In this document: positions 1 through 64,000 of the stretch, piece after piece | How positions within the stretch are numbered: position 1 is the first letter of the stretch | How the letters are laid out: each line of letters opens with the position of its first letter | From: a phage | DNA: 64,000 bases | Reading direction: 5' to 3' (one strand) | NCBI GenBank assembly: GCA_024613925.1 | Contig: GCA_024613925.1_4713.1 | Notes under the pieces: generated by a model | What the model saw: only the letters and a program-made list of their open reading frames with translations | Told to the model about the DNA's origin: nothing | Databases searched by the model: none | Made by a program: the position numbers and the translations under genes

Positions 1-14
1 AAAAAAAAAAAAAA
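1..14. repeat. A14 homopolymer tract at window start (T14 on minus strand)
   Basis: 14 consecutive A read directly; lies 14 nt from an 8-bp-stem hairpin (29..50), too far for a canonical terminator U-tract. Confidence 0.9.
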
Positions 15-62
15 TAATGATAGTCACAGGCTCTCCAATGAAGGAGAGCCGTGACCGTCAGT

Positions 63-764
63 TTAGGATGCGGATAATCTCGTGTACTTCTGGCGAATAT
101 AGTTCTTACGGCGAGCTTCGTCATCCTCGTCACGCCATTCGAGGTAAGCAACGAATCGACGTAACTGCGCTGCAGTCATCGTTGACGAGCGATCTTCTAC
201 ATCTAGAACAACGTAACGAACGCCACCAACGCCATCGCAATCAACGTAACTGAATACCAAAAGGCCATCGCCGTATTCAACGATGGTAACTTCGAATCGT
301 TTATCGAACAAATAAAACAGTTCCGATTCAATGATCATTGGAATGACGCATAAATCGGCACGATTGAGGATTTCCATCATCACCCGTAACGCGCGAGGAG
401 TATGGCGAGCGAACTGGTCGTTAAAACGTTGTTTTATCGCTTGTTCCACGCCATCTGTTTTTGTTCCAAACCAAGGACGTACTACAGATTTCGGTGGTGT
501 GAGACGAAAGCGATATGTTTGTATAAACAACAGAATATCAGCGACGTTGGGAACTTCTTCCTGGTCTTCGTATATCTTGCGGATAATATCCGGAATCGTA
601 ACCATCAAGTATTTCTTATCGCCTCCCACTTTCTCGAGATTAGCAATATGTCCTTCTACCACCGGCTGGTAAACGAAATTATACCAATGACGGTATCTTG
701 CGGCACGCTGGTAGTTCGGGATAAAATTAAGAATGATATTCACTGCGCGTTTTAATGGGTTCAT
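63..764 (-). CDS. hypothetical protein (acidic C-terminus)
   Basis: 233-aa ORF in a minus-strand gene run; no recognisable motif. Confidence 0.45.
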   Translation of the reverse strand: MNPLKRAVNIILNFIPNYQRAARYRHWYNFVYQPVVEGHIANLEKVGGDKKYLMVTIPDIIRKIYEDQEEVPNVADILLFIQTYRFRLTPPKSVVRPWFGTKTDGVEQAIKQRFNDQFARHTPRALRVMMEILNRADLCVIPMIIESELFYLFDKRFEVTIVEYGDGLLVFSYVDCDGVGGVRYVVLDVEDRSSTMTAAQLRRFVAYLEWRDEDDEARRKNYIRQKYTRLSAS

Positions 765-778
765 CGGAAGGATCCTTC

Positions 779-1213
779 TTATGTTTTAATATGCGCATCG
801 TCAATCCCCTCGGTAATCCAGCCGATGGGAAGGACAATCGTTGTTATCGTGTTATGGGTGTAATGATTGAGAAAATGGAAATAGTAATTTTTGTTAGACT
901 GTTCGATCCGCAGGTCGAGGTGCGCGTCTTCAGGTAACCGTAACCAAGCACCGTACAGTTCATTAAACTTGCGCTGAATTTTACCAGGGTTCATTGGAAC
1001 CCCACGACCGTGGTGGCGTAGCTGACGTAATGATTCAATCAAACACTCAGAGATACCCGTTGTCGTTCCGTTATCGCTTGTATCAATAACGATGAACTCT
1101 CGTGACCCACGACCGAGATAAAAACCAGCGACAAAAGCTGTAGCAACAAAAATTATCGTACCGATACCAATATACCAATAGTAAGTATCCATAACGACCT
1201 CACTTATACCCAA
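779..1213 (-). CDS. hypothetical membrane protein
   Basis: 144-aa ORF; N-terminal hydrophobic helix YYWYIGIGTIIFVATAFVAGFYLG; 10-nt overlap with the upstream gene. Confidence 0.45.
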   Translation of the reverse strand: MGISEVVMDTYYWYIGIGTIIFVATAFVAGFYLGRGSREFIVIDTSDNGTTTGISECLIESLRQLRHHGRGVPMNPGKIQRKFNELYGAWLRLPEDAHLDLRIEQSNKNYYFHFLNHYTHNTITTIVLPIGWITEGIDDAHIKT

Positions 1214-1779
1214 TAGTCGGCAAGCGGTTTTACCTTATTAATAGGCAACTGTACTTTACCGATGTTCTCTACATCCGCATCCGCGTAGAGAACAATTTTA
1301 TCATCGTCTCTTTCCCAACGAATTATGAATCGACCAGGAAGAAGATTACTCTGTTCAAGAGACGCAGTAACCTGTTGTGTTAAAACAGACAACCAAGCAG
1401 GCATCAGTGTTGCAACATCTAAGTCATTTGACCACTCAGCACGTTGCTCCACTGGACGTAACATACGTTCGACGGTGCGTTGAACCGTTGCGGTGATATA
1501 GCCTTTATCTTCGTCACTGATTGGATCAGGGCGAGACACAAAACGTTCAGCAGGTTTACGGGAAATATGCTCATGTAAATCGATGAGTGGTGTTGTCATA
1601 GTACTCGCTCCATCAGAATGTAATTGGGTAACCCGTAGGGTTGTCTGCATGCTATTCAGAAGCGCAAAAGCGCCATAAACAACAACGATACTAAGTATGG
1701 TCAAAACAGAAAGCATTAACGTGTATTGCATTGTCATCTCCCCTACATACGCATCTTGAAGATCGGTTAAAAACAACAA
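1204..1779 (-). CDS. hypothetical membrane protein
   Basis: 191-aa ORF; N-proximal hydrophobic segment LMLSVLTILSIVVVYGAFALL. Confidence 0.45.
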   Translation of the reverse strand: MLFLTDLQDAYVGEMTMQYTLMLSVLTILSIVVVYGAFALLNSMQTTLRVTQLHSDGASTMTTPLIDLHEHISRKPAERFVSRPDPISDEDKGYITATVQRTVERMLRPVEQRAEWSNDLDVATLMPAWLSVLTQQVTASLEQSNLLPGRFIIRWERDDDKIVLYADADVENIGKVQLPINKVKPLADYWV

Positions 1780-1832
1780 AAGAAAAAATGATATAAAGCA
1801 AGGTCCCCTGATATCAGGGGACCTTGGGTCAA

Positions 1833-2498
1833 TTAGCTTGCAGCTTCTTCATTTGTATCAGGTTTGCTTCCCCCTAACAAACCGTCAAACAGACCCGTAT
1901 GTTTCAGGTAGAAGAGAGCGATAGCGCCCATTGCTGCTGCGCTCGTCGCCGTTAACGCAACCCCAGCACGATACTGCCATTTACGGTCAGGCTTTTGATC
2001 AAGAGCCATACGACGCATGTATTCAGCCTCTGCTTCATTCCGATGAATTTCGGATTCGGCCAGACGGGCTAAGGTATCGCGGTCAAGGTTATCATAACGT
2101 ACGTTCATGGAAGTTTCCTCTTGTTTGGAAGTTGATTGCTTAGTGGATTCTTGGTCAACAGTCGTTTCAGATGGTTCAAACGGCTGGTTGTTCATTTTCT
2201 GATCTTTATTGGTCATGATAGACTCCTTCGATTTTTGAGATGAAGTTGATTTAAACCATCGTGGATGACGGTATTCGGTTTTACAGGTACAGTTAAGTTT
2301 CTCGTGCAGGAAAGCGTAAAAACGTTTTGCGCCTATACGTAAGGCTTTCAGCATTACCCATCCACGAGCACTCAAACGGTGTAGCTGTTGCGGTATGTCT
2401 AGTTTCCTAGCCAAGCGAAAGTATCTTTCAATCACTTCGATAGGAAACCATTGTTGTTCCACATCGGTGAGACTGAAAGTCTTATCCATGAATGACAT
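1833..2498 (-). CDS. hypothetical protein with C-terminal transmembrane helix
   Basis: 221-aa ORF; C-terminal hydrophobic segment GVALTATSAAAMGAIALFYL; promoter-like motif about 23 nt upstream of start. Confidence 0.5.
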   Translation of the reverse strand: MSFMDKTFSLTDVEQQWFPIEVIERYFRLARKLDIPQQLHRLSARGWVMLKALRIGAKRFYAFLHEKLNCTCKTEYRHPRWFKSTSSQKSKESIMTNKDQKMNNQPFEPSETTVDQESTKQSTSKQEETSMNVRYDNLDRDTLARLAESEIHRNEAEAEYMRRMALDQKPDRKWQYRAGVALTATSAAAMGAIALFYLKHTGLFDGLLGGSKPDTNEEAAS

Positions 2499-2512
2499 CT
2501 CGCTGGCTTACT

Positions 2513-2537
2513 TCACCTAAGTAATATAGCCGTGAAA
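2513..2537 (-). promoter_or_regulatory. conserved promoter-like motif, copy A (minus reading TTTCACGGCTATATTACTTAGGTGA)
   Basis: one of four near-identical 25-nt copies, all in the same orientation and all upstream of minus-strand gene starts. Confidence 0.5.
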
Positions 2538-2621
2538 AATGATGGAATAAGTTAAATACCGCAACCGCCGCTAATTTTATAGGCTTTTAGCCTAAACCAA
2601 CCATCTTCGGAATCATCATCT

Positions 2622-3461
2622 TTGAAACAGGAATCTATCATGGAAAAAGTATTTGTTTGTAAGTTGTTTACCAACGGCAATAGCCAACCAATGTATCTGA
2701 CCGATCCTGTTCTAGGTAATCGGAACAGTACCGTATTCAAAGAAGCTTTCGAATACGCTAAAAATAAAGCCGTGAGAACACTGACGTCCGATGACTGTAT
2801 CAATGGTATCACGTGGGCAGAGTTATTCGGTGATGCTGTTAGACACTTCGTTCGGGATGCAAGAAAACAGGAAATCGGTCTCACGACTATTGTTGTGCGT
2901 GAAAACGCAGAAATTTTGTCGAACGTTTTGGTTGATTTTAATGACGTTTGCGTGTTTAATCCAGAGAACACGTTTGAACAATACCTTACTGCCCTGAACA
3001 ACCAGCTGGGTAAAGATATTCATCCCGAATTCGCCAAGTTAACATATCAGTTACTTTTTGACGACGTCGATCCAAATACGAAGATCAATACCAGCTCGTC
3101 ACACCTGGTAAAGAAATACGGATCGGTTCTCGCTACGGCAACACCCACCACCGATGGCGGTTATGATATAGAATTGGATGGTCCATTAAAAGAACAAGAG
3201 CCTACTGGGGTTCGGGCGGTACATCACAACCTCGTCGTTAAATCTGATGGATGCGATGAACATTACGCTATGATAAACGATGAAAACAATTACCGTTTAA
3301 GTCAAGCGATTGGTGTTCTACGCTATACCGAACCCACTGTTGTAGACGATTATACATCGACAACAACGCACACCACGTGTTTCATTTTCATTTATCCCAA
3401 TGAAAGTGTGTACATTACCGACTGCTATGGCAATACCGTAGATAGCTTACGTCGTTATTAA
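2622..3461 (+). CDS. hypothetical protein
   Basis: 279-aa ORF (alternative ATG at 2640); followed by a strong intrinsic terminator. Confidence 0.5.
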   Translation: MKQESIMEKVFVCKLFTNGNSQPMYLTDPVLGNRNSTVFKEAFEYAKNKAVRTLTSDDCINGITWAELFGDAVRHFVRDARKQEIGLTTIVVRENAEILSNVLVDFNDVCVFNPENTFEQYLTALNNQLGKDIHPEFAKLTYQLLFDDVDPNTKINTSSSHLVKKYGSVLATATPTTDGGYDIELDGPLKEQEPTGVRAVHHNLVVKSDGCDEHYAMINDENNYRLSQAIGVLRYTEPTVVDDYTSTTTHTTCFIFIYPNESVYITDCYGNTVDSLRRY

Positions 3462-3467
3462 TCATCA

Positions 3468-3493
3468 AGCCTGTCCTTCGGGGCAGGCTTTTA
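3468..3493 (+). terminator. intrinsic terminator (9-bp stem, UUCG loop, U-tract)
   Basis: agcctgtcc-ttcg-gggcaggct followed by ttttat, 7 nt after the stop of 2622..3461. Confidence 0.7.
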
Positions 3494-3569
3494 TGCTGTT
3501 AAATATCAGGAATAAGAATTAACAAAATAGGAAAATGGTGTGAATATAACACAAAGGAGGGAGATGATT

Positions 3570-3686
3570 ATGTTACTCATTCTAATGGAGAGAGCATTGC
3601 TGGCGGGTATCTGCGCATTCTCTGTTAAACACGCTGTTGCTATCATGGCTGAAGAAAGGCGTAATACGCATAATGTATTACGCTGA
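3570..3686 (+). CDS. small ORF (38 aa), hydrophobic or amphipathic peptide
   Basis: AGGAGG 9 nt upstream of ATG; peptide MLLILMERALLAGICAFSVKHAVAIMAEERRNTHNVLR; sits between two hairpins; below the ORF-track length cutoff. Confidence 0.35.
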   Translation: MLLILMERALLAGICAFSVKHAVAIMAEERRNTHNVLR

Positions 3687-3725
3687 AAACACTGTGTGCA
3701 TTAGTGTATGACGAGAAATCGTCGA

Positions 3726-3747
3726 GGCCCCCGTCTTCACGAGGGCC
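3726..3747. other. GC-rich hairpin (8 of 9 bp stem, CUUC loop), no U-tract
   Basis: ggcccccgt-cttc-acgagggcc read directly; lies between the small ORF and 3796..4104. Confidence 0.4.
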
Positions 3748-3795
3748 AACACCTATGCATGATTATCCATCGTCTGTTAAACAAAGGTTATAAAC

Positions 3796-4104
3796 ATGAG
3801 CAATTTGAACGTTGAGTTTACTTCAACAACGCCTGTCATGAATGGTGTTGGCACTGAAACCAAAATCGTATTAGAACCCATTCCAGGGTTACGTGATCTC
3901 GGTGATTTTTATCCACTGATGCCGCGTATACGGAAGGCCTTAAACAGTATCGATCTTGATTCCAATAAAGATTTCCAACACGATACGGAAAATACCGATC
4001 ATGTGTTGCTACCGTCAGGGATCGCAAAATTCACCTACACGCAAACATTGAAAGCCTCCGATGGTGAAATCCGTCGTTTTATCGTTGAAGTAGAAAGCGC
4101 ATAA
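3796..4104 (+). CDS. hypothetical protein
   Basis: 102-aa ORF; stop TAA at 4102..4104 runs directly into hairpin 4109..4140. Confidence 0.45.
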   Translation: MSNLNVEFTSTTPVMNGVGTETKIVLEPIPGLRDLGDFYPLMPRIRKALNSIDLDSNKDFQHDTENTDHVLLPSGIAKFTYTQTLKASDGEIRRFIVEVESA

Positions 4105-4108
4105 AAAC

Positions 4109-4140
4109 CATCCTCCCAACCCGTAAGGGAAGGGAGGATG
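4109..4140 (-). terminator. intrinsic terminator, CCTCC/GGAGG-arm hairpin family
   Basis: catcctccc / gggaggatg stem with inner ccc-gtaa-ggg; minus strand continues GGTTTTTATG; follows tmk (minus) and also abuts the plus gene 3796..4104. Confidence 0.7.
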
Positions 4141-4157
4141 AAATATGCCGTTAAACG

Positions 4158-4799
4158 TTATTCAACAAACCCCGCATTCAACAGATTGTCGTAAACACGA
4201 TTAGCGACATCAACAGGAGAATGTGTGTTACTGGTATCTATACACAACGTTTTCGCGTCGCCGAGATAGTCCATAAAATCCATGTAACGATAACGTCGTT
4301 TATTGAATGTCGCTTCATCGATGTTATCAAACATCTGATGTTTAGCGTGACGAAGACGGAACCGTCTTAAATACGTAGGATAGTCAATATCCAGATAAAC
4401 ATAGTAAGACGGCATGATAATAGACGGTAAGTTCGGCAACAACGCGTCAAACAACTTAACGTTGGCATCATTAACCTGATAAACATACGTCGAAGCAATC
4501 GAACGATCGCTAAGCACGGTCTTCCCTTCGTTAAGGGCTGGATGAATCACCTTGTTGAAGAGATGATTGCGTTGCGACATCATCGCCAATAGTTCGGTTT
4601 CTGGATCGAATCTGTTCGTTGGCGTCTGATCTTCCAGGATAAGTTTACGAATGGCTTCTCCGTAGAGCGTACCACCAGGCTCACGTACGACGCAGACGTT
4701 GTTTAAACGACTATGTAAAGACGAGATAACCGAACTCTTTCCTGAATAATCCAGGCCTTCAATAACGATATATTTATTACGAGACATTCCCCGCTCCAA
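4158..4799 (-). CDS. tmk: thymidylate kinase (dTMP kinase)
   Basis: P-loop IVIEGLDYSGKSS near the N-terminus and DR(S/Y) motif LSDRSIASTYVYQ; 213 aa, typical length. Confidence 0.8.
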   Translation of the reverse strand: MERGMSRNKYIVIEGLDYSGKSSVISSLHSRLNNVCVVREPGGTLYGEAIRKLILEDQTPTNRFDPETELLAMMSQRNHLFNKVIHPALNEGKTVLSDRSIASTYVYQVNDANVKLFDALLPNLPSIIMPSYYVYLDIDYPTYLRRFRLRHAKHQMFDNIDEATFNKRRYRYMDFMDYLGDAKTLCIDTSNTHSPVDVANRVYDNLLNAGFVE

Positions 4800-4803
4800 T
4801 TAA

Positions 4804-6081
4804 CTATTTCGTTTTTGCCGTCAGCGGCTGCGATACCGTAATCTCCACCCGATCGACATCGGTACGTTTAACGATGATAAGGCTACGTTCATCACCGAAT
4901 GGTGCTGCTACCTTACAAGCCTCTTTAAGATTTTCGAGAATCATGCCGTGGGGTTCAAACACCGCAAAACCGGAACTAGCGTCGATTCTTATTAGACTTA
5001 CACGCACATTGTTTACGGTAATGGTGTCATCCGTCTTGAACCCACAGCAGGAGGGTAGACGGAACTGACCATTAACGCAATTAGCTAAGTATGCTTCACC
5101 GCCGAACATTTCTATTAACGTCACCGGTTTAAATGTTTTCTCTGGGAAAGCACTATTAAGGGTATCGTTTCCATTCACGAACCAGATCGTTACTTTATCT
5201 TCGGAATACACCAGCCGGTACGGTTGGGTTGCGGACGCTTGCGCTTTATGCTGGTTAAATAACTTTGATTTTGTCGCAATCGCAGCACGACCTTCGGCGT
5301 CGAAGTACAGAACTTCATATCCGACACATCCGATAAACACGCGACGGTTATTAAGTTCCGGAATTCTGACTAATAATGCTTCACCGTTGTATCCAGTAGG
5401 AACAATACCACGTAGGATGATAGATTCATTGTTCAATACCGAATTTTTCATGGTGATGCTTCGCATTATCGCTGGCGTCACTATTTTATCTTCGACAGGT
5501 TCAAGCTGCTCCGCTGTTACAGTCATGGATCTGTCTTCGTTTTCAACCGACCGATTAAAGACTATTTTATTAAGACAAACAATCGGTAGAATCCGGTCTA
5601 CACACACGGTCTCATCGAAATGTGCAGGAAAGCGAAAAATATACGGAACAAAAACATCAATATCGTCGGTTGCTTTTTCAAGCATATTAGCATATTCAAC
5701 TGCTTTAGAACGACCGTTGAGAAGAATAACCGCATAGATAACACTATCTTCCAACCATGCGCGGGTCGTACGCCCGATAATACGATTGGTGTCTATTTCA
5801 GCGCGCTGAGACTCCGGCGACCACTTTACTGAGTTGACACCATCTACAACCACGTCGGCACCATCATCACACAAACTTCGTATGAACCGACTGACGGTCG
5901 CTGCATCGATCTGAATCCCAGCAACCTCAATTTTCATCAATGGGATAACAAACTCATTATTACCGCACTTCTTTGCTCCGCGAATAATAGGAGTACTCTT
6001 CTTGTTTTCACCCGACCCCCAGATAACTTTAGTCATTTTCTGTTTCCTTCTGAGTTTTGTACTAAGCTCTGACGACATCAT
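4804..6081 (-). CDS. hypothetical protein
   Basis: 425-aa ORF co-oriented and tightly packed between tmk and the RuvC-like gene; no phosphoesterase, ligase or kinase motif recognised. Confidence 0.5.
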   Translation of the reverse strand: MMSSELSTKLRRKQKMTKVIWGSGENKKSTPIIRGAKKCGNNEFVIPLMKIEVAGIQIDAATVSRFIRSLCDDGADVVVDGVNSVKWSPESQRAEIDTNRIIGRTTRAWLEDSVIYAVILLNGRSKAVEYANMLEKATDDIDVFVPYIFRFPAHFDETVCVDRILPIVCLNKIVFNRSVENEDRSMTVTAEQLEPVEDKIVTPAIMRSITMKNSVLNNESIILRGIVPTGYNGEALLVRIPELNNRRVFIGCVGYEVLYFDAEGRAAIATKSKLFNQHKAQASATQPYRLVYSEDKVTIWFVNGNDTLNSAFPEKTFKPVTLIEMFGGEAYLANCVNGQFRLPSCCGFKTDDTITVNNVRVSLIRIDASSGFAVFEPHGMILENLKEACKVAAPFGDERSLIIVKRTDVDRVEITVSQPLTAKTK

Positions 6082-6719
6082 CGACGTTTCGTACCGACCT
6101 TCCCGTTTCGATGGTCATCAAGAATACGCCATTCTTCGAACAGGAGTTCAGCAGCGAAATAACCTACGGCGATGCTGTCTATCGCATGCTCATCAAGATT
6201 CGCTAACACAACACCGTTCTTGGGTGTGATGTTCATGAGGTTCAATACTTTCTGGCGAACATCGTCCTTACCAACACGGGACGTCATAATCCCAACAGCG
6301 CGTTTTGCGCTTCGGTTATCAACCCCTAAGAAAGACACCGTAGGGTCAAAATCGATAACCGTTGTCTGAATCGCTGAAAACAGCTCGCTGAGCGCCATAC
6401 CGCTTTGCTTGAAACGACCGATAAACGGTGTTTCACAAGCGACCGCTTGCGGTTGGTACTCTTGCAATAACGATGTCAGCGAACGACGGTGTTCTTGGAT
6501 ACGTGCGGCACGATTACCGTAGCCAAGCGCAATATCGCCATCAGGATCATATCGGCGTGAGGCGTGCCATGTCCCCGCATACAGCAGTTCAATATCTTCG
6601 ACACGCACGTCCAAACGTAGTAACGACGCACCGAGCGTATCGGTGCCAGGGTCGATTGCCAGAATATCGTAAGCGTATTCTGGTGGGATCATGGTGTTAC
6701 AACAGCCTCTACTGACCAT
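6078..6719 (-). CDS. RuvC-like Holliday junction resolvase
   Basis: ILAIDPGTDTLGASLL (RuvC N-terminal Asp motif), internal ACETPF, C-terminal DEHAIDSIAVGYF (D-x-x-D-A-L-A-I-A pattern); likely true start at MIPPEY (about 6692), which makes an ATGA overlap with the upstream gene. Confidence 0.65.
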   Translation of the reverse strand: MVSRGCCNTMIPPEYAYDILAIDPGTDTLGASLLRLDVRVEDIELLYAGTWHASRRYDPDGDIALGYGNRAARIQEHRRSLTSLLQEYQPQAVACETPFIGRFKQSGMALSELFSAIQTTVIDFDPTVSFLGVDNRSAKRAVGIMTSRVGKDDVRQKVLNLMNITPKNGVVLANLDEHAIDSIAVGYFAAELLFEEWRILDDHRNGKVGTKRR

Positions 6720-7507
6720 GGGAAGGTTTTCGCAACAACACCCTCCAGGAAGCGTTCAACTTCCGATTGCTCATACACCGAAAGCTTTTCAAACGGTGTT
6801 TGGTCTTCGGTTAAACCTACCGCATGAATAGGACCCAGGTCTTTAACCAGGGTAACTTCGCCTTTAACGCCTTCGCGTTTAACGATGATCGCATGATCGT
6901 TAACCTTGGGATCATACAACACACGCATCATGGTTACCGCGTCATCCGGTTCATAACCGAAATCGATCGCAACGCGAGCACTCGTCCCTTCTTCATCCAA
7001 GAGCTTGCTTAGCGCTTTACAGCGATCTTCAATCCAATCCAACGCAACCACGGTTTCTTGGCGTAGCTGAACCTCAACTTCTTTTCCTTGTTCATCGATA
7101 CGTTTTACGGTAACGAAATCATGCAATAAACGATCCGGAAGGAGAGAAGCGATAAGCTCAACGTTGGGTTCAGGTTTTTCGTTTTCCAGAATGATGGTCG
7201 CTTGTGCATCCAGATGTTCTTTAAAACGGATGTAACGTGTTAATCGCAGAACCTCGTCTTGAGATTTTGCGTCTTCGGGAATAATCTCCGTCATGACGTT
7301 ATAGATCTTTTCAGCGAACGTCGGAATTACGGTGATTGTAATTCGTGCCGGTGTACCACGCTCCTGGTACTCATCGGCTAACTTCTTCGCCATCCCGTTA
7401 AAGTAGGTCTGGAGAAACGGTTGCTGTGTTAAAAACATTTTCTCCAGATCGGAATAGCGATGCTTGCGTGCATGGCCTAGCTTCTTCATGGGCTTTTTCA
7501 TCAACAT
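6689..7507 (-). CDS. hypothetical protein
   Basis: 272-aa ORF between the SbcC-like and RuvC-like genes; no Mre11/SbcD phosphoesterase motifs seen. Confidence 0.5.
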   Translation of the reverse strand: MLMKKPMKKLGHARKHRYSDLEKMFLTQQPFLQTYFNGMAKKLADEYQERGTPARITITVIPTFAEKIYNVMTEIIPEDAKSQDEVLRLTRYIRFKEHLDAQATIILENEKPEPNVELIASLLPDRLLHDFVTVKRIDEQGKEVEVQLRQETVVALDWIEDRCKALSKLLDEEGTSARVAIDFGYEPDDAVTMMRVLYDPKVNDHAIIVKREGVKGEVTLVKDLGPIHAVGLTEDQTPFEKLSVYEQSEVERFLEGVVAKTFPWSVEAVVTP

Positions 7508-7522
7508 AAATCCTTATTTGTC

Positions 7523-10042
7523 TTAAATAATCGTGACGTGTTCGTTATACGTTTCAGGGAGGATGATGTTCGTTTTATCAAGAACCATACACTCGGCTTT
7601 ACGGAATGATGCATGGTTGATCACATAGTGGCTGATGAACCACACTTGGCTTACGCGGTGGCCATCAACCAGACGACGAACAAAATCCATGGCATTAGAT
7701 TGGTGCTGGGGATCAAATGTTGATGCGAATTCATCTAACATCAACGGATAATCCGTGAACCCTTTGTAGTGCATCATCGCGATGATGAACGCGATGTTGA
7801 TAATTTCCTTTTGTCCCTTACTCCCACAAACAATATCTTTTCGCGGTGTCGGATACTTCTCAGTTAAAAGCGGAAAACGATAGTTCAATCCTTGCGCGTC
7901 GATAGCACACGGGAGTATCTGAAGTTGGTATTCCCAAATACTCGCAATGATACCGTTCATGTACTCAACGAACGCGTTGATGGGACCCGCAATTGTTTCG
8001 GCAATCAGTCCGTTAGATGGACTTAACTCATCCAGAACAAGTTGTGCATAACCGAGTTGTTCTTCCACCTCTTTTTGTGTCGTTTCCAGCTGAGCCAGAA
8101 GCTGTTGGTCGGTTTTAGCTTCTTGTAACTGCTGTTCGACATGGCTTATTCGGCGAACCGTATCAGACATCGCGGCACGTAACGATTTCGTGTAGAGGTG
8201 TTGCAAGTACTCTAACCACAGTTGGGTTAACGCTTTATCGCTGTTATCAGAACGCACTTGATCTTCCATAATCGCCGTAATGGTTTCTAGTCTACCTTCC
8301 GTAGCTGTAATGGCTTGTGTTAATCGCTCAACGGTCATTAACAACTCTGTCCTGTTCTTATAAAGCAATTCTCGGCGTTGCTGTAACGGTTCAACATCAA
8401 CCGCTTGTACACGTTCGAGCATGCCTTGAAGATGCTTCCGTTCTTGTTCGGCTTGTGTGTAACGCGCAAGTTTCTCAAACGCAAGCAACCAATCGTTAAT
8501 GATTCCAATGCTGCGGAATCCTAAACCGTTTTTACGTCCTTCTTCCAGCAGATTATCCCACATGGGTTTAATGGCGTAATAATCCTTCGTCCAACGTGTT
8601 AACTGACGATGCTGTTCCATCCAGAGCGTATAGCGCTGAACCTTCTCGCTAAGCTCGGCTAACGATTTCTCTTGTTCTTCAACCCAAGCACGGCCTTTCT
8701 GAATGCGTTGTTCAATACCCGCTTTGCTGGTCTTTTCTGTTTCACCAACATGAAAGCGATAGTTGCATTTTGGACAGCTGGTCTGGGGTTGATGATTCAG
8801 GTGGTCGAGATGCGCTTCCAAATCAGCTAACGCATGTTTCGCGTTACGCAAACGCATTCTTGCCGCCTCTTCCTCCTTGATGTAAGCTTCAGCATCGTAA
8901 ACATGATAGGTGTTGTCGGTATCAATCCATTCTTGGAGTAATTCCGTTAATGGAGCCTGAACTTGCGTGAGCTGTTGTAAACAAACCGCAGCGTCCAGAT
9001 TCATTGTTAAAAGCTCACCTGGATGATCTTGCTGAAGCTGTTCGTCCAAACAAGCAAGGCGGGCTTTAATCTGATCAATATCACCTTCTCCAGACTGTTT
9101 CAACTGGTCAAGGATATTATCGATACCCAACAGCTCATCAACCTGACTTTCGAGTTTTGCATTCGCATTCGCGAGTTGCTCTCTTAGTTCAGCCAGATTC
9201 TGCTGTTCTTGTTGCGATGTTCCTCCTTGGTAACGAACAACTGCACGTAGAAGCTCACGATTAAAATGATGGGCACGTTGTGCGGATTCCAGAAGCTGTC
9301 GTTGATCAACATCGCTATCGAATAACGGCAATCCCATCATCGCTTCGAGTGCTGAGCGTTGCTGCTTTAACTCTGCTTCTAATCCCTGGTGGTCGGTGCC
9401 GGTGTATTTCGCTTCAATGCGCTGTGATGTTTCAACCAACTTATTCAGTGTATGCTCATTCACCGCTTTCAGTGAACGTACTTGTTGCTTAACCACCTGA
9501 AACAACTCAAGCGCATAATCGACGTTAACCGGACATATCTGCGTTAATCGTTCGCGTCGTTTCATCGGACCCATTTCGGTGAACTGGTAAGCTGTTTCGT
9601 AACCTAACAACAAACGAATAGTGTCGTCATTAAGCTCGAAATGTTCCTCGATTAGTTTCCACTGGGCTGGTTGTGTACCACCACCATTCAGGTTCTCGCT
9701 GTCGTTAACGTAGAACTCATGCTTAAACCCTTTTTCTAAACGACTGATAAGACGGTATTGCTTATTACGGTGTTCGCAGCGGTACTCGTAATACCCGTCT
9801 TTATCAAAATCGGCACGCTCAGGAACGGTCGGATACAGCAAAGGCAATAGACTACTCTTACCGGAACCATTACTGCCTAAAATGAGTTGTACGGGATTAT
9901 CTGGCCGGATGACCAGCTCCCGAATCATCCCGGTATCAAAACGATTGAATCCACGTAAGTGGAGATAGGTGCATCGCATGCTATGATAATCCTTCTTCGA
10001 TACCTTCTGAACCCGTGGTTCAGAATGCGAAGCTGAAGCCAT
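7523..10042 (-). CDS. SbcC/Rad50-like SMC-family ATPase
   Basis: N-terminal Walker A LILGSNGSGKSSLL, long coiled-coil region with central CPKC zinc-hook-like CxxC, C-terminal signature-like CGSKGQKE, Walker B LMLDEF and H-loop ISH; likely true start at MRCTYLHLRGF (about 9979). Confidence 0.7.
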   Translation of the reverse strand: MASASHSEPRVQKVSKKDYHSMRCTYLHLRGFNRFDTGMIRELVIRPDNPVQLILGSNGSGKSSLLPLLYPTVPERADFDKDGYYEYRCEHRNKQYRLISRLEKGFKHEFYVNDSENLNGGGTQPAQWKLIEEHFELNDDTIRLLLGYETAYQFTEMGPMKRRERLTQICPVNVDYALELFQVVKQQVRSLKAVNEHTLNKLVETSQRIEAKYTGTDHQGLEAELKQQRSALEAMMGLPLFDSDVDQRQLLESAQRAHHFNRELLRAVVRYQGGTSQQEQQNLAELREQLANANAKLESQVDELLGIDNILDQLKQSGEGDIDQIKARLACLDEQLQQDHPGELLTMNLDAAVCLQQLTQVQAPLTELLQEWIDTDNTYHVYDAEAYIKEEEAARMRLRNAKHALADLEAHLDHLNHQPQTSCPKCNYRFHVGETEKTSKAGIEQRIQKGRAWVEEQEKSLAELSEKVQRYTLWMEQHRQLTRWTKDYYAIKPMWDNLLEEGRKNGLGFRSIGIINDWLLAFEKLARYTQAEQERKHLQGMLERVQAVDVEPLQQRRELLYKNRTELLMTVERLTQAITATEGRLETITAIMEDQVRSDNSDKALTQLWLEYLQHLYTKSLRAAMSDTVRRISHVEQQLQEAKTDQQLLAQLETTQKEVEEQLGYAQLVLDELSPSNGLIAETIAGPINAFVEYMNGIIASIWEYQLQILPCAIDAQGLNYRFPLLTEKYPTPRKDIVCGSKGQKEIINIAFIIAMMHYKGFTDYPLMLDEFASTFDPQHQSNAMDFVRRLVDGHRVSQVWFISHYVINHASFRKAECMVLDKTNIILPETYNEHVTII

Positions 10043-10093
10043 ACTTCAGCGTTATTTTCTATATCGTTATTTAAATCAGTAGGAGATTACAGC

Positions 10094-11182
10094 ATGAGCG
10101 ACCTGGCAACAGACAATCGCACAAAAGGGAGTCAGCTAGCTCCAGACAACAACGTAAGCGTTTTCCGTATCTATGCCTTGGGTACTGTTGCTGCCGACTT
10201 TTCCAATAAAAGTCTGGAGGAAGATCCTAACCAGGCGCTGGAGGTCTTTCTTGATGAGATGATGTCAGGCGCTGATGGGAAAGTTGAAGCGGCGGGAAGC
10301 GTGAAAGAAGTCAGTGCAACAGACGCTCAAGGGAACAGCTATACGGCGAAAGCGGCAACAACAACCAGCGTACAGTGTTACTGGTTACCCTTCGGCAGTA
10401 ACCGGATGACAGCACCTAACTTGAGGAAAGGTCAGCGCGTGGTGGTTTGGCGAACCGCGGATGAAGAACAACTCTACTGGCAGCCCAAAGGAGGGGATAG
10501 TGAGCTGATGACCATGGAATCGGTTATCCTCACCGTCAGCGCACGTCCTAGCGCCAAGAAGGACCGTAAATCGATTTCAACGGAAGACTGCTATTACTTA
10601 ATGGTTGATACCTTCCTCAAGAAAGCGGTTATCGGCACCAGCGCACAGCTTGGTGAAGTTACCCAAGTCTACATGGAACTTAATCTGGACGAGGGTTACC
10701 TACAGGTTGCGGACAGCGTCCATCAAAACCTGTTGTTGCTCCATTTTGTCGAACATATGCTGCGTTATCAAAACCAGGACGACAGCATCATCGACGTGAC
10801 AAAAAAGAACATCACATTCCAGTGCGAGGATACGCTCAAAGCAATTGCTAAGAACGATATCCGAATGAAAGCAAAAAACATTTATACCGAATGTGAGAAC
10901 TTCGAGCGTACCAGCAAAACAGAAAGCGTTACGAGTCAGAATGTTTCTTTGAAGTGTGACCGTTACACCGCGCAAGTATCAGGACAGACCACGTTCAAAT
11001 GTCCTAATACGGTATTCACTGGAGCTGTAAGCTTCACAGGTGAAGACGGGAACACGATGACGTTGAATGGGAACTTCATACACATCGCAGGCTCTTGGCG
11101 TTCACCAACCGGAACAAACGTATACACCCACGATCACGGCGGTGTAGATCGTGGCAGCGGTCGTACAGACCCGTTCCAATAA
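10094..11182 (+). CDS. hypothetical protein (possibly virion-associated)
   Basis: 362-aa ORF with AGGAG 8 nt upstream of ATG; followed by terminator 11203..11254. Confidence 0.5.
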   Translation: MSDLATDNRTKGSQLAPDNNVSVFRIYALGTVAADFSNKSLEEDPNQALEVFLDEMMSGADGKVEAAGSVKEVSATDAQGNSYTAKAATTTSVQCYWLPFGSNRMTAPNLRKGQRVVVWRTADEEQLYWQPKGGDSELMTMESVILTVSARPSAKKDRKSISTEDCYYLMVDTFLKKAVIGTSAQLGEVTQVYMELNLDEGYLQVADSVHQNLLLLHFVEHMLRYQNQDDSIIDVTKKNITFQCEDTLKAIAKNDIRMKAKNIYTECENFERTSKTESVTSQNVSLKCDRYTAQVSGQTTFKCPNTVFTGAVSFTGEDGNTMTLNGNFIHIAGSWRSPTGTNVYTHDHGGVDRGSGRTDPFQ

Positions 11183-11202
11183 AAAAAAGAAATGCTATAC
11201 AA

Positions 11203-11254
11203 CCTCCTTCCCTAGCCATCAAGGCCGGGGAAGGAGGATTATAGTTTATTTATT
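11203..11254 (+). terminator. intrinsic terminator, probably bidirectional
   Basis: cctccttccctagcc-atcaa-ggccggggaaggagg (13 to 15-bp stem) followed by attatagtttatttatt; A8 tract upstream; lies between convergent genes. Confidence 0.7.
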
Positions 11255-11642
11255 AACGCGTTGCATTCTGGATGATTTCTTTTCCGATCTTAACCAAAGC
11301 GGGTATCTGTACAGCGGTTGCGCCTCGATGACGAAACGCGGTCGTTAACGCAGTATCGATACTCACCGCACGTCCGTGAAGACGATCGAAATAGACTTGA
11401 GTGATTGCAGTAGCGTAATCCTTTCGCTGTTTCTTGGTTTGGCTCAACAGCGCCGCACTATGACTAACGATGAAGTAAGCGATTAAGAAGAACGCCGCTG
11501 AACGCGAACCGGGTAGAAAACCTTGTCGCTTAGGGAGCATCTCACAGTCGCGAACAGAATTATCGTTCGCGAGCTCTTCCATGTCAACGCAGCATAATTT
11601 TGCATAGGTGTGGAGATAGTGGGTAAAAGTTGAATTTAACAT
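11253..11642 (-). CDS. hypothetical protein (small, last gene of early-type cassette)
   Basis: 129-aa ORF with hydrophobic segment AAFFLIAYFIVSHSAALL. Confidence 0.4.
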   Translation of the reverse strand: MLNSTFTHYLHTYAKLCCVDMEELANDNSVRDCEMLPKRQGFLPGSRSAAFFLIAYFIVSHSAALLSQTKKQRKDYATAITQVYFDRLHGRAVSIDTALTTAFRHRGATAVQIPALVKIGKEIIQNATR

Positions 11643-11747
11643 TTTCTTTCCTCGATTACAATGAGTTCAATGTATAGCTTAAACGTCACAGAACGACGTA
11701 TAACGGTTTGTTTTAATTTCTAAGGGGTTTCCCTATCTAAGATTGAA

Positions 11748-12110
11748 TTAAAGCGTTCTGAAGAGTTCTGTCGCGTTCTCGTCACGTAAACAGGCTTCGT
11801 TCAACAACTCCGCCAACAACTTCGATCTAACTTCAACGAATGTCCTGGTACGATGCTCCCAGTCTAAACGGATGGTGTAGGTATCATCCATGTTTCTGTG
11901 GTCCACAACAGATGTTGAACAGCGCGTTTCTTGTTTATTCACAGCACTCCAGACATCACGGATAATCGTCATGCCTTTCTTGGTACACGTAAACGTTAAG
12001 ATACAACGATTATTCGCTGCTTCTTCACAAACGTGAATAAATTCGCTTCGTAGCGATGAGGTCTTGGTCAATCGATCGATAGCGAGCGATAAACCGATAC
12101 GTTGTTGCAT
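11748..12110 (-). CDS. hypothetical protein (small, early-type cassette)
   Basis: 120-aa ORF; start adjoins the stop of 12112..12537. Confidence 0.4.
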   Translation of the reverse strand: MQQRIGLSLAIDRLTKTSSLRSEFIHVCEEAANNRCILTFTCTKKGMTIIRDVWSAVNKQETRCSTSVVDHRNMDDTYTIRLDWEHRTRTFVEVRSKLLAELLNEACLRDENATELFRTL

Positions 12111-12111
12111 A

Positions 12112-12537
12112 TCAAATCCCCTCTTTCAGAATCTCATTAAGACCGTCAGTAATCCAGTCGAACTTCGTCTTAATCATGGCTGGGTTCAATCCATATACTT
12201 CCCACACAAGCTGGGGTTTATGTGTTCCATCGTCCAAACAAAGCACATCGATTGAGAGTACCATACCACCCGTCAATTTCATGTTCTCGCAACTACGAAG
12301 ATATGCGGATTCTAGCAATACTTTCCCTAACGCAGTGCAAGCAAATGTTAACCGGGAAGAGTACAGGTACGATGACGTTTTACAGTAGGTTGCTGATATC
12401 GGTTGAATATGTTTGCGGAGTTTGGCGTCTTCACGTAAAAGCAATAACGTGTGATGTAACCGCGTATGCTCGGTAACCGATGAGCTATACTCACCGATAC
12501 ACTCTTCGGCGACTGATTTAGGCCATTTAATTTTCAT
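12112..12537 (-). CDS. hypothetical protein (small, early-type cassette)
   Basis: 141-aa ORF; N-terminus MKIKWPKSVAEE resembles MEIKFCKSIAIV of the next gene. Confidence 0.4.
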   Translation of the reverse strand: MKIKWPKSVAEECIGEYSSSVTEHTRLHHTLLLLREDAKLRKHIQPISATYCKTSSYLYSSRLTFACTALGKVLLESAYLRSCENMKLTGGMVLSIDVLCLDDGTHKPQLVWEVYGLNPAMIKTKFDWITDGLNEILKEGI

Positions 12538-12552
12538 ATTCGATTCCTCGTA

Positions 12553-12996
12553 TTAACACTGTGTTCCATTCGATAAGCGGGTGGTATCAAAACGATCCAG
12601 TTGGTGTACAATGCTATCAGCAACACGATGCAAATAGTGTATTTTGTCCATTCGTGAAATCGCAGAAATCGTCCAGCAAGCCTCTGACGTCCAATAGGTG
12701 CCGTCTTCACTAAGGCTAACGTTATAAACTAACTTCGTCATCACATTTCTCGCCTTATGCTCAGCAGACCAGAATATGTTTTCTAACACATCCTTCCCCG
12801 TTTGTGAAAACACGAACCCAAGCTTCACGTCGAAGTCGGATGCTTCAAGATTAACGCAGTGAAGATGATTCTCTAACGGCGCAAAAGAGGCTAAACGTTC
12901 CAGCGCATGTTGCAGTGTGGGATGATCGAGCTTTTCGAGATCATCCACAGGTTGTTCAGGTACAATCGCGATCGATTTACAGAATTTAATTTCCAT
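12553..12996 (-). CDS. hypothetical protein (small, early-type cassette; possible paralog of 12112..12537)
   Basis: 147-aa ORF; shared N-terminal pattern with the neighbouring gene. Confidence 0.4.
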   Translation of the reverse strand: MEIKFCKSIAIVPEQPVDDLEKLDHPTLQHALERLASFAPLENHLHCVNLEASDFDVKLGFVFSQTGKDVLENIFWSAEHKARNVMTKLVYNVSLSEDGTYWTSEACWTISAISRMDKIHYLHRVADSIVHQLDRFDTTRLSNGTQC

Positions 12997-13108
12997 GGTA
13001 GGTTCCTCTTGATAGTGGTTGATGATAGTAACGGGGACGGCGATGTCCCCTTGGTTTCTTATTGCCCCGCCCGAACCCGATGAGGTACAGGCGGGTGATG
13101 TTGATGCG

Positions 13109-13516
13109 TTATAGCGGCATCAGACGTTCTTTAAGTTGGGTTAACTTATTTGCAACGATGTTCTCAACGTCGATCATCTTGTTCATGTTGTCGAGGGTAT
13201 CCTGCCAGATGAAAATATCCACGGAACCGGTTCCGACTAACGCGTTCTCAGGACGATGGTCGCGGGTCACGTAGCGTGGTCTCTGCGGGCAGGTTTGTAA
13301 CTCGATCCAAAGCGCATCTAACGGACCACGGTCCGTGACACCTAAGGCGAAGAATTCACCTCGTACGACCAGAACATCATCAGCCGTCCTGACACGGGTT
13401 GATCCTTCGTACACCAATTCCATCTTTGCTCGACAGGCTGGGTTCTCGTTCCATGCCTGGACGGCATCGGCAAGGGCTATTGACGTTGCGGTGGTGTTCG
13501 TTTGATCATGTTGCAT
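13109..13516 (-). CDS. hypothetical protein (small, early-type cassette)
   Basis: 135-aa ORF, co-oriented. Confidence 0.4.
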   Translation of the reverse strand: MQHDQTNTTATSIALADAVQAWNENPACRAKMELVYEGSTRVRTADDVLVVRGEFFALGVTDRGPLDALWIELQTCPQRPRYVTRDHRPENALVGTGSVDIFIWQDTLDNMNKMIDVENIVANKLTQLKERLMPL

Positions 13517-13593
13517 TCTAAGCTCCTGTAACGCTCTCTAAGCGTCGTTTTAAGTTAAGGTATAGTTTCCCTTCTTTGGATTCGTTTATTGCG

Positions 13594-13869
13594 TTATACG
13601 GCTTTTCTGTGCGCGTAGAACGCCTTCGTTCCGTTGTTGATTGCTTCAACCACATCCCGGGTTAACACAACGGCGTTATCGCTTCGAGACGACGGTGCGT
13701 AATACCCTTCACCGTTCTCGGTAATCAGGCGATAACGGACTAAGCCTATGCTCGGTTCAACACGTAGCACCTTCTCAAGTTTGTATTTGATGATCTTCGT
13801 CAGGCTGACTGTGTCTGACGCGTAGATTGCTTTATAAACCTTGTTCTTTGCTGTCGGTTTCATCAACAT
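13594..13869 (-). CDS. hypothetical protein (small, early-type cassette)
   Basis: 91-aa ORF, co-oriented. Confidence 0.4.
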   Translation of the reverse strand: MLMKPTAKNKVYKAIYASDTVSLTKIIKYKLEKVLRVEPSIGLVRYRLITENGEGYYAPSSRSDNAVVLTRDVVEAINNGTKAFYAHRKAV

Positions 13870-13909
13870 GATTTCTGTTGTACTTTCCTTTTCGCTTGTT
13901 GGTGTTGGA

Positions 13910-14263
13910 TTAAGGTTTAGGTTCCGTTTTGTGTTGTGCGAGTAGTGTGTTGATCTGCTCCCGTTGTTCTTTTAAGCATGCAGGAAGCTGGTCTTCCCGT
14001 ACCGTTCCGATTTCCAACGTGATGTACCAGCGTTGTTCGGAAGCCTGCCATTGAAAACTGCTCTGTAACCGCAGGATGTTAGGATCACGTACCTTGTTTG
14101 CGCTGTAGCGGTTGAACCAATCCAGGTAAGCGGCTTTTCCTTCATCATCGGCAACGTAACGCTGCACGCTGTTCTTGCCTTTGTTCTCGTATCCTGTTGT
14201 ACGTATCATGCGAACGTTTCTCCTGTAACGTGTTGTGGATGGCGTAGCATGGTAGCATCCCAT
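13910..14263 (-). CDS. hypothetical protein (small, early-type cassette)
   Basis: 117-aa ORF; true start probably internal (MIRTTGYENKG) just after the stop of 14206..14988. Confidence 0.4.
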   Translation of the reverse strand: MGCYHATPSTTRYRRNVRMIRTTGYENKGKNSVQRYVADDEGKAAYLDWFNRYSANKVRDPNILRLQSSFQWQASEQRWYITLEIGTVREDQLPACLKEQREQINTLLAQHKTEPKP

Positions 14264-14988
14264 TGTACGATCCGGCTCCGGCTTACCCGCATCATGATGG
14301 ATTCATCGTCAAGCCCTGGTTGTGCAACCGGCAACCAACGTTCGTTAAGCACCTTCGCTTCAACGCGTTTCTTGCGGGGATTGTAACGCACCTCGCTGAC
14401 CCAAGCAAATCCAAGTGGATGCACAACCCGTGGATAATACATGCGAAGCAATTGATGCATCCGATCCGTTGCCTCCAAGCTCGCATCCGCCAGGTAAGGT
14501 TTCACCATGGTAAGCTTTTTGGTGTAATACGTTCCAACGGTATGGTTACGCCAACTTGGCAAGGCATGATCCCCTTCTCTCAGTTTGCTATCCGGGTTCA
14601 TCGGCCAGACCTGCTGTTTACCGGCCAGCATCGCGTACTGCCGATCAACGCAACGAACCTGATCGGCGAACAATGGATCCAGAACATCATCCACCGCACC
14701 CTTATTGCGATAACCGTGATGTACCACCAACCTGCTTGCGCTCATCGATGCGGGATGCTGGCTCTTATGCGCATACAGCCCTCCGTCACCGCGAGCGTCG
14801 TAAAGATAACCGCATGCGCCACGCCATATCACCTTGCCTACGGTTCTCTCGTTTTCAAGCAGCATCGTCGGCCCATCAAGCAAATTGGTGAACCACTGCA
14901 CCTTCACGCATTCCGCTTGGACATGCTCGGGTAATGCCTGATACTCTTTTTGGGTGTATAAGGTATCAAAAATGATTTCATCGTTCAT
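14206..14988 (-). CDS. hypothetical protein (first gene of early-type cassette)
   Basis: 260-aa ORF; promoter-like motif copy B about 85 nt upstream; the fully overlapping plus ORF 14263..14934 looks like its antisense shadow. Confidence 0.5.
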   Translation of the reverse strand: MNDEIIFDTLYTQKEYQALPEHVQAECVKVQWFTNLLDGPTMLLENERTVGKVIWRGACGYLYDARGDGGLYAHKSQHPASMSASRLVVHHGYRNKGAVDDVLDPLFADQVRCVDRQYAMLAGKQQVWPMNPDSKLREGDHALPSWRNHTVGTYYTKKLTMVKPYLADASLEATDRMHQLLRMYYPRVVHPLGFAWVSEVRYNPRKKRVEAKVLNERWLPVAQPGLDDESIMMRVSRSRIVQWDATMLRHPQHVTGETFA

Positions 14989-15062
14989 CTAAAAAGTTCC
15001 TCTGTTTCACGTTAATTAAACAACGTATTGATTTCTGGTAACGATAACATCACTAGGTTTGT

Positions 15063-15090
15063 CATCACTAAGGTAATATAGTCGTGAAAG
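15063..15090 (-). promoter_or_regulatory. conserved promoter-like motif, copy B (minus reading TTTCACGACTATATTACCTTAGTGATGA)
   Basis: near-identical to copies A, C and D; partially duplicated (catcactagg 10 nt upstream); heads the 8-gene cassette. Confidence 0.55.
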
Positions 15091-15546
15091 GATTTGTGTT
15101 ACAGCGAGGGGTTTTGTTGTTTTTAAGAAGGGATGGATTTAGAAGAGGTGTTTCAAGGAAGGTAAACGAGGATAGGTATTTTGATTTAAGTAATTAAGTA
15201 AGATGTTATCTGTATTCGTTAAAAGTGTATTGTCTATCTTAAGTTATGTCTTATTGTTTAATCGTTTAATATTTTTATCTAAATAGGTTTAACTCTATCT
15301 TGTTTGTGTATTTAAATTAATTTAAAAAGCTTATCTTCAAAACAATGGATAACATGTGTTTACTACCTTAACGGTAACACATGTCATCTGTGCATTACAC
15401 TTCGTTACATGCTAGTTAAATCCGGATAACTCAAAAAACATTTGTGATACTCTTCTTCACGTTGTTCATCAGAGTATCTCGTCTATACTCATTGCATTCG
15501 TATACGACATAACCGTTATACGCTAACGCTACGCTTATAGCTTGAT

Positions 15547-15610
15547 AACTCTAAGGATAAAAACATAAACTCGCTTCGCTCGTTTAGTTTTTCTTTTTCT
15601 TAGAGTTATC
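15547..15610. repeat. 12-bp perfect inverted repeat (GATAACTCTAAG / CTTAGAGTTATC) separated by about 40 nt
   Basis: read directly; the spacer holds a smaller TAAAC/GTTTA hairpin. Confidence 0.6.
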
Positions 15611-15777
15611 CTGTTGCTCGTCTCTAAAGGACTTCGCTCCTCCCCCGTCCCCCGAAGGGGCCGAGGTCGTGGAAATTTTACTTTCCAAATACATTTACAA
15701 CATCTGTAAACTTTTACTCCAGGTACTTAATCTTATCATTAGAAATTATAAAAGAGAAGAATAAACACAAACATAAA

Positions 15778-15809
15778 CCTTCCTCCAACCCAACAGGGAA
15801 GGAGGAAGG
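15778..15809 (-). terminator. intrinsic terminator, CCTCC/GGAGG-arm hairpin family
   Basis: ccttcctcc-aacccaacagggaa-ggaggaagg; minus strand continues GGTTTATGTTTGTGTTTATT; 15 nt downstream of the stop of 15824..16723. Confidence 0.7.
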
Positions 15810-15823
15810 GGGATTAATTAAAA

Positions 15824-16723
15824 TTATACGGGAGCGTAAACGTTATAACCGAATACGGCTTTACCGTAGGTGTGAGTACCGTCAGCTAACGACAGCACCA
15901 GCACATTGCCGTACGTAACGTTAACGCCCTTGTCGGTAGACTCGAGGGTATCACCGTTATAGACAAAGGTAGCTGTTTGCAGATTGGCTTTCAGTTCATT
16001 AATGATATCATCACTTACACCAGTCTGTTCTTTGATCAGCGTAGTCAGGTTACCTGCCAGGCTTGCATCGATCTTGGTGTCGTTACTGGTAATAGCTTGT
16101 AAAGCTACAGTGTAGGTGCTGAAGTCTAACGGATAGGTTAACAGACGTGCTGACGTTTTGGTACCATCGCCTTCATCAACGTAGGTTAAGTTACCCAGGT
16201 TGGTAACCTTGATGATGTTAGCCAGATCCAGCGTGGTGTTATAAACTTTAACTTGAACAGAGCCATACCACGCCAACGAATCTTCTTTGGCTTCCAGGGT
16301 GATCGTCTGGATACCATGCTCGTCGAAGGTAACCGGCGTAGTTAACGTTTCGGCTTTGATGTCTTTATCTTTATCCAGGAACTTCTCACCGGAAGGTGTG
16401 ATCATACCGTAGCGTTGAGCTACAAGGTCAACCACGTCACCAATAGTGGTGTTCGCATTAACGTTAACACGTACGGCGATCTTCTGGAACCACTTAGCCA
16501 GATCCAGACGATGGTAGGTAACATCGCGTTCATTGAAGTAAGGGGTACCTTCACCTGGGCTAAGCGTTAAAGTTGCTTCTGGAGCAGAAGGATTCTTTTC
16601 TTTAAGGACGTATTTAAGGTCGGTGTATTTGAAGCTGGCACCAGTATCGGCGTTGAGTTTGTTAATCTCATCAACGATAAGTTGCCATGGTGTTTTTAAA
16701 GTAAGCGATACTTGAGCTGTCAT
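15824..16723 (-). CDS. paralog family A member (P1), probable abundant structural protein
   Basis: 299 aa; shares ordered motifs with 27780..28685, 29602..30453, 30464..31399 and 16766..17407 (Y.HRLDLA, LAWYGSV, C-terminal GNVLVLSLADG). Confidence 0.55.
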   Translation of the reverse strand: MTAQVSLTLKTPWQLIVDEINKLNADTGASFKYTDLKYVLKEKNPSAPEATLTLSPGEGTPYFNERDVTYHRLDLAKWFQKIAVRVNVNANTTIGDVVDLVAQRYGMITPSGEKFLDKDKDIKAETLTTPVTFDEHGIQTITLEAKEDSLAWYGSVQVKVYNTTLDLANIIKVTNLGNLTYVDEGDGTKTSARLLTYPLDFSTYTVALQAITSNDTKIDASLAGNLTTLIKEQTGVSDDIINELKANLQTATFVYNGDTLESTDKGVNVTYGNVLVLSLADGTHTYGKAVFGYNVYAPV

Positions 16724-16765
16724 TTTCTACCTCTATGGTTGTTACATCACTCTCAAAAGATGTAA

Positions 16766-17407
16766 GTGTTTACAGAAATTAATATATTTTATATTAGTGT
16801 GAATAGTATGGAGAACGACTCCGAATCTCCTTTTCGACCATCAAAAATCAGAGGACACATAATCATGGCCTTAGACTTTAACAAAGCAGCGAAATCCCTT
16901 CTGCTTGATCTTATCAACACCAAAGCAACCCGTGCACTGTCCGAAGAAGAACTGCAGTTCGGTACTCCGCAGACGTCTTCCGAACATTCTAAGAACACCG
17001 TTATTCAGCTGGACGCTGCGCCTGAAGCAGCTAACCTGCAGGGTAGTCAGCAGTTCTACTACGATCGTCTGGCTCTGTCCGAAGTTTTCGCTGATGTAAC
17101 CGGCGATGTTACTTTCGAACTGCCGCACGGTACCGACAGCATCCAGGCTTCTGAACTGGTAAGCAAGCTAGTCACCAAATTCGGCCTGGCTTCCCTGACC
17201 GGTGAAATCCAGGAAGAAACCTTCCAGCTGTCTGCAGGTACTGTTGGTCAGGTAACCCTGACTGCGATCGAGGGTGGCATGGTATATACCGGCACTCTGC
17301 AGGTTGCACTGACCTATGCAGCAGCACCGAAAGACCAACTGGCAACCGTTCTGGCGGATAACGTAGCTGATGGCTTCGTGAAACCGACCGTTAGCGCTGT
17401 TGGCTAA
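16766..17407 (+). CDS. paralog family A member (P2, short form)
   Basis: FYYDRLALSEVF and MVYTGTLQVAL motifs; likely true start MALDFNKAAK (about 16865), giving about 180 aa; divergent from P1. Confidence 0.5.
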   Translation: MFTEINIFYISVNSMENDSESPFRPSKIRGHIIMALDFNKAAKSLLLDLINTKATRALSEEELQFGTPQTSSEHSKNTVIQLDAAPEAANLQGSQQFYYDRLALSEVFADVTGDVTFELPHGTDSIQASELVSKLVTKFGLASLTGEIQEETFQLSAGTVGQVTLTAIEGGMVYTGTLQVALTYAAAPKDQLATVLADNVADGFVKPTVSAVG

Positions 17408-17606
17408 TAAGCACATAGAGCAATAGTATGGGTTTTGTACAGCTCGGCTATTGCTCTTCTACAATTTGGTTGTAACAATCTGCGTGGTTGCACGCTTATC
17501 TTTCTCATTGAGCGCTTCGTATGAAGCGCGGTGTTGAAAGGGTTGTGGATCTCCTCAAGCGGCCAGGGACCCAGACCAACCTGAATAAACACGAACACCT
17601 GTTAAG

Positions 17607-17655
17607 CCCCTCCTCATCCGTTATTGGGTGAGGAGGGGTCTTATACGTCTTTATG
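17607..17655 (+). terminator. intrinsic terminator (13-bp stem, 6-nt loop, U-rich tail), plus orientation
   Basis: cccctcctcatcc-gttatt-gggtgaggagggg followed by tcttatacgtctttatg; same arm composition as the minus-strand hairpin family. Confidence 0.7.
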
Positions 17656-17701
17656 CGTTCCGTTCGTTCTGGAGCGTTTTAGGACGGTTTACGGCGGGGT
17701 T

Positions 17702-18337
17702 TTACTCAACACTGAACCCGTTCAAACGAATAGCTTCATAACGCTTACGTTCACGACGTTTACGTGCCTGCCAACCGTAGATGAATTTCTCGTCTTTCTC
17801 ACGACGTTCAGCTAATTCGATGTAGTAAGTGCTCTGCATATCCAGCATCGCGTCGATGAGATAATCTTTACCGGTTTCTCCGCGTTTAGCGATGTAAGCG
17901 TCGAGTACGCCTAACGTCGCAGGTCCCATCAAACCGTCGGCGTTGATATCTTTCCAGTAAGTTTGACGGTTGTTCATGACGTTAAGGTAACGCTGGAGGT
18001 TCTTAACCGCAACCGTTTTACCTGCATTGATACCCAGGTCAAAGAGACGGTCAGCTAAGAACACAGAACGTTTCATGACTTCATCAAGCTTCATCTTATC
18101 CCAGAAGTGAGTCTTGTAGATAAAGAACGCCATTTCCGTGGTAAGGTTACGCATGTTACCGTCCCACCCGAATTTCGTTTTCAGTGTGGTTTTGTATTGT
18201 TCCGCCAAAGCTTGCGTCACGCCGTGGTTTGTGATTCCGCCCGAATCATCGGGATCGTCGACGTAACCTGCTTCGATGCTAGTTTTGTCACGAATTATGA
18301 ATTCGCAGGTAAAATCTTTTTCTGTAATCTTAGCCAT
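17702..18337 (-). CDS. GH108-family lysozyme-like peptidoglycan hydrolase
   Basis: N-terminal IEAGYVDDPDDSGGITNHGVTQ matches the E-G-Y-x-D-P-x-D-x-G-G-x-T-x-x-G-(I/V)-T core of GH108 lysozymes; 211 aa. Confidence 0.6.
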   Translation of the reverse strand: MAKITEKDFTCEFIIRDKTSIEAGYVDDPDDSGGITNHGVTQALAEQYKTTLKTKFGWDGNMRNLTTEMAFFIYKTHFWDKMKLDEVMKRSVFLADRLFDLGINAGKTVAVKNLQRYLNVMNNRQTYWKDINADGLMGPATLGVLDAYIAKRGETGKDYLIDAMLDMQSTYYIELAERREKDEKFIYGWQARKRRERKRYEAIRLNGFSVE

Positions 18338-18437
18338 TAGAACTCCTCGTTGGAATAACGATTTAGAGGAACTGGAAGGGTCTAGAACGCGATAAACGAT
18401 TTAATCCAGGCAAACCCCAGGTTAAACTTTTCTAAGC

Positions 18438-18449
18438 GTTACAACGCGT
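18438..18449. promoter_or_regulatory. 12-bp perfect palindrome CGTTCTAGAACG, with a related half-site about 45 bp upstream
   Basis: read directly in the leader region of the lysozyme-like gene; operator-like symmetry. Confidence 0.35.
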
Positions 18450-18463
18450 TCTAGAACGTTGAA

Positions 18464-20512
18464 TTAAATACCCTTGGTTCCTTTCACGTGATGTGCGATT
18501 TCTTCAACCATTGCACGCAGAGCACGAAGCTGTTGGTCGTGTTCGTACCAACCGCCTAACAGAACCCCGCTATACACCATGGTGTCAAGACTTAACAGCC
18601 CTTTATCTGATACGTTGATCATTTCAGGGAACTGTTCTTGAACACGCTGTGCAATAACACCGATCTTCTCGACATCAGGATCGTAGTTGTGACGGAAACG
18701 GGCAAGCCCACTGCGTGCCATTTCACGTAAACGATCGCTAAGAGATTCTGGATGATCTTTCAGATAACGGATGTCATGTTTACTACGCTCGTCTGAACGG
18801 ATGTAAGCGTTAGGGACATCGATGTTGCTGTTGAAGTACAGCGCGCTACCACCACCTGCAGAGTTCCCCCAATAGAAGCGAGTGATCTCACCGCCACCAT
18901 TCTCCGTGATGATAACATGTTTACCTAAACGCGTACCACCATTACCATCAACGAAGACCAGTTTGTTTCCGCTGTAAGAACCCCAGAACAAGCGCGTATC
19001 GATGATGTGCGTTGCAGCGAGACGGGCGTTACGTGGTGTAGAATACACGGTGTTAACATCTTGCTGAGCATGTGCATCGGAAGCGATACCATAGTTCTGT
19101 ACGTTACCCAACCCAACCTGCGCTTTCGTAACAGCGTGAGGGTTGTCTCGACGGTTAGCGTGAGCGTTAACCAGATCGCCCGCTAATTTCTGAATTGCCC
19201 AGTTGGTAGACTGCGGTGTCATGTAACGGTTAGTTGCAGAACCACCTTGCGCTTCAGCTTGGTTAGCGGTTGGATAGTTCTCAACACTTCCTAACCCTAC
19301 TTGTGCTTTAGACACTTGGTGTGGGTTATTCTTGTCAGCGATGTGTGCATTAAGCGGAACTAACGCAAAGGTCTCAATGGACGCTTTGGTTGTGTTCGGT
19401 GCCATTAATCGGTTAGCTGCAACCCCGGCACGCGCTTCTTCTTCAGAAGCCATCGGATAGTCTTGCACATTCCCTAATCCCACCTGGGCTTTCGTTACCC
19501 TGTGTGGGTTGTTATAATCGGCTTTGTGTGCATTAAGTGGAATCAATGCGAACTGTTCAATTGCTGCAACGGTACGTAGCGGTGTCATGAAACGGTTGTT
19601 CGCTGTTCCGGCTTTCGCCTCGTCATCCGAAGCAGTCGGGAAGTTATCAACGTTCCCAAGGTTAACCTGCGCTTTGGTGACGCTATGCGGGTTATCCCGA
19701 CGGTTAGCGTGCGCATCGACTAGATCGCCCGCCAGTTTAGCAATCGCCCATCCAACCGTTTGTGCGGTCATGTAACGGTCAGGTGCGGTACCGGCTTCTG
19801 CCTCCGCCTTGTTGGCGGTAGGATAGTTCTGTACGTTACCTAGTCCGACTTGGGCTTTTGTTACTTCGTGCGGGTTATCGGTACGGTTAGCATGCGCGTA
19901 ATGCAGATCGGTCAGATCTTTATCCGCTGCTTGCATATCTTTGCGTAGCTGATCGATTGCCGCCCAGAGACGGTTATCGGATGCAGCATCACCGATAAGT
20001 ATTGCGGCTTTCAGTGAATAGATCGCTAAGCAAAGATGTTCGGTACCGTAAATAGCACTAACGTGGTGGATGTGTGGTTCAGGCGGATAAAGTTCCGGTT
20101 TGTTCTTGATGTCATCCCAGTTGATCGGACGATCGTCAAGTTTGAGTTCTTCGATAGCCTGATATAACGCGTCAATAAGGCTTACGTAAACGCCACCGAT
20201 GATGCGATAGTCGTTAACTAACGTCCCCTCGATATCATCGTTGATAATGGCGATCGCCGCACAGATTTCTTTACCCGCGTAAAGCGTTGCATCCTGATAC
20301 AAGAAAATGGGTTTATAATCCACGCCTCGTACCAGTGTCTTACCGGTAAGCTTTTCAGTGATGACCAGACTTTCGGTGAAGAACGGTCCGCCATCGAGGG
20401 CGTAACATTTATTCTCGGTTCGTGGAACGGTGTGCTCTTCACCAACGATGTGGTTGCTATCGAGCGTGCCGGTCCAGTCCTCGGGGTACTTCAGGGTAAT
20501 TGGTGTTGACAT
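18464..20512 (-). CDS. tail fibre protein with about 61-aa repeats and C-terminal S74-type intramolecular chaperone domain
   Basis: five repeats of N-P-H-x-V-T-K-A-Q-V-(G/N)-L-G-N-V-x-N-(Y/F); C-terminal S-D-E-R-S-K (Ser-Lys dyad pattern of auto-cleaving fibre chaperones) and GVLLGGWYEHDQQLRAL. Confidence 0.7.
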   Translation of the reverse strand: MSTPITLKYPEDWTGTLDSNHIVGEEHTVPRTENKCYALDGGPFFTESLVITEKLTGKTLVRGVDYKPIFLYQDATLYAGKEICAAIAIINDDIEGTLVNDYRIIGGVYVSLIDALYQAIEELKLDDRPINWDDIKNKPELYPPEPHIHHVSAIYGTEHLCLAIYSLKAAILIGDAASDNRLWAAIDQLRKDMQAADKDLTDLHYAHANRTDNPHEVTKAQVGLGNVQNYPTANKAEAEAGTAPDRYMTAQTVGWAIAKLAGDLVDAHANRRDNPHSVTKAQVNLGNVDNFPTASDDEAKAGTANNRFMTPLRTVAAIEQFALIPLNAHKADYNNPHRVTKAQVGLGNVQDYPMASEEEARAGVAANRLMAPNTTKASIETFALVPLNAHIADKNNPHQVSKAQVGLGSVENYPTANQAEAQGGSATNRYMTPQSTNWAIQKLAGDLVNAHANRRDNPHAVTKAQVGLGNVQNYGIASDAHAQQDVNTVYSTPRNARLAATHIIDTRLFWGSYSGNKLVFVDGNGGTRLGKHVIITENGGGEITRFYWGNSAGGGSALYFNSNIDVPNAYIRSDERSKHDIRYLKDHPESLSDRLREMARSGLARFRHNYDPDVEKIGVIAQRVQEQFPEMINVSDKGLLSLDTMVYSGVLLGGWYEHDQQLRALRAMVEEIAHHVKGTKGI
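19010..19900 (-). repeat. in-frame tandem repeat array (5 units of about 185 bp) inside the tail fibre gene
   Basis: recurring ...gtgnggGTTnTc...cggttagcgtg... at DNA level and NPHxVTKAQVGLGNV at protein level; boundaries approximate. Confidence 0.6.
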
Positions 20513-20525
20513 AACCTGGAGGTCC

Positions 20526-23120
20526 TTATAACGTGACTGTACCTAATTTGGTTGTCTTATTGAGATTAATGACAGAGATCTGGGTATCGCTGGTCGTAAT
20601 CGTTCCGATATTAACGCGCTGTCCTTTATCATCCTCTTGCTTATGGATGGTTAACTCCAGCTCTAGCTGGTCACCGTTAGGAACAACGGAAACGTACCAT
20701 GTTTTATTACCTGGTGAGCTATTATAGTTTTTTAGGTTATAATGGCCTTTAGGTAAGGTCATGGCCTTACCGGCAAACAAGCAAGTGATGTCTTCGTTGA
20801 TGTAGATATCGTAACCGGAAGCAGCAACGACCGTAGAAACCATGTAGACATGTTTGACGGTACCTGCGAGGTATTCGGCTACGCTTGGCCCATATGCTCT
20901 GAATACCTGTCCGCCATTGGATAAACGGTACGCTTCCCCAAGGTCAACGTACCCCAGACCCCATACCGGATGGACGTTGTAACGACGTCCGCTGCTGGCC
21001 AAATACTCATAAAGCTCATCTACCGATAACCCAACCCACGCACCACTGGCGTTCTTAGCACCACGGAATTGAAAATCGTTTGCGTTTCCTGGAGTAGCAA
21101 CGCGCACGGACATCGCCCCGGCGATTAACCAGCCATCAGCGCATTTACGATACCCTAATGGTCCCCACGCCCCCAGAGTGTTATCAATGTTATTGATTTG
21201 GTCCCGAGGCGTGTAAGTTACCGTTGTGACGACCCCCGTTACGGTAATGTTCCCTTCCCGAGCGCTAGTCGTTACTTCAGACGTCATGATAGCCGCCTTC
21301 CTGGAGACAGGATCGTACACCGATATGAACATCAAGCAGGGGGCCCCTGTGGACGCTGGAGGAACCACGATAGAGCCGCGTATAACGGAGTATCTCTCAA
21401 GCTTCGGCGACGTGTAGGTATCCCAACAAAGTTTGGCCGCTCTGTCGAGTTCTGCCTGCGTGATGCTTATCGATGCCCCCTTTAAGGCTAACGTATCAGG
21501 GTCGACCTCAACCCTGCTGCTTAATCTCCCTTCCTGTAACCAGCTACCAGTCACTATCGTCTGGTCGTCGCTCATGTGAATTGTCGCGAAACGTTCGCTC
21601 ACTGAACCGCCTACGTGGACGCGACTGGTTGGCGGGAATCCCGTCACATCGACCACGCTGTTCTTATAGCGATAACTCAAATCCCAATCAGTGGTTATTA
21701 ACCGCTTTTCGAAATTGCTCTGACCCCCTGGGATGCGGGATAAGACATAGACCTTGTTCTTCGCCGTGAAGCCAACGAAGCCGTGTGGACCACAGGACCC
21801 AACAACGCGGTCCATGATGTTAATCCAGCCCCCCACCTCGTACGCGGATATTGGGGTGAGTTTCGCAAGTTCGTCGAAGACATTACCAGCGTAGTCACCA
21901 ATGCGATACGATCGAACCATCGGCGAGGCCAGGTTATCATTCACACAGCTGGTAACCAGACCGTCCTCGCGAATGACCATGTTCCCGGTAAGGTTGCCCC
22001 CACCCCATGCCCAGAATCCGTCTTTATAATCACGGTCACGAGTTGACATCGTACAAGGGCCACGAAAGGACACCGAACCATCGGAGTTCACTTGTAATGA
22101 CGGCGTTCCAGCATTGGGACTTAATGTCCATTGCTTCGTATCCAGGTTCAAATCGACGTACCAGATCGTTGTCCCCTGATCGGCGATATTCGCGGTACTG
22201 TTAGTGTACCATGCCGTCGTACAGTAGATTCGCGCAATGTTACCTCTTACAACAGCGTAATTTCTAACACCCGCACGAATAGGGATAAGCGTCGTTAATT
22301 GACTAGGGTACGCTGTATGGTTTAACACTTCCCAGAAAAGAATATGGTCGAGGTTAGTTTTCGTCGTTCCCTCAAAAATCTTTCCACTAAACCCGGTTTC
22401 TTTGGTGAACTGTACAGCCGCACCATTTTTAATGTCCGATAACATACAGGTATGTACATCGAGTCCGTTTTTCCCTTCATGCGCCCACCAGACTAACAGG
22501 TACACTTTGTTTTTGTAGACGAACGTACTACAGCGCGCCATGCTGTCGGTAATACCCTCTACCGACCCGGTACACATGGCGGCGACATGCTTCTCTACGT
22601 TGAATGTGCCGTTAGTCAGAACGATGTATGGCTGTGTGTTCTCGTCGTTTTCGTCCATCGCGACACCCATCATCACACCGTGGTTATGACACCAGACCGA
22701 TTGTGGGATTTTAGGTAGTGCTGTAGGGTTGTACTGGCGACTGGTACCTATGGCGGTATCGAGCAGCCCTTCACCATTGTTTTTACAGATAGCGTAATAC
22801 ACCCCGTTTTTCATGCTGTTGGATGCAGAGCGAAGGATGGAAACACTCCCGTCTGCTTCCTGACAGATTCCGTAGGTACGACGTTCGGTCATGGCTATCG
22901 CGCCATCAGCTGACCCTTCGATGGCGAGAGGGAAGTAACTTTGATCGCCAATTTGTTCGATATCGGTTACGTCAATATCAATGTACTTTTCCATCTCGGT
23001 GTTGAACTCTGCAGTGCTGTACGCGCCGAGATCGCCAGCCTTTAACCCTGTTGGATTGCTTCGACTAGCGATACGTTCGGTAACGCTGGTCACCAGTTCG
23101 CTAAATTTTTTCATTGCCAT
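20526..23120 (-). CDS. large tailspike-like or fibre-associated protein
   Basis: 864-aa ORF embedded between two fibre genes; Gly/Ser/Thr/Asn-rich composition typical of receptor-binding proteins; no specific catalytic motif recognised. Confidence 0.5.
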   Translation of the reverse strand: MAMKKFSELVTSVTERIASRSNPTGLKAGDLGAYSTAEFNTEMEKYIDIDVTDIEQIGDQSYFPLAIEGSADGAIAMTERRTYGICQEADGSVSILRSASNSMKNGVYYAICKNNGEGLLDTAIGTSRQYNPTALPKIPQSVWCHNHGVMMGVAMDENDENTQPYIVLTNGTFNVEKHVAAMCTGSVEGITDSMARCSTFVYKNKVYLLVWWAHEGKNGLDVHTCMLSDIKNGAAVQFTKETGFSGKIFEGTTKTNLDHILFWEVLNHTAYPSQLTTLIPIRAGVRNYAVVRGNIARIYCTTAWYTNSTANIADQGTTIWYVDLNLDTKQWTLSPNAGTPSLQVNSDGSVSFRGPCTMSTRDRDYKDGFWAWGGGNLTGNMVIREDGLVTSCVNDNLASPMVRSYRIGDYAGNVFDELAKLTPISAYEVGGWINIMDRVVGSCGPHGFVGFTAKNKVYVLSRIPGGQSNFEKRLITTDWDLSYRYKNSVVDVTGFPPTSRVHVGGSVSERFATIHMSDDQTIVTGSWLQEGRLSSRVEVDPDTLALKGASISITQAELDRAAKLCWDTYTSPKLERYSVIRGSIVVPPASTGAPCLMFISVYDPVSRKAAIMTSEVTTSAREGNITVTGVVTTVTYTPRDQINNIDNTLGAWGPLGYRKCADGWLIAGAMSVRVATPGNANDFQFRGAKNASGAWVGLSVDELYEYLASSGRRYNVHPVWGLGYVDLGEAYRLSNGGQVFRAYGPSVAEYLAGTVKHVYMVSTVVAASGYDIYINEDITCLFAGKAMTLPKGHYNLKNYNSSPGNKTWYVSVVPNGDQLELELTIHKQEDDKGQRVNIGTITTSDTQISVINLNKTTKLGTVTL

Positions 23121-23132
23121 TATTCACCTCAG

Positions 23133-23618
23133 TTAAATCGGCGAATCAGGTAATTGACCATCGACAATCTCGATAGTGGCCACTTTACGTGTCGCAGCAA
23201 GATGCGCTGTGCCCTGAACTTTGTTCCAGGTACCGATACGCATCACGTTTTTATAGCTGCTGTTACTGTCGCTCAATGTGTAAACAAAACCGTTATCCGT
23301 GACAGCAAGATAGATCCAACCGGTTGATGCGCTAACACCAGAAACATCCAACGTGGTCGCGGGAACCGTTCCTGTTATCGTGTTGTATTCCGCTTCACCT
23401 TGGCCGATGCTGATCCTCCCGTTGTTGTAGCTGGCTGCTGGAATTATTTTATTTCGGCTGAAGAAAAGGAACGGAAGATAACGTTGTGTAACAAGAGGCG
23501 TAAGTTTAGGAGCCACTTCTGTCTTAGCGTACACGTTTGTCTGCGTCGTTGTTACTGAATGAGGATTCTTCTTGGCCAGGTAGGCTCCCCATTCAGAAAG
23601 CAATGTCGATAACTTCAT
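23133..23618 (-). CDS. small fibre-like protein (possible distal fibre tip)
   Basis: 161 aa; N-terminus KKNPHSVTTTQTNVYAK resembles the NPH-VT-AQ fibre repeat. Confidence 0.4.
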   Translation of the reverse strand: MKLSTLLSEWGAYLAKKNPHSVTTTQTNVYAKTEVAPKLTPLVTQRYLPFLFFSRNKIIPAASYNNGRISIGQGEAEYNTITGTVPATTLDVSGVSASTGWIYLAVTDNGFVYTLSDSNSSYKNVMRIGTWNKVQGTAHLAATRKVATIEIVDGQLPDSPI

Positions 23619-23622
23619 ACGG

Positions 23623-24138
23623 CTACCCCATGTAACGTTTTTGGCCGAGGATAAAGACCTTGTTAAGGACCACCGAGGTAATGCCTGACGCGTTGCAACT
23701 CACCTGCCCAACACGAATAGCTGTTGATGAATCAGCCCCAGCACTACTGTTCCAACTCCAGCCGACCGACCCACCTTTCTGATGAATAAACAGATATCCG
23801 GTTTTGTTTGCCCAGTCGGAAGTAAGATTTTTGATGTCTAGCGTTCCTTTCGCCAGAATATAGTCGGTACCGGCGATCATGACGGGGATTTCAGGATACG
23901 AGATTACCGTACCGCTAGCAGTAACATTGCTGATGCGATCACTACGGATATCGGTACAGTCACCGAAATACGCTACGGGGAGTATCCCCTTAGGGAGCTT
24001 TTTGCCGATTTTCGTATCGACCGTGCTTTTATCGGGTGCGTCGATTTGCGCTGCAGTGACTTGGTTGGGGTTATCCTTCCTTGTGTACCATGTCGTCATG
24101 CGAGCACCCAACTCACTCATTTTTGTGCCCATTTTCAC
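23623..24138 (-). CDS. small fibre-like protein (possible distal fibre tip)
   Basis: 171 aa; N-terminus RKDNPNQVTAAQIDA resembles the fibre repeat. Confidence 0.4.
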   Translation of the reverse strand: MKMGTKMSELGARMTTWYTRKDNPNQVTAAQIDAPDKSTVDTKIGKKLPKGILPVAYFGDCTDIRSDRISNVTASGTVISYPEIPVMIAGTDYILAKGTLDIKNLTSDWANKTGYLFIHQKGGSVGWSWNSSAGADSSTAIRVGQVSCNASGITSVVLNKVFILGQKRYMG

Positions 24139-24166
24139 GTCCTATCGAAAAATAAAAAGATGGAAA

Positions 24167-24183
24167 GGTGGGTAGAACCCACC
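24167..24183 (-). terminator. short hairpin with minus-strand U-tract (probable terminator after the fibre gene)
   Basis: ggtggg-tagaa-cccacc; minus strand continues TTTCCATCTTTTTATTTTTCG. Confidence 0.5.
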
Positions 24184-24189
24184 CATCCG

Positions 24190-26343
24190 TTATAACGTTT
24201 CGAAGTCTTTTGCCTTGATGACCGCGTTGAAGTTGGCAAGGAATTCCTTAAGTAATGCTTGGAAAACATCGCGGAACGCCGCGTTCGTCTTCAAGCTGGT
24301 TAAATAATCGTTCTTAAGGTAATCACTCAGCTTACCGATCTTCTGCATCTTCTCGCCGTCTTGGTTCTCTCCAGGTTCTTGGCTGTTGATGTTAACCCAT
24401 TTGATCCCTTCGAGATCGCCATCGGCAAGGAAGTTAGCGGGTGTCTCATCATCGTTCAGGATTTTAATTGTATCACTGGATTCAATGCCGCCGTAAGCTT
24501 CCAGAAGCTGGTTGATGGTCAACTTATTGACGTTGATTGAACCATTGACACCATCGATAACGATGCCTGCACCTGTGATAGACGTTGCTGAAAGATCGAT
24601 TGGTCCGGTTAACTTACCCCCATTGATAGGGAGCGCACCGACTTGTTCGGCTGTGTGCGTATGATCGGCTAACGCCGCGAACGCTGCAATCGACTTGTAA
24701 GTCGAGTACGGTGTCATGTACGCTGTCTGGTTAGTCCTGTCAGCAGCTTGCACATCGGTGGCGACAGCAAAGTCCTGTACGTTCCCTAACCCCACTTGTA
24801 CCTTGGTTACTTCATGCGGGTTACTCTTATCGACAACGTGTGCTGCAAAACCATCACCTGCTAAAGCGATGATCGCTGCTTTTGTCGCAGCCGGTGTCAT
24901 ATAGCGGTTGGTCGCTACACCTGTTTGTGCTTCCACATCAGAAGCAACGGGATAGTTCTCAACGCTTCCCAACCCCACCTGCGCCTTGGTGACCCTGTGT
25001 GGGTTCTCGGTATTTGCGATGTGGCTACTGAACCCCTGACCAGCCATTTGCTCGATTGCATAACGAACAAGTATTGGTGTCATGTACTTGTTGTTAACCT
25101 GACCGTCGATAGCTTCTTGGGTAGTAGCAACCCCAAAGTTCTGCACGCTTCCCAGACCGACTTGGGCTTTGGTCACCCCATGTGGGTTGTTGGTGTTACC
25201 GATATGTTCGGTTACGGTTGGGGTGATTAACGCTGCGATGGCGGCTGCTGTGGTTGCAGGCGTCATGTATTTGTTGTTAGCAACACCCGCACCGGCTTCT
25301 GTGTTAGATGCTAAACCAAAGTCCTGCACATTACCTAACCCAACTTGGGCTTTGGTCACCCCATGTGGGTTGCTCTTGTTTCCGGTATGGGCTGTCAGCG
25401 AAGCATTAACGTTATCGATACGCGTACTTAAGCCATCAGTGATTGCTTTGATTGCTGCTCGTACACCCGCTGGAGTTGTGTACAGATTAGTGGCCGTACC
25501 GGTAATGGTTGCATTACTATCGGCTACACCGTAGTTCTCAACGTCCCCGAGTCCCACCTGGGCTTTGGTCACCTTGTGTGGGTTGTTGCGGTTACTGATG
25601 TGTGCGGCGGCACTATCACCACTAAGGTTAGCGATCATCTTACGCGTCATCGCCAACGTCATGTACAGATTTTCACCAACGGTTTCCAGATCGCTCTCGG
25701 TCGCTGTTGTGAAGTTCTGCACGTTCCCCAACCCAACCTGGACTTTCGTAACGCCGTGGGGATTATCGCGTCGATTCTCATGCTGCACTAACGCAGTCAT
25801 TGCTTTATTGAACCCTTCTTCAAGCGGTTCTTTCAATGATTCGATTGCCGCCACCACATCGTCCCACGTCATTGTGTCGGTTTCGACATTATGTTGGTGG
25901 TTGATTGGTGGGAATACGGAAGGAACGTCAGCAACCTTTTCCCAGAACGTAATGCGGGGGTCGTAGAGGTTGTTGGCTAAAACGTTAAGAATTTGTTGTT
26001 GATCAAGTGTAAACTCACCCCCCAGTGAATAGTAGTTCAGTTGCAACTGTCCACTGAATGCGGTGTCCAACAGCATGATGGAACCGTATAATTCCAGGCC
26101 GGTCAGCGCAGCCATGGCACGGAAGGGGTGAGTGCATAAAAAGTCAACGCCTTCTTCCAGATACGCGTTTGTTTCAGGGTTGTAGATCTTTAACCCATTA
26201 CGAAAATATGGCGCGTATTTAGGAACGAGAAAGTTAAATCCGGTCCCCGTGGAAGGACGGACAGTGACGAGTTCTTCTGGAACCCATGCGCCATCCAAAT
26301 TCCCCTGCGGGTTATACGGAAGGCGTTTAATTTCATCTGTCAT
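24190..26343 (-). CDS. tail fibre protein with NPH-VTKAQVGLGNV repeats
   Basis: 717 aa; at least 7 repeats of N-P-H-(G/K/R/E)-V-T-K-(A/V)-Q-V-G-L-G-(N/S/D)-V-(Q/E)-(N/D)-(F/Y), the same repeat type as 18464..20512. Confidence 0.7.
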   Translation of the reverse strand: MTDEIKRLPYNPQGNLDGAWVPEELVTVRPSTGTGFNFLVPKYAPYFRNGLKIYNPETNAYLEEGVDFLCTHPFRAMAALTGLELYGSIMLLDTAFSGQLQLNYYSLGGEFTLDQQQILNVLANNLYDPRITFWEKVADVPSVFPPINHQHNVETDTMTWDDVVAAIESLKEPLEEGFNKAMTALVQHENRRDNPHGVTKVQVGLGNVQNFTTATESDLETVGENLYMTLAMTRKMIANLSGDSAAAHISNRNNPHKVTKAQVGLGDVENYGVADSNATITGTATNLYTTPAGVRAAIKAITDGLSTRIDNVNASLTAHTGNKSNPHGVTKAQVGLGNVQDFGLASNTEAGAGVANNKYMTPATTAAAIAALITPTVTEHIGNTNNPHGVTKAQVGLGSVQNFGVATTQEAIDGQVNNKYMTPILVRYAIEQMAGQGFSSHIANTENPHRVTKAQVGLGSVENYPVASDVEAQTGVATNRYMTPAATKAAIIALAGDGFAAHVVDKSNPHEVTKVQVGLGNVQDFAVATDVQAADRTNQTAYMTPYSTYKSIAAFAALADHTHTAEQVGALPINGGKLTGPIDLSATSITGAGIVIDGVNGSINVNKLTINQLLEAYGGIESSDTIKILNDDETPANFLADGDLEGIKWVNINSQEPGENQDGEKMQKIGKLSDYLKNDYLTSLKTNAAFRDVFQALLKEFLANFNAVIKAKDFETL
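24710..25775 (-). repeat. in-frame tandem repeat array inside the second tail fibre gene
   Basis: recurring ccccatgtgggttg / ccttgtgtgggttg DNA units at about 180-bp spacing; boundaries approximate. Confidence 0.6.
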
Positions 26344-26375
26344 GATGCGCCCTTTACAAGTTGTTAGTAAGTATG

Positions 26376-26393
26376 GGATACCCTGGGGTATCC
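26376..26393. other. 7-bp-stem hairpin (ggatacc-ctgg-ggtatcc) in the divergent leader region
   Basis: read directly; lies between the starts of 24190..26343 (minus) and 26448..27728 (plus). Confidence 0.35.
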
Positions 26394-26447
26394 TGTGTTA
26401 ACAGCGGTAAAATATTACTGTAACTATAAAATAAGGGGGCCTCTCCC

Positions 26448-27728
26448 ATGTATACATTGGTAAAAACTTACGGGTTACCCGTAGGTTCTGGCACGGCCTG
26501 GACAGCGCTTGAGGCGGGTGAAAGTGTCCTGAGTACGTTGTTCTCAACGTATCAAAAACTCAAGATCCAGGTCCATGAAAGCTATGCTGACCAGCAACAA
26601 GTTATTGATCTGTACACATTTCAATCCGAGCTTCAAAACAGCAGTGATACGCTCAATGCGTGGTTGAAAGCGAAATCGGATGCACATACCAACCTTCGCG
26701 GACAGCCTGGTGAGCTGTCGATTAAAACTCACAAGCTTTATTGTCATGACGCTATTACGGTAGGCTTTCTCCCTAAAGTCGGTAATAGCGGTTATCATCC
26801 GAGCAATGCGATCCCTGAGTCGGAACGCACTGATATCCTGTTGACGAAAGCGAATACGAATTACGAAAATATCGGCAAACACTGCTTGTTCACCGTAGGC
26901 GGTTATGTTCATCCTCACGTCTACGGTAAAGACGTTGGTGTCTATATCCAGGGTGGGTTCAAGACGGCACAGCGTAGCCAAGAAAACGATATCGGCATGA
27001 TTGATTTTAGCCGTATCGGGAGTTTGGAAATTCATGCTATCACAGAAGAGATGATTGCTGATTCCACGAAGCTCTTGCCGTATAAGGACGAGATGTACTT
27101 GCGGTTACCGCGCAAGGTCGCCGAAGATGAAACCGTCGCGCTGGTGTTCGGGGGATATTTACATCTTCTTGACGATTGTTACACGATCGTTAGCGACACG
27201 ACAGCGAAAATAAACTGCATTAACATGTTTCTCTATGAACGATACTTCCGTTCCCGCAAATACCTTGATCTAACATCTCTTGGTATTCTGTTGAACGAAG
27301 AAGACCCGCAGTCCGACATTGTTGCCAATCGTTTATTGTCCGATAAAGCATTAAAAGCGTGGGTGACGCATCCTTGCAGTTTCTGGGTGTATATCAAAGC
27401 AACATCGATTCAGGTTACGCAAGAACCTTTACCACGAAGTGGCGTACCAGGACAGTATTTCTTAGGTAAGAAACCGGAAGGACTGATTCGAGCCGATCTC
27501 GGCGAGTTACCGGCTTACGTACAGACCTATGAAAAACCGTTATGGGTACTTCACTCGCGCTGGGGACTTCGTAAGAACATGTTGTTTGAAAATACGTTGT
27601 ACAAACATACGCGCGTTAAGCGGCTTAACGATACGCCTTATCTTCACCAGGTCTGGTTGGAAACGCATGCGACGTTGCAGACAGTACACAAGCTCGAATT
27701 GATCGATTCCAGTCAGAAAAACAAATAA
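26448..27728 (+). CDS. hypothetical protein
   Basis: 426-aa ORF; SD-like aagggggcc upstream of ATG; followed by hairpin 27739..27770. Confidence 0.5.
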   Translation: MYTLVKTYGLPVGSGTAWTALEAGESVLSTLFSTYQKLKIQVHESYADQQQVIDLYTFQSELQNSSDTLNAWLKAKSDAHTNLRGQPGELSIKTHKLYCHDAITVGFLPKVGNSGYHPSNAIPESERTDILLTKANTNYENIGKHCLFTVGGYVHPHVYGKDVGVYIQGGFKTAQRSQENDIGMIDFSRIGSLEIHAITEEMIADSTKLLPYKDEMYLRLPRKVAEDETVALVFGGYLHLLDDCYTIVSDTTAKINCINMFLYERYFRSRKYLDLTSLGILLNEEDPQSDIVANRLLSDKALKAWVTHPCSFWVYIKATSIQVTQEPLPRSGVPGQYFLGKKPEGLIRADLGELPAYVQTYEKPLWVLHSRWGLRKNMLFENTLYKHTRVKRLNDTPYLHQVWLETHATLQTVHKLELIDSSQKNK

Positions 27729-27738
27729 CCAAACATAA

Positions 27739-27770
27739 CCCTCCTCCAACCCAACAGGGAAGGAGGAGGG
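27739..27770. terminator. CCTCC/GGAGG-arm hairpin between convergent genes (probably bidirectional terminator)
   Basis: ccctcctcc-aacccaacagggaa-ggaggaggg; convergent gene ends at 27728 (plus) and 27780 (minus). Confidence 0.6.
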
Positions 27771-27779
27771 AATATGCTG

Positions 27780-28685
27780 TTATGCTACATATAACGTTAG
27801 ATAACCATCGATGAGCGTATTCATCACACTAAGTTGAAGTACGACGGCTTTACTAACATCCGTACGCACGCCAAACGGTAGTGTTTTGAATTGCTCTGGA
27901 TCGGCTATTACTCTCGCATTCTGCAAGTTGAGTGGTCCAGGCATTGCTGACAGTACCCAGCGATCGTTGACCGTAAGACCGTCGATCTCTTCAGAGAGAC
28001 CCAATTGCAGCATGTTCATTTCTGCAATTAGTGCCTCCGATTGCGTATCACCTGAGGTTAACGTATAACCATCGGTAAGTGATGCCAGAACACCAGCAGA
28101 TACGAACCAGTTGTACGAAACAATAGCGCCTGGGAGTTTACTGCTATCTCGATCGATGATATAATTCAACCCAGCCAACATATTGTTGCGAACGAGGTTG
28201 TTGAGGTCGTTATGTCCTGAGGTTAACTCAACAAGTAACTGACCAACCCATACTTGGTTACCGGGTTTAGGTGTTATCACAACCTGTATCGGTGACTTGG
28301 ACTTATCCAGATCCGCGTCGACAATCTCGGTTTTGTTGAGAAGGATACCGTACGTCGATGCTAAGACAGGTAGGATCTCAGAAACCTTGGTTAATGCATC
28401 TAAGGTTTCGATCTCGATAGGCCAGCGGTGCTGTCCGCCAGACCAAGTACCCAGTTTACCAAGATCGATGCGGTTATAATAGATGTCGACAGAGTTCACC
28501 AGCCCTGAACCCGGTTGGGGATGCACGGTTAACTTGCTGTTACGCTTGTACCCTGTGCTTTCAGAAGCCTCACCGATAACCAGTTTATCCAGCGTTACGC
28601 CTCGAGCATCGAAATCGCTATGCTTTCGAATCAGCCGAAAGAGGATTTCTTTCGATTCTAACCCTAGGATTTCACTGTACTCCAT
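27780..28685 (-). CDS. paralog family A member (P3)
   Basis: 301 aa; motifs YKRNSKLTVHP, IYYNRIDLG, LPVLASTYGILL, DRWVLSAM shared with P1, P5 and P6. Confidence 0.55.
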   Translation of the reverse strand: MEYSEILGLESKEILFRLIRKHSDFDARGVTLDKLVIGEASESTGYKRNSKLTVHPQPGSGLVNSVDIYYNRIDLGKLGTWSGGQHRWPIEIETLDALTKVSEILPVLASTYGILLNKTEIVDADLDKSKSPIQVVITPKPGNQVWVGQLLVELTSGHNDLNNLVRNNMLAGLNYIIDRDSSKLPGAIVSYNWFVSAGVLASLTDGYTLTSGDTQSEALIAEMNMLQLGLSEEIDGLTVNDRWVLSAMPGPLNLQNARVIADPEQFKTLPFGVRTDVSKAVVLQLSVMNTLIDGYLTLYVA

Positions 28686-28700
28686 TTAACACCCCTTAGG

Positions 28701-29585
28701 TTACGGTAGGATTTCTGCGCCCGTCGGGCCTGCCTTACGAGCTTCCAACGCACCAAGGTCGTATTTCAGTGTCAGCGTATCGTTGGTGGTATAAAGGTTG
28801 TGGTAAGTCGAAATCAGATCGGTAACCTGCGCGCCGACGATTTCGTTCATGTCGAAGGTAGAACCTTGACCATCATCAGCACGAACGATTTTGTCACCAG
28901 CAGAGACCATCCCAATTTCAGAAATAACCGCGTACTCTTCGCCACCTTCGGTGAGTTTAGCCACATTGAGATATTCGTTAATATCCCACGGCGTCCAAAC
29001 CAAAGAGACTTTACAGCTGTAGTCGTAGTACTCCCCGGTCGCTACCAGAATTCCGGTTGTTGGAATATCCGGTCGGGCGGGGTTGAGGTTCGCGTCGGTT
29101 GGATGCCATTCGATGGTCTGAGCGACGCCGTCGACGTATTTGGTATAACGCATGGAGCGGACAACGTTATCGAAATCGATGCGACGACCGTAATAACAGA
29201 TATACTTTTTACCGCTTTCCAGTGTCTCAATACGACGTAACCCAAATCTAGCGCGTTCGTCCGTGGTCAAATCGTTACCAACTTCACGCATCACGAAAGG
29301 CTTGATTTTCCACGGTGAAAGATCGCTTGCTTCGTGAGCGATCGGCATCGAGGAAGGGATACCGTTAGCGTTGCGGATGAATTCATGACCTTGGTTGCCG
29401 ATACAGAAGTAACGTACAGCAGGATTACCCTCGGGGTAAACCTTTGATTGAATCTGAAGCTTTTCATTCAAGGTGCTGTGTTCTTCCCACGCATGAGGAA
29501 GACCGAGCGTAAGGTTAGTTTGTACTTGACCGCCGATAATCGTACGGACGATACGATCGGTAGCACGGATTTGTGTAGAAGCCAT
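28701..29585 (-). CDS. hypothetical protein (possible distant family A relative)
   Basis: 294 aa; only a YYGRRIDF-like motif is shared with the family; embedded in the paralog array. Confidence 0.45.
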   Translation of the reverse strand: MASTQIRATDRIVRTIIGGQVQTNLTLGLPHAWEEHSTLNEKLQIQSKVYPEGNPAVRYFCIGNQGHEFIRNANGIPSSMPIAHEASDLSPWKIKPFVMREVGNDLTTDERARFGLRRIETLESGKKYICYYGRRIDFDNVVRSMRYTKYVDGVAQTIEWHPTDANLNPARPDIPTTGILVATGEYYDYSCKVSLVWTPWDINEYLNVAKLTEGGEEYAVISEIGMVSAGDKIVRADDGQGSTFDMNEIVGAQVTDLISTYHNLYTTNDTLTLKYDLGALEARKAGPTGAEILP

Positions 29586-29601
29586 GTCTTTTCCTATTTA
29601 A

Positions 29602-30453
29602 TCAGTTATATTGCATCAACAGGATACCGCCGTAGTTCGTGCAGTAATCTTGGCTAAGCGTAACGATAACAGCGTTAGCGAACGCTGGGTTAACAGGATA
29701 ACCCTGTGCGATAAGTTCTGTTGTTTTACCGGTCGCGAGCACGGTGGCTCCGTAAAGGTTGTTTTCATCTTCACGGCCGTTATACACCCACGGGGTTGGC
29801 GCAACGTTGTTGAATAAGCTAACCAATGCGCTTAAGTTACCACCAACTTTTAACCCAGCAAGATCGGAACGGATCGCTGTACAGTCTATGGCGTAACTGT
29901 AGACCAATGCCTGGATACGATTTGCGGTGTAGTACGGGAAATTGAGACCGGTCATCACCGTGGTCTTCATCATCCCCGCAATATCGTGGGCACTATCGAG
30001 GAGATAGAACGTAACACTTCCCGTCCAGGCCAATCCGGTTGTTTTCAACTCTACGGTGTGAGGGAACGGATATTCATCACCTCGTACAATCGGAGAATCG
30101 ACGCAGCTATCCTGATCGATAACGATACCGTACGTTGATTGAATCAGAGGGATAAGATCGTGCGTCGTTTTAACCCCGGCATCGATAGCAAGCTTCGGTT
30201 CCATTCCCAAGAAGAAGTCTTGGATAGGAATACGATCGTACCACACGTAGCTGCTTTCGCGGTATTGTGCTGGTGTTACTGTTGCCGAAGGCGATACCTT
30301 AGCGCGTGTGTTCCGTTTATACGCATGGTTTCCGTTTTCAGCAACGTCCGTGATATCAAGTGCATCGAAGTTAAAGTCGAAGTCAGGATTGGCTGTCTGA
30401 ATAAGTTCAGCGACCAGTACTTTAGGACTTTTGTTTAACAATTTCTGACTCAT
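29602..30453 (-). CDS. paralog family A member (P5)
   Basis: 283 aa; motifs YKRNTRAKVSP, VWYDRIPIQDF, LAWTGSV, PTPWVYN, QDYCTNYGGILL. Confidence 0.55.
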   Translation of the reverse strand: MSQKLLNKSPKVLVAELIQTANPDFDFNFDALDITDVAENGNHAYKRNTRAKVSPSATVTPAQYRESSYVWYDRIPIQDFFLGMEPKLAIDAGVKTTHDLIPLIQSTYGIVIDQDSCVDSPIVRGDEYPFPHTVELKTTGLAWTGSVTFYLLDSAHDIAGMMKTTVMTGLNFPYYTANRIQALVYSYAIDCTAIRSDLAGLKVGGNLSALVSLFNNVAPTPWVYNGREDENNLYGATVLATGKTTELIAQGYPVNPAFANAVIVTLSQDYCTNYGGILLMQYN

Positions 30454-30463
30454 TGTTTATTCC

Positions 30464-31399
30464 TTAGCCTTGTTCTTCTGGAGAACGACCCTGGAGGCTT
30501 GCGGTATGTCCGTCGACATTGTAATAGAAAATCAATGGACCGCCAACGGCAGTACAGTAGTTTTCATCCAGACTGATCTCGATACCGTATTGGTAACCTG
30601 CTCTTGCTGGAATACGTCCGCCTAACTCACCGTTGAAAGCCACTTTAGCATTATACAGGTTATACGGTGCGGCGTTGTCGTCTAATACCCAACGGTCGGT
30701 AGTCATTTCAGCCAGAAGATCGGCGACCACCACATCGCTAATAACGGTACCTGTTACCAGCGAAGCCAGCAGTTCACCGTAATCAGAAGTATCACGACTG
30801 TAACTGTAGATCTCGCCGCTAGCGCGTACGCCTTGACCGAAGAACTTAAGACCATCCAGCTCTTTGATCGCGATAATATCATCAAGATTCGGTACACGCG
30901 ACTTCATCAAGATACGAACGCTCCCCGTCCAAGCCAGGCAGCTAGATGAAACACGAAGCAATTGTCCGTTAACGGTATCCCAGCTAAGTTCGTCGTTGAC
31001 GATTTCTTCCGCGGTAAGGCCAAGACCGAAACGTTCTTTGATGATAGGCCAGATATCACGCATCTTGGCGGCGTCTGGCGCATCGATAAGAATAGGCGCT
31101 ACGTTACGCAGATACGCACCGATGTTAATACGATCGTAATACAGCGTCGTCGAACCTTCATAATCGTCCAACTCGGTAAGCTTAGCGGTTGCTGTCGCCG
31201 TAATCTGGGTGTCGCGCTCGTAGGCGCTTTGGTTGGTGGTTGGTGTTCCTAAAACCAATAATTCAGGGGTTAGAACATGCTCTCCGTTCTGAGGTGGGTT
31301 ATCGTGGTTGATAAGACCATACACGAGATCGGATGAGGGTAAAGAGACGTCGACCGGGTAAAGTTCGGTGTCGTCAATAGTTGTTACCGTATCACTCAC
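30464..31399 (-). CDS. paralog family A member (P6)
   Basis: 311 aa; motifs LYYDRINIG, LAWTGSV, TDRWVLDD, DENYCTAVGGPLIF; GTG start with AGGAGG 5 nt upstream. Confidence 0.55.
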   Translation of the reverse strand: MSDTVTTIDDTELYPVDVSLPSSDLVYGLINHDNPPQNGEHVLTPELLVLGTPTTNQSAYERDTQITATATAKLTELDDYEGSTTLYYDRINIGAYLRNVAPILIDAPDAAKMRDIWPIIKERFGLGLTAEEIVNDELSWDTVNGQLLRVSSSCLAWTGSVRILMKSRVPNLDDIIAIKELDGLKFFGQGVRASGEIYSYSRDTSDYGELLASLVTGTVISDVVVADLLAEMTTDRWVLDDNAAPYNLYNAKVAFNGELGGRIPARAGYQYGIEISLDENYCTAVGGPLIFYYNVDGHTASLQGRSPEEQG

Positions 31400-31458
31400 G
31401 GTGACCTCCTCGCCGGGAATTAGATAAAAAAGACTTTACGATTTGCTGCGCTATCACG

Positions 31459-33939
31459 TTAAACGTCCTCGATAGGCAAAGGTTTAACAATCAAACGATT
31501 GAGCGGATTCGATAGACGCATACTGATAGGCTTATACGCAACATGATTCGTCTCACTTAGAGCCACTGATCTGAAACGACCGTTCAACTGTTTGTAAATC
31601 GGTTCTATCCAGAGACCTCGAAGATCACGTTTACGGAAACGTTGTTCGAACGGTTTGATTGGGGTTACGGTTAACCCACGCAACGACTCTGACGGCAGAC
31701 GTTCACGAAGGTCGCGTGGTGCCCGACCTGGGAACGGCGCAAGCCACAAACCGTCGAGCGGATTTTTACGGAAACGCAACGAGACAGGATCGCTAATGAC
31801 TTGTGCCCAATATTGCGTACTGAATCGAACGGTTTGGGTGTTCTCGTAACCACTACAATCACACCAGGTTGGTTTCGGAGGCGCTTCCAAACTTTCAACC
31901 GCCGATTCACGCCAGTTCGTCATCGGGTTGTTATCATGTACAAATTTGATAACTTCCGTAGCCTGGTTATCCGTATCATGAACGTTTGCTTGCGCCCAGT
32001 CTTCCCACAGTTCTTCACTACCGCTTACTAAACTCGAGCCAAGACGGATGGCAATCTTGTTTAGCGGTTTGATTGGATCGCTGTTGATTGTCTGGATAAA
32101 ATGGATGGTGTAACTACTCAATGTCTTAAGCAGCTGCAGCATTCCGTATTGAATATCCTTAAGACTGGTGACATCTTCCAAATCTTGACCGGTGGCCTTT
32201 GTGAAGATATCGAGAGCCAGAATTCCCGCCTCTTCTTGACTGATTGCGTCAAGCTCCCAATCCATCGATAAGAACCATTCCTTGTAGAGCTGTCCAATAC
32301 CGAAGTCGACACCAACATCCATGTAGAAGTTTTCAACGATTGCTTCAGCCATGCCTCGAGCTTGATAATGTTCCTGGAGCTGATACATGAACTGATGGCG
32401 ACGCCAACCCTGGTAAATCTCGGTAACGGCGCTCAGAAACTCTTCAGTACTGACGACCGCACGCAGCGTCACTTGCTTATCCAAACACCACCAGATCAGT
32501 TTATCGGGAATGATAGCAGGATCGGTAATGCTACGGAGATGGTCGAATGTCGGTAGCGTTAATACCCTGACGTGGTTAGCATGGATCTTAGGTACTTCAA
32601 TCAGCGTCATACCCATCGAATAGTTCAGCAAATACAAGAACAGCTTGTATGCATCTTTCATCGACATCGTCATGGTATCACCCGTCACCGGGTTGGTTGT
32701 TGTCAACCGTGACTGATACATGCCTATCGCGCTAAGATGAATCCATTCGTTCAGCAGGAAATCATACTTAGGATACAATTCACTGTCTGTAAGGTCTTCC
32801 GCTTCACTTTCCAACACCTTGGTCGTTAAGGTATTGTTGTCGTGCATCGACATCTTCTCTATCGTGCGGTTAAGCTCGGTATAATACTCCGCTTCGTTAT
32901 CCCGCGCTAGAGGGAACTGTTGTTGCATCACGGTAGTGACCTTACGTCTTACCGTGCCATTACCGACGATCTCTTGAAGGTTAAGCGGTTTACGCTCCAT
33001 GTAAACTGTGGGTTTTAACGTCTGAGGTATCTCGGAAGCGTCTTGTTTGATCGAGAACGCACCGATTGGAATCCCACGATCGGTTAATACCTTTTGAATG
33101 AGCTTATCGTAGTTTTCCGTTCTGCCCATGTTTCTTTCAATGTAAGCGATGTTACGATAGAACCAGAGCATTTGGGATTCGGTCATGTATCGCTTGAATC
33201 GATCAAGACCTTGATGGCTTGCCAGATAACTCCAGATATGGAAGCTATGGGCATAATGGGTATGACAGTTTTCCCAACGAATACCTTTTATCATCTCAGG
33301 TATTTGTGTGAATAGGATGGCGTATAGCGCAGGCCAATGAAGCATATCGACGCTCTCATATGCCGGATGTTCCCAGCGTCTGAAGTAATCGTCGATTTCT
33401 TGCTGTAAACGTGGAATAAGATTGGCCTCGCGCGACTCAACCTCTTGTGTATCGTACCAGAGAATCTCATGATTGCGTGCCGCAATTGCTTTCTCGATAT
33501 CGATGGGGTTAAGGATACCCAAGATCAACATACGTTGTTCCGGGTACCGCGCAATTAAACGATTGAAATAATCTCCACCATACGCGTATTCCCTTGCTGT
33601 CATGCGATGCCGTAACATGTTTTCCTTGGTGAACTCGATCTCTTCGAGCGTATCCAGGGAATTTACGGTCATCATTGTCTGACAAGGATGATACTCGCCA
33701 GCGAGATTCATGTAGTATAACCACGTGCGTGGGTCGTCCCCGACGGCCATCTGGTAGACTTCGGAAACCTTGAGGTTTAACCGTTCTGCCGTGATGTCGC
33801 TTTTAATAATCAGGGTGTCCGTTAGACGCTGCACGCTTTCCGAATAAAGCTGATAGTCAGTGTTGGACACGATCGGTCCTCCAAGGAGCCAGTGTAAATG
33901 AACGATATAAATAAAGGGCGCGTCGCCCTCGAACGTCAA
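31459..33939 (-). CDS. large hypothetical protein with basic C-terminal tandem motifs
   Basis: 826-aa ORF; C-terminal RFRKNPLDGLWLAP ... RFRKRDLRGLWIEP ... NGRFRS; the N-terminal 14 codons overlap the divergent gene 33898..36807, so the true start is probably internal. Confidence 0.5.
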   Translation of the reverse strand: MTFEGDAPFIYIVHLHWLLGGPIVSNTDYQLYSESVQRLTDTLIIKSDITAERLNLKVSEVYQMAVGDDPRTWLYYMNLAGEYHPCQTMMTVNSLDTLEEIEFTKENMLRHRMTAREYAYGGDYFNRLIARYPEQRMLILGILNPIDIEKAIAARNHEILWYDTQEVESREANLIPRLQQEIDDYFRRWEHPAYESVDMLHWPALYAILFTQIPEMIKGIRWENCHTHYAHSFHIWSYLASHQGLDRFKRYMTESQMLWFYRNIAYIERNMGRTENYDKLIQKVLTDRGIPIGAFSIKQDASEIPQTLKPTVYMERKPLNLQEIVGNGTVRRKVTTVMQQQFPLARDNEAEYYTELNRTIEKMSMHDNNTLTTKVLESEAEDLTDSELYPKYDFLLNEWIHLSAIGMYQSRLTTTNPVTGDTMTMSMKDAYKLFLYLLNYSMGMTLIEVPKIHANHVRVLTLPTFDHLRSITDPAIIPDKLIWWCLDKQVTLRAVVSTEEFLSAVTEIYQGWRRHQFMYQLQEHYQARGMAEAIVENFYMDVGVDFGIGQLYKEWFLSMDWELDAISQEEAGILALDIFTKATGQDLEDVTSLKDIQYGMLQLLKTLSSYTIHFIQTINSDPIKPLNKIAIRLGSSLVSGSEELWEDWAQANVHDTDNQATEVIKFVHDNNPMTNWRESAVESLEAPPKPTWCDCSGYENTQTVRFSTQYWAQVISDPVSLRFRKNPLDGLWLAPFPGRAPRDLRERLPSESLRGLTVTPIKPFEQRFRKRDLRGLWIEPIYKQLNGRFRSVALSETNHVAYKPISMRLSNPLNRLIVKPLPIEDV

Positions 33940-36807
33940 ATGAGTAATAATGACGTTGCGAAGGCACTCATGAACAAATTTGTCGCTCCTGCTCCGCAGT
34001 CACGTCTTTATAATACACGTGATGCGGAAGGAGCGAACGGTCGTTTCGGGTTAGTTGTTCCCGACCAAATGACGATGAACACGGTTACGCGTGCGACCGC
34101 GACAAACATCGAGGATAATAAAAACATCCTCGAGTTGTTCCCTGAACTTAAACGCGTGATGCAGATCTATGTTGCCGCGTTGACGAACCCTAACGATCTT
34201 AAGACGGTCGAGATGTTTATCGACAGCGAAGATTTCCCCGGCAGAGTCGCAGAAATCGTTCAGCCGATGATCGATACCATCGACACGCATTTTAAGAATA
34301 TCTATAAAATAAAGACGCTTATCCCTCGTATCATCGAAGACGTCTTCTTTATCAAGGGCAGTTATAACTTCGTTGTTCTGCCAGAAAGCACGCTCGACCG
34401 CGCCATTAATGGTAACGGTCAACTGAAACTTGAAGAATACGGATTTAAAGACAACCATTTTGCAAGTTGGGGGCTTCTAGGTAACGACAGTCGCAAACGC
34501 CACGAAAATCAATTACCTGCGACGGTTTCGATGGAAGATTATTTCTCAGGCGTTAATGAAACCATACCGTACGATCCTGTTGTTCGCATAGACAGCATTA
34601 AGTTTACCAATACCCTGCTTCGTGATAAGGACGGTAAATTCATTGAAGCGAAGATCGATATTCCGGATATGGTTACGGTTGTCGATAACCCAGACATCCT
34701 CCGCATGCCTATTCTACATCAACGTCGAGCAGCGACCGCGGTACAACGTGCGTTACGTGCGAACACGTTAGGTGGTAGTGGTTTGGTAACACTGTCAGGT
34801 GACCCAACCCTAACCGCTAACCGACGTGAGCTGACGCAAGAACAGGTTAACGAGATCTGGAATAAACTCAACATCCAGCGCCACACCAAGGTATCGCCCG
34901 TTTACGCGCTGGCAACCCCAGATACACTCGATCGTCAAAGCGTCGGTCATCCTGGTGTGATGCATGTACCACCTGAGGCATTAGAACCCGTACATGCGCC
35001 CGGTGATCCTGAGAACCATATCGGGTATTTGGTTCAGTTGGATGAGTTTGGTTATCCAGTACGTTTGGTTGAAGATGCAGCGTATTACAAGCAGTTGGAA
35101 GGTCGGTTGTCGAAGATCACCGCGGATATCGCAGGGACTTCAAGCAACGGCATGGCGAGCGAGATGATTGGTGCAGCCAAGAACATGATCCAAGGTACGT
35201 CATGTAATCAGGTAGACATGTCGGCCTTCGTATCGTCGTACGAATCGCTGATGCAACGTTACATCGTTGAACGTATTGTCAACGGTTATCTTGGCAGTGC
35301 GGTGGAAATCGGCGCGACATCATCGTTTTATCTGTCGATGCTTGCCCGTAGCCTCGCTCACAAGCAGACCCGTGTTTTGTTTATTCCTCGAGAGATGGTG
35401 ACTTACATCGCCTATGAATACAACAAATACGGTATCGGTCGTTCGCTGCTTGAAAGTACGAAGATGATCTCGTCGCAACGAGCCATGCTCATGGTTCAAG
35501 AACTGATGGCGAAAATCAAAAGTTCGTTGAACTATACGACGTTAAGCGTAATGCTTGAAGACACCGACAGAAACCCGGTCGATACCGTCGAACAAGCGCT
35601 GCATAGTTTCGCTCGCGTCTACCAGTCTGGTTTCCCGTTGGGTGAAACTAACCCAATGGATATCATCAACGCGTACGAACGAAGCTCGATTCGATTGAAG
35701 GTTGAGGGGAATAACCCACGCTTCCCGAAATTGAATACAGATGTCAGCGTTGAGCAGCGTAACTATCAGTCTCCTGATAATGAATTGATGGATCGTTATC
35801 GTCGTGACCATTTCATGGGCTTGGGTGTGTCTCCGGAGATTATCGATACTTCCTACCAATCTGAATTCGCAGCTTCTGTGATTACAGCTAACGCGATGCA
35901 AGAGAAACAGTTCACGGTTTGTCGTGAGGTGATCACGAATGGGTTATCGGACCACATCAAGAAATATACGGCATACAGTCCCGTGTTGTTGACGTCGTTA
36001 CGAAACACGGTTCGTGCGAACATGTCTAAGCTCTCCCAGGCACAATTGAAGCAGCTTTTTGGTAGCGATTTCGAAAACGGTGTTATCCGTAACGTTAACG
36101 CCTATCAGGAGATTGACGACCAATCAGCAACAATGGATCTGGATTACACTAAACCAGAAGTCCAGGAAGTTATTGCCGATGCTTATGTGTCCATGTTCTT
36201 AAACAGCCTGCGTGTGCGTTTACCGGATAGCAATGCTCGTCGCCTTGAAGATCAGGTACGTGAATATAATCAGTACAAGGAAGCGATTACTGCGCAACTT
36301 GATGATTATTTAACGCCTGATTACGTCATGGGTCTGGGTGGGGTTGATGAAACAACGCTGCAGATGATCCGCGCATGCATTATTGGTACCGCGATGCGTA
36401 CGTGGGCAAAAGAGAACAACTTCAATCAGGAGCTGGCTGATCTCTTCAGTCTTGACGATAAGAAGAATGCCGTGCAAGATTGGAAACGTATGTCCATGGA
36501 ACATATTGAAGTCATGGGTAAATGCATGGGTGATTTTGCATTGTATATTCAGAATCTGACGAAGAAGATTGAAGAGAAGATGGGAGCTCAAGCACAGGAC
36601 GGCAGCGTTTCATCTGACGGTTCGTGGTCATCCGATTCAAGTAGCGATACCGGTTCTTCTGATGACTTCGGTGGCGGTGACGATTTCGGAGATACCGATT
36701 TCGATACCGAAACGATGGAGGAAACCTCAACAGAAGAAACAACCACATCTGAGGAAACGACTACCAACACAACGTCAGAAGACGACACTTCAGGTGACAT
36801 TGTCTAA
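33898..36807 (+). CDS. large hypothetical protein with acidic Ser/Thr/Asp/Glu-rich C-terminal tail
   Basis: 969-aa ORF; last about 70 aa are low complexity (SSDGSWSSDSSSDTGSSDDFGGGDDFGDTDFDTE...); candidate virion protein. Confidence 0.5.
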   Translation: MNDINKGRVALERQMSNNDVAKALMNKFVAPAPQSRLYNTRDAEGANGRFGLVVPDQMTMNTVTRATATNIEDNKNILELFPELKRVMQIYVAALTNPNDLKTVEMFIDSEDFPGRVAEIVQPMIDTIDTHFKNIYKIKTLIPRIIEDVFFIKGSYNFVVLPESTLDRAINGNGQLKLEEYGFKDNHFASWGLLGNDSRKRHENQLPATVSMEDYFSGVNETIPYDPVVRIDSIKFTNTLLRDKDGKFIEAKIDIPDMVTVVDNPDILRMPILHQRRAATAVQRALRANTLGGSGLVTLSGDPTLTANRRELTQEQVNEIWNKLNIQRHTKVSPVYALATPDTLDRQSVGHPGVMHVPPEALEPVHAPGDPENHIGYLVQLDEFGYPVRLVEDAAYYKQLEGRLSKITADIAGTSSNGMASEMIGAAKNMIQGTSCNQVDMSAFVSSYESLMQRYIVERIVNGYLGSAVEIGATSSFYLSMLARSLAHKQTRVLFIPREMVTYIAYEYNKYGIGRSLLESTKMISSQRAMLMVQELMAKIKSSLNYTTLSVMLEDTDRNPVDTVEQALHSFARVYQSGFPLGETNPMDIINAYERSSIRLKVEGNNPRFPKLNTDVSVEQRNYQSPDNELMDRYRRDHFMGLGVSPEIIDTSYQSEFAASVITANAMQEKQFTVCREVITNGLSDHIKKYTAYSPVLLTSLRNTVRANMSKLSQAQLKQLFGSDFENGVIRNVNAYQEIDDQSATMDLDYTKPEVQEVIADAYVSMFLNSLRVRLPDSNARRLEDQVREYNQYKEAITAQLDDYLTPDYVMGLGGVDETTLQMIRACIIGTAMRTWAKENNFNQELADLFSLDDKKNAVQDWKRMSMEHIEVMGKCMGDFALYIQNLTKKIEEKMGAQAQDGSVSSDGSWSSDSSSDTGSSDDFGGGDDFGDTDFDTETMEETSTEETTTSEETTTNTTSEDDTSGDIV

Positions 36808-36837
36808 ACGGATGTAAAAAAAATAACACATAGTTAA

Positions 36838-36872
36838 CCTTCTCCCCAACCCGATGAGGGAAGGGGAGAAGG
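36838..36872. terminator. CCTCC/GGAGG-arm hairpin between convergent genes (probably bidirectional terminator)
   Basis: ccttctcccc-aacccgatgagggaa-ggggagaagg with A8 upstream and a T-rich run downstream. Confidence 0.6.
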
Positions 36873-36889
36873 GCTATGCGCTATTTAAT

Positions 36890-37165
36890 TTATTTCGAGG
36901 TTAACCACGATTCAATTGTGGTGAGTTTGCTTCTCAGTACGCGCCAACTAGGGTGTGGTGGGATCACAGCGCCTTTGTCGATTACGGTTAGCTGAACCTG
37001 GTACTTCTGTTGCATACGTGCTACCGTGTCGCTTATCGAGAGGAAAAGCTGGTAACGTTCATATGCCGTCAGTTCACTGTCCTGTTGAACTGCGTTGGCC
37101 GCTAACGTAATTTCGCGTAAGTCCTTTGCATCCACAGAGACGGTAATGAGTTTATATTGACTCAT
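36890..37165 (-). CDS. hypothetical protein
   Basis: 91-aa ORF, co-oriented with the downstream large genes. Confidence 0.4.
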   Translation of the reverse strand: MSQYKLITVSVDAKDLREITLAANAVQQDSELTAYERYQLFLSISDTVARMQQKYQVQLTVIDKGAVIPPHPSWRVLRSKLTTIESWLTSK

Positions 37166-37226
37166 ACGGTTTCCTTATCAACTAGGGTATTGCAGATACA
37201 ATACCCGTCGTCGGACGATAAGTTAA

Positions 37227-39785
37227 TTACTGCTCTTCACGTTCCAGCAGATACTCGGAAGCGGTAATACCGTTTACCGTACGTACTGCTTTCAGACGAG
37301 TATCATCACTCAGAATCACGGTAACAGATTGCAGACCTTTTACTTTGGTTTCGAAGGTCTTGAACACCTGATCCAGCATACGAGCAATGCTTGGGTTGGT
37401 TGCAGCCGATGCGTGAGTGTAACCGCTCTGGTTCAGCTTCAGAATCTTGGCGTTGGTCGGTACGCGAACAACAACATGCGGACGCATCGCGAACACGCTG
37501 TGATTAAACCAGTAAGCATCGTTGCTATCTTCGTCGGTAACGATGTCCGGATTAACACGCATATCCTCGATAGCCGCATCCGCCAAACGACGTTCGATTT
37601 CGTCAGCATCCAGAGAGCCATCTTTCTCCAGTTCTGCACGATACTCGCTCATGGCAACCAGATGACGTTCACGATTCGCTGCGGATTTTTCGTGAGCTGC
37701 TTTCAGGTAGTCATGCATGTTGTACAGTTCAGCCATGGAAAGACGAATGTTCCACTGACCTTCGCCATCACGATTGCAGTAGAGACACTTCAGCATGTTG
37801 ACCCAGGTGTAGTAGCAATTGGAGAACTCATCTTCAATGAACTTCTGGTCCATTTTAAGATCGTGAATCAGCCAACCGGACAGTTCTCCGATATCATCAA
37901 CGAAGCTAGAGATGGTGGTTTCAGAGAAGTTCTTCGGTACGATACGTTTGATCAGCTTATTGACGTCTTTGGTCATGCTATCGTTCAGGAAATGCCAGAT
38001 ACGCAGAGGAATGACATCTCGATACTGTTGCATGATCTGACGATAAGCTTTGATATCGTCGCTACGACCTTTATCAATAGACAACGCATCCAGGAATTCA
38101 TGGATTGCATCCAGCTCTTTGTCGGTATAGGTTCCCAGATAGGAATTGACGGTGGCCAGGAATGCTAATGCGTCGTTTTGGTTAACGTCGGTGTTGGTCT
38201 GCTGAATGATCGCCACTGCGGCTTTAGTTTCAGCATCCTCAACGCTTGACGCTGCGATTGCATCGGTGACGGTAAACAGTTTCATTTCGCGCTGCTCACC
38301 GACAACGATTGGCTCACGCTGAACCGGCTTGTTAAGACTAACACGAACAACTTCTGCTTGCGCGATGCGATCCAGTTTTGCCATTTCCTGCTCTGCCATA
38401 CGACGAGCGGTTGGATCTGATTCAAGTTCGATGTATTCCACTTCTTCCTCCGTGAGGGATGTAATGTCAACAATGGTTTCATGAAGAATTCCGTTTTCGT
38501 CGATACGTGCCCGACGAGCGAAGTGCCTGAAGTCATACAACGTTGGCCAGCGACTATTAGGTGCGTAGTCTTTGGCTTTCAGACGCATCTGCATAAATTC
38601 TTCATGTTGAACAACACGACCGTAACGCTTAGCATCTTCGGTCGCATCAATTGGATTAACGGTCTTTGTTACCGTAGCGGAACGAGCCGTACGAATGGGT
38701 TCCGGTTTCACCTGCGCAGGTTCAGGTTGAACGGGTTTCTGCTGCCCAGCCTTAACATGCCATTCGGGCTCTTCGTACTGCTCAGCAAATTGCTCAGCCG
38801 CTGCAAAGATATCGTTGATACCACCAATATCTCCTTCAGGATTTGTCGAGTAAATCCGTGGTTGTGGTGCCTCGTAACGCGGCGCTGTAGCAGCAGGTGC
38901 ATCATCAACGATAGGATCGTCATCACCAACATCATACAAACGGTTGAACGCACAATCCTTCGAATCGATGTACGATGGCGCTTGTGGTTGAACAACCGTC
39001 GGCCGAGGTTGTGCGCCGTATCCTGGCGTTGTTGGAGCCATACCACGCATAACTGCCGGATTAGGCCGGTATTGCGGTTGTGGATAGGTTCCACCATACA
39101 TGGCATATGCAGGCTGTTGTGGTTGACCGTACCCGTTGCTAACCATTGCGCTTGCTTGCGGCCCACGATAAGTCATCCCCATCTGCATCACCTGCTGCTT
39201 CAAACCACGTGACTTCTGAGCGATTTGCGCTAGGCTTCCGCTTTTATTCAGCTGCGTGTACTTATTCGCGGCTTCCGGGTTAATGCGTGATAATTCAATC
39301 GCGCGATAATATTCCGGGTACTGATTAGGTTCAAAGAGCCACGTTACAAGATGATACAGCGCAACTGTGCTCACAGCAGCAGAGACGATCTGGTCGTCGG
39401 ACGCGTTCTGCGGCATCGGGTTGATGTAAGAGAACACGTTCCAACAACAGTCTTCAACAAGCGATTCCATCATCATGTCGTTATTGGTATAACGTGCGAC
39501 GAACTCGGTTTGTATTTTGTCTTGCTGAGCGAAGTCTTTCAGGACATTAAAGATAGCTTGACGGATTTTAACGATCGTCGCTTCTTGGGTGATGAAGTTA
39601 TAGTTCTGCTGATATGAGGGTTGTTGGTATTGTGGTGGTTGATAGGCGTTATTCGGGTATGCGCCGTACGGTGATTGCTGATACTGTTGCTGACGAACCT
39701 GTTCAGCCGCATAATTAACCGTGCTCGTATAAGGGTTTTCGCTATAGCCCATTTGTTGATACATGTTGTTACTACCGTTATACAT
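37227..39785 (-). CDS. large protein with Q/Y/P-rich low-complexity N-terminal and internal regions
   Basis: 852 aa; N-terminal about 65 aa and residues about 215..260 rich in Q, Y, P, N, G (YQQ, PQQP, QPQ repeats); long codon-aligned antisense ORFs suggest strong codon bias. Confidence 0.55.
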   Translation of the reverse strand: MYNGSNNMYQQMGYSENPYTSTVNYAAEQVRQQQYQQSPYGAYPNNAYQPPQYQQPSYQQNYNFITQEATIVKIRQAIFNVLKDFAQQDKIQTEFVARYTNNDMMMESLVEDCCWNVFSYINPMPQNASDDQIVSAAVSTVALYHLVTWLFEPNQYPEYYRAIELSRINPEAANKYTQLNKSGSLAQIAQKSRGLKQQVMQMGMTYRGPQASAMVSNGYGQPQQPAYAMYGGTYPQPQYRPNPAVMRGMAPTTPGYGAQPRPTVVQPQAPSYIDSKDCAFNRLYDVGDDDPIVDDAPAATAPRYEAPQPRIYSTNPEGDIGGINDIFAAAEQFAEQYEEPEWHVKAGQQKPVQPEPAQVKPEPIRTARSATVTKTVNPIDATEDAKRYGRVVQHEEFMQMRLKAKDYAPNSRWPTLYDFRHFARRARIDENGILHETIVDITSLTEEEVEYIELESDPTARRMAEQEMAKLDRIAQAEVVRVSLNKPVQREPIVVGEQREMKLFTVTDAIAASSVEDAETKAAVAIIQQTNTDVNQNDALAFLATVNSYLGTYTDKELDAIHEFLDALSIDKGRSDDIKAYRQIMQQYRDVIPLRIWHFLNDSMTKDVNKLIKRIVPKNFSETTISSFVDDIGELSGWLIHDLKMDQKFIEDEFSNCYYTWVNMLKCLYCNRDGEGQWNIRLSMAELYNMHDYLKAAHEKSAANRERHLVAMSEYRAELEKDGSLDADEIERRLADAAIEDMRVNPDIVTDEDSNDAYWFNHSVFAMRPHVVVRVPTNAKILKLNQSGYTHASAATNPSIARMLDQVFKTFETKVKGLQSVTVILSDDTRLKAVRTVNGITASEYLLEREEQ

Positions 39786-39819
39786 TTCTTACGATCCTTT
39801 TTATTTATTCGGTTAGGTG

Positions 39820-41619
39820 TCAATCGATTATGTCGTGATCGTTAATTTCTACAATTTCTTCATCGAATCGACCGACGTCTTTCTTCAAGCCTGCATTGGT
39901 TGCTGCAACGTCATTTGCAATTTGTGGGGTAATGATTAACCGACCGCGTTCGTCGATAGGTGCGTACATACTGAACTTCTGACGTCCGGTTGGTTCGGAG
40001 TGTGGAAGATTCAGATAGCTTGCACAGAACGGGATGGAACCACTAACCAAACGACTCTCGTCAGCCAATGCAGCACCGCCTGCGTTTTGGCTCTGGAGAA
40101 CAACATGCGTGCTCACTTTGAACAGCATGCAATCACCAGGTGACTGAATCGATGTTGCCACTTTTTCACGTTTGTCACGATTGCTCTGGATATTGAGAAT
40201 CGCTTCCGTTGCAACTTGATTTCGCAACGCCTTCTGTACATCGCGATTGGTCATCTCTTTACGGTTGTTCTGTCGTTTACCACGTTCCGTGGTTTTAAGA
40301 TGGAACCCCAGTTTAAAGATGCTCTTACGCACATCCTCCATGACATATTCCAACACCATCAATTCCTTACCGAACATCGTCGTGGTATCAACACGACTCA
40401 TTTCGATAGTGACATTATCAATCAGATACGCCATAAATTCGTAGAAGTCGTCGCAAGGAATATTTTCCTGTTTGAACTTCTTCTGTTGAATCTCGTCAAC
40501 GTAAAGATCGAGACTGTCGATGTGGTGGTTTACATCACGCAACAAACGCGCATCCGCATTGTTGTTATTAAAGATAATCAAACCGAGTAATGTACGCCAA
40601 TGGTCTGGCGCATTCGCGAACTCTTCAACCGGATAGTCTTCCGGAAAACGATCGTAATAACGGTCGATGAGATACAAGAATGCACCGACAAGGCCAAGAA
40701 CAATACGTTCCGTGCCTCCACGTCTTACAGCAATTTGAATATCAGGATGTTTGTAACGTACAGCGCTAGCGCTACGACTTTTACCGCTTTTGCTGATACT
40801 AAAGCCTTTAGGAATAACCCCCATGGTGCGATAGATTACCCATTGGTCACGCGGAAAATCACGTTCAGCAAGGTTCCGTCCGGTTACGGCTTCGACACCT
40901 GCAAAACGTCGGAAACACTCACCCACCCCGTACTTCGCAAAGAGATAGTGACCCAGTGTGGTTACGCTGGTGTGGTTGATGTTGTCGCCGTTCACTTTAC
41001 TTTGTTTGGTAAGATGATAGATTTGCGACCAGGGTAATGACAGGTAATGACGATAATCGATACCGGTCGGTGTATCATTGCTCAGGAACTGATACGGTGT
41101 ACGTTTAACCGTGATTTTGTCACGCGGAAGCATGATGAACGCCATGTCTTTCGTGTAACTGATTACAGGGTCAGCGAGCACCGCACTGAGAATGAAGTTC
41201 GCACCACGTAGACGCATTTTACCACCCTGACCTACTGCGGGCAATAGGAGAGGGTGTCGGATAATACAGTAGTCCTTTCCTGGTTCACGACGGTCACCTG
41301 ATTCCATCGCGCCGTACCAGCGGAATTCTAGCATCACCATAAACACATCGGAAGGCGCAAGGTCGAAGGTCAGCTTACCGCTATCCTTCCCTTTGGTTTT
41401 CTTTCCTCCGCTTAAGTAGTGGAACTGTTCGCGGGCCATACAGCGACGCAGGCCATGATACACCAGATCCTTAGGTAAACTATCTTTGCTGTTCCGCCAA
41501 AGACGATCAACATAGGACTCAACATCTTGCATCTTATCGACGACGATGTTGCGTGCTATCTTCTCGTTCATCTTCGGTGCAAGCTCAGCGACAGCTTTGC
41601 AGAATCTAGGATCCATCAC
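39820..41619 (-). CDS. hypothetical protein
   Basis: 599-aa ORF; no polymerase (NADFDGD-type) or other motif recognised. Confidence 0.5.
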   Translation of the reverse strand: MMDPRFCKAVAELAPKMNEKIARNIVVDKMQDVESYVDRLWRNSKDSLPKDLVYHGLRRCMAREQFHYLSGGKKTKGKDSGKLTFDLAPSDVFMVMLEFRWYGAMESGDRREPGKDYCIIRHPLLLPAVGQGGKMRLRGANFILSAVLADPVISYTKDMAFIMLPRDKITVKRTPYQFLSNDTPTGIDYRHYLSLPWSQIYHLTKQSKVNGDNINHTSVTTLGHYLFAKYGVGECFRRFAGVEAVTGRNLAERDFPRDQWVIYRTMGVIPKGFSISKSGKSRSASAVRYKHPDIQIAVRRGGTERIVLGLVGAFLYLIDRYYDRFPEDYPVEEFANAPDHWRTLLGLIIFNNNNADARLLRDVNHHIDSLDLYVDEIQQKKFKQENIPCDDFYEFMAYLIDNVTIEMSRVDTTTMFGKELMVLEYVMEDVRKSIFKLGFHLKTTERGKRQNNRKEMTNRDVQKALRNQVATEAILNIQSNRDKREKVATSIQSPGDCMLFKVSTHVVLQSQNAGGAALADESRLVSGSIPFCASYLNLPHSEPTGRQKFSMYAPIDERGRLIITPQIANDVAATNAGLKKDVGRFDEEIVEINDHDIID

Positions 41620-41655
41620 ACACTCCTTTCAGAAAGTTGCTTAAGCAGATTAAAG

Positions 41656-43098
41656 TTACTTTTTCGATGCCGCTTTCTCAAGAATCTTGAAAAAGGTCAT
41701 ACCTATACCGACAACGGCCGCAGTTATACTCGCAGCGGCTTTCCAAACATCGACGTTACGTTGACGTCGCGCTTCTTCCGCCTCACGTTGTCTTTTTGCC
41801 TCCTCATCACGTCGACGTATCTCAGCAGCAAACTCGTCGTGCTTACGTTTAGCTTCTTCGTCTCGACGACGAAGTTCAGCGACGAATTCTTCATGTTTGC
41901 GTTTAGCCTCGTCATCACGACGTTTTAAATCAGCTTGATAATCTTCGTGTATTTGTCTACGTAGATCATCTTGACGCTTCATTTCGGCTTGGTGTTGTTC
42001 CATCCTACGTTTTTGTTCGTCTTTAAGCTGATCGAGTTCGGCTTTATGTTGTTCATCGCGCAGCTTTGCGTCGGCGCGATGCGCCTCATGCATCTGTGCG
42101 ATAACTGCCTTGTGTTCATCCGCCATACGTCGCATTTCAGCCATCACCCCTTTAAGGGTTTCTTCTGATGCCTTACGTTCGTAGCTACGTTGGTCGAAAT
42201 CATTTTTGTAGGCTTCTTTTTGGATGGGGTCGCGCCAATGCAATGCCGATTCACGTGTCGGAAAAACATTGTACTTCCACATCTCTTTTTCCAAATCTTC
42301 GACCGGTACGAAGATGGAGTCATTATTCCCGAAGGTAACCAACATACCTGGCGCGCCTGCTCCATTCGTTGGTTTTATTTCGAACGCTTTCCCCAGCACG
42401 TTAACCCATAAGCTATACGGATTATGAAAGTCGGGTGGCGTCCAATGGATAGTGAGTTGCGTTCCGAGAATTCGGAAACCCTCTGTTTTTCCCGTCAAGC
42501 TCCGCGCGCACGTTGCGATGTAGGGGTGATCAATCCCTTTCGTAACGTGGTCTGCGCTTTTGTATTCTCCTTTAACTTTTACGATTGCCACGTTGATTTG
42601 CGCGACATAAGCGGGTTGATTAAAGTTCAACGTGTTGAGGTCAATTTGACATATTTCATCCAGCGTATCGTACCAGTCTTGCTGGTCTAATAGGCGCGGC
42701 ATTTTCTCGGTGTTAACAATACGACGGATATGCGGTTTCCTTATCGCGTAACCTGTGCCGTTTTTAACACGGAGTATATCCCGACGTCTACCCGCGTAGA
42801 CGAAGTTTCTGAATGCACCATTCGCATTAGATACGTCATGGCTGTCAACTATTACAGGACTACGAAATTTTGAACGTCGTACGATCCTGAATGTATTGCC
42901 GTCCTCAACCCTACCAGGAATGTACTGGAACATATTGTCGGAGGTGATCACCAACACGGTATGGCCAGATTCATTAATACATGCCCATCCTAATTCCAGG
43001 TCATATAACGGTTCAGCATAACCGTCAATGCGATAAGCGTGCGTACCATCCCACGGTTCGAACGCGGTATCACATATTGGCATGGAGGGCATCGTCAA
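41656..43098 (-). CDS. tail-anchored membrane protein with charged coiled-coil tandem repeats
   Basis: 480 aa; C-terminal hydrophobic helix AAASITAAVVGIGMTFFKIL; repeats RRDEEAKRKH(E/D)EF(V/A)AE(L/I)R; likely ATG start at about 43092 with GGAGG 6 nt upstream. Confidence 0.5.
   Translation of the reverse strand: MTMPSMPICDTAFEPWDGTHAYRIDGYAEPLYDLELGWACINESGHTVLVITSDNMFQYIPGRVEDGNTFRIVRRSKFRSPVIVDSHDVSNANGAFRNFVYAGRRRDILRVKNGTGYAIRKPHIRRIVNTEKMPRLLDQQDWYDTLDEICQIDLNTLNFNQPAYVAQINVAIVKVKGEYKSADHVTKGIDHPYIATCARSLTGKTEGFRILGTQLTIHWTPPDFHNPYSLWVNVLGKAFEIKPTNGAGAPGMLVTFGNNDSIFVPVEDLEKEMWKYNVFPTRESALHWRDPIQKEAYKNDFDQRSYERKASEETLKGVMAEMRRMADEHKAVIAQMHEAHRADAKLRDEQHKAELDQLKDEQKRRMEQHQAEMKRQDDLRRQIHEDYQADLKRRDDEAKRKHEEFVAELRRRDEEAKRKHDEFAAEIRRRDEEAKRQREAEEARRQRNVDVWKAAASITAAVVGIGMTFFKILEKAASKK
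41735..41945 (-). repeat. in-frame tandem DNA repeat (about 48 bp units) encoding the coiled-coil repeats
   Basis: recurring cgtttagc(t/c)tc.tc.tc.cgacg units read directly; boundaries approximate. Confidence 0.55.
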
Positions 43099-43240
43099 CC
43101 TCCATCTGATTGAAAACTATCACGCATAACGCATTTCCCTTTTCTTGTTCTTATCGAGCCGACAGCCGACGGTTTCAGCATCGTTCCTAGCGCGAGAACG
43201 ACCTTACGTGTTGTCTATGCCTTATTCATCGCAGGCGTCT

Positions 43241-43266
43241 GTCACCTAGGTAATGTAAGCGTCAAA
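43241..43266 (-). promoter_or_regulatory. conserved promoter-like motif, copy C (minus reading TTTGACGCTTACATTACCTAGGTGAC)
   Basis: near-identical to copies A, B and D; about 150 nt upstream of the start of 41656..43098 and just downstream of the terminator of the major structural gene. Confidence 0.5.
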
Positions 43267-43299
43267 TTTTTTCTATTCGCAACGTAAACGGCATAGAAA

Positions 43300-43329
43300 C
43301 CTCCCCCAACCCTTACGGGCTGAGGGAGG
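43300..43329 (-). terminator. intrinsic terminator: perfect 13-bp stem with GUAA tetraloop on the minus strand
   Basis: minus reading CCUCCCUCAGCCC-GUAA-GGGUUGGGGGAGG followed by UUUCUAUGCCGUUU; about 100 nt after the stop of 43429..45651. Confidence 0.75.
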
Positions 43330-43428
43330 CTGACTTATGTATCACGGTGCCGGATGAATGTCCGGTGCAATGAAACCATCCGCAACGTTGTCGTCAAGAA
43401 TATCGTCCAACGAAGCAGCTACGGTAGT

Positions 43429-45651
43429 TCAGTTAGTCTGAACAGGCAGCTTGATGTTTTCAGTGTAGACCTTACGCAGGTTCACAACGTTAATCAGACC
43501 CAGCAGCGGGCAGTTGTTAACGAAGCGGCAGCGCGGCTGAACCATGGTTTCTTTAGAAACCTGACCGTTACGGGTAACCTGAGCAACAGATACCAGTTCC
43601 GGTACGTACAGGAACATACCGAAGGTCAGCGGATCCGGAGAACCCTGGATACCACGAGACAGGGTCACGAAGATCTTATCACGCAGCAGGACGTTCGGGT
43701 TATCTACAACCACGAAGTTGAAGCTTACACCAACGGTACGGAAATCACCATCGGTCTGCAGGAACTGCGGGATGTAGTTGTCAGTTGCTACTACGCAACG
43801 CGGTTTCTCATCAGCGTTGGAAGACAGCAGCTGCAGAGCTGGCTGATAACCAGACTCGGAGTACATGCGATATGCCATCTCACGAATCACGTTCATGATC
43901 GCAGCGGACACTTCAGCACGACGTTCTGCAGTGGTGGTACCCTGAACAGATTTCTCCAGGTCCAGATTGATTTCTTCGAACCACGGACGGATCAGGTAAC
44001 GACCGAAACCTTCGATCTGGATGTCGCCGAACTGACGGAAGCGAGAGGTCGCAACCGCTTTCAGTGCGTCTTTGTAGCTGAACAGTTTCTCAACCATCAG
44101 GTTGTCGAAACGTGCGTTAGCAGCTTGGATCAGAACGTCCAGGTCGGCAGCGTTTTCTTCCCAATCCAGCGGACGAGGAATGGAGAACGGAGCCAGCAGG
44201 CCGATTGCGTAACGTTCTTGCTTCATGTTGAAGTCAAGGTGCTTACCGCGTTCACGACGGTTGCTGTTGTTACGACGGATACGCAGTTCGTAACCAACCA
44301 GTTTGAAGCTCAGGTCTTCAGCCAGTTGTTTGAACTCTTCGCTCTTACGCGGTTGTTCGATGTTGTCCTGATCAACCAGGCGATACAGTTCAGCGTTAGC
44401 GCCGTTAACACGCAGACCGGCTTTCTCTACGTTGGAAGAACCGTAAACTTCGATTGCCAGCTGAGCAGCGGATTTCGAATCGATGATGTCCTGCAGCGCT
44501 TCAGCTCGTGCACCTTTAACGTCAACGGTGTGCTCATCAACGAAGATGGAGTGGGTGTCGAACGCCAGGGTCATTTTGCGGAAGTCGCCTTCCAGGGATT
44601 TCTGGAAACCGTTGGTGATCAGACCAGATACGTCGAACGGTACGTAAGAGGTTTTGCTGTGCTTGGTAGATTTGATTTCCACCAGGATTTTGGTCAGCGT
44701 GATCTGGGCGTCCAGCGCATCGGTGTTGTCGCTGTAACCGTTAGCCAGGATGCTATCGTCTTCAGCAATACCGATCATGTCGATCAGTTTATCAACAGCC
44801 AGGTAAGACGTTTTATAAGTTACGCCTTTAATTTCGATGTTGCGCGGAGCAACGATAGCTTTGTCAACGAAGTACTGCGCGTTGGCATCGTCAGCACGAT
44901 AGATCGGATGCAGATCGGTCACGTCGTTGGACAGAACGTCGTTGTACATGAACGCATCCAGCAGCGGACGACGTACCCAATCAGCCGGAGTACCGTCAGC
45001 GTTACGACGCAGGTGGTTGAACACCAGCGGACGACGGAAAGATACGTCGTAACCGATCTGGTTCGGAGCCAGAACGATGGTGTTATACAGTTCGTTACCC
45101 ATGCGGCTCAGACGAGAAGCCTTCACGTTGAACACAACGGAGTACGGCATCATGTCACGCAGTTCTTTCTGGTCGTAAGACAGCTGAACCAGTTCTTCAG
45201 ATTCGCAACCGCAGGAATCAGCAGCCATCATGACGAAGTTAGAGCTGTCAACTTCACGGCCAGACGGAGTGGTGCTGATGTTCATGGAACGTGCTTGTTT
45301 AGCGTATTCCACCGGGTTACCATGAGCCAGCATGATCAGTGCTGCTGCACGAGCCTGCTGTGCGTTCATGGTGAACAGCTGTTCTTCAATACGCTGCTTC
45401 TCTTCCGGAGTGGTGGTTTCGAAGCCCAGCATGGACAGAACCGGTTCTTCTGCTTTACGGATGTCGCTGCTGAAGCTCTTAACATCCATTTCGTTAACCA
45501 GTTTGTCCATGGATTTGAAATCAACCTTAGAAGCAGATTCCATAGACAGGAAGGTGTTCTCCAGACCTTTGTCTGCTGGTTTGCTACCATTAGCGGTCAG
45601 GAACTGGCGAGTGGCCGCGACCTGTTGGCTAAGAAGGGTTTTATCATTCAT
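43429..45651 (-). CDS. major virion structural protein (major capsid protein-like; tail sheath not excluded)
   Basis: 740 aa, a size typical of giant-phage major capsid proteins; the whole gene lacks TTA, CTA and TCA codons (hence the 766-codon antisense ORF), indicating strong expression bias; flanked by a strong terminator. Confidence 0.45.
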   Translation of the reverse strand: MNDKTLLSQQVAATRQFLTANGSKPADKGLENTFLSMESASKVDFKSMDKLVNEMDVKSFSSDIRKAEEPVLSMLGFETTTPEEKQRIEEQLFTMNAQQARAAALIMLAHGNPVEYAKQARSMNISTTPSGREVDSSNFVMMAADSCGCESEELVQLSYDQKELRDMMPYSVVFNVKASRLSRMGNELYNTIVLAPNQIGYDVSFRRPLVFNHLRRNADGTPADWVRRPLLDAFMYNDVLSNDVTDLHPIYRADDANAQYFVDKAIVAPRNIEIKGVTYKTSYLAVDKLIDMIGIAEDDSILANGYSDNTDALDAQITLTKILVEIKSTKHSKTSYVPFDVSGLITNGFQKSLEGDFRKMTLAFDTHSIFVDEHTVDVKGARAEALQDIIDSKSAAQLAIEVYGSSNVEKAGLRVNGANAELYRLVDQDNIEQPRKSEEFKQLAEDLSFKLVGYELRIRRNNSNRRERGKHLDFNMKQERYAIGLLAPFSIPRPLDWEENAADLDVLIQAANARFDNLMVEKLFSYKDALKAVATSRFRQFGDIQIEGFGRYLIRPWFEEINLDLEKSVQGTTTAERRAEVSAAIMNVIREMAYRMYSESGYQPALQLLSSNADEKPRCVVATDNYIPQFLQTDGDFRTVGVSFNFVVVDNPNVLLRDKIFVTLSRGIQGSPDPLTFGMFLYVPELVSVAQVTRNGQVSKETMVQPRCRFVNNCPLLGLINVVNLRKVYTENIKLPVQTN

Positions 45652-45800
45652 TGAAAGTATCCTTTACAGAATTAACTTATATAAGTCGGTCGATAGACCA
45701 TAGCGTACACGCGTGCATGCGCCACTATAGTATCAGTAAACACTTACCGTTATTGAGGTCGTGATACAACACTAAAAATGCCGCATAACTTTTCCCTACG

Positions 45801-46421
45801 TCACAAACGACGCAGGCGATAATGGATGGAACGATTGGTGCAATATGAACGGAACAGCGGCAATTGCGCAACTTCCGCAAGACTCATATTAATTCGCAGG
45901 TGTTCAATAACGGCGCTGTAGTTATCAGCAATACGATCGCTCAATAACTCTTCTGCCAATAAAGGAAGACAATCGACAACAATCGCGATCACATCCTCAT
46001 TAACATAACGCACCCGAACACTCAACGGACGTTTGTCTGGGCTGTAAGTTGGATCCGCCAAACGACGTTCAATATCACGTGGATAGCTCGTCAGTAAATG
46101 GTAATAACCATTGTCATAACGATTGATGTACTCACACAGCACATCAACATTCTTCTCTGGCGGCAAACCTGTTTCGTCATAGTGATACGCAAACATACCA
46201 CCAAGCAGGTTGTTAAGATGAACCGCAGGGTTCGCTTGTTCGTGTTCTTTCGTGATGAAGAAAGGCACGTTCTGGGCTGCGAAATAAAAACCTACATCAT
46301 TGGGCGATAGTATGCCGAAAAGACTTTTAGGGTCTAATAACACCTGTAAGTCATCACGCGCATTTCGAATAATCGCGTGTTCTACCCAATTCGGAACGAC
46401 GAGATATCGGAGTTCCTTCAT
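45801..46421 (-). CDS. hypothetical protein
   Basis: 206-aa ORF immediately upstream (in transcription order) of the major structural gene. Confidence 0.45.
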   Translation of the reverse strand: MKELRYLVVPNWVEHAIIRNARDDLQVLLDPKSLFGILSPNDVGFYFAAQNVPFFITKEHEQANPAVHLNNLLGGMFAYHYDETGLPPEKNVDVLCEYINRYDNGYYHLLTSYPRDIERRLADPTYSPDKRPLSVRVRYVNEDVIAIVVDCLPLLAEELLSDRIADNYSAVIEHLRINMSLAEVAQLPLFRSYCTNRSIHYRLRRL

Positions 46422-48071
46422 TATGATTACCTCTTTGCAAGTATCGAAAGGATTGAGTCGATGGACCCAAAACAGATAGCCATTAAGATTATTACGTTAC
46501 TGTTTCGTAATGCACAATTGAACCATCCCGATCCCAGTACGATCGAACATGTTAAATCCGTCTTAGATAAAGTCGAACCCCCGAAAAACCATCTCGCTAC
46601 GGACGTAGATAGAGAGGTTTTCAACAACCTGATGAATACCATTCATTGGATGTTGGAACAACCATTATCGGAACCTTTCGATAAACAACAGTTGTTACAA
46701 AGGATACGTTTAGATTGCCTTGAACAAAGCAACCTTTACGAGATTCTTGCCGACGGACTGTACGATATCGAAGACGACGCTCATATCAGTAAGGTCTGTT
46801 CACTCTATTACAACGAATTACGTAATCTGGTTACCCGCCGTCGTGTTTTCGAAACCTTTAGAAACACGTACATGGATATCAGTAACGGGCGACTTGGGGA
46901 TAAAGAATTTTTCGATGCGATGGCGAATTTGAAATTATCGCTAGACAGTATCGAAATGGATACCGAAAATCCCGAAGAGATGGCGTGTATGATTGACGGC
47001 TTTATCGCCGACAGCGAAGACGATATCGAGAAAGTTGAACGTATGTTCGTCAAAGCGATGGAACGTAACAGTCCTGAAGGTGGATTTGTAACCGGCTGGC
47101 AAGGCTTTAATAAAATGTTGGGGTCGGTCGGCGTTTTACGTCGCGGTACCTTAGGACTGATTGGTGCAATGCAGCACCGGAACAAGTCAGGTGTGTTGTT
47201 AAAACTGTTCACGCATCTGGCACTGTACAATAAACCCCATTTCTTTTTTCCGGAGCGAGCAAAGAAAGCATTACTGATTCATTTGTCGACAGAAAACGAA
47301 GTGGAAGAAAACACGCTTCAAATATACAAGAACATGCGAGAACAGGAAACAGGCGAATATGTCGATATTCGTAAGATTGACCCTCGCGAGGCATCACGTT
47401 ATGTGTTGAAGGTGTTCAATGATGCGGGTTTCTCTGTTTGTATGCGTCGTGTTGATGGGATGAGTTATAAACAACTCGCTAATCTCATCGACCATTTCGA
47501 ACGCATGGGTTATGAAGTCATGGCATTGTTCATTGACTATCTGAAAATGTTCTCATCGGAAGGGCTGGATAGAAATGGACCGACCGGCGCATGGCTCCAA
47601 GAACTCTTCAACAAAGTACGTAACCTCTGCAGCGTTAAACGTATTTTAGGTATGACCGTACACCAGCTGTCATCCGACGCGAAGATGCGTGCACGTGACG
47701 GTAACGATGAAGAGTTTGTTGACCAAGTCGCAGGTTTAAGTTACTGGGATGGTTGTAAAGGGATTGACCGTGAGATTGACCTTGAAGTGATTGTTGATAT
47801 CGTTAAGGAACCGGGCAAACGTCAAAGCTGGCAAGTCTTTGCATTAGGGAAAGACCGTCAACCGGATAACGGTTCAACGAAACCTGAAGACAAACATTTC
47901 GCGATGCCATTCCAAACCATCGGGATGCTTCCTGATGATTACGGTAAGAAAGCGGTATATTGCCGCAAGGTTGGCGGACAACCTGTCTCCGAGGGAGGTA
48001 AAGGTCCGTGGAACAAGTTCGATGAAAACGCAGCACCGAGTAATGAATTACAATTTGATTTAGAATTTTAA
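46377..48071 (+). CDS. DnaB-family helicase-like protein with a variant P-loop
   Basis: VTGWQGFNKMLGSVG...LGLIGAMQHRNKSGVL aligns to the DnaB H1 region (VTG...LIIVAARPSMGKT) but has N where the glycine before the lysine is expected; VMALFIDYLKMF matches the DnaB Walker B box LIVIDYLQLM; likely true start MDPKQIAIKI (about 46453). Confidence 0.45.
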   Translation: MFYPIRNDEISEFLHYDYLFASIERIESMDPKQIAIKIITLLFRNAQLNHPDPSTIEHVKSVLDKVEPPKNHLATDVDREVFNNLMNTIHWMLEQPLSEPFDKQQLLQRIRLDCLEQSNLYEILADGLYDIEDDAHISKVCSLYYNELRNLVTRRRVFETFRNTYMDISNGRLGDKEFFDAMANLKLSLDSIEMDTENPEEMACMIDGFIADSEDDIEKVERMFVKAMERNSPEGGFVTGWQGFNKMLGSVGVLRRGTLGLIGAMQHRNKSGVLLKLFTHLALYNKPHFFFPERAKKALLIHLSTENEVEENTLQIYKNMREQETGEYVDIRKIDPREASRYVLKVFNDAGFSVCMRRVDGMSYKQLANLIDHFERMGYEVMALFIDYLKMFSSEGLDRNGPTGAWLQELFNKVRNLCSVKRILGMTVHQLSSDAKMRARDGNDEEFVDQVAGLSYWDGCKGIDREIDLEVIVDIVKEPGKRQSWQVFALGKDRQPDNGSTKPEDKHFAMPFQTIGMLPDDYGKKAVYCRKVGGQPVSEGGKGPWNKFDENAAPSNELQFDLEF

Positions 48072-48096
48072 ACGCAAAAAAAAAGATTGTACGGTT

Positions 48097-48128
48097 CCCT
48101 CCTCCAACCCGTAAGGGAAGGAGGAGGG
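48097..48128. terminator. CCTCC/GGAGG-arm hairpin between convergent genes (probably bidirectional terminator)
   Basis: ccctcctcc-aacccgtaagggaa-ggaggaggg with A9 tract upstream. Confidence 0.6.
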
Positions 48129-48144
48129 GTTATGACCGCTTTGA

Positions 48145-48471
48145 TTAACTTATTGTCATGAATTCATTAGGTGAAAATTTCCAGCCGTTCTCAGTGAGAA
48201 GCGTGTTGAGTTTCGCCGCAACGATAAGCCATGCGTGCATGGCTGTTACATCGTATTGGCGATTCACTCGACGTTGGTTTTCGATATTGATTTGCTCCTG
48301 TTCAGTGATGTTTGGATAAAGTGCGATAGCGCTAGGTTTACCCAGCGCGCTAGTCATCACCGCCGTACATTCACTGATAATGTTGTTTAAGTGGTAGTTA
48401 TACACCGTTCCACGCATGACGCGATGACGGCATTCGATAATAGCGTCGTAAATGATTTCTCGAGTAATCAT
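48145..48471 (-). CDS. hypothetical protein
   Basis: 108-aa ORF. Confidence 0.4.
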   Translation of the reverse strand: MITREIIYDAIIECRHRVMRGTVYNYHLNNIISECTAVMTSALGKPSAIALYPNITEQEQINIENQRRVNRQYDVTAMHAWLIVAAKLNTLLTENGWKFSPNEFMTIS

Positions 48472-48477
48472 GATAAT

Positions 48478-48879
48478 TTAAAACATACGGTCGTTTTTAG
48501 CACGGGCGTTCATTACCAGATCGTAGATGCCTGCGGTTCGTAAGCACTCTTCGTAGTAACGATGTGCGCCTTCATCAGCCATCCATGATAACCCTCGGCT
48601 ATCCGCAACAATAACCAGTTTATTATTGTTGAACGCACACACCACACGGTAGGTCGCGTTGTTATTCGGATCGCGAGTGATAAGTTCGTAGACGCCGTTA
48701 ACAGGTTTACTGAATTCACCATTTAACGGAACGAGTTCGGTAGTACCTTCAGCAAACGTTACGTTGATCGGTGATGGATCTTTAGCGATAACAGTATATT
48801 CCACATTGTGTTCTTTACTGGTCATAATACCGAAGTAAGAACTCACAGGGGAACGTGGTACACTAAGAATATTAAACAT
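48478..48879 (-). CDS. hypothetical protein
   Basis: 133-aa ORF. Confidence 0.4.
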   Translation of the reverse strand: MFNILSVPRSPVSSYFGIMTSKEHNVEYTVIAKDPSPINVTFAEGTTELVPLNGEFSKPVNGVYELITRDPNNNATYRVVCAFNNNKLVIVADSRGLSWMADEGAHRYYEECLRTAGIYDLVMNARAKNDRMF

Positions 48880-48949
48880 AGATGTTGTCCTCTTAATTGG
48901 ATTTAGATTGTTGGGTGTGTTATTGGGAAATGAAAACGTTGTTTCGGTT

Positions 48950-49519
48950 TTAGACGATGAGTGACCAGGTAGTAAGCACCCCGCTCGCGAATTCGAGCTT
49001 AAGACGTTTACCGATAAGTTGTTGCTGGATCATCTTCTCGGTGATACGTCGATCGTGCTGAACCGCTTTATCAAACGCTTCTTTCGCTTCAGCTTGGTAG
49101 AAGTTCGTTTCTTCGTTTTCGTCGATCTCTTCGAGAGCATCGTCGTCGATGTCAGCAAGTTTCACTCGACCGTTTTCATCAGGTTGTTCTGCAGGTTCAT
49201 TGTCATAAGGCGTGTCTTTTGTTGGTGCGACACGATGTTGCAACTCGACCTGCGTTAACATGATCTCCATCTCACCATCGATAGGAATGATTTCATCGAC
49301 GCTGCCGTTTTCGGTCAACTCCCGACTTTCCAGTAATGTCGTCGTAACAGAGAACACCTCTTCAACAGGAACCTCATCATCGTCGATAGTGTTAACCGTA
49401 TTGCTGGTAACTTCAGCAACGACCATCAAATCAAATGCGTGAGGGTCACCTGGCATTTTGATTCCTGGAAGTTTGTTGAGGTACCAAGGATCAAGAATCA
49501 TGATTTCTGGATTAAACAT
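48950..49519 (-). CDS. strongly acidic hypothetical protein
   Basis: 189 aa with a large excess of D/E (for example IDDDEVPVEEVF and ADIDDDALEEIDENEETNFY). Confidence 0.45.
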   Translation of the reverse strand: MFNPEIMILDPWYLNKLPGIKMPGDPHAFDLMVVAEVTSNTVNTIDDDEVPVEEVFSVTTTLLESRELTENGSVDEIIPIDGEMEIMLTQVELQHRVAPTKDTPYDNEPAEQPDENGRVKLADIDDDALEEIDENEETNFYQAEAKEAFDKAVQHDRRITEKMIQQQLIGKRLKLEFASGVLTTWSLIV

Positions 49520-49834
49520 CGTATTTTACCTTTCTATGTTAGGTGGGTTGCGGATAGAAGAATCAATGCATAGATTGATCGTTCTTTGTTAGAAATTATT
49601 GCCGAACCGGTTATGGTTATATGGTTGGTAGTACGCCATAGGCTCCGGTTTAGGGATTTCCATGGTCGGATTTTTGGAATTGATTGCCATCACGTAAATT
49701 GTTACGGGCGATACCGCGTGATTCATTTCGACGGCCACACGGTTGTTTGATCGATTGTTCAACTGGTACTGATTACGATTGGTTGATAACAGTAGAGCTA
49801 CTGCCTAAAACTCTACCGTTGTTTAGATACCGTA

Positions 49835-50695
49835 TTAGGATATACGGTGCATCGTCGGTGCGATTGGTCGTTGACCAAGGTAGAATGTATATCTCGGACG
49901 ATTTTTCGGTGCCTGGTTCGGTTGAGGATTCTTCGAATCGATAGCTAACACGTAGTACTGAAGTGTGGGGTTGAGTGTCGTCAGATAGTTTCTGATGAAC
50001 TCCTCGTTTAAACTTTCAGTCGGGGTTAGTATGTGCCCGTTGATTGTAACGACGGTACCATCGGAACGTATTTCACGAACAATGCACCAAGCCCCCGCAC
50101 CAACATCGGTAGGAATAGTCGTGCTGGGAGTAATGGTTAGATATTTATCGAAGAATTCGCAACAAAGAGGATGCATGTAGACCGTTACGGTATCATCTCC
50201 TGGCGAGGTTCTCTCTTTTGTTACAGGATCCTTCGTCGGTACAAATGTGTTAATTTTGGCTACCTTATCAGCATCTTCGTTCGCTTCGATATAAATCTCT
50301 GCTTTACCATGTACGCTCTGAGCTATACGACGTAACTGTTCGTATGTTTTCGGTGAGGTTAGCTGTACCCGACTGAGCAGCTCATCGTACCAAGCTTCGA
50401 AGGTGCTTGTTGGTATCTTAACGTATGCCTTATTTCCGGTTTCATTTTCATCCCGGAAGATAATCGCAACGGTATCAGGCTCATCAAGAGAATCCAGGTA
50501 AACAATGTGTTCGACCAACGCAGAAAACGTTTTACGTCCGGTTCCTCCATAGTACGGGTTTGCTGAATGAACCAGCCGCCAGTTACATGAAGTTTGGATA
50601 TGATCGAAGGCGTTGATCATGTTTTTACTGTAACGAAAAATTTCAGTAAAATATTCTTTACGTTCTTTACTAAGACGTTTGTATATCTTGGTCAT
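49835..50695 (-). CDS. paralog family B member
   Basis: 286 aa; C-terminal half (YMHPLCCEFFDKYLTI ... GAGAWCIVREIRSDGTVVTINGH ... LNEEFI) matches 50749..51549. Confidence 0.5.
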   Translation of the reverse strand: MTKIYKRLSKERKEYFTEIFRYSKNMINAFDHIQTSCNWRLVHSANPYYGGTGRKTFSALVEHIVYLDSLDEPDTVAIIFRDENETGNKAYVKIPTSTFEAWYDELLSRVQLTSPKTYEQLRRIAQSVHGKAEIYIEANEDADKVAKINTFVPTKDPVTKERTSPGDDTVTVYMHPLCCEFFDKYLTITPSTTIPTDVGAGAWCIVREIRSDGTVVTINGHILTPTESLNEEFIRNYLTTLNPTLQYYVLAIDSKNPQPNQAPKNRPRYTFYLGQRPIAPTMHRIS

Positions 50696-50748
50696 TTTTG
50701 TAGCTCCTTGATTAAAGTAAGGATGGATACGATTATTTATTATCGCTT

Positions 50749-51549
50749 TTAGTTTTTACCATTCCCCCAGCAGGGTTCTTCGTAAAAATGGTGCGGATAG
50801 CGATAATGAGAATTATTGGGTCTTCCTGTCGTTTCTTTCTGTGAGTCGACGACTAACGCGTAAAATAATTGGTGCTTGTCCATCATCGAAAAGTAAGAGG
50901 CAAGCAGTTTTTCGTTTAACGCGTCGCATGGTCGACAGGTACGACCACAAAGCGTTACGATACGGCCGTCAGGATAAACTTCACGGATCGTTCGCCATTC
51001 ACCGATACCAACCGGCGATGGTGCTGATGTGCCGCCCGCTATCGTTAAATATCGGTCGTACGTAGTACGGCATTCGGGATGAACGTAAATTGGCTGGGTA
51101 TTAGTACTGTCGTTTTCGGTTTGATGTTTACTCACGTATACCTCAAGGTAGATCGTTGGTAATCCGATTAGAACGCCGGTATCACGACGTTTTTTGGTAA
51201 TCCGAGGACGGATACTATCGAGCACGCTTTCCAGTTTTTCTGCGACTTCGTCAGCCGGTAATATATACCAGTATTGTGGTTCTGGGTCATCACCATGACT
51301 GAATAAGATACGACAGTCGGTGCTATTATTTTCTTCTACTTCAGGCGGGAAGATGATGGTGTGAACCGTATGACGTTCTGCGATATAAAATCCTTCGGGT
51401 CCCTCAGTTTTGGTAAGTGTAAAGGACCAGGGTGAACAATCTTCAGGTGATAAGCCTGCTAGGAAAAAGTTCGTCCGGATTGGCGCGTCCCATTTCGTGA
51501 TCATGTTAGCGTGACCAATAACACCTAACTTTTGATAAATATCTGTCAT
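50749..51549 (-). CDS. paralog family B member
   Basis: start set at ATG of MTDIYQKLGV (51549) because the track ORF (to 51675) runs through promoter copy D and into the terminator hairpin; YVHPECRTTYDRYLTI ... GIGEWRTIREVYPDGRIVTLCG ... LNEKLL. Confidence 0.5.
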   Translation of the reverse strand: MTDIYQKLGVIGHANMITKWDAPIRTNFFLAGLSPEDCSPWSFTLTKTEGPEGFYIAERHTVHTIIFPPEVEENNSTDCRILFSHGDDPEPQYWYILPADEVAEKLESVLDSIRPRITKKRRDTGVLIGLPTIYLEVYVSKHQTENDSTNTQPIYVHPECRTTYDRYLTIAGGTSAPSPVGIGEWRTIREVYPDGRIVTLCGRTCRPCDALNEKLLASYFSMMDKHQLFYALVVDSQKETTGRPNNSHYRYPHHFYEEPCWGNGKN

Positions 51550-51604
51550 GATTGTATCCTCGATTATTAAGAGAAATTTACAATGATAACAGTAACCGCT
51601 GTTA

Positions 51605-51629
51605 TCACCTAGGTAATGTAGTCGTGAAA
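51605..51629 (-). promoter_or_regulatory. conserved promoter-like motif, copy D (minus reading TTTCACGACTACATTACCTAGGTGA)
   Basis: near-identical to copies A, B and C; about 64 nt upstream of the ATG at 51549. Confidence 0.5.
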
Positions 51630-51664
51630 TAAACTGGGGTAATGCGAAATAAGACAGCATAGAA

Positions 51665-51696
51665 CCCTCTCCCAACCCGTAAGGGAAGGGAGAGGG
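51665..51696 (-). terminator. intrinsic terminator, CCTCC/GGAGG-arm hairpin family
   Basis: ccctctccc-aacccgtaagggaa-gggagaggg; 6 nt after the stop of 51703..52434; minus strand continues TTCTATGCTGTCTTATTTCG. Confidence 0.65.
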
Positions 51697-51702
51697 AATA
51701 TA

Positions 51703-52434
51703 TCACCAATGATCGAAGGAACCAGGAGTGTTACGAACGATCTCAACTTGGAAGGTTATTGGTACTGATGGCAATGAAACATATTCGCGTTGCGATAGCG
51801 GGACGTTGTCTTCTCGCTCATCGATGCGAGCAGAACCTGTCAGAAATTGGAACATAGCGACTTGAAGCTCATCGGTGAAACGGAGGTACTCACCGATGTG
51901 TGGTGTTGCATCATATCGAATAAGTACGTTGCCAAACCGTCGTGCGATATTTGGAGTATCTGTGAACGAAACAGGGAAATCCAAAGTCATTCCCATCGTT
52001 TCACCTGGCTTCATTTTCCGAATCGACGCAATTGGCACGTCGAAGATATTCCATTCTTCTTTCATCGTGTCTGGAAACACACCGCGATACAAGATGGTCT
52101 TTTGATGACGATGAACGGGTTGTAAACGGTCAACCAATATTTTCAAAGGTTTAAGTTCTTCAGCCAATTCATAATCTGCTTGGATGTTCCACTTTGCCGC
52201 AAGTTCCATTAGGTTGGGATACGCGCTATATTTATTGACGATAGCCCAGTTAACATTACGCAAATCAATAGGAAGGAATTTGATAATTTCCTTGTTGAAT
52301 ATCCATTGGTTTAATTTCTTAATCTCCGAAAGCATGATGTACTCACTACAGCTAAACGGTTGGACGAACGGTGTTGTCTTTTTCTGGTGCAAGCCATAAC
52401 GTGACCGTACCATGGCATGTCCACTGTGGTTCAC
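51703..52434 (-). CDS. hypothetical protein
   Basis: 243-aa ORF; true start probably internal (MLSEIKKLNQ, about 52335), which removes the overlap with the upstream gene. Confidence 0.45.
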   Translation of the reverse strand: MNHSGHAMVRSRYGLHQKKTTPFVQPFSCSEYIMLSEIKKLNQWIFNKEIIKFLPIDLRNVNWAIVNKYSAYPNLMELAAKWNIQADYELAEELKPLKILVDRLQPVHRHQKTILYRGVFPDTMKEEWNIFDVPIASIRKMKPGETMGMTLDFPVSFTDTPNIARRFGNVLIRYDATPHIGEYLRFTDELQVAMFQFLTGSARIDEREDNVPLSQREYVSLPSVPITFQVEIVRNTPGSFDHW

Positions 52435-53719
52435 GTACAGAAGAACCAGCCATCGTTACAGCGCAATCGGTACGCATGACAACCCCGTATGCTTCGCAGA
52501 GATTGTTATCCTGCATCCATACAACTTTAGCAGGCATGCCGGGATACAACATATCCATGTTTGCGTATTCCCACACCAACTGCATTGTTCTACCGCGTAA
52601 TCCAGCAGTATTACTTAATTCACGCCACCGGTTATCGGTTACGCGTCCCATCCCTTTCGCCACCTTCACGTTATCGCTACGCTCTTCAGTTACGTACTCG
52701 CTAACGTTTACAGTACGACTGATTATTGTATCGCCTCCTTTTGATAACGTCATTCCCTGACTCATCTGACTTGCCGAAACAAAACGCCCACCCGCATTAC
52801 CTAACAACGAAGCCGCGTTATTGATGTCGTTTACCGACGCCCCTCTCGTACATGCAATTTCCACGTATTTGTCACGATTGATCCAGGTCTTGTCCATCCC
52901 CGGAAACATATCGGCAGGATAGTTGTAAAAGATAGCCGTACGGCGACCGTCAGAGAAACGGGTTTCGTCATAGAGAGGATAAATATACAGATACGGGGAT
53001 TGGTAATAACAACCGACGTCCGCTGAATAAATACCGACCTGGTTCTGGATTTTGTCTACGAGATCCATTGCGTTGGTACCATGCGGAAGAATAAGCAACT
53101 TGAACAGGTTGTCGTTATTCGGTGCAACAATATCCACACCCTGCATTTTGAATCCGGTGTCGGCTTCAACCGCAGAAAGTATCTTGCTGAATTCGAGCCG
53201 TAACACATCCAGCACTTTCGACCCGGTATAGTTCTCACCGGTTTCTGATTGCATGAAGCTTTCAAGAACAGGATCGAACAGTTGAAATTGAAGATCGACC
53301 ATTTGTTCGTAGTCTTTCTTCGAAGAATCGGTTGCGGTACGTTCGTCGTTAGCAGACATACGACTGTCTACGGTTGTTAAACAAACCGCTCGGTAGACGT
53401 AAGCTTGTGCAGCATCGTCTACGGTTTGGCGTTGTCCGCGCATCAGGCTGTACGCCTGCACGATGATGCGCATTTTAAGTTGTTGTTGGTACGGTAGAAT
53501 GTATTTTCCGTAACTGCCTGGCGGGAACTTTACAGAGATATAAAGTTCATCTCCTGCGTTACGTTCGTAGTCTCGATACGTGTGGACTTGAGTCACTAAA
53601 GGAACAGACACCGTCATTGACGGCGTGATTAATTCCGCGGTGACTTTATACGCAACAGCAACTGCTTCCTGCGCAAATGTACCGATATACCGTCCTAACG
53701 GCGTCTGTTTGTAATCCAT
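52352..53719 (-). CDS. hypothetical protein (possible virion component)
   Basis: 455-aa ORF in a long co-oriented run of large genes. Confidence 0.5.
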   Translation of the reverse strand: MDYKQTPLGRYIGTFAQEAVAVAYKVTAELITPSMTVSVPLVTQVHTYRDYERNAGDELYISVKFPPGSYGKYILPYQQQLKMRIIVQAYSLMRGQRQTVDDAAQAYVYRAVCLTTVDSRMSANDERTATDSSKKDYEQMVDLQFQLFDPVLESFMQSETGENYTGSKVLDVLRLEFSKILSAVEADTGFKMQGVDIVAPNNDNLFKLLILPHGTNAMDLVDKIQNQVGIYSADVGCYYQSPYLYIYPLYDETRFSDGRRTAIFYNYPADMFPGMDKTWINRDKYVEIACTRGASVNDINNAASLLGNAGGRFVSASQMSQGMTLSKGGDTIISRTVNVSEYVTEERSDNVKVAKGMGRVTDNRWRELSNTAGLRGRTMQLVWEYANMDMLYPGMPAKVVWMQDNNLCEAYGVVMRTDCAVTMAGSSVREPQWTCHGTVTLWLAPEKDNTVRPTV

Positions 53720-53721
53720 GT

Positions 53722-54327
53722 TTAACGACCCCGTTGCTGTTGTTGAATGATGAATTCTTCGATCTTCGTACCACGGAATTCGCTGTGACGAACCGCTTGC
53801 AGTTGCTCTTCAACGGTTGGGCCTGCATTGAGACCACCACGACGTGCGCGGTTGATGCCGATTTTACGGCGCTGGCCGATTTCACGTAAACGTGAAGATA
53901 ATCCGCTCATTTCGGTTGGGTCTTTAATGCGACCGCGTGCAACGTTCCACAGACCACCCATGAACTCTTCGAGGATACGGCTGGCTTCGAGAGACGGTAC
54001 GCGTGCGTTAGGATCGTTTTCGAGATTGTATTTAACGTATTCCGTGTGTTCCAGAAGAAGCATGAACATCTTCATGGCGTTCACGTCAGGATTTGCGATA
54101 CGCATAGGGACACCGCGAGAATGTTTTTCAGCAGCCTGCGGTACAGTGAGCTGTGCGGGCACCTCTTCGTTCATGGCCATATCGTCGATTTCTGCGACCC
54201 CTGAAGAGTAGACACCGCTGACTTCGTTGGTGTAGTTATCCACCATGAATTTACGGGGAATCCAGAATTCGAATTTACGTTCAAATAGACGTTTGGTTGG
54301 GGTATCTTTAACGTGTTGTAGACTCAT
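53722..54327 (-). CDS. hypothetical protein
   Basis: 201-aa ORF; ATGA-type 4-nt overlap with the upstream gene. Confidence 0.45.
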   Translation of the reverse strand: MSLQHVKDTPTKRLFERKFEFWIPRKFMVDNYTNEVSGVYSSGVAEIDDMAMNEEVPAQLTVPQAAEKHSRGVPMRIANPDVNAMKMFMLLLEHTEYVKYNLENDPNARVPSLEASRILEEFMGGLWNVARGRIKDPTEMSGLSSRLREIGQRRKIGINRARRGGLNAGPTVEEQLQAVRHSEFRGTKIEEFIIQQQQRGR

Positions 54328-55640
54328 GGTTCAATAGCTCCTGCTCGTAACAGCATGATAACGAACGGTGTGAAATAATAACGATCTAGCGGAGAAAGCA
54401 ACGGTATTGCGTCAACCATCTGTTTTAGTGCTGGATGGCTGATCGCTTTCTCATCGACCATATCACGTACCATACTCTCAATGATCGTCATTGGGGCTTG
54501 ATTGCGGTAGAAAGCCTCTGTGAAAACATAGTACGGATCGTCCGCTACCGATGGAAACAACGGAACGCCGTCATACTCCATCGATGTAAGGTTGGTCACC
54601 AACGGGTTTGTCGGTGGTGTGTTTTCAGGTACAGCCAACTCTTTACCGACGTCTTCACCGAGCGACGTGGTCGCAGGCCACATACAGAACCGCGCACCAC
54701 TAAAACGAATCCCGCCTGCAGCCGGGTATTGATAGAAACGCTTTGTTGACAACAGTGTGAATTTCACCGTCAACCGCGCCTCGTCTTCCCGACGTCCGTC
54801 CATGACCCATTCATAGACAGAAATCGCATTCGCTTCCTGGCTGTCGTCTACGTTAAGACGTCCGAAGTTCCATGAAGGTTTTCCTTCAAGCGACGACCAT
54901 AATTTCGTAAACGCGTTAACGCACCAGGGGTCGTAGGTTGCAGCATCTTGACCAGGAACAAGCAGTGTGTTGAGTTCACGGCTGTAGAATTCATGGTAAT
55001 ACGCGTGACAAAGTCCCAGTGCACGACGGAGATAATCATACTTACGATTGTATTTCTCCGTTGCCATTACGGGATGTTTTCCGTGCTTTAACTGGTCTTG
55101 GTCGTATAGTGTATCCTCAACGATTTTCGCTTCCAGTTCGATAAGCTGTTTTTCGTCAAGAATACGTTGGAAGGAAATATCGCATTCGTAAGCCGGTGCT
55201 AAGCTGATGTTCTTCGGCGTGATTCGGGTGATCGTGTACACCGCGATACGATGATCGAGACCGGAGATTAACAGCATGTTACCTAAAAGAGGAACCGATA
55301 CCGCCGGAAGTACACATGTACCCTCTGATTGAAAACGTGCGGTACCGTTGTCATACGACGGCGTCAATGATGACATTAACTTGATAGGGTAATGTCTGAT
55401 GCGGCGGTACTGCTGTTCAGCGATGTCGCGGTTAGCCTGAAAACTGCTTTGTTCATCATCACGACCGAGAATCTGTTCGTAATAATCGCATTCTACGGAA
55501 TAACCGGATGCGTAATTCACCAGTCCGATTTGACTATTGTATTGCTCATCCACCACCGCAGAACGATAAACATCGTCGCGAGCCTTCGCGGGCTGTTGGG
55601 GGTTGATGATGGGTTTCGCGGGCTTCTTAGCGAGCGCCAT
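54324..55640 (-). CDS. hypothetical protein
   Basis: 438-aa ORF; 14-nt overlap with the upstream gene. Confidence 0.5.
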   Translation of the reverse strand: MALAKKPAKPIINPQQPAKARDDVYRSAVVDEQYNSQIGLVNYASGYSVECDYYEQILGRDDEQSSFQANRDIAEQQYRRIRHYPIKLMSSLTPSYDNGTARFQSEGTCVLPAVSVPLLGNMLLISGLDHRIAVYTITRITPKNISLAPAYECDISFQRILDEKQLIELEAKIVEDTLYDQDQLKHGKHPVMATEKYNRKYDYLRRALGLCHAYYHEFYSRELNTLLVPGQDAATYDPWCVNAFTKLWSSLEGKPSWNFGRLNVDDSQEANAISVYEWVMDGRREDEARLTVKFTLLSTKRFYQYPAAGGIRFSGARFCMWPATTSLGEDVGKELAVPENTPPTNPLVTNLTSMEYDGVPLFPSVADDPYYVFTEAFYRNQAPMTIIESMVRDMVDEKAISHPALKQMVDAIPLLSPLDRYYFTPFVIMLLRAGAIEP

Positions 55641-57219
55641 AGCGTTTCACTCCTACGATGGTACCGACAAGAATTCTCGGCACGAATAAACTACGATGTT
55701 TGAACCACGAAGCGGTTGTTGGGATACGTTTGATGGCTTCGATAAGCCCGATTAGCGTATAGCATCCCCGACTGTTCTTCTTAGGCCAGTACTTTTTATC
55801 TAAACCTAATACCGCAAACAGTTCATCCACCAGATTGGGATAACAACACAACGCTTCAAGTGTTTCAACCTGTAACTGACTTAAATCTAACAGTATCGCT
55901 AGACGAACGTGGTAATCACTCCGTAAGTCTAACGGATCTTTCGCTTCAAGATCACCAACATCGGTTAATGTCCACGCGTCTCTTGCGTAGCGGTATTTAC
56001 CCTTCCAAACCTCAAGGAAAAAAGGAGACTGGTAATGGCATTTTGACCATTCCGGGTACTCACGGAACCACCGAACAAGATCGGGATGGAATTCACCTTC
56101 TTCGGCTAACGAGTCCAACGTCACCAACAGGTTAGGTTGTTCAGGATCGATAGCAAGCAGTGCGGTGAAAAGCGTGCTTGATGGAAGCTCGGTCTCCACG
56201 CTCGATGGAGGCAGCCATTCATCCAAATCGGGATACCGATACGCTTGAATCGACGCACCTTGTTCCGGCAAGAACGAATCACGAAGAATGTCCTGATACT
56301 GCACCACCATACCACCACGACGCGCACGGGATTTATCGCGCACCGAGAGGCTTGGTTTGTAAAGGTACTCTTCGGGGAGTATCTGTTGGTGTACTTGAAC
56401 AGGATACCGTGCTACGATGTGTGTTGGTGTGTCGTACGTGTAACGGTAAGAGAAGGTTGCGTTGTACGAAGAACTGTTCTCGTTCTTCTCTGGCTTCGGA
56501 GCGTCGGTGAAATCAAATTGACCAGAGATCTCTTCTTGCATTTCCCTGATAACCAATTTAACGCTCTTACCGTCACCGGCAACTGTCGTCATGGTGGTTG
56601 CACGGTTGTCGAACCCGTCTCTAAGGTATTCGCTGAACTTATCCCCGTAACCCGCTAATGCTTCTCGGTGTGTGTGAATAACTTTTAACAGCATGAGAAA
56701 CTGTGTTGGGATCGCATAGCTGTATTCAGCGCTAAGAAAGGCAGCGACGTGCTGGCTTGTCAGCAAACGTTTCATGTCATACCACCAACGTTCGGCAGTG
56801 ACCTGATCTTCGAACCGTTTGGTGATCTGCATGGTTGCAACCATCGTACTGTAAACAGGTACCAGCGATACACCAAGGTTACGGTCTTCAAATACGGGAA
56901 GACTGTTTCGTTTGTAAACGGTATCGTACATAGAGGCCTGTTCTTCAGGGACAATGTTAAGTTCAATTTGGATAAACCCGTCAGCAGGCCCTTTTACATC
57001 CTGATCAACAACTTGCGGCGGTTGCTCGTTCGCAGCGCTCATTTTAGCGTGAAGCGCTTCCCCTCGAAAAAGAATGTTCTCCCGATTATAATCCCACCCG
57101 CAAAGCTCGCTGATCTGCCGTAACACCGCGATTGCAACCGGACGTGTTACCGTCGCGTATACGTCATTGATTTTTCGATCAAGTTTAGGCATCGGTGTCG
57201 TCCTCGCTAATTTCCTCAC
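55627..57219 (-). CDS. hypothetical protein
   Basis: 530-aa ORF; alternative start at about 57192. Confidence 0.5.
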   Translation of the reverse strand: MRKLARTTPMPKLDRKINDVYATVTRPVAIAVLRQISELCGWDYNRENILFRGEALHAKMSAANEQPPQVVDQDVKGPADGFIQIELNIVPEEQASMYDTVYKRNSLPVFEDRNLGVSLVPVYSTMVATMQITKRFEDQVTAERWWYDMKRLLTSQHVAAFLSAEYSYAIPTQFLMLLKVIHTHREALAGYGDKFSEYLRDGFDNRATTMTTVAGDGKSVKLVIREMQEEISGQFDFTDAPKPEKNENSSSYNATFSYRYTYDTPTHIVARYPVQVHQQILPEEYLYKPSLSVRDKSRARRGGMVVQYQDILRDSFLPEQGASIQAYRYPDLDEWLPPSSVETELPSSTLFTALLAIDPEQPNLLVTLDSLAEEGEFHPDLVRWFREYPEWSKCHYQSPFFLEVWKGKYRYARDAWTLTDVGDLEAKDPLDLRSDYHVRLAILLDLSQLQVETLEALCCYPNLVDELFAVLGLDKKYWPKKNSRGCYTLIGLIEAIKRIPTTASWFKHRSLFVPRILVGTIVGVKRYGAR

Positions 57220-57568
57220 CTCCTTGTTGTCGATATCCGGTATAATGAATCAGACTGCTCTGTAGAAGCTCTTTAACGAGCCCTAGACGCGTTTTATCTG
57301 TTTCATTGGACGTTTCCATTAATGTTTCTATTTCGTTGTTTAAAACAGCGTATAGCGCTTCTAACGGCAATCCTTGGATGATTGGTTTGATGGTACCTTC
57401 CGGTAGTGCCGCAACAGGAATCTGCACGACGGTTTCATGTGCGGTATGTGGGTTGATACGGCAAATATACATACCGGGTACTGAATGTCGCGGGCACGCC
57501 GCTACCAAGCATGTCTGTTGCTGCGCACCGTTAAGTGCGAGTGAAAGAAATTTTGCTTCACGTGTCAT
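57185..57568 (-). CDS. hypothetical protein
   Basis: 127-aa ORF. Confidence 0.4.
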   Translation of the reverse strand: MTREAKFLSLALNGAQQQTCLVAACPRHSVPGMYICRINPHTAHETVVQIPVAALPEGTIKPIIQGLPLEALYAVLNNEIETLMETSNETDKTRLGLVKELLQSSLIHYTGYRQQGGEEISEDDTDA

Positions 57569-57619
57569 CGCAGATTCCTGTTTGAAAGATAAGATATCAC
57601 ATGATGGTCGACAGCATAA

Positions 57620-57641
57620 AGCCCACCCCGAAGGGCGGGCT
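57620..57641 (-). terminator. GC-rich hairpin after the 1128-aa gene (possible terminator)
   Basis: agcccaccc-cgaa-gggcgggct (8 of 9 bp); weak U-run on either strand. Confidence 0.4.
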
Positions 57642-57656
57642 GTTTATGCGTACGGA

Positions 57657-60600
57657 TTACTTGTAGGCACCGCAATGGGCTTTGATGAGGAAAAGCACCG
57701 CTTGCATCGGTTTATTGAACTGTTGCCATAACGTCAATGCCGGATGGAACAACCAATCTTCCAGGCCAAGAACAATGCCGTAGTTAATGACATTATTAAC
57801 ATCGTTCTCAATGTTGAATTCGCTATCCAGGAATTTATCGATTGAACGCAGGGTCTGCATGGCGTTGTCAGCAATAAGCCAAGCTTCATGCGCTTCACGA
57901 GCCGCACGCAGCACTGCCTCCAGTTCGCTGATAGTAGCTACCGGTAATTCCTCACTGGTGAGGTCGTCAGAAACCGTAAACTGGCGATTGATACCGGTGT
58001 AGATCCACTGCATCAGTTTCGCTGCTTCCTCGTTCGGGTTGTTACGCGTTGTCGCATAAGTCGCGCTCACCTTCACGATGTGCGTTTCACCAAGATACGC
58101 TTTGGAACCAACGCCTTTACGATCGCTGTTTTTCCACGGTTGTACGGTAGCGACCATGAGCTTGTCCCATTTCTGAATAGGAATACGCTTCAGACCAACA
58201 ACCGATCCAGCGGATGTTTCGGACTGGTTGCTCTTCCGCACTTCGCTGAGTTCACGATCGATAGCAACGATTAATTCACGCGTCATGTTACCAAGCATTT
58301 TGATTTCACCCAACGCAGCGATGAGCTTCTTCACATCGGTAACAGGTTCACCACCGATGGTAAGATGACGGATGAAACGTTTCAGAATAATCCGTTCCGC
58401 TGCTGGGTTACCGCGACGCGCTTTAGCCAATGCTTGCTGCGTTTCGGCGAACAGCTTATCCCATGGAGCCGTAGCGGCGGTATAGTAACGGTGGTTGGTT
58501 TCAATCCAGTTACCGATACGGTTGACCGCACTCTTAACGGTATCCATGAATCCTTCCATCGCAATTTCGGTAGCTTCGACGTTACCCTGGAAGTTATCAG
58601 GACCGATCTCACGTGCCGCTACCAGAATACCTTCCACAGCACTCACCGCATGGCGACCGATAGCCAGATTTCGCTGCGCTTCTTCAGCTCGCTCAACGAA
58701 TTCCACCACCGCAGGATCATCAACGATTTCCGCCTCAGCAACAACACGTGTACCGGCATCGCCTTCCAGCGTCTCGATCGTTACAACAGGATCGTTTTCA
58801 CCAGCAACATCCTGGTACTCTTCCTGTTTAAGATCACCGTTATCTGCCGCAGCGATAGCGTTCATTATGCGGATGGTGACCTCACCAAGTTCTTGCGAAA
58901 CGAATCCATAAACGGTGCAAGCAGTCGTTGCGAAGTTCATCAATGTGCGCGTACGCTGCGTGATGTAACGTGCGCCGGATTCGTTTTCCAGTTTATCGAG
59001 ATCCCGGATTAACTGCTCGGCTGTTTCTTGAAGCTGTGTTACCGCCTTCAAGAGATCTTCGTCGAACAGTTTCTTCGATGCATCAACTAACATATCAGCA
59101 TTGACGTTGGATGGTACCGTATCGCCTTGCTGTTTCATCTCGCTCAGCTCATCGCGGAACTTACGGATACCTTCTAAAGCGTCGTCAACGGAATATCCGA
59201 ATGCCTTAACGCCCGCCATTCCGAGAGCTGCTTTCATATCGCCAGGATGTTGAACTTGCTCGCCTTCCTTGCTGTTCTTTAACTCATCGAAATATTGACG
59301 TGATGCGTCCGCAATACGCTTGCTGTCTTTTACTGCGTTAACGATCTTATCAACCGATTTCGAATCGTTTGCAAGTAACGTGTCAAGCTTGTTCCATGCA
59401 ACATCAACTTTCTTCCCGTTGTTAGCCTCGCCCGGCGGTGGAAGCAGCTTCATCACTGGTGTTGTGCGTTGTTCTTTGGTGAGCTTACCAGCTTTCTCTT
59501 CGATTTTCTTTTTATTAACACCGAAAAGTTTTCTTAGGCGCGCCACGATGGCTTTTAAGAACTTCACAACCGCTTCGTAAACCGACTTCAGAATCTGTTT
59601 AAAGCGACCGGGTTTCTTGTCACCGTCTTCCAGATTAAGATCGCTGTTCAGTGCGACATCAAGCTGTTTGTACGATTCCATGATGTATTCGTCTTTGATT
59701 TCAGGACGAATCTCGAAGCTTTCCATCGGACCTTCAGCCGGACGGAATTCCATTTTCAGTTCGCCTTGCAGAGTAGGGTCGACGATGGCGATTGCTTCAC
59801 CCTGACCATCAGCGTTAAAGCGTTCAGCGTAACGAGTACGGCGAACAATAACGCTCTTATCCCCATCAAGACGACGTACCACCATGGTACCAGGAATGTA
59901 TGGTTGTTCTGTTTCAATGACGGTTACATCTGCCTCACCTTCACCGAGAATAACAGATGCGCGCTGCTCAACAACAGGAACATCTAACACACCACGGGCT
60001 TCCAGCTCTTGATGAATTTCGAACGACTCTTGTTTCAGATCTTCATCTTCTTCGTTTTCGTCGTCCTCATCATCGTCACCTTCGGTGTTTTCATCACCCT
60101 CGGTGGTTGTGTCGTCGGTGGCACCAGCGTCAGCGTCGGTGTTAGCAGGTTCTTCGGACGCAGGTTCGGTGGTGTTGTCCTCCGTGGACGACCCGTCAGT
60201 GTTATCGACATCAACATCACCTTGCAGTTCTGTTTCCTGAGCAACTGCTTCGGCTTTCTGCTCACCGGTATTACCGTCATTAGCGTCGACAACAGGTTGT
60301 TCGTCAGCGACGGTATCTTCAACCTTTTCTACTTTCTCCACGACACGTTTAATCACGGTGACTTTGATGGGTTCTTCCGTTGTTTTGGTTTCTGGCGTCA
60401 CCTCGGCTGCCGCAGCCGCTGTTTCAGCAATAGGTTCTGCTTTTTCCGGTTCGACGACATTACCCTTAACACCTTCGGTGGTTTCTGCAGGTTGCGCTGC
60501 CTGTTCGATTTGTGCCGGATTGGTTGGATCGATGGCATTAGCCGCATCCTGAATCTTGTTCTTCAGATTGTCGCGGTCAGCGCTAACGGTTGGGTCATTG

Positions 60601-61043
60601 GTTACTTTCGGTGCCGGTGTTTCGGTCGGTGCGTTTGCCGGATACGGGTTCTTCGGCTCTTCGCCAGGTGCGGTCGGTACCGCGATCAGAACGAACGGTT
60701 GAACGTCGTTACCGTCTTCCATGGTTACACCGCCGTTGCTCGGTGTGAAACGAATTCGCAAACTACCATCGATAGGACGGGTCACGATAACAGCACGCAC
60801 GACATCCTCACCGTTCTCATCCGTGCTACGAATCACGCGAACGGCATCATCAACGGTAGCCCCTTCCTCGAGCGTATCTGATTCGATCGTCGCTTCGATG
60901 CTGTCTGGCCGTGCCGCTGTAGGTAATGCGATCACTTGCTCTTCTTTATCAGTAGAAAGCGTTGCTTTGACTTCGATAGGTGTATCGCTGCTTTCCAGGT
61001 TAAGATGCGACTTACGCATCAGATCAGCTAACGATTTTTTCAT
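57657..61043 (-). CDS. very large protein with acidic low-complexity segment (candidate virion protein)
   Basis: 1128 aa; D/E-rich stretch TEGDENTEGDDDEDDENEEDEDL near residues 300..330; helical-looking composition; long antisense ORFs overlap it. Confidence 0.55.
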   Translation of the reverse strand: MKKSLADLMRKSHLNLESSDTPIEVKATLSTDKEEQVIALPTAARPDSIEATIESDTLEEGATVDDAVRVIRSTDENGEDVVRAVIVTRPIDGSLRIRFTPSNGGVTMEDGNDVQPFVLIAVPTAPGEEPKNPYPANAPTETPAPKVTNDPTVSADRDNLKNKIQDAANAIDPTNPAQIEQAAQPAETTEGVKGNVVEPEKAEPIAETAAAAAEVTPETKTTEEPIKVTVIKRVVEKVEKVEDTVADEQPVVDANDGNTGEQKAEAVAQETELQGDVDVDNTDGSSTEDNTTEPASEEPANTDADAGATDDTTTEGDENTEGDDDEDDENEEDEDLKQESFEIHQELEARGVLDVPVVEQRASVILGEGEADVTVIETEQPYIPGTMVVRRLDGDKSVIVRRTRYAERFNADGQGEAIAIVDPTLQGELKMEFRPAEGPMESFEIRPEIKDEYIMESYKQLDVALNSDLNLEDGDKKPGRFKQILKSVYEAVVKFLKAIVARLRKLFGVNKKKIEEKAGKLTKEQRTTPVMKLLPPPGEANNGKKVDVAWNKLDTLLANDSKSVDKIVNAVKDSKRIADASRQYFDELKNSKEGEQVQHPGDMKAALGMAGVKAFGYSVDDALEGIRKFRDELSEMKQQGDTVPSNVNADMLVDASKKLFDEDLLKAVTQLQETAEQLIRDLDKLENESGARYITQRTRTLMNFATTACTVYGFVSQELGEVTIRIMNAIAAADNGDLKQEEYQDVAGENDPVVTIETLEGDAGTRVVAEAEIVDDPAVVEFVERAEEAQRNLAIGRHAVSAVEGILVAAREIGPDNFQGNVEATEIAMEGFMDTVKSAVNRIGNWIETNHRYYTAATAPWDKLFAETQQALAKARRGNPAAERIILKRFIRHLTIGGEPVTDVKKLIAALGEIKMLGNMTRELIVAIDRELSEVRKSNQSETSAGSVVGLKRIPIQKWDKLMVATVQPWKNSDRKGVGSKAYLGETHIVKVSATYATTRNNPNEEAAKLMQWIYTGINRQFTVSDDLTSEELPVATISELEAVLRAAREAHEAWLIADNAMQTLRSIDKFLDSEFNIENDVNNVINYGIVLGLEDWLFHPALTLWQQFNKPMQAVLFLIKAHCGAYK

Positions 61044-61058
61044 AAAGCGTTATTCCTC

Positions 61059-62216
61059 TTAAAAGTAATATTTCAGCGCCTCGCGAGAGACATCAAGCAT
61101 AGCCGCTGTTGAATTCGTAAAGAACTCGGCATAGCCCACAAGCGGCACCTTGATCCACGCGGTATACGCTGTAAGGTATCGAGAAAGGGCTACCATAGCA
61201 TCATCAGAAGCAGTAGTAACTGACAACTGACCTTGTTGACGATAAACGTCGTTAAGTTTTGCTTGTAGATTCCCCGCAATTTCGAGTAACTCGTTGGCGT
61301 ACTTTTTACGATGGTAACTAACCAGTAAATCAACACCCTTATTCACAGACTCGAGCAGAATACCAACTTGTTCTAATGTTGGCATTGTAACCACCATATC
61401 CCGTTCAACGGACGGTACATCCTGGACTTCAAACCGTGCGGATTGAATAGCAAGGGACTGTTGAATTGAACCAGAACCTGATGTGGTAACCTGATCGAGT
61501 CGCAGCATACGGTTGCCCAGTAACGTTACGTTGACGAGTCTCGATTCGTTCAGCGTACTGTAGACTTTATGCAATAACGTGTACGCATCACGGTTAATCA
61601 CATCGATTAATGCGGTATCCGTCTGTTTTAAGATAATGTCGAGCGCTCGATCTAACGTATTAGCGAACTGCTTGAAATCATTACGGAACGACGAAGACAA
61701 GAGATATTCAGCGATCGCTAAATTCTGCTTGTATAACGTATTCCCGGTTGTGAAATCGAACCCAAAACTGTTTCCATACCGTAGGTGCGGAGCCAGCGTT
61801 GACGAAGCTTCGAAGCTTTGCGCGATGGGTTTACGACCAACGGCTTTTGTGTAATGACGACGGATGTTACTGAGTTCGAGTTGTAGTGCGCGACTACGAT
61901 CGATAAACCGTGCGATAAACGCGGTAATGTTCCGCAACGTTGTCCAGATTGCATCGATGATAGCTTTGATGATTTTCATCGCAAGCTGATCGTACGATTC
62001 CATTGTGAGGAGATCAGCACTTTCTGTGGTATAACTGGTTGCTGGAATACCGCCTGCTTGCTGATAAATAAGCTGGTGAATTTGTCGTTGCGTTGCTGTC
62101 TCTGGCACAGGTAATGTTTTTAACAAGCTTAACGCTTGAATCTGTCCATCATAGGTCTGCAGCATTGCTGGTTTCCTCAAGTTCGAGATGCGCGTCAAGA
62201 TAATCATTAAGACCAT
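61059..62216 (-). CDS. hypothetical protein
   Basis: 385-aa ORF; likely true start MLQTYDGQ (62165) with GAGGAAA upstream, reducing the overlap with the upstream gene to about 17 nt. Confidence 0.5.
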   Translation of the reverse strand: MVLMIILTRISNLRKPAMLQTYDGQIQALSLLKTLPVPETATQRQIHQLIYQQAGGIPATSYTTESADLLTMESYDQLAMKIIKAIIDAIWTTLRNITAFIARFIDRSRALQLELSNIRRHYTKAVGRKPIAQSFEASSTLAPHLRYGNSFGFDFTTGNTLYKQNLAIAEYLLSSSFRNDFKQFANTLDRALDIILKQTDTALIDVINRDAYTLLHKVYSTLNESRLVNVTLLGNRMLRLDQVTTSGSGSIQQSLAIQSARFEVQDVPSVERDMVVTMPTLEQVGILLESVNKGVDLLVSYHRKKYANELLEIAGNLQAKLNDVYRQQGQLSVTTASDDAMVALSRYLTAYTAWIKVPLVGYAEFFTNSTAAMLDVSREALKYYF

Positions 62217-63450
62217 CGATGACGTCGCAGACAGTTAACAGGAATCGGGCAAAAGCAACCGCCTGGAAGCCGACGACGTTACGCGCGATACCTACACGTT
62301 GAACGATAGCGGATGCTGCGGTATCGCTGTTATCCATCTGTTGTAGCAAACGCTCGTAAGGTTGAATCCATTCGTCCTGGTCGGCAAGGCTTGCTTCAAG
62401 ACAACGCTTAAATTCCAACTGTCGTAACGTCGACCATAACGTACTTAATGCGTTGATGATCGCGCTGGTTCCGTCGATAACATCGTTTAACGGCAAGAAA
62501 CGGAATCCGTCTTTTGCTGATTGGAAAGATACGGCTTCCCACACAACGCTGAATTGCGTTCCTGTTGCGTCTTCGATGTTGTGTAATTTAAGATAGGAAG
62601 CACCAACAGGTACGTCAACGACCAGATCGTCTGTTCCGGTAGGCGTTAACGGCTTCTCGCATAACGCATCGTTGATGACCTCGAGAATATTCTCCCAACA
62701 GGCTTCGTTTTCTGCAGCGATACCTTCTTTGTTATCCGCTGATGGTGCTTTTAGTAGCTGCATTAATAACGGATCAAGTTGACGATGCCATGCTGCGAGG
62801 ATTCCTGTGTTCGTTACGATGTTTTCTGCGGTTTGTCGTAGATCAGCAATACTGCTTACGGCACCGCCTTTCGGATGAAGATATCGCCAGTTGTAGGGAA
62901 AGTTCTCCCAGAATGCGTTATCTTCATTAACATCGTATTCGGAAATAGTTTTCAACGCAGCCGCTTTCTTTAATAACGGCTTCACCTGACGAACGAATCG
63001 ACGATGACAACGATTGCAGATATCGATCGCGTAGCGGTACAATTCGTTCATGTAAAGCCATAATGCTCGGGTTGCTTCTTTTGCGGTCTTGTCAAAACTT
63101 TCCATGTTCAAGCTCATCCCGCCGGAAGTTTCCTCTTCCAGACCCTCGATGATGTGGTTTGGATCCATTCCCATTCCGGCTGCTGCGGTCGATGCGATAT
63201 GTTTGATCGTGCTGATATCGCGTTCTTCAACTTCAGCCATGTTTGGGACAATATCCAGCCTGAGTTTATTTAATGTTTGAAGGTGTTGTTCACCTTCTTT
63301 CATCACCGTGTTTGTTTCGTCGATTGAGTGAAACTGGTTCTCAATATTACTGGCATCGAGAATGTTGCCAGCGATACCGAACGATTCTACAGGTTCATCA
63401 TCAATCCCTTGAAACAACGATGTCATGGGTTGTTGTAACACGTTTTCCAT
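62149..63450 (-). CDS. hypothetical protein
   Basis: 433-aa ORF. Confidence 0.5.
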   Translation of the reverse strand: MENVLQQPMTSLFQGIDDEPVESFGIAGNILDASNIENQFHSIDETNTVMKEGEQHLQTLNKLRLDIVPNMAEVEERDISTIKHIASTAAAGMGMDPNHIIEGLEEETSGGMSLNMESFDKTAKEATRALWLYMNELYRYAIDICNRCHRRFVRQVKPLLKKAAALKTISEYDVNEDNAFWENFPYNWRYLHPKGGAVSSIADLRQTAENIVTNTGILAAWHRQLDPLLMQLLKAPSADNKEGIAAENEACWENILEVINDALCEKPLTPTGTDDLVVDVPVGASYLKLHNIEDATGTQFSVVWEAVSFQSAKDGFRFLPLNDVIDGTSAIINALSTLWSTLRQLEFKRCLEASLADQDEWIQPYERLLQQMDNSDTAASAIVQRVGIARNVVGFQAVAFARFLLTVCDVIDGLNDYLDAHLELEETSNAADL

Positions 63451-63557
63451 TTGGGACTCCTACGTAGGAAAATCTTGGCGGGTGATCATGTCCGCCATTT
63501 ACCTTCTGAACCGTTGATTCAGAAGTCAAAAGATAACCGGATACCAACGCCATAAAA

Positions 63558-63589
63558 CCTTCCTCCAACCCAACAGGGAAGGAGGAAGG
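63558..63589 (-). terminator. intrinsic terminator, CCTCC/GGAGG-arm hairpin family
   Basis: ccttcctcc-aacccaacagggaa-ggaggaagg, identical to the copy at 15778..15809; 11 nt after the stop of 63600..63923; minus strand continues GGTTTTATGG. Confidence 0.65.
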
Positions 63590-63599
63590 GATATGATGA

Positions 63600-63923
63600 T
63601 TATGCTTTTTCGGTTACAGCATCGAAATATTTCGCTGCGGCAAATACAGCATCTGCATATTGACGGTTAGCAACACGGAGAATCTTAGCTGCTAATACCG
63701 CGCTCAATCGCGCCATTTCAGAAATGGCGCTTATATAAGGGCGAACGGTTTCACGATCTGCTTCCGGTAGATTGTCGAGCATACCGTCCCATTTAGTTTT
63801 AATTTTCATACCGTTTAGTTTAGCGGTACGTTCGACAGTACTCGTTAAACTTTCCGTCTGGTTAAAATACGCAGGGTCAACAATACGAAACGCGTTAAGA
63901 TACGAAGTCAGTGCAGCTTTCAA
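63600..63923 (-). CDS. hypothetical protein
   Basis: 107-aa ORF. Confidence 0.4.
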   Translation of the reverse strand: MKAALTSYLNAFRIVDPAYFNQTESLTSTVERTAKLNGMKIKTKWDGMLDNLPEADRETVRPYISAISEMARLSAVLAAKILRVANRQYADAVFAAAKYFDAVTEKA

Positions 63924-64000
63924 TTCGTCGTCGTTATTGAAAATGTTCGCGTTTTCGATACTACCGGTCGCGGTTTCTTCAACTTCGATCTGAATATTCT

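What the first reader, a model, noticed from the sequence alone, without database searches (positions are those of the whole stretch)
37227..39785. 852-aa protein with Q/Y/P-rich low-complexity (prion-like) regions
The N-terminal about 65 residues (NMYQQMGYSENPYTST...QQQYQQSPYGAYPNNAYQPPQYQQPSYQQNY) and a second stretch near residues 215..260 (GYGQPQQPAYAMYGGTYPQPQYRPNP...PTTPGYGAQPRPTVVQPQAPSY) are strongly enriched in Q, Y, P, N and G, while the rest looks like ordinary folded sequence. Such composition is unusual for phage proteins and suggests self-association, condensate formation or binding to host polymers. The gene sits in the same co-oriented block as the major structural gene and shows strong codon bias.
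Basis: seen in the sequence. Interest (0 to 1): 0.6.

Follow-up and report, generated by a model that had tools for sequence, protein, structure and literature searches.

The report
Goslar-type JADA protein with sticky disordered arms
The Q/Y/P-rich protein is real, and it is the E. coli jumbo-phage (Goslar-type) version of JADA, a recently described essential early protein of nucleus-forming phages that the bacterial Avs5 defence senses; the "prion-like" stretches are its disordered linker plus an extra N-terminal tail, and their function is still untested.

Summary
A minus-strand ORF at 37227-39785 encodes 852 aa with two strongly Q/Y/P/N/G-enriched, nearly uncharged stretches (residues 1-63 and 206-272). 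They exceed every composition shuffle and every other ORF in the window.

The window is a ~98% relative of Escherichia phage Goslar, and the ORF is Goslar gp038. Four lines identify it as the Goslar-lineage ortholog of JADA (Pa36 gp316 = phiKZ gp124, PDB 9RP3; Mol Cell 2026):
- Invariant position directly downstream of the nvRNAP-subunit gene.
- Profile-profile homology: 98.3%, E=2e-14.
- A predicted C-domain whose only PDB match is 9RP3 (E=8e-14).
- The same N-domain / disordered linker / C-domain layout.

JADA is early, abundant, important for phage growth, located at the early-infection vesicle, and is the Avs5 trigger. Its own function is unknown.

LCR2 is the local form of JADA's disordered linker. 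LCR1 is an added tail. All 33 orthologs examined carry such low-complexity arms, either Q/N/P/G/Y/M-type or R/D/E/G/S-type. In the Goslar clade the arms are under purifying selection (dN/dS 0.11-0.18).

A multivalent-interaction or condensate role is plausible but untested. An amyloid prion or a collagen-like fibre is unlikely. This is a member of a known family, of moderate interest.

The parts
37227..39785 (-). CDS of the 852-aa JADA ortholog (= Goslar gp038, YP_009820723); stop codon TAA at 37227-37229
   Evidence: ORF list and translation. 98.8% aa identity to Goslar gp038. Family assignment.
39597..39785 (-). LCR1: N-terminal Tyr/Gln/Asn/Pro-rich tail, residues 1-63. Lineage-specific addition; 14 gapped alignment columns against P0003/P0004.
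   Evidence: 70% QYPNG, charged fraction 0.05, 12 Tyr spaced 3-10 residues apart. Indels in A1. dN/dS 0.13-0.18. pLDDT below 50.
39171..39596 (-). N-terminal helical domain, residues 64-205. Positional counterpart of JADA N-domain 1-170.
   Evidence: All-helical with the highest pLDDT (50-63) in an otherwise poor model. Collinear with ortholog N-domains in A2, but the profile match is not significant (E=0.15).
38970..39170 (-). LCR2: Pro/Gln/Tyr/Gly/Ala-rich part of the interdomain linker, residues 206-272. Counterpart of JADA's disordered linker 171-269.
   Evidence: 60% QYPNG, charged fraction 0.06. pLDDT 21-26. A low-complexity stretch sits in the N-terminal half of all 33 orthologs, between the two domains in most. 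dN/dS 0.11.
38559..38969 (-). Second part of the disordered region, residues 273-409. Acidic segment with the conserved motif AFNRLYDVGDDDP, then a P/E/Q/K/V-rich stretch.
   Evidence: Charged fraction 0.28, net charge per residue -0.11. pLDDT below 50 in both models. The YDV motif aligns with phiKZ gp124 and 201phi2-1 gp204.
37230..38558 (-). C-terminal domain, residues 410-852. Homologous to the dimeric JADA C-domain, which is the part sensed by Avs5. Carries a ~90-aa helical insertion at about residues 680-770.
   Evidence: hhalign 98.3%, E=2.2e-14 over residues 408-677. AF2 core pLDDT 70-88. Foldseek hits 9rp3_A/B at E=8e-14 and 2.6e-12, with the next hit at E=0.44. 22 jumbo-phage hits in BFVD.
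39795..39800 (-). Shine-Dalgarno-like AAAGGA, 9 nt upstream of the ATG
   Evidence: Read directly from the sequence.
39820..41619 (-). Upstream co-oriented gene: non-virion RNA polymerase subunit (phiKZ gp123 homolog), 34 nt before the JADA start. This is the family's defining neighbour.
   Evidence: phrog_2943 'polymerase' at 7e-120. tblastn hits phiKZ gp123 and 235 jumbo-phage records.
41656..43098 (-). phiKZ gp122-like gene, part of the conserved MCP / gp122 / gp123 / JADA block
   Evidence: Synteny tables. Prichard ortholog table.
43429..45651 (-). PhiKZ-type major capsid protein gene at the head of the co-oriented block
   Evidence: Pfam PF25620 at 1e-216.

Best explanation
SHOWN. [quoted passage not shown] JADA is a Chimalliviridae-specific non-virion protein whose gene always follows the nvRNAP-subunit gene.

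The protein has five parts:
- A Tyr/Gln-rich tail (residues 1-63).
- A helical N-domain (64-205).
- A Pro/Gln/Tyr/Gly-rich stretch (206-272).
- An acidic, then P/E/K-rich stretch (273-409). Together with the previous part this forms a ~200-residue disordered linker.
- A C-domain (410-852) with the JADA fold.

TAKEN FROM ORTHOLOGS, not tested here. The protein is made early and abundantly. It dimerises through the C-domain. It gathers at the early-infection (EPI) vesicle and is needed for normal phage transcription and nucleus-shell protein levels. Its C-domain is what the bacterial Avs5 NADase senses.

INFERRED MECHANISM FOR THE LOW-COMPLEXITY PARTS. They are flexible, multivalent interaction arms. 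Each dimer projects two linkers, and in Goslar two extra tails. Regularly spaced Tyr and Gln/Pro (Arg/Asp/Gly/Ser in other lineages) would make weak, many-point contacts with each other or with RNA or protein partners. This would help concentrate the protein into foci at the vesicle or nascent nucleus, while the linker lets the N-domain reach partners away from the C-domain dimer.

They are not an amyloid prion and not a structural fibre.

My confidence is about 0.9 for the identity and about 0.4 for this role of the arms.
For: Genome context:
- The window is 98.3% identical to Goslar DNA, and the protein is 98.8% identical to gp038.
- The MCP / gp122-like / nvRNAP-subunit / 650-980-aa protein order holds in all 22 loci inspected, including a metagenomic relative.
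- Prichard et al. place Goslar gp038 in the phiKZ gp124 ortholog column.

Homology:
- A profile of the C-terminal regions of 10 syntenic orthologs hits PDB 9rp3 'Gp316/JADA' at 5e-119, and phiKZ gp124 differs from that chain at one residue.
- hhalign of the Goslar group against the 20 other orthologs gives 98.3%, E=2.2e-14.
- The AF2 C-domain model (pLDDT 64, core 70-88) matches only 9rp3 in the PDB, at E=8e-14 and target-normalised TM 0.53-0.56.
- The same model matches 22 jumbo-phage proteins in BFVD, some from lineages absent from the MSA.

The arms:
- Low-complexity stretches occur in the N-terminal half of all 33 orthologs.
- Both arms have dN/dS of 0.11-0.18, equal to the folded N-domain.
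- Tyr is evenly spaced and charge is near zero.

Biology from the literature:
- PMC12931631: early, abundant, EPI-vesicle foci, C-domain dimer, disordered linker, Avs5 trigger.
- PMC12571901: knockdown lowers plaque yield and ChmA and perturbs phage transcription.
Against: Limits on the homology evidence:
- Sequence similarity to JADA is very low: BLASTP E=4e-4 over 90 residues.
- A leave-Goslar-out HMM does not recover the ORF.
- N-domain homology is not significant (E=0.15).
- The AF2 alignment contained phiKZ-group sequences, so the fold match is not fully independent. About 45 residues near the C-terminus are misaligned in it.

Limits on the role of the arms:
- No experiment exists.
- JADA is diffuse when expressed without infection, and Avs5 activation needs only the C-domain.
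- Linker sequence is unalignable between genera, and its chemistry switches class. That also fits a passive spacer.
- Expression timing, dimerisation and localisation are extrapolated from Pseudomonas phages.
Confidence: 0.6

Rival explanations
1. Passive entropic linker. The low-complexity stretches only provide length and flexibility between the N-domain and the C-domain dimer. Their Q/Y/P composition is a drift outcome with no specific interactions.
For: - Linkers cannot be aligned between genera, and composition switches from Q/N/P/G/Y/M to R/D/E/G/S in five lineages.
- The distance between conserved anchors stays within 196-338 residues.
- The C-domain alone triggers Avs5.
Against: - Within the Goslar clade, LCR1 and LCR2 have dN/dS of 0.11-0.18, as constrained as the folded N-domain. 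LCR2 has no indels across up to 20% protein divergence.
- LCR1 is a terminal tail, not a linker.
- Tyr reaches 12-19% and is regularly spaced. Both alternative chemistries are 'sticky' (Tyr/Gln or Arg), unlike Gly/Ser-type neutral spacers.
Confidence: 0.27
2. True prion-like or amyloid-forming domain. The Q/N/Y-rich tail and linker switch the protein into a self-templating aggregate.
For: LCR1 has 37% Q+N, 19% Tyr, 5% charged and 3% aliphatic residues over 63 residues.
Against: - Pro is 10% in LCR1 and 19% in LCR2. By general knowledge of yeast prion-domain composition (not tested here), proline strongly disfavours amyloid cores.
- The segments are only 63-67 residues long.
- Orthologs replace them with highly charged R/D/E tracts.
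- Recombinant JADA purifies as a soluble dimer.
- No prion predictor could be run.
Confidence: 0.04
3. Host-mimicry arm. LCR2 plus the acidic YDVGDDDPIVDD segment imitates the Gly/Gln/Pro-rich disordered linker and acidic tip of host SSB, so as to engage SSB-binding replisome proteins.
For: - G[YW]GQPQQP is shared with the E. coli SSB linker, and an acidic DDDP(I/V) motif follows.
- phiKZ gp124 was reported to co-purify with host DnaX or FtsZ complexes (Van den Bossche 2014, as cited in PMC11849849).
Against: - The local alignment is not significant against composition-preserving shuffles (p=0.024, one of several comparisons).
- There is no DNA similarity to any of 5,426 E. coli genomes.
- The acidic motif is internal, whereas the SSB tip is at the C-terminus.
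- The acidic cluster is absent from phiKZ gp124.
Confidence: 0.04
4. Virion-associated structural or fibre protein with a collagen-like or adhesive segment, as the neighbourhood of the capsid gene might suggest.
For: Co-oriented with the MCP gene and flanked by virion structural genes.
Against: - No G-X-Y periodicity: Gly is 5-12% of the LCRs.
- The Churi ortholog is listed among non-structural proteins expressed at 15 min.
- JADA is an early cytoplasmic, vesicle-associated protein.
- The immediate neighbour is a non-virion RNA polymerase subunit.
Confidence: 0.02

Closest known systems
[quoted passage not shown]
   Same: - Gene directly downstream of, and co-oriented with, the nvRNAP-subunit gene in a Chimalliviridae genome.
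- N-domain / long disordered linker / large C-domain layout.
- C-domain homologous by profile-profile alignment and by predicted fold.
- Linker rich in Q/P/G.
   Different: - About 16% overall identity.
- 852 aa against 721 aa.
- An extra 63-residue Tyr/Gln tail.
- A much more Tyr-rich linker: Tyr is 12% of LCR2 (residues 206-272) and 19% of LCR1 (1-63), against 9% aromatic residues overall in the phiKZ gp124 low-complexity segments.
- A ~90-residue helical insertion in the C-domain.
- E. coli host.
- No experimental data on expression, localisation or Avs5 sensing.
Goslar gp038 (YP_009820723, annotated 'hypothetical protein') and RAY gp4 / 201phi2-1 gp204 / phiPA3 gp140 in the Chimalliviridae ortholog table of Prichard et al. 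2023 (PMC10299810)
   Same: 98.8% identical to Goslar gp038, with the same locus. Prichard's table already groups gp038 with phiKZ gp124.
   Different: Those records carry no function. The held text of the JADA paper does not name the Goslar protein.
Prion-like low-complexity domains of eukaryotic RNA-binding proteins (FUS/hnRNPA1 type), paired with RGG-rich regions
   Same: - Uncharged Q/N/G/P/S matrix with evenly spaced Tyr: LCR1 has Tyr 19%, spacing 3-10 residues, charged fraction 0.05.
- Orthologs in other lineages carry Arg/Gly/Asp/Ser-rich arms with 5-14 RG/GR dipeptides.
   Different: - Much shorter (63 and 67 residues).
- Pro-rich.
- Little Gly or Ser in LCR1.
- No RNA-binding domain identified.
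- No phase-separation data.
- This is a resemblance in composition only, not homology.
Intrinsically disordered linker and acidic tip of E. coli SSB
   Same: Gly/Gln/Pro-rich uncharged linker. Shared octapeptide G[YW]GQPQQP, followed by an acidic DDD-P/I motif.
   Different: - Alignment not significant (p=0.024).
- The motif is internal, not C-terminal.
- No DNA-level relationship.
- The feature is not conserved in orthologs.

Membership tests
JADA (phiKZ gp124 / Pa36 gp316) | Gene lies directly downstream of, and is co-oriented with, a non-virion RNA polymerase subunit gene (phiKZ gp123 homolog) | tested here: met
   The 39820-41619(-) gene matches phrog_2943 at 7e-120 and phiKZ gp123 by tblastn. 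The gap to the ORF is 34 nt. The same order holds in all 22 loci inspected.
JADA (phiKZ gp124 / Pa36 gp316) | Encoded by a Chimalliviridae (nucleus-forming, phiKZ-like) genome | tested here: met
   PhiKZ_MCP Pfam hit at 1e-216. 98.3% DNA identity to Goslar, a nucleus-forming phage.
JADA (phiKZ gp124 / Pa36 gp316) | Sequence homology of the C-terminal domain to JADA | tested here: met
   hhalign gives 98.3%, E=2.2e-14 over 239 columns. BLASTP to phiKZ gp124 gives E=4e-4. The C-terminal end is collinear at E=8e-4. Caveat: a leave-Goslar-out HMM search fails.
JADA (phiKZ gp124 / Pa36 gp316) | C-terminal domain adopts the 9RP3 fold, which has no homologs outside jumbo phages | tested here: met
   The AF2 model (pTM 0.53, core pLDDT 70-88) hits only 9rp3_A/B in the PDB: E=8e-14 and 2.6e-12, target-normalised TM 0.53-0.56, next hit E=0.44. 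BFVD returns only jumbo-phage proteins. Caveat: the MSA included phiKZ-group sequences.
JADA (phiKZ gp124 / Pa36 gp316) | Architecture of N-domain, long disordered or flexible linker, and C-domain | tested here: met
   Composition profile. pLDDT 21-26 over residues 206-300 and below 50 over 301-409, against 50-63 in the N-domain and 70-88 in the C-domain. Collinear alignment A2.
JADA (phiKZ gp124 / Pa36 gp316) | N-terminal domain homologous to JADA residues 1-170 | tested here: inconclusive
   hhalign gives E=0.15, probability below 1%, though the match is collinear. The only model of this part is low-confidence.
JADA (phiKZ gp124 / Pa36 gp316) | Homodimer formed through the C-domain | not testable with these tools
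   Only monomer prediction is available. The dimer is shown for Pa36 JADA by cryo-EM and mass photometry.
JADA (phiKZ gp124 / Pa36 gp316) | Early, abundant expression; important for phage growth; localises to the EPI vesicle; activates Avs5 | not testable with these tools
   Known only for Pa36, phiKZ and Churi orthologs. The sigma-70 scan is uninformative for this phage. Codon bias is moderately above the median.
Prion-like / aromatic-sticker low-complexity domain | Polar uncharged composition (Q/N/G/S/P/Y) with very few charged and aliphatic residues | tested here: met
   LCR1: Q+N 37%, Tyr 19%, charged fraction 0.05, aliphatic 3%. LCR2: charged fraction 0.06, aliphatic 6%.
Prion-like / aromatic-sticker low-complexity domain | Aromatic residues evenly distributed along the segment | tested here: met
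   Tyr-to-Tyr gaps in LCR1 are 7, 5, 5, 6, 10, 5, 3, 5, 5, 5, 4. LCR2 is less regular, with gaps of 3-17.
Prion-like / aromatic-sticker low-complexity domain | Low proline content and a sufficiently long core, as in amyloid-forming yeast prion domains | tested here: not met
   Pro is 10% (LCR1) and 19% (LCR2), and the lengths are 63 and 67 residues. The criterion itself comes from general knowledge. PLAAC and PAPA were not run.
Prion-like / aromatic-sticker low-complexity domain | Demonstrated phase separation or self-templating aggregation | not testable with these tools
   Needs purified protein or live-cell imaging.
Collagen-like fibre segment | Gly at every third residue (G-X-Y repeats) | tested here: not met
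   Gly is 5% of LCR1 and 12% of LCR2, and no periodicity is visible in the sequence. No tandem repeat in the DNA.
SSB C-terminal tail mimic | Significant similarity to the host SSB linker, plus a C-terminal acidic tip | tested here: not met
   Alignment score 49 against shuffles gives p=0.024. The acidic motif is internal. No DNA match in E. coli genomes.

The most novel reading that the evidence does not exclude
The low-complexity arms of JADA are the functional core of a virus-built condensate. Dimers with two to four sticky arms (Tyr/Gln-type in Goslar, phiKZ and RAY; Arg/Gly/Asp-type in PCH45, the FLC phages and the Moabitevirus phages) would form a dynamic phase on the early-infection vesicle or nascent nucleus. 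This phase would capture nascent phage transcripts and nvRNAP or ribosomes, coupling transcription inside the compartment to translation outside. The swap between FUS-like and RGG/RD-like chemistries in orthologs would then be two solutions to the same RNA-centred phase-separation task. That would be a bacterial-virus analogue of eukaryotic RNP granules or of FG-type selective phases.
Probability: 0.12. Interest if true: 0.75.

Novelty: new member of a known kind. Interest (0 to 1): 0.35.

Why it matters
JADA is one of the few Chimalliviridae-specific proteins known to be both important for infection and a target of a dedicated bacterial defence (Avs5). Its own function is still unknown.

Placing the E. 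coli phage protein in this family has three consequences:
- It explains the finding.
- It gives a tractable E. coli / Goslar system for studying JADA.
- It predicts that Avs5-like sensors could recognise Goslar-type phages through residues 410-852.

The comparative result is new relative to the paper's phrase 'long disordered or flexible region'. Every ortholog carries low-complexity arms. The arms come in two 'sticky' chemistries, and in the Goslar clade they are under purifying selection. That turns the arms into a concrete, testable handle on JADA function, through arm deletion, arm swaps and Tyr-to-Ser mutants.

The intragenic mosaic seen in a metagenomic relative suggests that the N-module and the immune-sensed C-module evolve and exchange separately.

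Tried and rejected
- **Family libraries.** Pfam and PHROGs give no family for the ORF. The only Pfam line (Cas9_C_2, E=0.0019, 18.4 bits against a cutoff of 27) is below threshold and was rejected.
- **Single-sequence searches.** Searches of 5.8 billion clusters and 1.84 billion representatives found only Goslar-like proteins, one 36%-identical relative (P0005) and a fragment.
- **Alignment query.** The search for homologous proteins with alignment A3 returned nothing, not even the alignment's own members. This looks technical.
- **Leave-Goslar-out HMM.** It did not detect the ORF. Profile-profile comparison was needed.
- **First AF2 run.** With 5 near-identical sequences it was useless (mean pLDDT 37.9).
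- **N-domain homology.** Not demonstrable.
- **Repeat origin.** No DNA tandem repeats, so expansion by slippage is rejected.
- **Host origin.** blastn against 5,426 E. coli genomes found no match, so the LCR was not recently captured from the host.
- **SSB-tail mimicry.** p=0.024 only, so it is not adopted.
- **Promoter and terminator scan.** Sigma-70 and terminator hits were fewer than chance and say nothing about timing in a phage with its own RNA polymerases.
- **Literature hits for 'gp38' / 'gp038'.** These refer to phiKZ gp38, a different ribosome-associated protein. It is a numbering coincidence.
- **One wasted literature search.** A broad query with too low a minimum number of terms returned nothing relevant.
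- **Other readings.** Collagen-like fibre and virion-protein readings were rejected (see rival explanations).
Full report
**1. The observation**

The coordinates 37227-39785 hold an ATG-initiated ORF of 852 codons on the minus strand. The plus-strand reading is full of stops.

Composition by region:

| Residues | Q/Y/P/N/G | Charged (DEKR) | ILVFMWC |
|---|---|---|---|
| 1-63 | 70% | 5% | 8% |
| 206-272 | 60% | 6% | 12% |
| 381-852 | 17% | 29% | 30% |

- The maximum Q/Y/P/N/G fraction in a 40-residue window is 0.775. In 2000 shuffles of the same protein the mean is 0.466 and the maximum 0.675. The next ORF in the window reaches 0.50.
- The N-terminal tract has 12 Tyr spaced 3-10 residues apart.
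- The coding DNA has no tandem repeats, and CAA and CAG are mixed.
- Codon bias is moderate: Nc is 44.6, the median of 26 other genes is 52.9, and the capsid gene is 30.2.

Only the strand and the phrase 'strong codon bias' need correcting.

**2. Where the window comes from**

- The neighbouring ORF at 43429-45651(-) is a PhiKZ-type major capsid protein (Pfam PF25620, 1e-216).
- The 10 kb around the finding is 98.3% identical to Escherichia phage vB_EcoM_Goslar. Goslar is a jumbo phage of the nucleus-forming family Chimalliviridae.
- The ORF is 98.8% identical to Goslar gp038, which is annotated 'hypothetical protein'.
- Pfam and PHROGs have no family for it.
- Searches of very large protein collections find only Goslar-like sequences and one 36%-identical metagenomic relative, P0005.

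**3. Synteny leads to a family**

The gene immediately upstream (39820-41619, minus strand, 34 nt away) is a non-virion RNA polymerase subunit. It matches phrog_2943 at 7e-120 and is homologous to phiKZ gp123 in 235 jumbo-phage records.

I inspected 20 annotated phage loci plus the P0005 metagenomic contig. The phages were phiKZ, 201phi2-1, Phabio, PS119XW, RTH11, Eowyn, RAY, FBKp24, Totoro, Haymo, PCH45, FLC4-4C, BONAISHI, Yong MS32, JM-2012, Aphrodite1, CF8, EL, Miami and OBP.

- In all of them the gene after this polymerase subunit is co-oriented and encodes a 690-980-aa protein.
- In most of them the capsid gene and a gp122-like gene lie upstream.
- In phiKZ the downstream gene is gp124.
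- The ortholog table of Prichard et al. 2023 already puts Goslar gp038, phiKZ gp124, 201phi2-1 gp204 and RAY gp4 in one column.
- A multiple alignment of ten such proteins is collinear. It shows an N-terminal helical region, an unalignable low-complexity stretch, then shared motifs: P.P.LYDP, LW..LN..LT..VN, I(D).F.ED..EL..YL and a C-terminal I.T.DG..L.

**4. The family is JADA**

- A profile of the C-terminal parts of these ten proteins hits one PDB sequence, 9rp3 'Gp316/JADA', at E=5e-119. phiKZ gp124 differs from that chain at a single residue.
- The source paper is Muralidharan et al., Mol Cell 2026 (PMC12931631). It names Pa36 gp316 JADA, the Jumbo phage Avs5 Defense Activator.

What that paper reports:
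- JADA is early-expressed and Chimalliviridae-specific, and the authors describe it as essential.
[quoted passage not shown] - The C-domain forms a rigid homodimer with a novel fold (2.1 A cryo-EM). There is no density for the N-terminal part.
- It forms foci at the early-infection vesicle during infection, but is diffuse when expressed alone.
- The C-domain suffices to trigger the Sir2 NADase Avs5.
- Its own function is unknown. A role in DNA binding or early transcription is suggested.

Independent data:
- Antisense knockdown of PHIKZ124 lowers plaque yield and ChmA levels. It is among the knockdowns with strong effects on phage transcription at 30 min (PMC12571901).
- The Churi ortholog is a non-structural protein present at 15 min.

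**5. Is the window protein really a member?**

Direct similarity is weak:
- BLASTP to phiKZ gp124 gives E=4e-4 over 90 residues.
- An HMM built from the 20 non-Goslar orthologs does not find the ORF.

Stronger tests support membership:
- hhalign of the Goslar-group profile against the profile of the other 20 gives 98.3% probability and E=2.2e-14 over 239 columns. Residues 408-677 align with JADA 369-629.
- The C-terminal end is collinear at E=8e-4.
- N-domain homology is not significant (E=0.15).

Structure prediction:
- A first AF2 run with five near-identical sequences failed (pLDDT 37.9).
- A second run covered residues 301-852, with 16 admissible sequences from the Goslar and phiKZ groups.
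- It gave pTM 0.53, core pLDDT 70-88, and pLDDT below 50 for residues 301-409.
- Foldseek against the PDB returns only 9rp3_A/B: E=8e-14 and 2.6e-12, probability 1.0, target-normalised TM 0.53-0.56. The next hit is at E=0.44.
- Against BFVD it returns 22 uncharacterised jumbo-phage proteins. These include Miami, Eowyn, RP12, RSF1 and RisingSun, which were not in the alignment.

Caveats: the alignment used for the model contained JADA-group sequences, and about 45 residues near the C-terminus are misaligned in it. The Goslar-type C-domain also carries a ~90-residue helical insertion.

Taken together, position, architecture, profile homology and predicted fold make the assignment secure. I put it at about 0.9.

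**6. What the low-complexity regions are**

- LCR2 (206-272) and the following acidic and P/E/K-rich segment (273-409) occupy the place of JADA's disordered linker.
- The distance between a conserved N-domain anchor and the LYDP motif is 251 residues here, 238 in phiKZ gp124, and 196-338 across 33 orthologs.
- LCR1 (1-63) is an extra N-terminal tail. Similar Q/M/G/N-rich tails occur in RAY, Aphrodite1, CF8, EL and OBP.

All 33 orthologs have at least one low-entropy segment in their N-terminal half. They fall into two chemistries:
- Uncharged Q/N/P/G with Tyr or Met. This class includes Goslar, the phiKZ group, Eowyn, RAY and most of the Vibrio and Aeromonas phages. Q+N is 16-49% and aromatic residues 0-16%.
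- Highly charged R/D/E/G/S tracts with 5-14 RG/GR dipeptides. This class comprises FBKp24, Totoro, Haymo, PCH45 and FLC4-4C.

The arm of Yong MS32 is short and mixed in composition, so it fits neither class cleanly.

dN/dS within the Goslar clade, window against P0003 and P0004:

| Region | dN/dS |
|---|---|
| LCR1 (1-63) | 0.13-0.18 |
| N-domain (64-205) | 0.14-0.15 |
| LCR2 (206-272) | 0.11 |
| C-domain (410-852) | 0.03-0.09 |

LCR2 has no indels. LCR1 shows 14 gapped alignment columns. The arms are therefore conserved as a feature, constrained in sequence over short evolutionary distances, and free to change chemistry over long ones.

**7. Mechanism**

Shown here: the identity and the architecture.

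Imported from orthologs: early abundance, C-domain dimer, vesicle foci, the transcription phenotype and Avs5 sensing.

Inferred: the arms act as flexible multivalent interaction elements. A dimer offers two linkers, and in Goslar two additional tails. Tyr/Gln (or Arg in other lineages) contacts would help concentrate the protein at the vesicle or on RNA and protein partners. The linker would let the N-domain operate at a distance from the dimer.

- The main rival is a passive spacer. It fits the lack of cross-genus conservation and the sufficiency of the C-domain for Avs5 activation. It fits less well with the purifying selection, the terminal position of LCR1 and the Tyr patterning.
- An amyloid prion is unlikely: Pro is 10-19%, the segments are short, orthologs carry charged arms, and recombinant JADA is a soluble dimer.
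- A collagen-like or virion role is rejected.
- An SSB-tail mimicry idea arose from a shared G[YW]GQPQQP and an acidic DDDP motif, plus the reported co-purification of phiKZ gp124 with host DnaX or FtsZ complexes. It is not statistically supported (p=0.024). There is no DNA similarity to E. coli.

**8. Novelty and verdict**

- The protein belongs to a family named and structurally characterised in 2026. Its closest database entry is an unannotated Goslar protein.
- I found no text that explicitly calls Goslar gp038 JADA, but the link follows from published tables.
- The 'prion-like' composition is a lineage-specific flavour of a known disordered linker plus a tail.
- What is new here is the comparative picture: the arms are universal, come in two chemistries and are under purifying selection, and one relative shows a mosaic exchange of modules.
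- That picture gives a testable hypothesis for a protein of unknown function. It does not amount to a new kind of system.
- Interest is moderate, at 0.35.

Noticed in passing
L024 3001-5592 (metagenomic relative P0003) versus window 37227-39785: The gene is an intragenic mosaic. Against the window, codons 1-205 have dS of 1.1-1.25. The C-domain (codons 410-852) has dS of 0.087 and 99% aa identity. P0004 is evenly diverged along its length. This implies a recombination breakpoint inside the disordered region, so the N-module and the Avs5-sensed C-module are exchanged separately.
   Followed up: partly
window 38922-38951 (-), residues 279-288; phiKZ gp124 residues 243-252 (L002): A short motif, A-x-N-x-x-[LA]-Y-D-V-[GP], is conserved inside the otherwise unalignable linker. 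It is shared by the Goslar group, phiKZ gp124 and 201phi2-1 gp204, and could be a linear binding motif. A regex scan across all orthologs was inconclusive.
   Followed up: partly
window 39111-39134 (-), residues 218-225; E. coli K-12 ssb (L025 4126-4662), residues 134-141: The octapeptide G[YW]GQPQQP is shared between LCR2 and the disordered linker of host SSB. In the phage protein an acidic YDVGDDDPIVDD follows, reminiscent of the SSB tip DFDDDIPF. The similarity is not significant against shuffles (p=0.024), and there is no DNA similarity to E. coli genomes.
   Followed up: yes
window 43354-45654 (+): A 766-aa ORF runs antisense to the major capsid gene (43429-45651, minus strand). It has no Pfam or PHROG hit. 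It is most likely a shadow ORF of the very strongly codon-biased capsid gene (Nc 30.2).
   Followed up: partly
window 37185-37206 (-): An 8-bp hairpin, GGGTATTG-TATCTG-CAATACCC, lies 20 nt after the stop codon and 19 nt before the start of the next small gene (36890-37165). No T-run follows it. It could be an RNA-stability or processing element.
   Followed up: no
window 41656-43098 (-): The gp122-like gene lies two genes upstream. Knockdown of its phiKZ ortholog (PHIKZ122) is listed together with PHIKZ124 among those with strong effects on phage transcription. The conserved gp122 / gp123 / JADA block may therefore be one functional module.
   Followed up: no
window 37476-37745 (-), about residues 680-770: The Goslar-group C-domain carries a ~90-residue, largely helical and highly charged insertion relative to phiKZ-group JADA. 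The below-threshold Pfam Cas9_C_2 line falls in or next to it (residues 732-791).
   Followed up: partly
L006 5642-7705 (PCH45); L008 5688-7778 (FLC4-4C); L011-L013: In five lineages the JADA linker is an Arg/Asp/Glu/Gly/Ser tract of 90-150 residues. An example is GGSRRGGRRSSSRGDERRRGRGRGRDRDD. These tracts hold 5-14 RG/GR dipeptides, an RGG/RD-like chemistry typical of RNA-binding disordered regions.
   Followed up: partly

Follow-up and report, generated by a model that had tools for sequence, protein, structure and literature searches.

A chimallivirus core gene next to the phage RNA polymerase beta subunit gene encodes an early protein with a predicted long charged helix and C-terminal membrane anchor

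We analyzed a window of 64,000 nucleotides of phage DNA (contig GCA_024613925.1_4713.1 of assembly GCA_024613925.1) and focus here on one of its minus-strand genes. The preliminary description, made from the sequence alone, had reported an open reading frame at 41656..43098. This frame exists, but its first codon, TTG at 43098, is merely the outermost start option. The start is likely the ATG at 43092 (43090-43092), which is favored because a Shine-Dalgarno sequence (GGAGG, 43099..43103, minus strand) lies 6 nt upstream of it and because the annotation of Escherichia phage Goslar begins at the equivalent ATG. The coding sequence then covers 41656..43092 (minus strand), ends with a TAA at 41656-41658, and encodes 478 amino acids, not 480. 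Its comparison with Goslar_00040 (gp040) reveals 98.5% identity in nucleotides and 99.6% in amino acids (the latter by tblastn), which at the level of sequence identifies it as the orthologue of Goslar gp040. Goslar was also the sole match when a phage collection was searched by tblastn with this protein, and we use the Goslar gene names hereafter. The upstream gene, gp041 (43429..45651, minus strand), encodes the major capsid protein (PF25620 PhiKZ_MCP, E 1e-216). The downstream gene, gp039 (39820..41616, minus strand), encodes the beta subunit of the non-virion RNA polymerase (nvRNAP), is the orthologue of phiKZ gp123 and corresponds to core gene cg36 (Goslar annotation; PHROG 2943 'polymerase', E 7e-120). 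It begins 39 nt past the stop codon of gp040, and there is no terminator in the gap.

The preliminary description placed the gene immediately after the major structural gene and behind a promoter-like motif. The capsid gene is indeed upstream and a promoter-like motif, TTTGACGCTTACATTACCTAGGTGA, is present at 43242..43267 (minus strand), about 150 nt before the start codon, but the implied linkage between the two genes is misleading, since gp040 is early whereas gp041 is late in the published RNA-seq. Pattern searches with shuffle controls and aligned contexts identified four minus-strand copies of the motif in the window, the remaining three having their cores at 2516-2528, 15073-15080, and 51608-51620; the consensus is TTT[CG]ACGNCTAYATTACYTAGGTGA. 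Three of the four directly precede the gene blocks gp004-001, gp021-014, and gp040-037, and all these blocks are ChmA-independent, i.e., early, in the published RNA-seq of Goslar, so that gp040 has its motif in common with two further early blocks. The hairpin, 15 bp long and GC-rich (CCUCCCUCAGCCC GUAA GGGUUGGGGGAGG, then UUUCU), is located at 43298..43331 (minus strand), between the capsid gene and the promoter-like motif. The RNA of positions 43280-43345 (minus strand) folds with -33.1 kcal/mol (z = -5.6), and none of 200 shuffles was equally stable. A simple terminator scan did not list this hairpin, at which the late transcript of the capsid gene probably terminates. When ChmA is knocked down in Goslar, the published RNA-seq gives log2 fold changes of +0.7 to +1.1 for gp037 to gp040 (about +0.9 for gp040) and of about -4 for gp041, which marks the capsid gene as late. 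The transcription unit of gp041 is separate from that of gp040, with no co-regulation. The latter leads an early operon, gp040-gp039(nvRNAP beta)-gp038-gp037, placed after a conserved early-promoter-like motif, and the transcription of this operon persists when the nucleus cannot form.

That gp040 is the chimallivirus core gene cg35, i.e., a member of the phiKZ gp122 family together with 201phi2-1 gp202, the PhiPA3 orthologue, and gp001 of Erwinia phage RAY, is confirmed by comparisons of profiles, folds, and gene order. In Table S3 of Prichard et al. 2023, cg35 comprises Goslar gp040, phiKZ gp122, and RAY gp001*, where the asterisk indicates genes unique to chimallin-encoding phages. Pairwise BLAST of gp040 against phiKZ gp122 or gp121 was not significant. 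The alignment by hhalign of the Goslar clade with 17 other syntenic proteins of the phiKZ gp122 family has a probability of 98.2% (E 3.4e-14, 238 columns). The family is covered by PHROGs 7727, 7286, and 15024; gp040 matches phrog_7727 at E 2.5e-5, as do 14 of the 20 syntenic proteins. The search of BFVD with Foldseek returned, among ranks 1 to 32 (E 4e-11 to about 1e-2), uncharacterised proteins of phiKZ-like jumbo phages and of a few unclassified metagenomic myoviruses alone, many of them from the same phages where the syntenic gene had been found. A HMMER profile of the N-terminal domain matched 3 clusters only among 1.84 billion representatives.

The genetic neighborhood is very stable. 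The order cg35, nvRNAP beta, and a protein of 650-830 amino acids was found in all 17 annotated chimalliviruses that we fetched. In metagenomic contigs, cg35 adjoins the nvRNAP beta gene in three out of three, with the full order present in the one that is long enough; the other two end within the RNA polymerase gene. In phiKZ, gp123 (nvRNAP subunit) starts 10 nt downstream of gp122. On the other side, the capsid gene is upstream of cg35 in the three contigs and in every phage record that extends far enough, with the exception of PCH45, which has small genes at this position. Four divergent phages have a small extra open reading frame before cg35, and in three of them (phiKZ, PhiPA3, and 201phi2-1) this frame overlaps the start of cg35. 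We had considered that phiKZ gp121 and gp122 might be one frameshifted gene matching the N-terminal domain of the Goslar protein; the recurrence of the extra frame in divergent phages led us to reject it. The family members, gp040 included, have in common a layout of head, linker, and hydrophobic C-terminus and a [FY]x[ST]xxEA motif. We found no function assigned to any of them.

The three-part layout of gp040 (head, charged helix, C-terminal helix) had been recognized in the preliminary description, and it is also found in homologues with 26-30% identity and, more loosely, across the family. The first part (aa 1-288; 42229..43092, minus strand) is a predicted beta-rich globular domain, delimited by alignments and by AlphaFold2 (AF2) models of low to moderate confidence, which bring the globular part from the about 330 residues initially proposed down to about 288. 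Its family motifs include N40, H189-P190, W229, G249, and Y274-x-F-P-T-x-E-x-A283. Confidence in the model of this domain is low (pLDDT 35-79), and the alignment given to AF2 was shallow, few sequences being added by word-indexed searches with family alignments, whose word filter was probably overwhelmed by the charged repeats. We found no informative Pfam match to gp040 or its N-terminal domain, no informative match of gp040 to the PDB by sequence, and nothing below E 0.3 when the model was compared with the PDB by Foldseek. The fold search that had been suggested for this domain gave matches in BFVD, to the uncharacterised phage proteins mentioned above alone, and no PDB fold. Judging from sequence and model, the domain is thus without match to a solved fold or a Pfam family, the analysis pointed to no partner for it, and we detected no sequence or fold similarity of gp040 to anything beyond its own family.

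The second part is a predicted single long charged alpha-helix, or stalk (aa 289-446; 41755..42228, minus strand), identified from the AF2 models and charge-pair statistics. AF2 predicts one helix over residues 289-475 in the first model or 289-439 in the second, with pLDDT of 72-87 in the stalk. The highly charged helical region expected before the C-terminal hydrophobic stretch is therefore recovered by both the hydropathy and charge analysis and AF2, although it spans about 150-160 residues (aa 289 to about 440-448) instead of about 110. The stalk would be about 24 nm long if straight, is composed of D, E, K, or R at 53% of its positions, and has a net charge of -1. It has 87 pairs of opposite charges at i/i+3 plus i/i+4, compared with 44.6 +/- 5.3 in 2000 shuffles, none of which reached 87 (z about 8). 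As modeled, it resembles an ER/K single alpha-helix (SAH). The heptad-like pattern that had been attributed to it is not borne out: the best heptad frame has 29% of strong hydrophobics at a/d, these residues making up 17% of the stalk, and the stalk does not behave as a canonical heptad coiled coil, its dominant period being 18. An 18-residue core pattern (0, 7, 11, 14) reaches 43% occupancy, and the three best repeats carry a weak L/A/F seam with spacing 7-7-4, which could instead support a non-supercoiled helical bundle.

The period of 18 is clear in the protein, where self-identity is 0.33 at lag 18 and about 0.1 at other lags. The three clearest repeats of 18 aa or 54 nt, LKRRDDEAKRKHEEFVAE, LRRRDEEAKRKHDEFAAE, and IRRRDEEAKRQREAEEAR, occupy aa 389-442 (41767..41928, minus strand), and degenerate units run back to about aa 335 (around 42090). 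Tandem repeats in DNA of about 48 bp had been proposed at 41735..41945. Tandem Repeats Finder (minimum score 30, positions 41000-44000) found no array there and a lone 19-nt array elsewhere, and a second repeat search also found no array at 41735-41945. Since Tandem Repeats Finder finds none and the units are identical at 29-36 of 54 nt (54-67% at the DNA level; 9-14 of 18 aa), the repeat is a diverged protein repeat and not a DNA tandem repeat: it exists at the protein level alone, with a period of 18. The anticipated variation in length between isolates and in repeat copy number is visible in the relatives. Four homologues are 460, 478, 489, and 507 aa long, and all their length differences fall inside the stalk, where they result from one deletion of 18 aa and two insertions, of 18 and 11 aa. 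The 18-residue repeat equals five helical turns, and steps of 18 or 11 residues preserve the helical phase while shifting the reach by about 2.7 or 1.6 nm. No other member of the family comes near the stalk length of the Goslar clade (169 residues, compared with 42-126 in other members), which also has clear 18-aa repeats.

The third part is the C-terminal hydrophobic stretch, AAASITAAVVGIGMTFFKIL. We delimited the juxtamembrane residues and the hydrophobic helix to aa 447-471 (VDVWKAAASITAAVVGIGMTFFKIL; 41680..41754, minus strand) using hydropathy, Hessa sums, conservation, and AF2. The single C-terminal hydrophobic helix seen at the outset holds, since the Kyte-Doolittle 19-mer maximum of the whole protein is located there (1.76 at aa 453-471, followed by the last 7 of the 478 residues). 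The eight best-scoring 19-mers are all in the tail (aa 447-474), and the hydropathy scan of the protein revealed no other transmembrane (TM) segment and no signal peptide. The uncharged core (aa 452-468; 41689-41739) has 17 residues, is rich in Ala, Gly, Ser, and Thr, and has a stripe of small residues (A454-A458-G462-T466). The second AF2 model has a separate helix at 447-472. Alignments show that the tail is conserved, with K451 nearly invariant across the family, and the C-terminal 60 residues are the best-conserved part between homologues with 26% identity. Unweighted Hessa sums amount to about +1.4 for the 17-mer (added up by hand on that scale) and, for the best 19-mer, to +2.8 kcal/mol. 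From these sequence properties, aa 447-471 are a predicted membrane anchor of moderate hydrophobicity.

The tail-anchored topology initially put forward is a prediction that keeps in its favor the one hydrophobic segment near the C-terminus. Against it, the run has only 17 residues, both its flanks are basic, and it is charged in some relatives. The C-terminal tail KILEKAASKK (aa 469-478, net charge +3; 41659..41688, minus strand) would need to cross the bilayer, in conflict with the positive-inside rule, and the flank on the other side, RRQRNVDVWK, is also basic, so that the flanking charges are not compatible with the translocation of a short C-terminus. Owing to this conflict, an interfacial or unusual topology is possible. 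Lysine-rich tails also follow the hydrophobic run in most relatives where the latter is TM-like. Such tails recur in the Goslar-like, Ralstonia, Burkholderia, Klebsiella Eowyn, Serratia PCH45, Erwinia Ea277G, and Noxifer proteins. At least 10 lineages have an uncharged run of 13-17 residues, flanked by lysines and 0-10 residues from the C-terminus. The unweighted Hessa sums of relatives range from +1.5 to +5 when the tail is TM-like and from +6 to +11 when it is not. The Goslar clade has one of the most TM-like tails of the family, in contrast to the Pseudomonas members, which have short linkers and charged amphipathic tails. In the best-studied relatives, phiKZ, PhiPA3, and 201phi2-1, as well as in the Vibrio and Aeromonas phages, Asp, Glu, and Lys occur within the tail, which has sums of +9 to +11 and looks amphipathic. 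By sequence, these tails cannot be classical transmembrane helices, and the function of the family as a whole cannot depend on full membrane insertion. The literature that we searched has no report of localisation or fractionation of any cg35 member, and no characterization of Goslar gp40, of tail-anchored proteins of jumbo phages, or of transmembrane proteins of the EPI vesicle.

We compared the parts of gp040 with known systems. Tail-anchored proteins are exemplified by ElaB, YqjD, and YgaM of E. coli and by the eukaryotic SNARE and mitochondrial outer-membrane tail-anchored proteins. gp040 is similar to them in having a lone hydrophobic helix at the extreme C-terminus and no signal peptide, with a large N-terminal part that would stay in the cytoplasm, and its moderate hydrophobicity and basic C-terminal tail resemble mitochondrial outer-membrane tail anchors. 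However, its anchor is short and weakly hydrophobic, in part of the cg35 family it is not hydrophobic enough, and gp040 has neither a sequence relationship to ElaB nor a Pfam or NCBIfam-type match to DUF883/ElaB. The stalk is comparable to the ER/K SAH spacers of myosin VI, myosin X, and caldesmon in its dense acidic-basic pairing at i/i+3 and i/i+4, its low hydrophobic content, and the uninterrupted helix predicted by AF2, but its charged content of 53% is below that of textbook SAH domains. Finally, gp040 resembles ChmB, ChmC, PicA/Imp1, and Imp3 in being early, non-virion, specific to nucleus-forming phages, and important for infection. In addition, the PhiPA3 orthologue co-purifies with ChmA and ChmB. 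In contrast to gp040, no predicted membrane anchor is described for these proteins in the literature that we searched.

Published data on orthologues bear on the function. In the Tn-seq of phiKZ, PHIKZ120 to PHIKZ124 have 0 transposon reads, compared with 8616 for PHIKZ125, and cg35 is apparently essential given this lack of insertions. Silencing impaired phiKZ: both antisense oligomers against PHIKZ122 scored '+' and altered phage transcription at 30 min, with a strong change upon silencing of either PHIKZ122 or PHIKZ124. The knock-down and transposon phenotypes of gp122 may be polar on gp123. The PhiPA3 orthologue was present in the pulldowns of ChmA-GFP and gp2/ChmB-GFP and in the proximity labelling with ChmA-miniTurboID. 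Its co-purification with ChmB could be indirect, because this pulldown is dominated by capsid and other virion proteins. The part of the Goslar virion mass-spectrometry table available to us does not include gp040, which suggests, as far as that part goes, that it is not a virion protein.

In nucleus-forming phages, the genome is enclosed by a lipid vesicle at first and by a protein shell afterwards. The reviews that we consulted give no mechanism for the passage of the genome from vesicle to shell, nor do they name a membrane protein made by the phage that would act there. Our best explanation as a whole, which combines the cg35 identity, the early operon, the layout of head, stalk, and anchor, and a tether between membrane and shell, is a tentative one. 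It is possible, with slightly more doubt, that gp040 itself is a tail-anchored tether, made early, which joins the nascent ChmA shell to a lipid membrane, probably that of the early infection vesicle. The protein would be made in the cytoplasm early in infection and its C-terminal helix would insert post-translationally into the lipid membrane. The head would then be held at a fixed distance on the cytoplasmic side, where it would contact the assembling ChmA/ChmB nuclear shell or its cargo, and in this way gp040 would help to couple the two compartments, lipid and protein, as the genome passes from one to the other.

A somewhat unlikely alternative is that gp040 is a soluble factor associated with the shell or the polymerase, whose C-terminal helix docks onto protein instead of lipid. 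The helix might dock into a shell protein (ChmA, ChmB, or another one) or homo-oligomerise via its small-xxx-small stripe, and the head might act on the assembly or import of the nvRNAP or on the handling of transcripts at the shell. This would fit the adjacency to the nvRNAP beta gene, which is invariant in the 17 annotated phages and three contigs, even in PCH45 where the capsid gene does not adjoin, as well as the early co-expression with gp039, the changes in transcription upon silencing of PHIKZ122 and PHIKZ124, and the recovery of the PhiPA3 orthologue with ChmA and ChmB. The charged or amphipathic tails of the Pseudomonas, Vibrio, and Aeromonas phages also suit a protein interface better than a bilayer. 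Yet, the lysine-flanked uncharged run of at least 10 lineages has the classic look of a membrane anchor, and a simple docking peptide would not readily account for a rigid charged spacer of 50-170 residues. Furthermore, the published gp62-GFP pulldown gave all five nvRNAP subunits and the cg35 protein was not named among them.

It is quite improbable that gp040, as a tail-anchored protein encoded beside the capsid gene, is a membrane platform that nucleates or holds assembling procapsids on the inner membrane, the site of capsid assembly in chimalliviruses. The membrane-associated gp40 of T4 is said to act likewise for the T4 portal. According to reviews, partly assembled capsids occur on the inner membrane, with their anchor unnamed; cg35 adjoins the capsid gene in most chimalliviruses, and capsid and virion proteins dominate the ChmB pulldown that holds the PhiPA3 orthologue. 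We downgraded this role in capsid assembly in view of the expression timing seen by RNA-seq and of the restriction of the family to phages with chimallin. Whereas the capsid gene is late, gp040 is early and does not depend on ChmA, with a strong hairpin and a separate promoter between them, and cg35 is limited to chimallin-encoding phages even though related jumbo phages share the capsid module. The invariant neighbor is also the nvRNAP beta gene and not the capsid gene, as shown by the small genes upstream in PCH45, and silencing in phiKZ altered transcription by 30 min. A function in lysis or exclusion (spanin, regulator of holin, or superinfection-exclusion factor), suggested by a superficial likeness to i-spanins in having one hydrophobic helix and an elongated charged helix, is very improbable and was rejected on topology, timing, and the absence of transposon insertions. 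With its hydrophobic helix at the C-terminus and a large domain that would be in the cytoplasm, gp040 is arranged in the opposite way to an i-spanin. A gene for a partner lipoprotein is absent, the neighbors being the capsid and polymerase genes. The gene is early, is part of the core set of nucleus-forming phages, and lacks transposon insertions in phiKZ, and the PCH45 study attributes lysis to other genes.

The tether between membrane and shell can be given a more specific form, which we regard as unlikely as it stands, namely that cg35 is the missing physical link between the successive genome compartments. The protein would decorate the cytoplasmic face of the EPI vesicle, and its head, carried in Goslar by the phase-locked ER/K stalk, would capture or nucleate the ChmA/ChmB lattice, so that the shell is built around the vesicle or docked to it for the transfer of the genome; the lineages with amphipathic tails would do so via peripheral membrane binding. 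In any case, cg35 belongs to a small set of core genes exclusive to nucleus-forming phages and is itself expressed before the nucleus exists, and we found no mention of its predicted C-terminal anchor and rigid spacer in the literature searched. If the anchor is not real, cg35 is still an uncharacterised, apparently essential, and shell-proximal factor encoded beside the phage RNA polymerase gene. If it is real, cg35 would be a concrete and testable candidate for the coupling of membrane to shell, and a new example of a tail-anchored tether in a bacterial virus.

The region is 98.5% identical in nucleotide sequence to Escherichia phage vB_EcoM_Goslar, and its open reading frame (ORF) at 41656-43098 (-) is Goslar_00040 (gp040, annotated as "hypothetical protein"), with 99.6% amino-acid identity. 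The ORF is present as the preliminary description had it, with TTG 43098 merely the outermost possible start. The likely start is ATG 43092, with GGAGG 6 nt upstream, as in the Goslar record, so that the gene encodes 478 aa. Its upstream neighbor is the gene of a phiKZ-type major capsid protein (PF25620, E 1e-216), and its downstream neighbor, the gene of the beta subunit of the non-virion RNA polymerase (nvRNAP), matches PHROG 2943 "polymerase". A 15-bp GC-rich hairpin lies 3' of the capsid gene and upstream of gp040 (-33 kcal/mol, z -5.6), and is followed by a 26-nt promoter-like motif, TTTGACGCTTACATTACCTAGGTGA, at 43242-43267 (-). Further copies on this strand are at 2516, 15073, and 51608, and all but one of the four immediately precede a gene block, namely gp004-001, gp021-014, or gp040-037. 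Its core TAYATTAC presumably resembles the phiKZ early-promoter consensus. In RNA-seq of Goslar upon knock-down of ChmA, the chimallin that forms the nuclear shell, it is precisely these blocks whose expression holds or increases (Armbruster et al., bioRxiv 10.1101/2023.09.20.558163, Supplementary Table 2): the log2FC of gp037-040 is +0.7 to +1.1, whereas the capsid gene falls ~16-fold. Hence, gp040 is the first gene of an early, nucleus-independent operon that includes nvRNAP beta, and the promoter copy proposed upstream of it is supported.

The fourth motif copy (51608-51628, -) lies inside the coding region of gp049 and is directly followed by a perfect 8-bp hairpin (GATAACAG CGGTTA CTGTTATC). 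Neither gp048 nor gp049 is early in the same RNA-seq data (bioRxiv 10.1101/2023.09.20.558163), and candidate roles for this copy are a short RNA, an attenuated start, or a relic. The annotated start of gp004 (2528 in the Goslar record) apparently falls within the motif (2516-2528 (-) in the window, ~2524-2536 in the record), provided that the +8 shift between window and record coordinates seen at gp040 also applies there; if so, an ATG ~20 nt downstream is the likelier start. The early operon of gp040 also contains the gp038 orthologue (37227-39785, -; 852 aa), in the position of phiKZ gp124, which has two Q/Y/P-rich low-complexity stretches (~aa 1-65 and 195-330).

A large protein database holds just a handful of gp040 homologues: close ones of 460, 478, 489, and 507 aa, and two clusters at 26-30% identity of 413 and 406 aa. 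The gene order capsid gene, gp040 homologue, polymerase is kept with the distant homologues. Among the close homologues P0004, P0006, P0012, and P0013 are some from NCBI assemblies whose label is Salmonella enterica or E. coli O157; P0012 is on a contig of 244 kb, and P0006 is on another such contig, which suggests whole Goslar-like phage genomes within bacterial isolate assemblies, via a carrier state or contamination. Goslar gp040 was previously assigned, with phiKZ gp122 and RAY gp001, to core gene cg35, flagged as unique to chimallin-encoding phages (Prichard et al. 2023, Table S3). Pairwise BLAST of gp040 against phiKZ gp122 was not significant. A tblastn search placed the polymerase orthologue in 218 phage records; of these loci we examined 16, plus phiKZ by coordinates and PhiPA3 via its tblastn match to phiKZ gp122. 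In each of the 17 annotated phages examined, a hypothetical gene of 311-406 aa is the immediate 5' neighbor of the polymerase gene. PCH45, whose capsid gene does not adjoin the pair, and Erwinia phage Deimos-Minion, whose block is divided by the start of the genome, also keep this adjacency. When the Goslar clade was compared with the 17 others profile against profile, 238 columns of the head, the N-terminal part of the protein (aa 1-288), matched with a probability of 98.2% (E 3.4e-14). The family is covered by PHROGs 7727, 7286, and 15024, each annotated as unknown function. Between the capsid and cg35 genes, phiKZ (L005:2709-3161), PhiPA3 (L021:1999-2532), 201phi2-1 (L018:1470-1988), and Noxifer (L015:1256-1702) have an extra gp121-like ORF of 148-177 aa, which runs 30-45 nt past the cg35 start in the first three, stops 12 nt short of it in Noxifer, and is absent from Goslar and most other chimalliviruses.

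The charged repeats of gp040 exist, but their period is 18 residues (54 nt) rather than ~48 bp: self-identity is 0.33 at lag 18, 0.24 at lag 36, and ~0.1 at other lags. Three units are clear, at aa 389-442 (41767-41928), and degenerate units extend upstream to ~aa 335. At the DNA level, 29-36 of the 54 bases are identical between units and neither Tandem Repeats Finder nor a second repeat finder detected an array here, so the "48-bp DNA tandem repeat" is unconfirmed. The heptad-like pattern fared no better, as the best heptad frame of the stalk (aa 289-448) has hydrophobic residues at only 29% of a/d positions. The stalk consists of 53% D/E/K/R, with a net charge of -1 and 17% strongly hydrophobic residues, and has 87 opposite-charge i/i+3 and i/i+4 pairs where shuffled sequences have 44.6 +/- 5.3. 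Given this charge-pair excess and poor heptad core, the stalk resembles a single alpha-helix of the ER/K type, or else a straight helix with a weak seam, rather than a heptad coiled coil. A straight helix of 160 residues would be ~24 nm long by calculation. Length varies between relatives by repeat unit, as anticipated: we found one deletion of 18 aa and insertions of 18 and 11 aa, none of them outside the stalk. Eighteen residues make exactly five helical turns at 3.6 residues per turn, and the 18- and 11-residue steps each nearly keep helical phase.

Against the 26%-identical proteins, the best conserved part is the C-terminal 60 residues (RDEEAKRQRE..RQR.VD.WKA and the hydrophobic helix). 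Nowhere in the protein is hydropathy higher than in the hydrophobic C-terminal stretch of the preliminary description (Kyte-Doolittle 1.76 at aa 453-471), which stops 7 residues short of the C-terminus. The tail contains an uncharged run of 17 residues, AAASITAAVVGIGMTFF, which carries a stripe of small residues (A454-A458-G462-T466) and has basic residues on either side; on the Hessa scale the tail is borderline (+2.8 kcal/mol, unweighted, best 19-mer). The basic flanks and modest hydrophobicity argue against a textbook transmembrane topology. In all 20 aligned proteins, the head closes with [FY]x[ST]xxEA and is followed by a charged linker of 42-169 residues, a near-invariant Lys, and a hydrophobic C-terminus. 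Tails are transmembrane-like (13-17 uncharged residues, Hessa sums +1.5 to +5) in Goslar-like, Ralstonia, and Burkholderia phages, Eowyn, PCH45, Ea277G, and Noxifer, whereas those of phiKZ, PhiPA3, phiHQ, 201phi2-1, and the Vibrio and Aeromonas phages have Asp/Glu/Lys inside, Hessa sums of +9 to +11, and an amphipathic look. Because the plan is common to all 20 but the tails differ, a C-terminal hydrophobic or amphipathic helix is, judging from these alignments, ancestral in cg35, and a true transmembrane anchor is not universal.

Two AlphaFold2 runs, one on an alignment of 10 sequences (mean pLDDT 56) and one on 20 (mean pLDDT 62), both predicted a beta-rich N-terminal part to ~residue 288, then one unbroken helix from 289, which the second model interrupts at 440-446 before a separate helix at 447-472. 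The head is modelled with too little certainty for a fold to be inferred. Searches of Pfam, solved structures, and PDB folds with gp040 gave no match, and Foldseek against predicted viral structures retrieved, to E ~1e-2, nothing but uncharacterised proteins, from phiKZ-like jumbo phages and from a few unclassified metagenomic myoviruses. We found no published description of a predicted membrane anchor and rigid spacer in gp040.

All functional data come from orthologues 13-16% identical to gp040. In phiKZ transposon mutagenesis, PHIKZ120-124 had 0 reads versus 8616 for PHIKZ125 (PMC12676376, supplement). In an antisense-oligomer screen, both oligomers against PHIKZ122 scored "+", and silencing of PHIKZ122 and PHIKZ124 strongly changed phage transcription at 30 min (PMC12571901). 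Part of the transposon and silencing results for PHIKZ122 may reflect polarity on gp123, whose start is 10 nt downstream. PCH45 has 22 homologues of chimallin-specific core genes, of which 18 are essential, and its cg35 gene appears to lie outside the named exceptions (gp76, gp198, gp205, gp215), judging solely from its position near 37 kb. The PhiPA3 orthologue was recovered, with no role proposed, by pulldowns of ChmA-GFP and gp2/ChmB-GFP, the latter a shell-associated protein, and by ChmA-miniTurboID (PMC10643120); from the PhiPA3 annotation, we infer that it is gp138. In the part of the Goslar virion mass-spectrometry table available, gp040 is absent.

The identity, family, synteny, early expression, sequence architecture, and unit-wise length variation of gp040 are established by these data, whereas its membrane insertion and the target of its head are inferences. 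We tentatively favor, while giving it less than even chances, an early tether with a C-terminal anchor whose membrane insertion is predicted. The protein would be made early, inserted post-translationally, and anchored by its C-terminus, the stalk would keep the head ~24 nm from the lipid membrane, and the head would engage the ChmA/ChmB shell during assembly, thus joining the EPI vesicle (the early lipid compartment), or the inner membrane, to the nascent nucleus. This fits the specificity of cg35 to nucleus-forming phages and its expression before the nucleus, as well as the shell proximity in PhiPA3 and the transcription change by 30 min in phiKZ. In a somewhat less probable reading, the C-terminal helix would dock into protein instead of lipid, and gp040 would serve the polymerase or shell directly; this explains why the tails in Pseudomonas phages are charged and why cg35 is invariably linked to nvRNAP beta. 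A platform for procapsid assembly agrees with the known assembly of capsids on the membrane, but conflicts with the expression timing of gp040 and the phylogenetic distribution of cg35, which makes it improbable. A lysis role is unlikely. Whichever its partners, gp040 is no structural-module curiosity, but an uncharacterised, apparently essential early protein specific to nucleus-forming phages.

Follow-up and report, generated by a model that had tools for sequence, protein, structure and literature searches.

Near-identical two-tier hairpins behind the genes of a Goslar-related jumbo phage as probable members of a conserved chimallivirus terminator class

What function do about ten hairpins of near-identical sequence serve in the DNA of a single phage, and why do the copies resemble each other so closely? 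The question arises from a hairpin at positions 43300..43329 of a 64,000-nucleotide stretch of phage DNA (contig GCA_024613925.1_4713.1), the whole of which is referred to here as the window. An earlier note had regarded this hairpin and its relatives as terminators and, on the premise that terminators are normally idiosyncratic, had taken their near-identity as a sign of selection on the sequence itself, for example through a dedicated RNA-binding or antitermination factor.

Over a 12-kb piece, the window shares 98 % identity with Escherichia phage vB_EcoM_Goslar, and alignment of the whole window revealed collinearity with the first 61 kb of Goslar at 93–96 % identity. Judged by this similarity, the phage is a relative of Goslar within the Chimalliviridae and thus a nucleus-forming jumbo phage of E. 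coli. The annotation of Goslar comprises a nuclear shell protein, the PhuZ tubulin and several fragments of multisubunit RNA polymerases (beta-like subunits); together with the 93–98 % identity to Goslar, it marks the phage of the window as nucleus-forming and equipped with multisubunit RNA polymerases of its own. Transcription of phage phiKZ proceeds without the host polymerase (PMC4666361), and the same is assumed, by analogy, for the phage studied here. Sigma-70-type promoter-like sites are fewer in positions 1..20000 of the window (21) than in shuffled sequences (32.5, sd 6.6), a shortage that fits independence from the host RNA polymerase and is uninformative on the hairpins. Most genes of the window are encoded on the minus strand.

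All ten hairpin sequences reported by the earlier note were recovered at their positions. Seven copies (4109, 15778, 27739, 36838, 48097, 51665 and 63558) share the exact plus-strand core AACCC-N4/5-GGGAA, which has one lone further match in the window, on the minus strand within a gene at 26300. Two of them, 15778 and 63558, are identical over 32 of 32 nt. The hairpins at 11203 and 17607 are, in line with the earlier note, variants with the same arms and different centres, and 43300 is a diverged member of the family. All copies fold on both strands, with predicted energies of −18.5 to −31.5 kcal/mol, and the predicted fold consists of an outer stem of 9–10 bp, a 2x2 internal loop (UU/UU or AA/AA in the Goslar-type hairpin), a CCC/GGG inner helix and a loop of 4–5 nt. 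All ten copies possess a 5′ arm of the CCYCC(CC) type and a 3′ arm of the GGRGG type, joined by a loop of approximately 4 nt.

Chance is not a plausible source of these structures. The window contains 9 hairpins in which a C-rich pyrimidine arm of 7 nt or more is matched perfectly by its purine complement, compared with 0.1 on average and never more than 1 in 100 dinucleotide-preserving shuffles (about 90-fold excess); the whole Goslar genome contains 35 versus 0.25 in shuffles. Across 14 Goslar copies, pairing holds for 99.4 % of cells, and both sides change in 6 of the 12 base pairs, always from C-G to U-A; this level of covariation was reached by none of 500 shuffles. A covariance model built on the Goslar copies retrieved the seven core copies of the window on the minus strand (E = 3e-23 to 8e-17), 11203 at E = 2e-6 and, weakly, 17607 and 43300. 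Occurrence of the motif at similar frequency inside coding regions had been named as grounds for abandoning the terminator reading; the model gave nothing intragenic below E = 0.4 in the window, so that by this check coding sequence is free of the motif. Rfam at gathering thresholds matched no family in the whole window, and a tRNA scan returned nothing. A sliding-window RNAfold census at −14/−15 kcal/mol yielded hundreds of matches, was too unspecific and was used only at or below −18 kcal/mol and with context.

The location of the family relative to genes is strict. All ten copies are intergenic and lie 4–99 nt past a stop codon. In Goslar, 32–34 of 35 such hairpins fall between genes, although only 7.4 % of the genome is intergenic, and CCTCCC (18.8x) and GGAGGG are the most enriched 6-mers of this intergenic DNA. 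Some family hairpins are already labelled "putative transcriptional terminator" in the Goslar GenBank record.

Six of the ten copies are located between convergent genes, in agreement with the earlier claim that several are. The two-tier hairpin at 4109..4140 (−23.5/−24.6 kcal/mol; E = 7e-21) separates 3796..4104 (+) from 4158..4799 (−) and carries TATG on both sides, as CATA at 4100 for the minus strand and as TATG at 4144 for the plus strand. The core copy at 27739..27770 (−26.0/−30.9 kcal/mol; E = 3e-23), between 26448..27728 (+) and 27780..28685 (−), has the tails UUAUGUUUGG on the minus and TATGCTGT on the plus strand, and the plus tail contains the stop codon of the minus-strand gene. 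The core copy at 36838..36872 (E = 8e-17), whose outer stem measures 10 bp and whose loop measures 5 nt, is flanked by 33898..36807 (+) and 36890..37165 (−) and likewise has TATG on both sides. At 48097..48128, a core copy (E = 2e-20) between the DnaB-like helicase gene 46377..48071 (+) and 48145..48471 (−), the TATG tail is confined to the plus side. The variant at 11203..11237, with arms CCTCCTTCCC/GGGAAGGAGG around another centre (−29.6/−30.4 kcal/mol; E = 2e-6) and TATAG tails on both sides, lies between 10094..11182 (+) and 11253..11642 (−). The other variant, at 17607..17638, with arms CCCCTCCTC/GAGGAGGGG (−31.5/−27.4 kcal/mol) and weak tails, has on one side the endolysin gene (17702..18337, −), whose stop it follows by 63 nt, and on the other 16766..17407 (+), which it follows by 199 nt. 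Both variants correspond to putative terminators of the Goslar annotation.

The remaining four copies follow a minus-strand gene, and the next gene downstream is also on the minus strand. Core copies are located at 15778..15809, 14 nt past the stop of 15824..16723 (−), with the sense tail UUUAUGUUUG (E = 2e-18); at 51665..51696, 6 nt past the stop of 51703..52434 (−), with the sense tail UUCUAUGCUGUC (E = 3e-22); and at 63558..63589, 10 nt past the stop of 63600..63923 (−), with the sense tail UUUUAUGGCGUU (E = 1e-21). The diverged copy at 43300..43329 is found on the minus strand 99 nt past the stop of the major head protein gene 43429..45651 (−), where its transcript is predicted to form a 15-bp stem including G.U pairs, with a GUAA loop, followed by UUUCUAUGCCGU. 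Because of the G.U pairs this hairpin is far more stable on the sense (minus) strand (−30.0 kcal/mol) than on the plus strand (−18.5 kcal/mol), which points to selection at the RNA level.

Several other features of the window adjoin members of the family. Copy 15778 bounds an AT-rich stretch of about 790 nt (14989..15777), in which the longest ORF does not exceed 37 codons and which contains two more strong hairpins (15345..15391 and 15631..15676); its Goslar equivalent (14972..15825) is also unannotated, a comparison with Rfam produced no match, and promoters, a small RNA or an origin may reside there. Copy 51665 is located inside an insertion of about 2.7 kb (49621..52353) that takes the place of about 200 bp of Goslar and is also found in the related genome L055 introduced below; the Goslar counterpart of the hairpin (49776) lies in the short replaced segment. 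The insertion contains two minus-strand ORFs, 49835..50695 and 50749..51675, as well as part of a third, 51703..52434 (−), and PHROG searches with these three ORFs gave no match. Antisense to the major head protein gene, a 766-codon frame is open on the plus strand (43354..45654), most likely as a mirror artefact, since the annotated gene with homologs is on the minus strand. In the deposited Goslar record, the last approximately 55 nt are repeated at the start (1..55 = 237253..237307), and this overlap begins within a family hairpin; the window starts in the poly-A run directly after that hairpin.

Beyond the stem, the family is defined by what follows it. The shared flanks claimed earlier were confirmed, with CATA within 14 nt upstream in 7 of the ten copies and TATG within 14 nt downstream in 6. 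The two motifs represent one element on two strands, the order in the transcript being hairpin and then (U)UUAUG. The U-rich tract that had been described for the minus strand is short and interrupted (UUUAUG, UUAUG, UUCUAUG) and nearly absent at 48097 and 17607. Sense-strand tails contain 1–6 T among their first 8 nt, with a median of about 5, compared with a canonical yardstick of at least 5 U in 8. TATG is found on the minus side in 7 of the ten copies; 11203 has TATAG and 17607 TTATAC instead, and 48097 lacks a U-rich or TATG tail on the minus strand, though a minus-strand gene ends there.

The tail is directional. In Goslar, the 10 nt that follow the hairpin on its 3′ side include TATG in 65 % of minus-strand and 44 % of plus-strand cases, against backgrounds of 2.4 % and 1.3 %. 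Tallied against the annotation, the sense side carries the tail at 14 of 15 co-directional Goslar loci and the opposite (plus) side at 2 of 15, whereas at convergent loci it is found on the plus side in 13 and on the minus side in 10 of 17. The consensus of 43 Goslar tails is TATG followed by Y (86 %), Y (79 %), G (53 %) and T (47 %). The tail thus tracks incoming transcription and occurs where no gene follows, and it therefore belongs to the stop signal rather than to the promoter of the next gene.

The late promoter of phiKZ also has the core TATG (G = +1), and gp123, a beta-like subunit of the non-virion RNA polymerase, binds it on the non-template strand (PMC4666361, PMC12809450). The window tails share these four bases on the same strand; they differ in forming the tail of a terminator and in being present without a following gene, on both sides at convergent loci. 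P119L, the best-studied phiKZ late promoter, has no upstream hairpin, and promoter and terminator are for this reason taken as separate elements. A general role of the tail TATG as late promoter of the next gene was rejected on account of the two-sided tails and of P119L.

The tail could also be read by the ribosome, with the GGAGG arm serving as Shine-Dalgarno sequence, the AUG of the tail as start codon and the hairpin as a mask over the ribosome-binding site of the next gene. GGAGG is indeed positioned 5–7 nt ahead of the AUG, and with this AUG the next gene starts, probably or according to the annotation, at window locus 51665 (303 codons) and in Goslar gp047, gp111 and gp183. Such a role is nonetheless very improbable for the family. 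Most tail AUGs open frames of just 2–25 codons, for which the tail AUG as a start codon was rejected as a general role; two-sided tails occur at convergent loci, where no gene follows; and the phiKZ terminator motif has K (G or T) at the corresponding position, so that an AUG is not required (PMC10914365). At 51657..51660, the tail AUG is in frame with, and probably the start of, the 303-codon gene (start 51660), and the GGGAGAGGG arm occupies the Shine-Dalgarno place; the ribosome-binding site of this gene would accordingly lie buried in the upstream terminator.

For phiKZ, ONT-cappable-seq revealed 133 termination regions, and a motif consisting of a hairpin and then TTAT was derived from 61 predicted intrinsic terminators (PMC10914365). 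This motif, 5′-BCCYCCCCHWWDGGGRRGGBYTTATKYYGT-3′ (Putzeys et al. 2024, Microlife, PMC10914365), shares with the window hairpins the CCYCC pyrimidine 5′ arm, the GGRGG purine 3′ arm, the 4-nt loop and the tail (T)TTATG-Y-Y-G-T, and the consensus of the Goslar tails equals its end. Placement is also alike: soon after genes, including about 90–100 nt past the major head gene, and in some cases bidirectionally between convergent genes. Conversely, the Goslar-derived model detected at least 8 phiKZ terminators in 50 kb, among them one behind the phiKZ head gene. The premise of idiosyncratic terminators consequently does not hold for this phage family, for which a conserved terminator motif was already published.

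The two forms differ in that the ten window hairpins possess a longer two-tier stem (9–10 bp, 2x2 internal loop, CCC/GGG) and are much closer to one another (up to 32/32 identical). Due to the longer stem, the 30-nt phiKZ motif does not match the ten directly; it matches, with at most 4 mismatches, only a short single-tier terminator of phiKZ type outside the ten, at 57621..57640 on the minus strand just past the stop of 57657..61043 (−), which reads GCCCGCCC-UUCG-GGGUGGGC-UUUAUGCUGU. A further short terminator, at 3469..3488 on the plus strand after 2622..3461 (+), is composed of GCCTGTCC-TTCG-GGGCAGGC and then TTTTATGCTGT; it has the family tail, its arms are not segregated into purines and pyrimidines, and it is a putative terminator in the Goslar annotation.

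In phage 201phi2-1, five motifs (A–E) were described, of which motif A resembles the phiKZ motif according to the authors and co-occurring A and B form elongated hairpins; terminators with the long-stem motif were the strongest in a host terminator trap, surpassed lambda T0 and cut expression of the downstream reporter (PMC11512511). The window hairpins are likened to these by the description in that paper, and the host of 201phi2-1 is Pseudomonas chlororaphis, not E. coli. A GC-rich hairpin with a U-rich stretch just behind a gene is also what canonical intrinsic and bidirectional terminators have, and with the latter the family shares an A-rich 5′ flank that mirrors the U-rich 3′ flank, so that one hairpin serves both strands. 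The family departs from the canonical type in its strictly segregated arms and in that a short tail of fixed sequence (UAUG), whose A and G never vary, takes the place of a T run.

The terminator reading is thus supported by the position of the hairpins past stop codons and by homology to the mapped terminators of phiKZ (PMC10914365) and 201phi2-1 (PMC11512511). Very probably, the ten hairpins are hairpin-dependent (intrinsic-type) terminators and represent the form that the conserved chimallivirus terminator has taken in the Goslar lineage. By analogy with the mapped relatives, we infer that RNA 3′ ends form at the family hairpins in this phage. The shortness of the U tract, the bare minus side of 48097 and the weak tails of 17607 speak against this reading.

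Such ends could, however, also arise by processing: transcripts would be read through and then trimmed by an exonuclease or cut at the tail by an endonuclease, the stem protecting the mRNA. The great stability of the stems (−22 to −31 kcal/mol) and the shortness of the U tract would be in keeping with this, as would the outcome of a simple stem-plus-T-run scan, which listed none of the four family members in 1..20000, in part because its loop rule is intolerant of the internal loop. Goslar encodes a 3′-5′ exoribonuclease and a ribonuclease, and the 3′ ends mapped by ONT-cappable-seq in relatives could themselves be processed ends. A protective stem, on the other hand, needs no conserved downstream sequence, yet TATGYYGT is conserved and follows the direction of transcription, and the motif terminators of 201phi2-1 lower expression of a downstream reporter in the terminator trap (PMC11512511). 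Processing as the actual role of the family is therefore considered unlikely; the two roles are compatible and do not exclude each other.

The combination of hairpin and tail extends to other members of the Chimalliviridae. TATGYYG is preceded by a strong hairpin at 7 of 31 sites in the window, 33 of 172 in Goslar, 8 of 40 in phiKZ, 7 of 16 in Xanthomonas phage Xoo-sp14 and 5 of 6 in Erwinia phage Deimos-Minion, compared with 2–4 % for permuted tail cores. Salmonella phage SPFM4 displayed no enrichment of hairpin-TATGYYG (2/13 vs 6.6 %), and the module is accordingly not universal in the family. In phiKZ, Xoo-sp14 and Deimos-Minion, a terminator is situated behind the head gene, in the position of 43300. 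The arms of Xoo-sp14 and Deimos-Minion are all-purine and all-pyrimidine with the purine arm first, e.g., GAGGAGGGGC-loop-GCCCCTCCTC-TATGCCGT. Polarity is thus reversed, and what is conserved is the tail and the segregation of the arms rather than polarity or sequence; both recur in phages whose major head proteins are 25–34 % identical.

Similar structures were encountered among IMG/VR contigs. Four GC-rich contigs (L010, L014, L061 and L076) with a similar hairpin and a TTATGCTG tail were discarded, each having a single copy and no other sign of the family. An element at 7035..7058 of contig L011, found also in about 60 other contigs (L006–L101; AT-rich, marine-looking phage), reads CCCCC-UU-CCC-N4-GGG-UU-GGGGG and then GUUUUU on the transcribed strand. 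It has the same two-tier design of outer G/C stem, 2x2 UU/UU loop, CCC/GGG and tetraloop, and in L011 it comes after the major-head-protein module; since the design was imposed by the search pattern itself, nothing but its abundance is informative.

Recurrence of segregated arms in such distant phages would also be expected if the CCUCC/GGAGG helix were the binding site of a dedicated phage protein, be it an antiterminator, a factor for mRNA export or sorting at the phage nucleus, or a translational regulator, and the authors of the 201phi2-1 study speculate on antitermination (PMC11512511). The reversed polarity in Xoo-sp14 and Deimos-Minion does not agree with such a protein, and the arm sequence, the orientation of the centre and the loop vary freely between copies and strains, which argues against a sequence-specific reader of the helix. 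For the nucleus-associated RNA-binding protein ChmC, eCLIP revealed no motif, binding near start codons and nothing on terminators. As the identity within the genome is accounted for by conversion between copies (see below), a binding site of this kind appears quite improbable. The dedicated factor that the earlier note had deduced from near-identity is consequently supported in part, by the family-wide constraint, but is unnecessary to explain the data.

The near-identity itself was analysed by comparing the window with Goslar and two Goslar-like IMG/VR genomes, A (L046) and B (L055), the four being 90–98 % identical. Outer stems are nearly invariant across them, and changes concentrate in the interior. 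The loop AACA is present at three loci of the window, at two of which the other genomes have GTAA, while genome A has ATCA at two loci. At locus 93445 of Goslar, the whole hairpin differs between Goslar and genomes A and B, with 7 differences in 32 nt versus 7 in 500 nt of flank; the replacement comprises two compensatory changes per arm, and the resulting hairpin exactly reproduces another member of the family. Inversion of the centre was seen at two loci, from AA-CCC-GTAA-GGG-AA to TT-CCC-TTAC-GGG-TT with unchanged arms and flanks, namely at 48097..48128 of the window relative to genome B and at 134586 of Goslar relative to genome A. Similar small inversions of hairpin loops have been described for chloroplast non-coding DNA.

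Loop variants common to several loci of one strain and the replacement of a whole hairpin are signatures of templated exchange between copies, and the inversions of the centre are as produced by intramolecular switching in a palindrome. On the strength of these signatures, much of the near-identity within the genome is concerted evolution, by gene conversion or template switching. Its second source is a family-wide constraint on the hairpin-plus-TATGYYG module. Since exchange homogenises the copies, near-identity alone is no proof of selection on the exact sequence; of the earlier conclusion, a family-wide constraint on arms and tail is retained, whereas much of the resemblance is to be ascribed to concerted evolution.

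Exchange between copies and inverted centres are, along with the multicopy palindromic nature of the family and the copy bordering the 2.7-kb strain-specific insertion, also traits of DNA-level or selfish repeats, i.e., REP- or MITE-like palindromes, cruciforms, or recombination or replication signals without a role in transcription. Neither presence/absence polymorphism nor target-site duplication was found among the four genomes, in which 14 of 14 comparable loci keep the hairpin and the interior alone changes. The strand-specific G.U pairing at 43300, the tail following gene direction and the strict placement past stop codons, at 4–31 nt (4–99 nt for the ten copies of the window), are equally at odds with such elements, which renders this origin extremely improbable.

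Taking the hairpins as terminators, the following course of events may be proposed. At the ends of the transcription units, which the terminators would close, the nascent RNA would fold into a very stable stem with a pyrimidine 5′ arm (CCYCC) and a purine 3′ arm (GGRGG). An arm of a single base class is unable to pair with itself, so that no competing fold should arise and folding behind the polymerase should be quick; compensatory change by transitions would also preserve the segregation of the arms. Release of the RNA by the polymerase would follow within the tail U(U)UAUG-Y-Y-G-U, which is short and pairs weakly. As the hairpin reads alike on both strands, one element with two tails could stop transcription from both directions between convergent genes. 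The multisubunit RNA polymerases of the phages appear to need this type of stem and the tail in several chimallivirus lineages, and copies within a genome would be homogenised by templated exchange and occasionally flipped.

How the tail acts may be linked to the late promoters. Tentatively, and with considerable doubt, it may be suggested that the tail TATG is read as non-template DNA by the same pocket of the non-virion polymerase as the TATG core of the late promoter, and that a pause, rather than a long U tract, permits release. The sigma-like subunit being permanent in the non-virion polymerase, the elongating enzyme would pause as TATG enters the bubble. In Bacillus subtilis, NusG reportedly causes pausing and termination at a non-template TTNTTT. 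This would illustrate a possible mode, in which a short non-template element after a hairpin pauses the polymerase and aids a weak U tract, but motif and protein are different, and for the polymerases of jumbo phages it is a possible parallel only. If the suggestion were true, one four-base element would mark starts as well as stops of transcription, termination would be partly sequence-read, and it would help to explain why TATG alone defines no promoter.

Overall, the family belongs, by its sequence features, to the published chimallivirus terminator class, distinguished by a longer two-tier stem, and the initial finding is thereby largely explained. What is new is modest: the module is found outside Pseudomonas phages as well, the segregated arms may have either polarity, the tail is used directionally, and the copies evolve in concert. 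For an E. coli jumbo phage, the hairpins would provide a map of transcription-unit ends, with about 35–45 sites genome-wide and at least 12 in the window, and as compact bidirectional terminators they are candidates for E. coli constructs. They furthermore show clearly, on a small scale, how the regulatory repeats of a virulent phage evolve in concert and how their hairpins flip. With respect to the phage family, the published phiKZ terminator motif is not confined to Pseudomonas phages, the module recurring in phiKZ, Goslar and phages of Xanthomonas and Erwinia, and free polarity combined with maintained segregation of the arms reduces the range of features that have to be recognised by the phage polymerases or by a partner.
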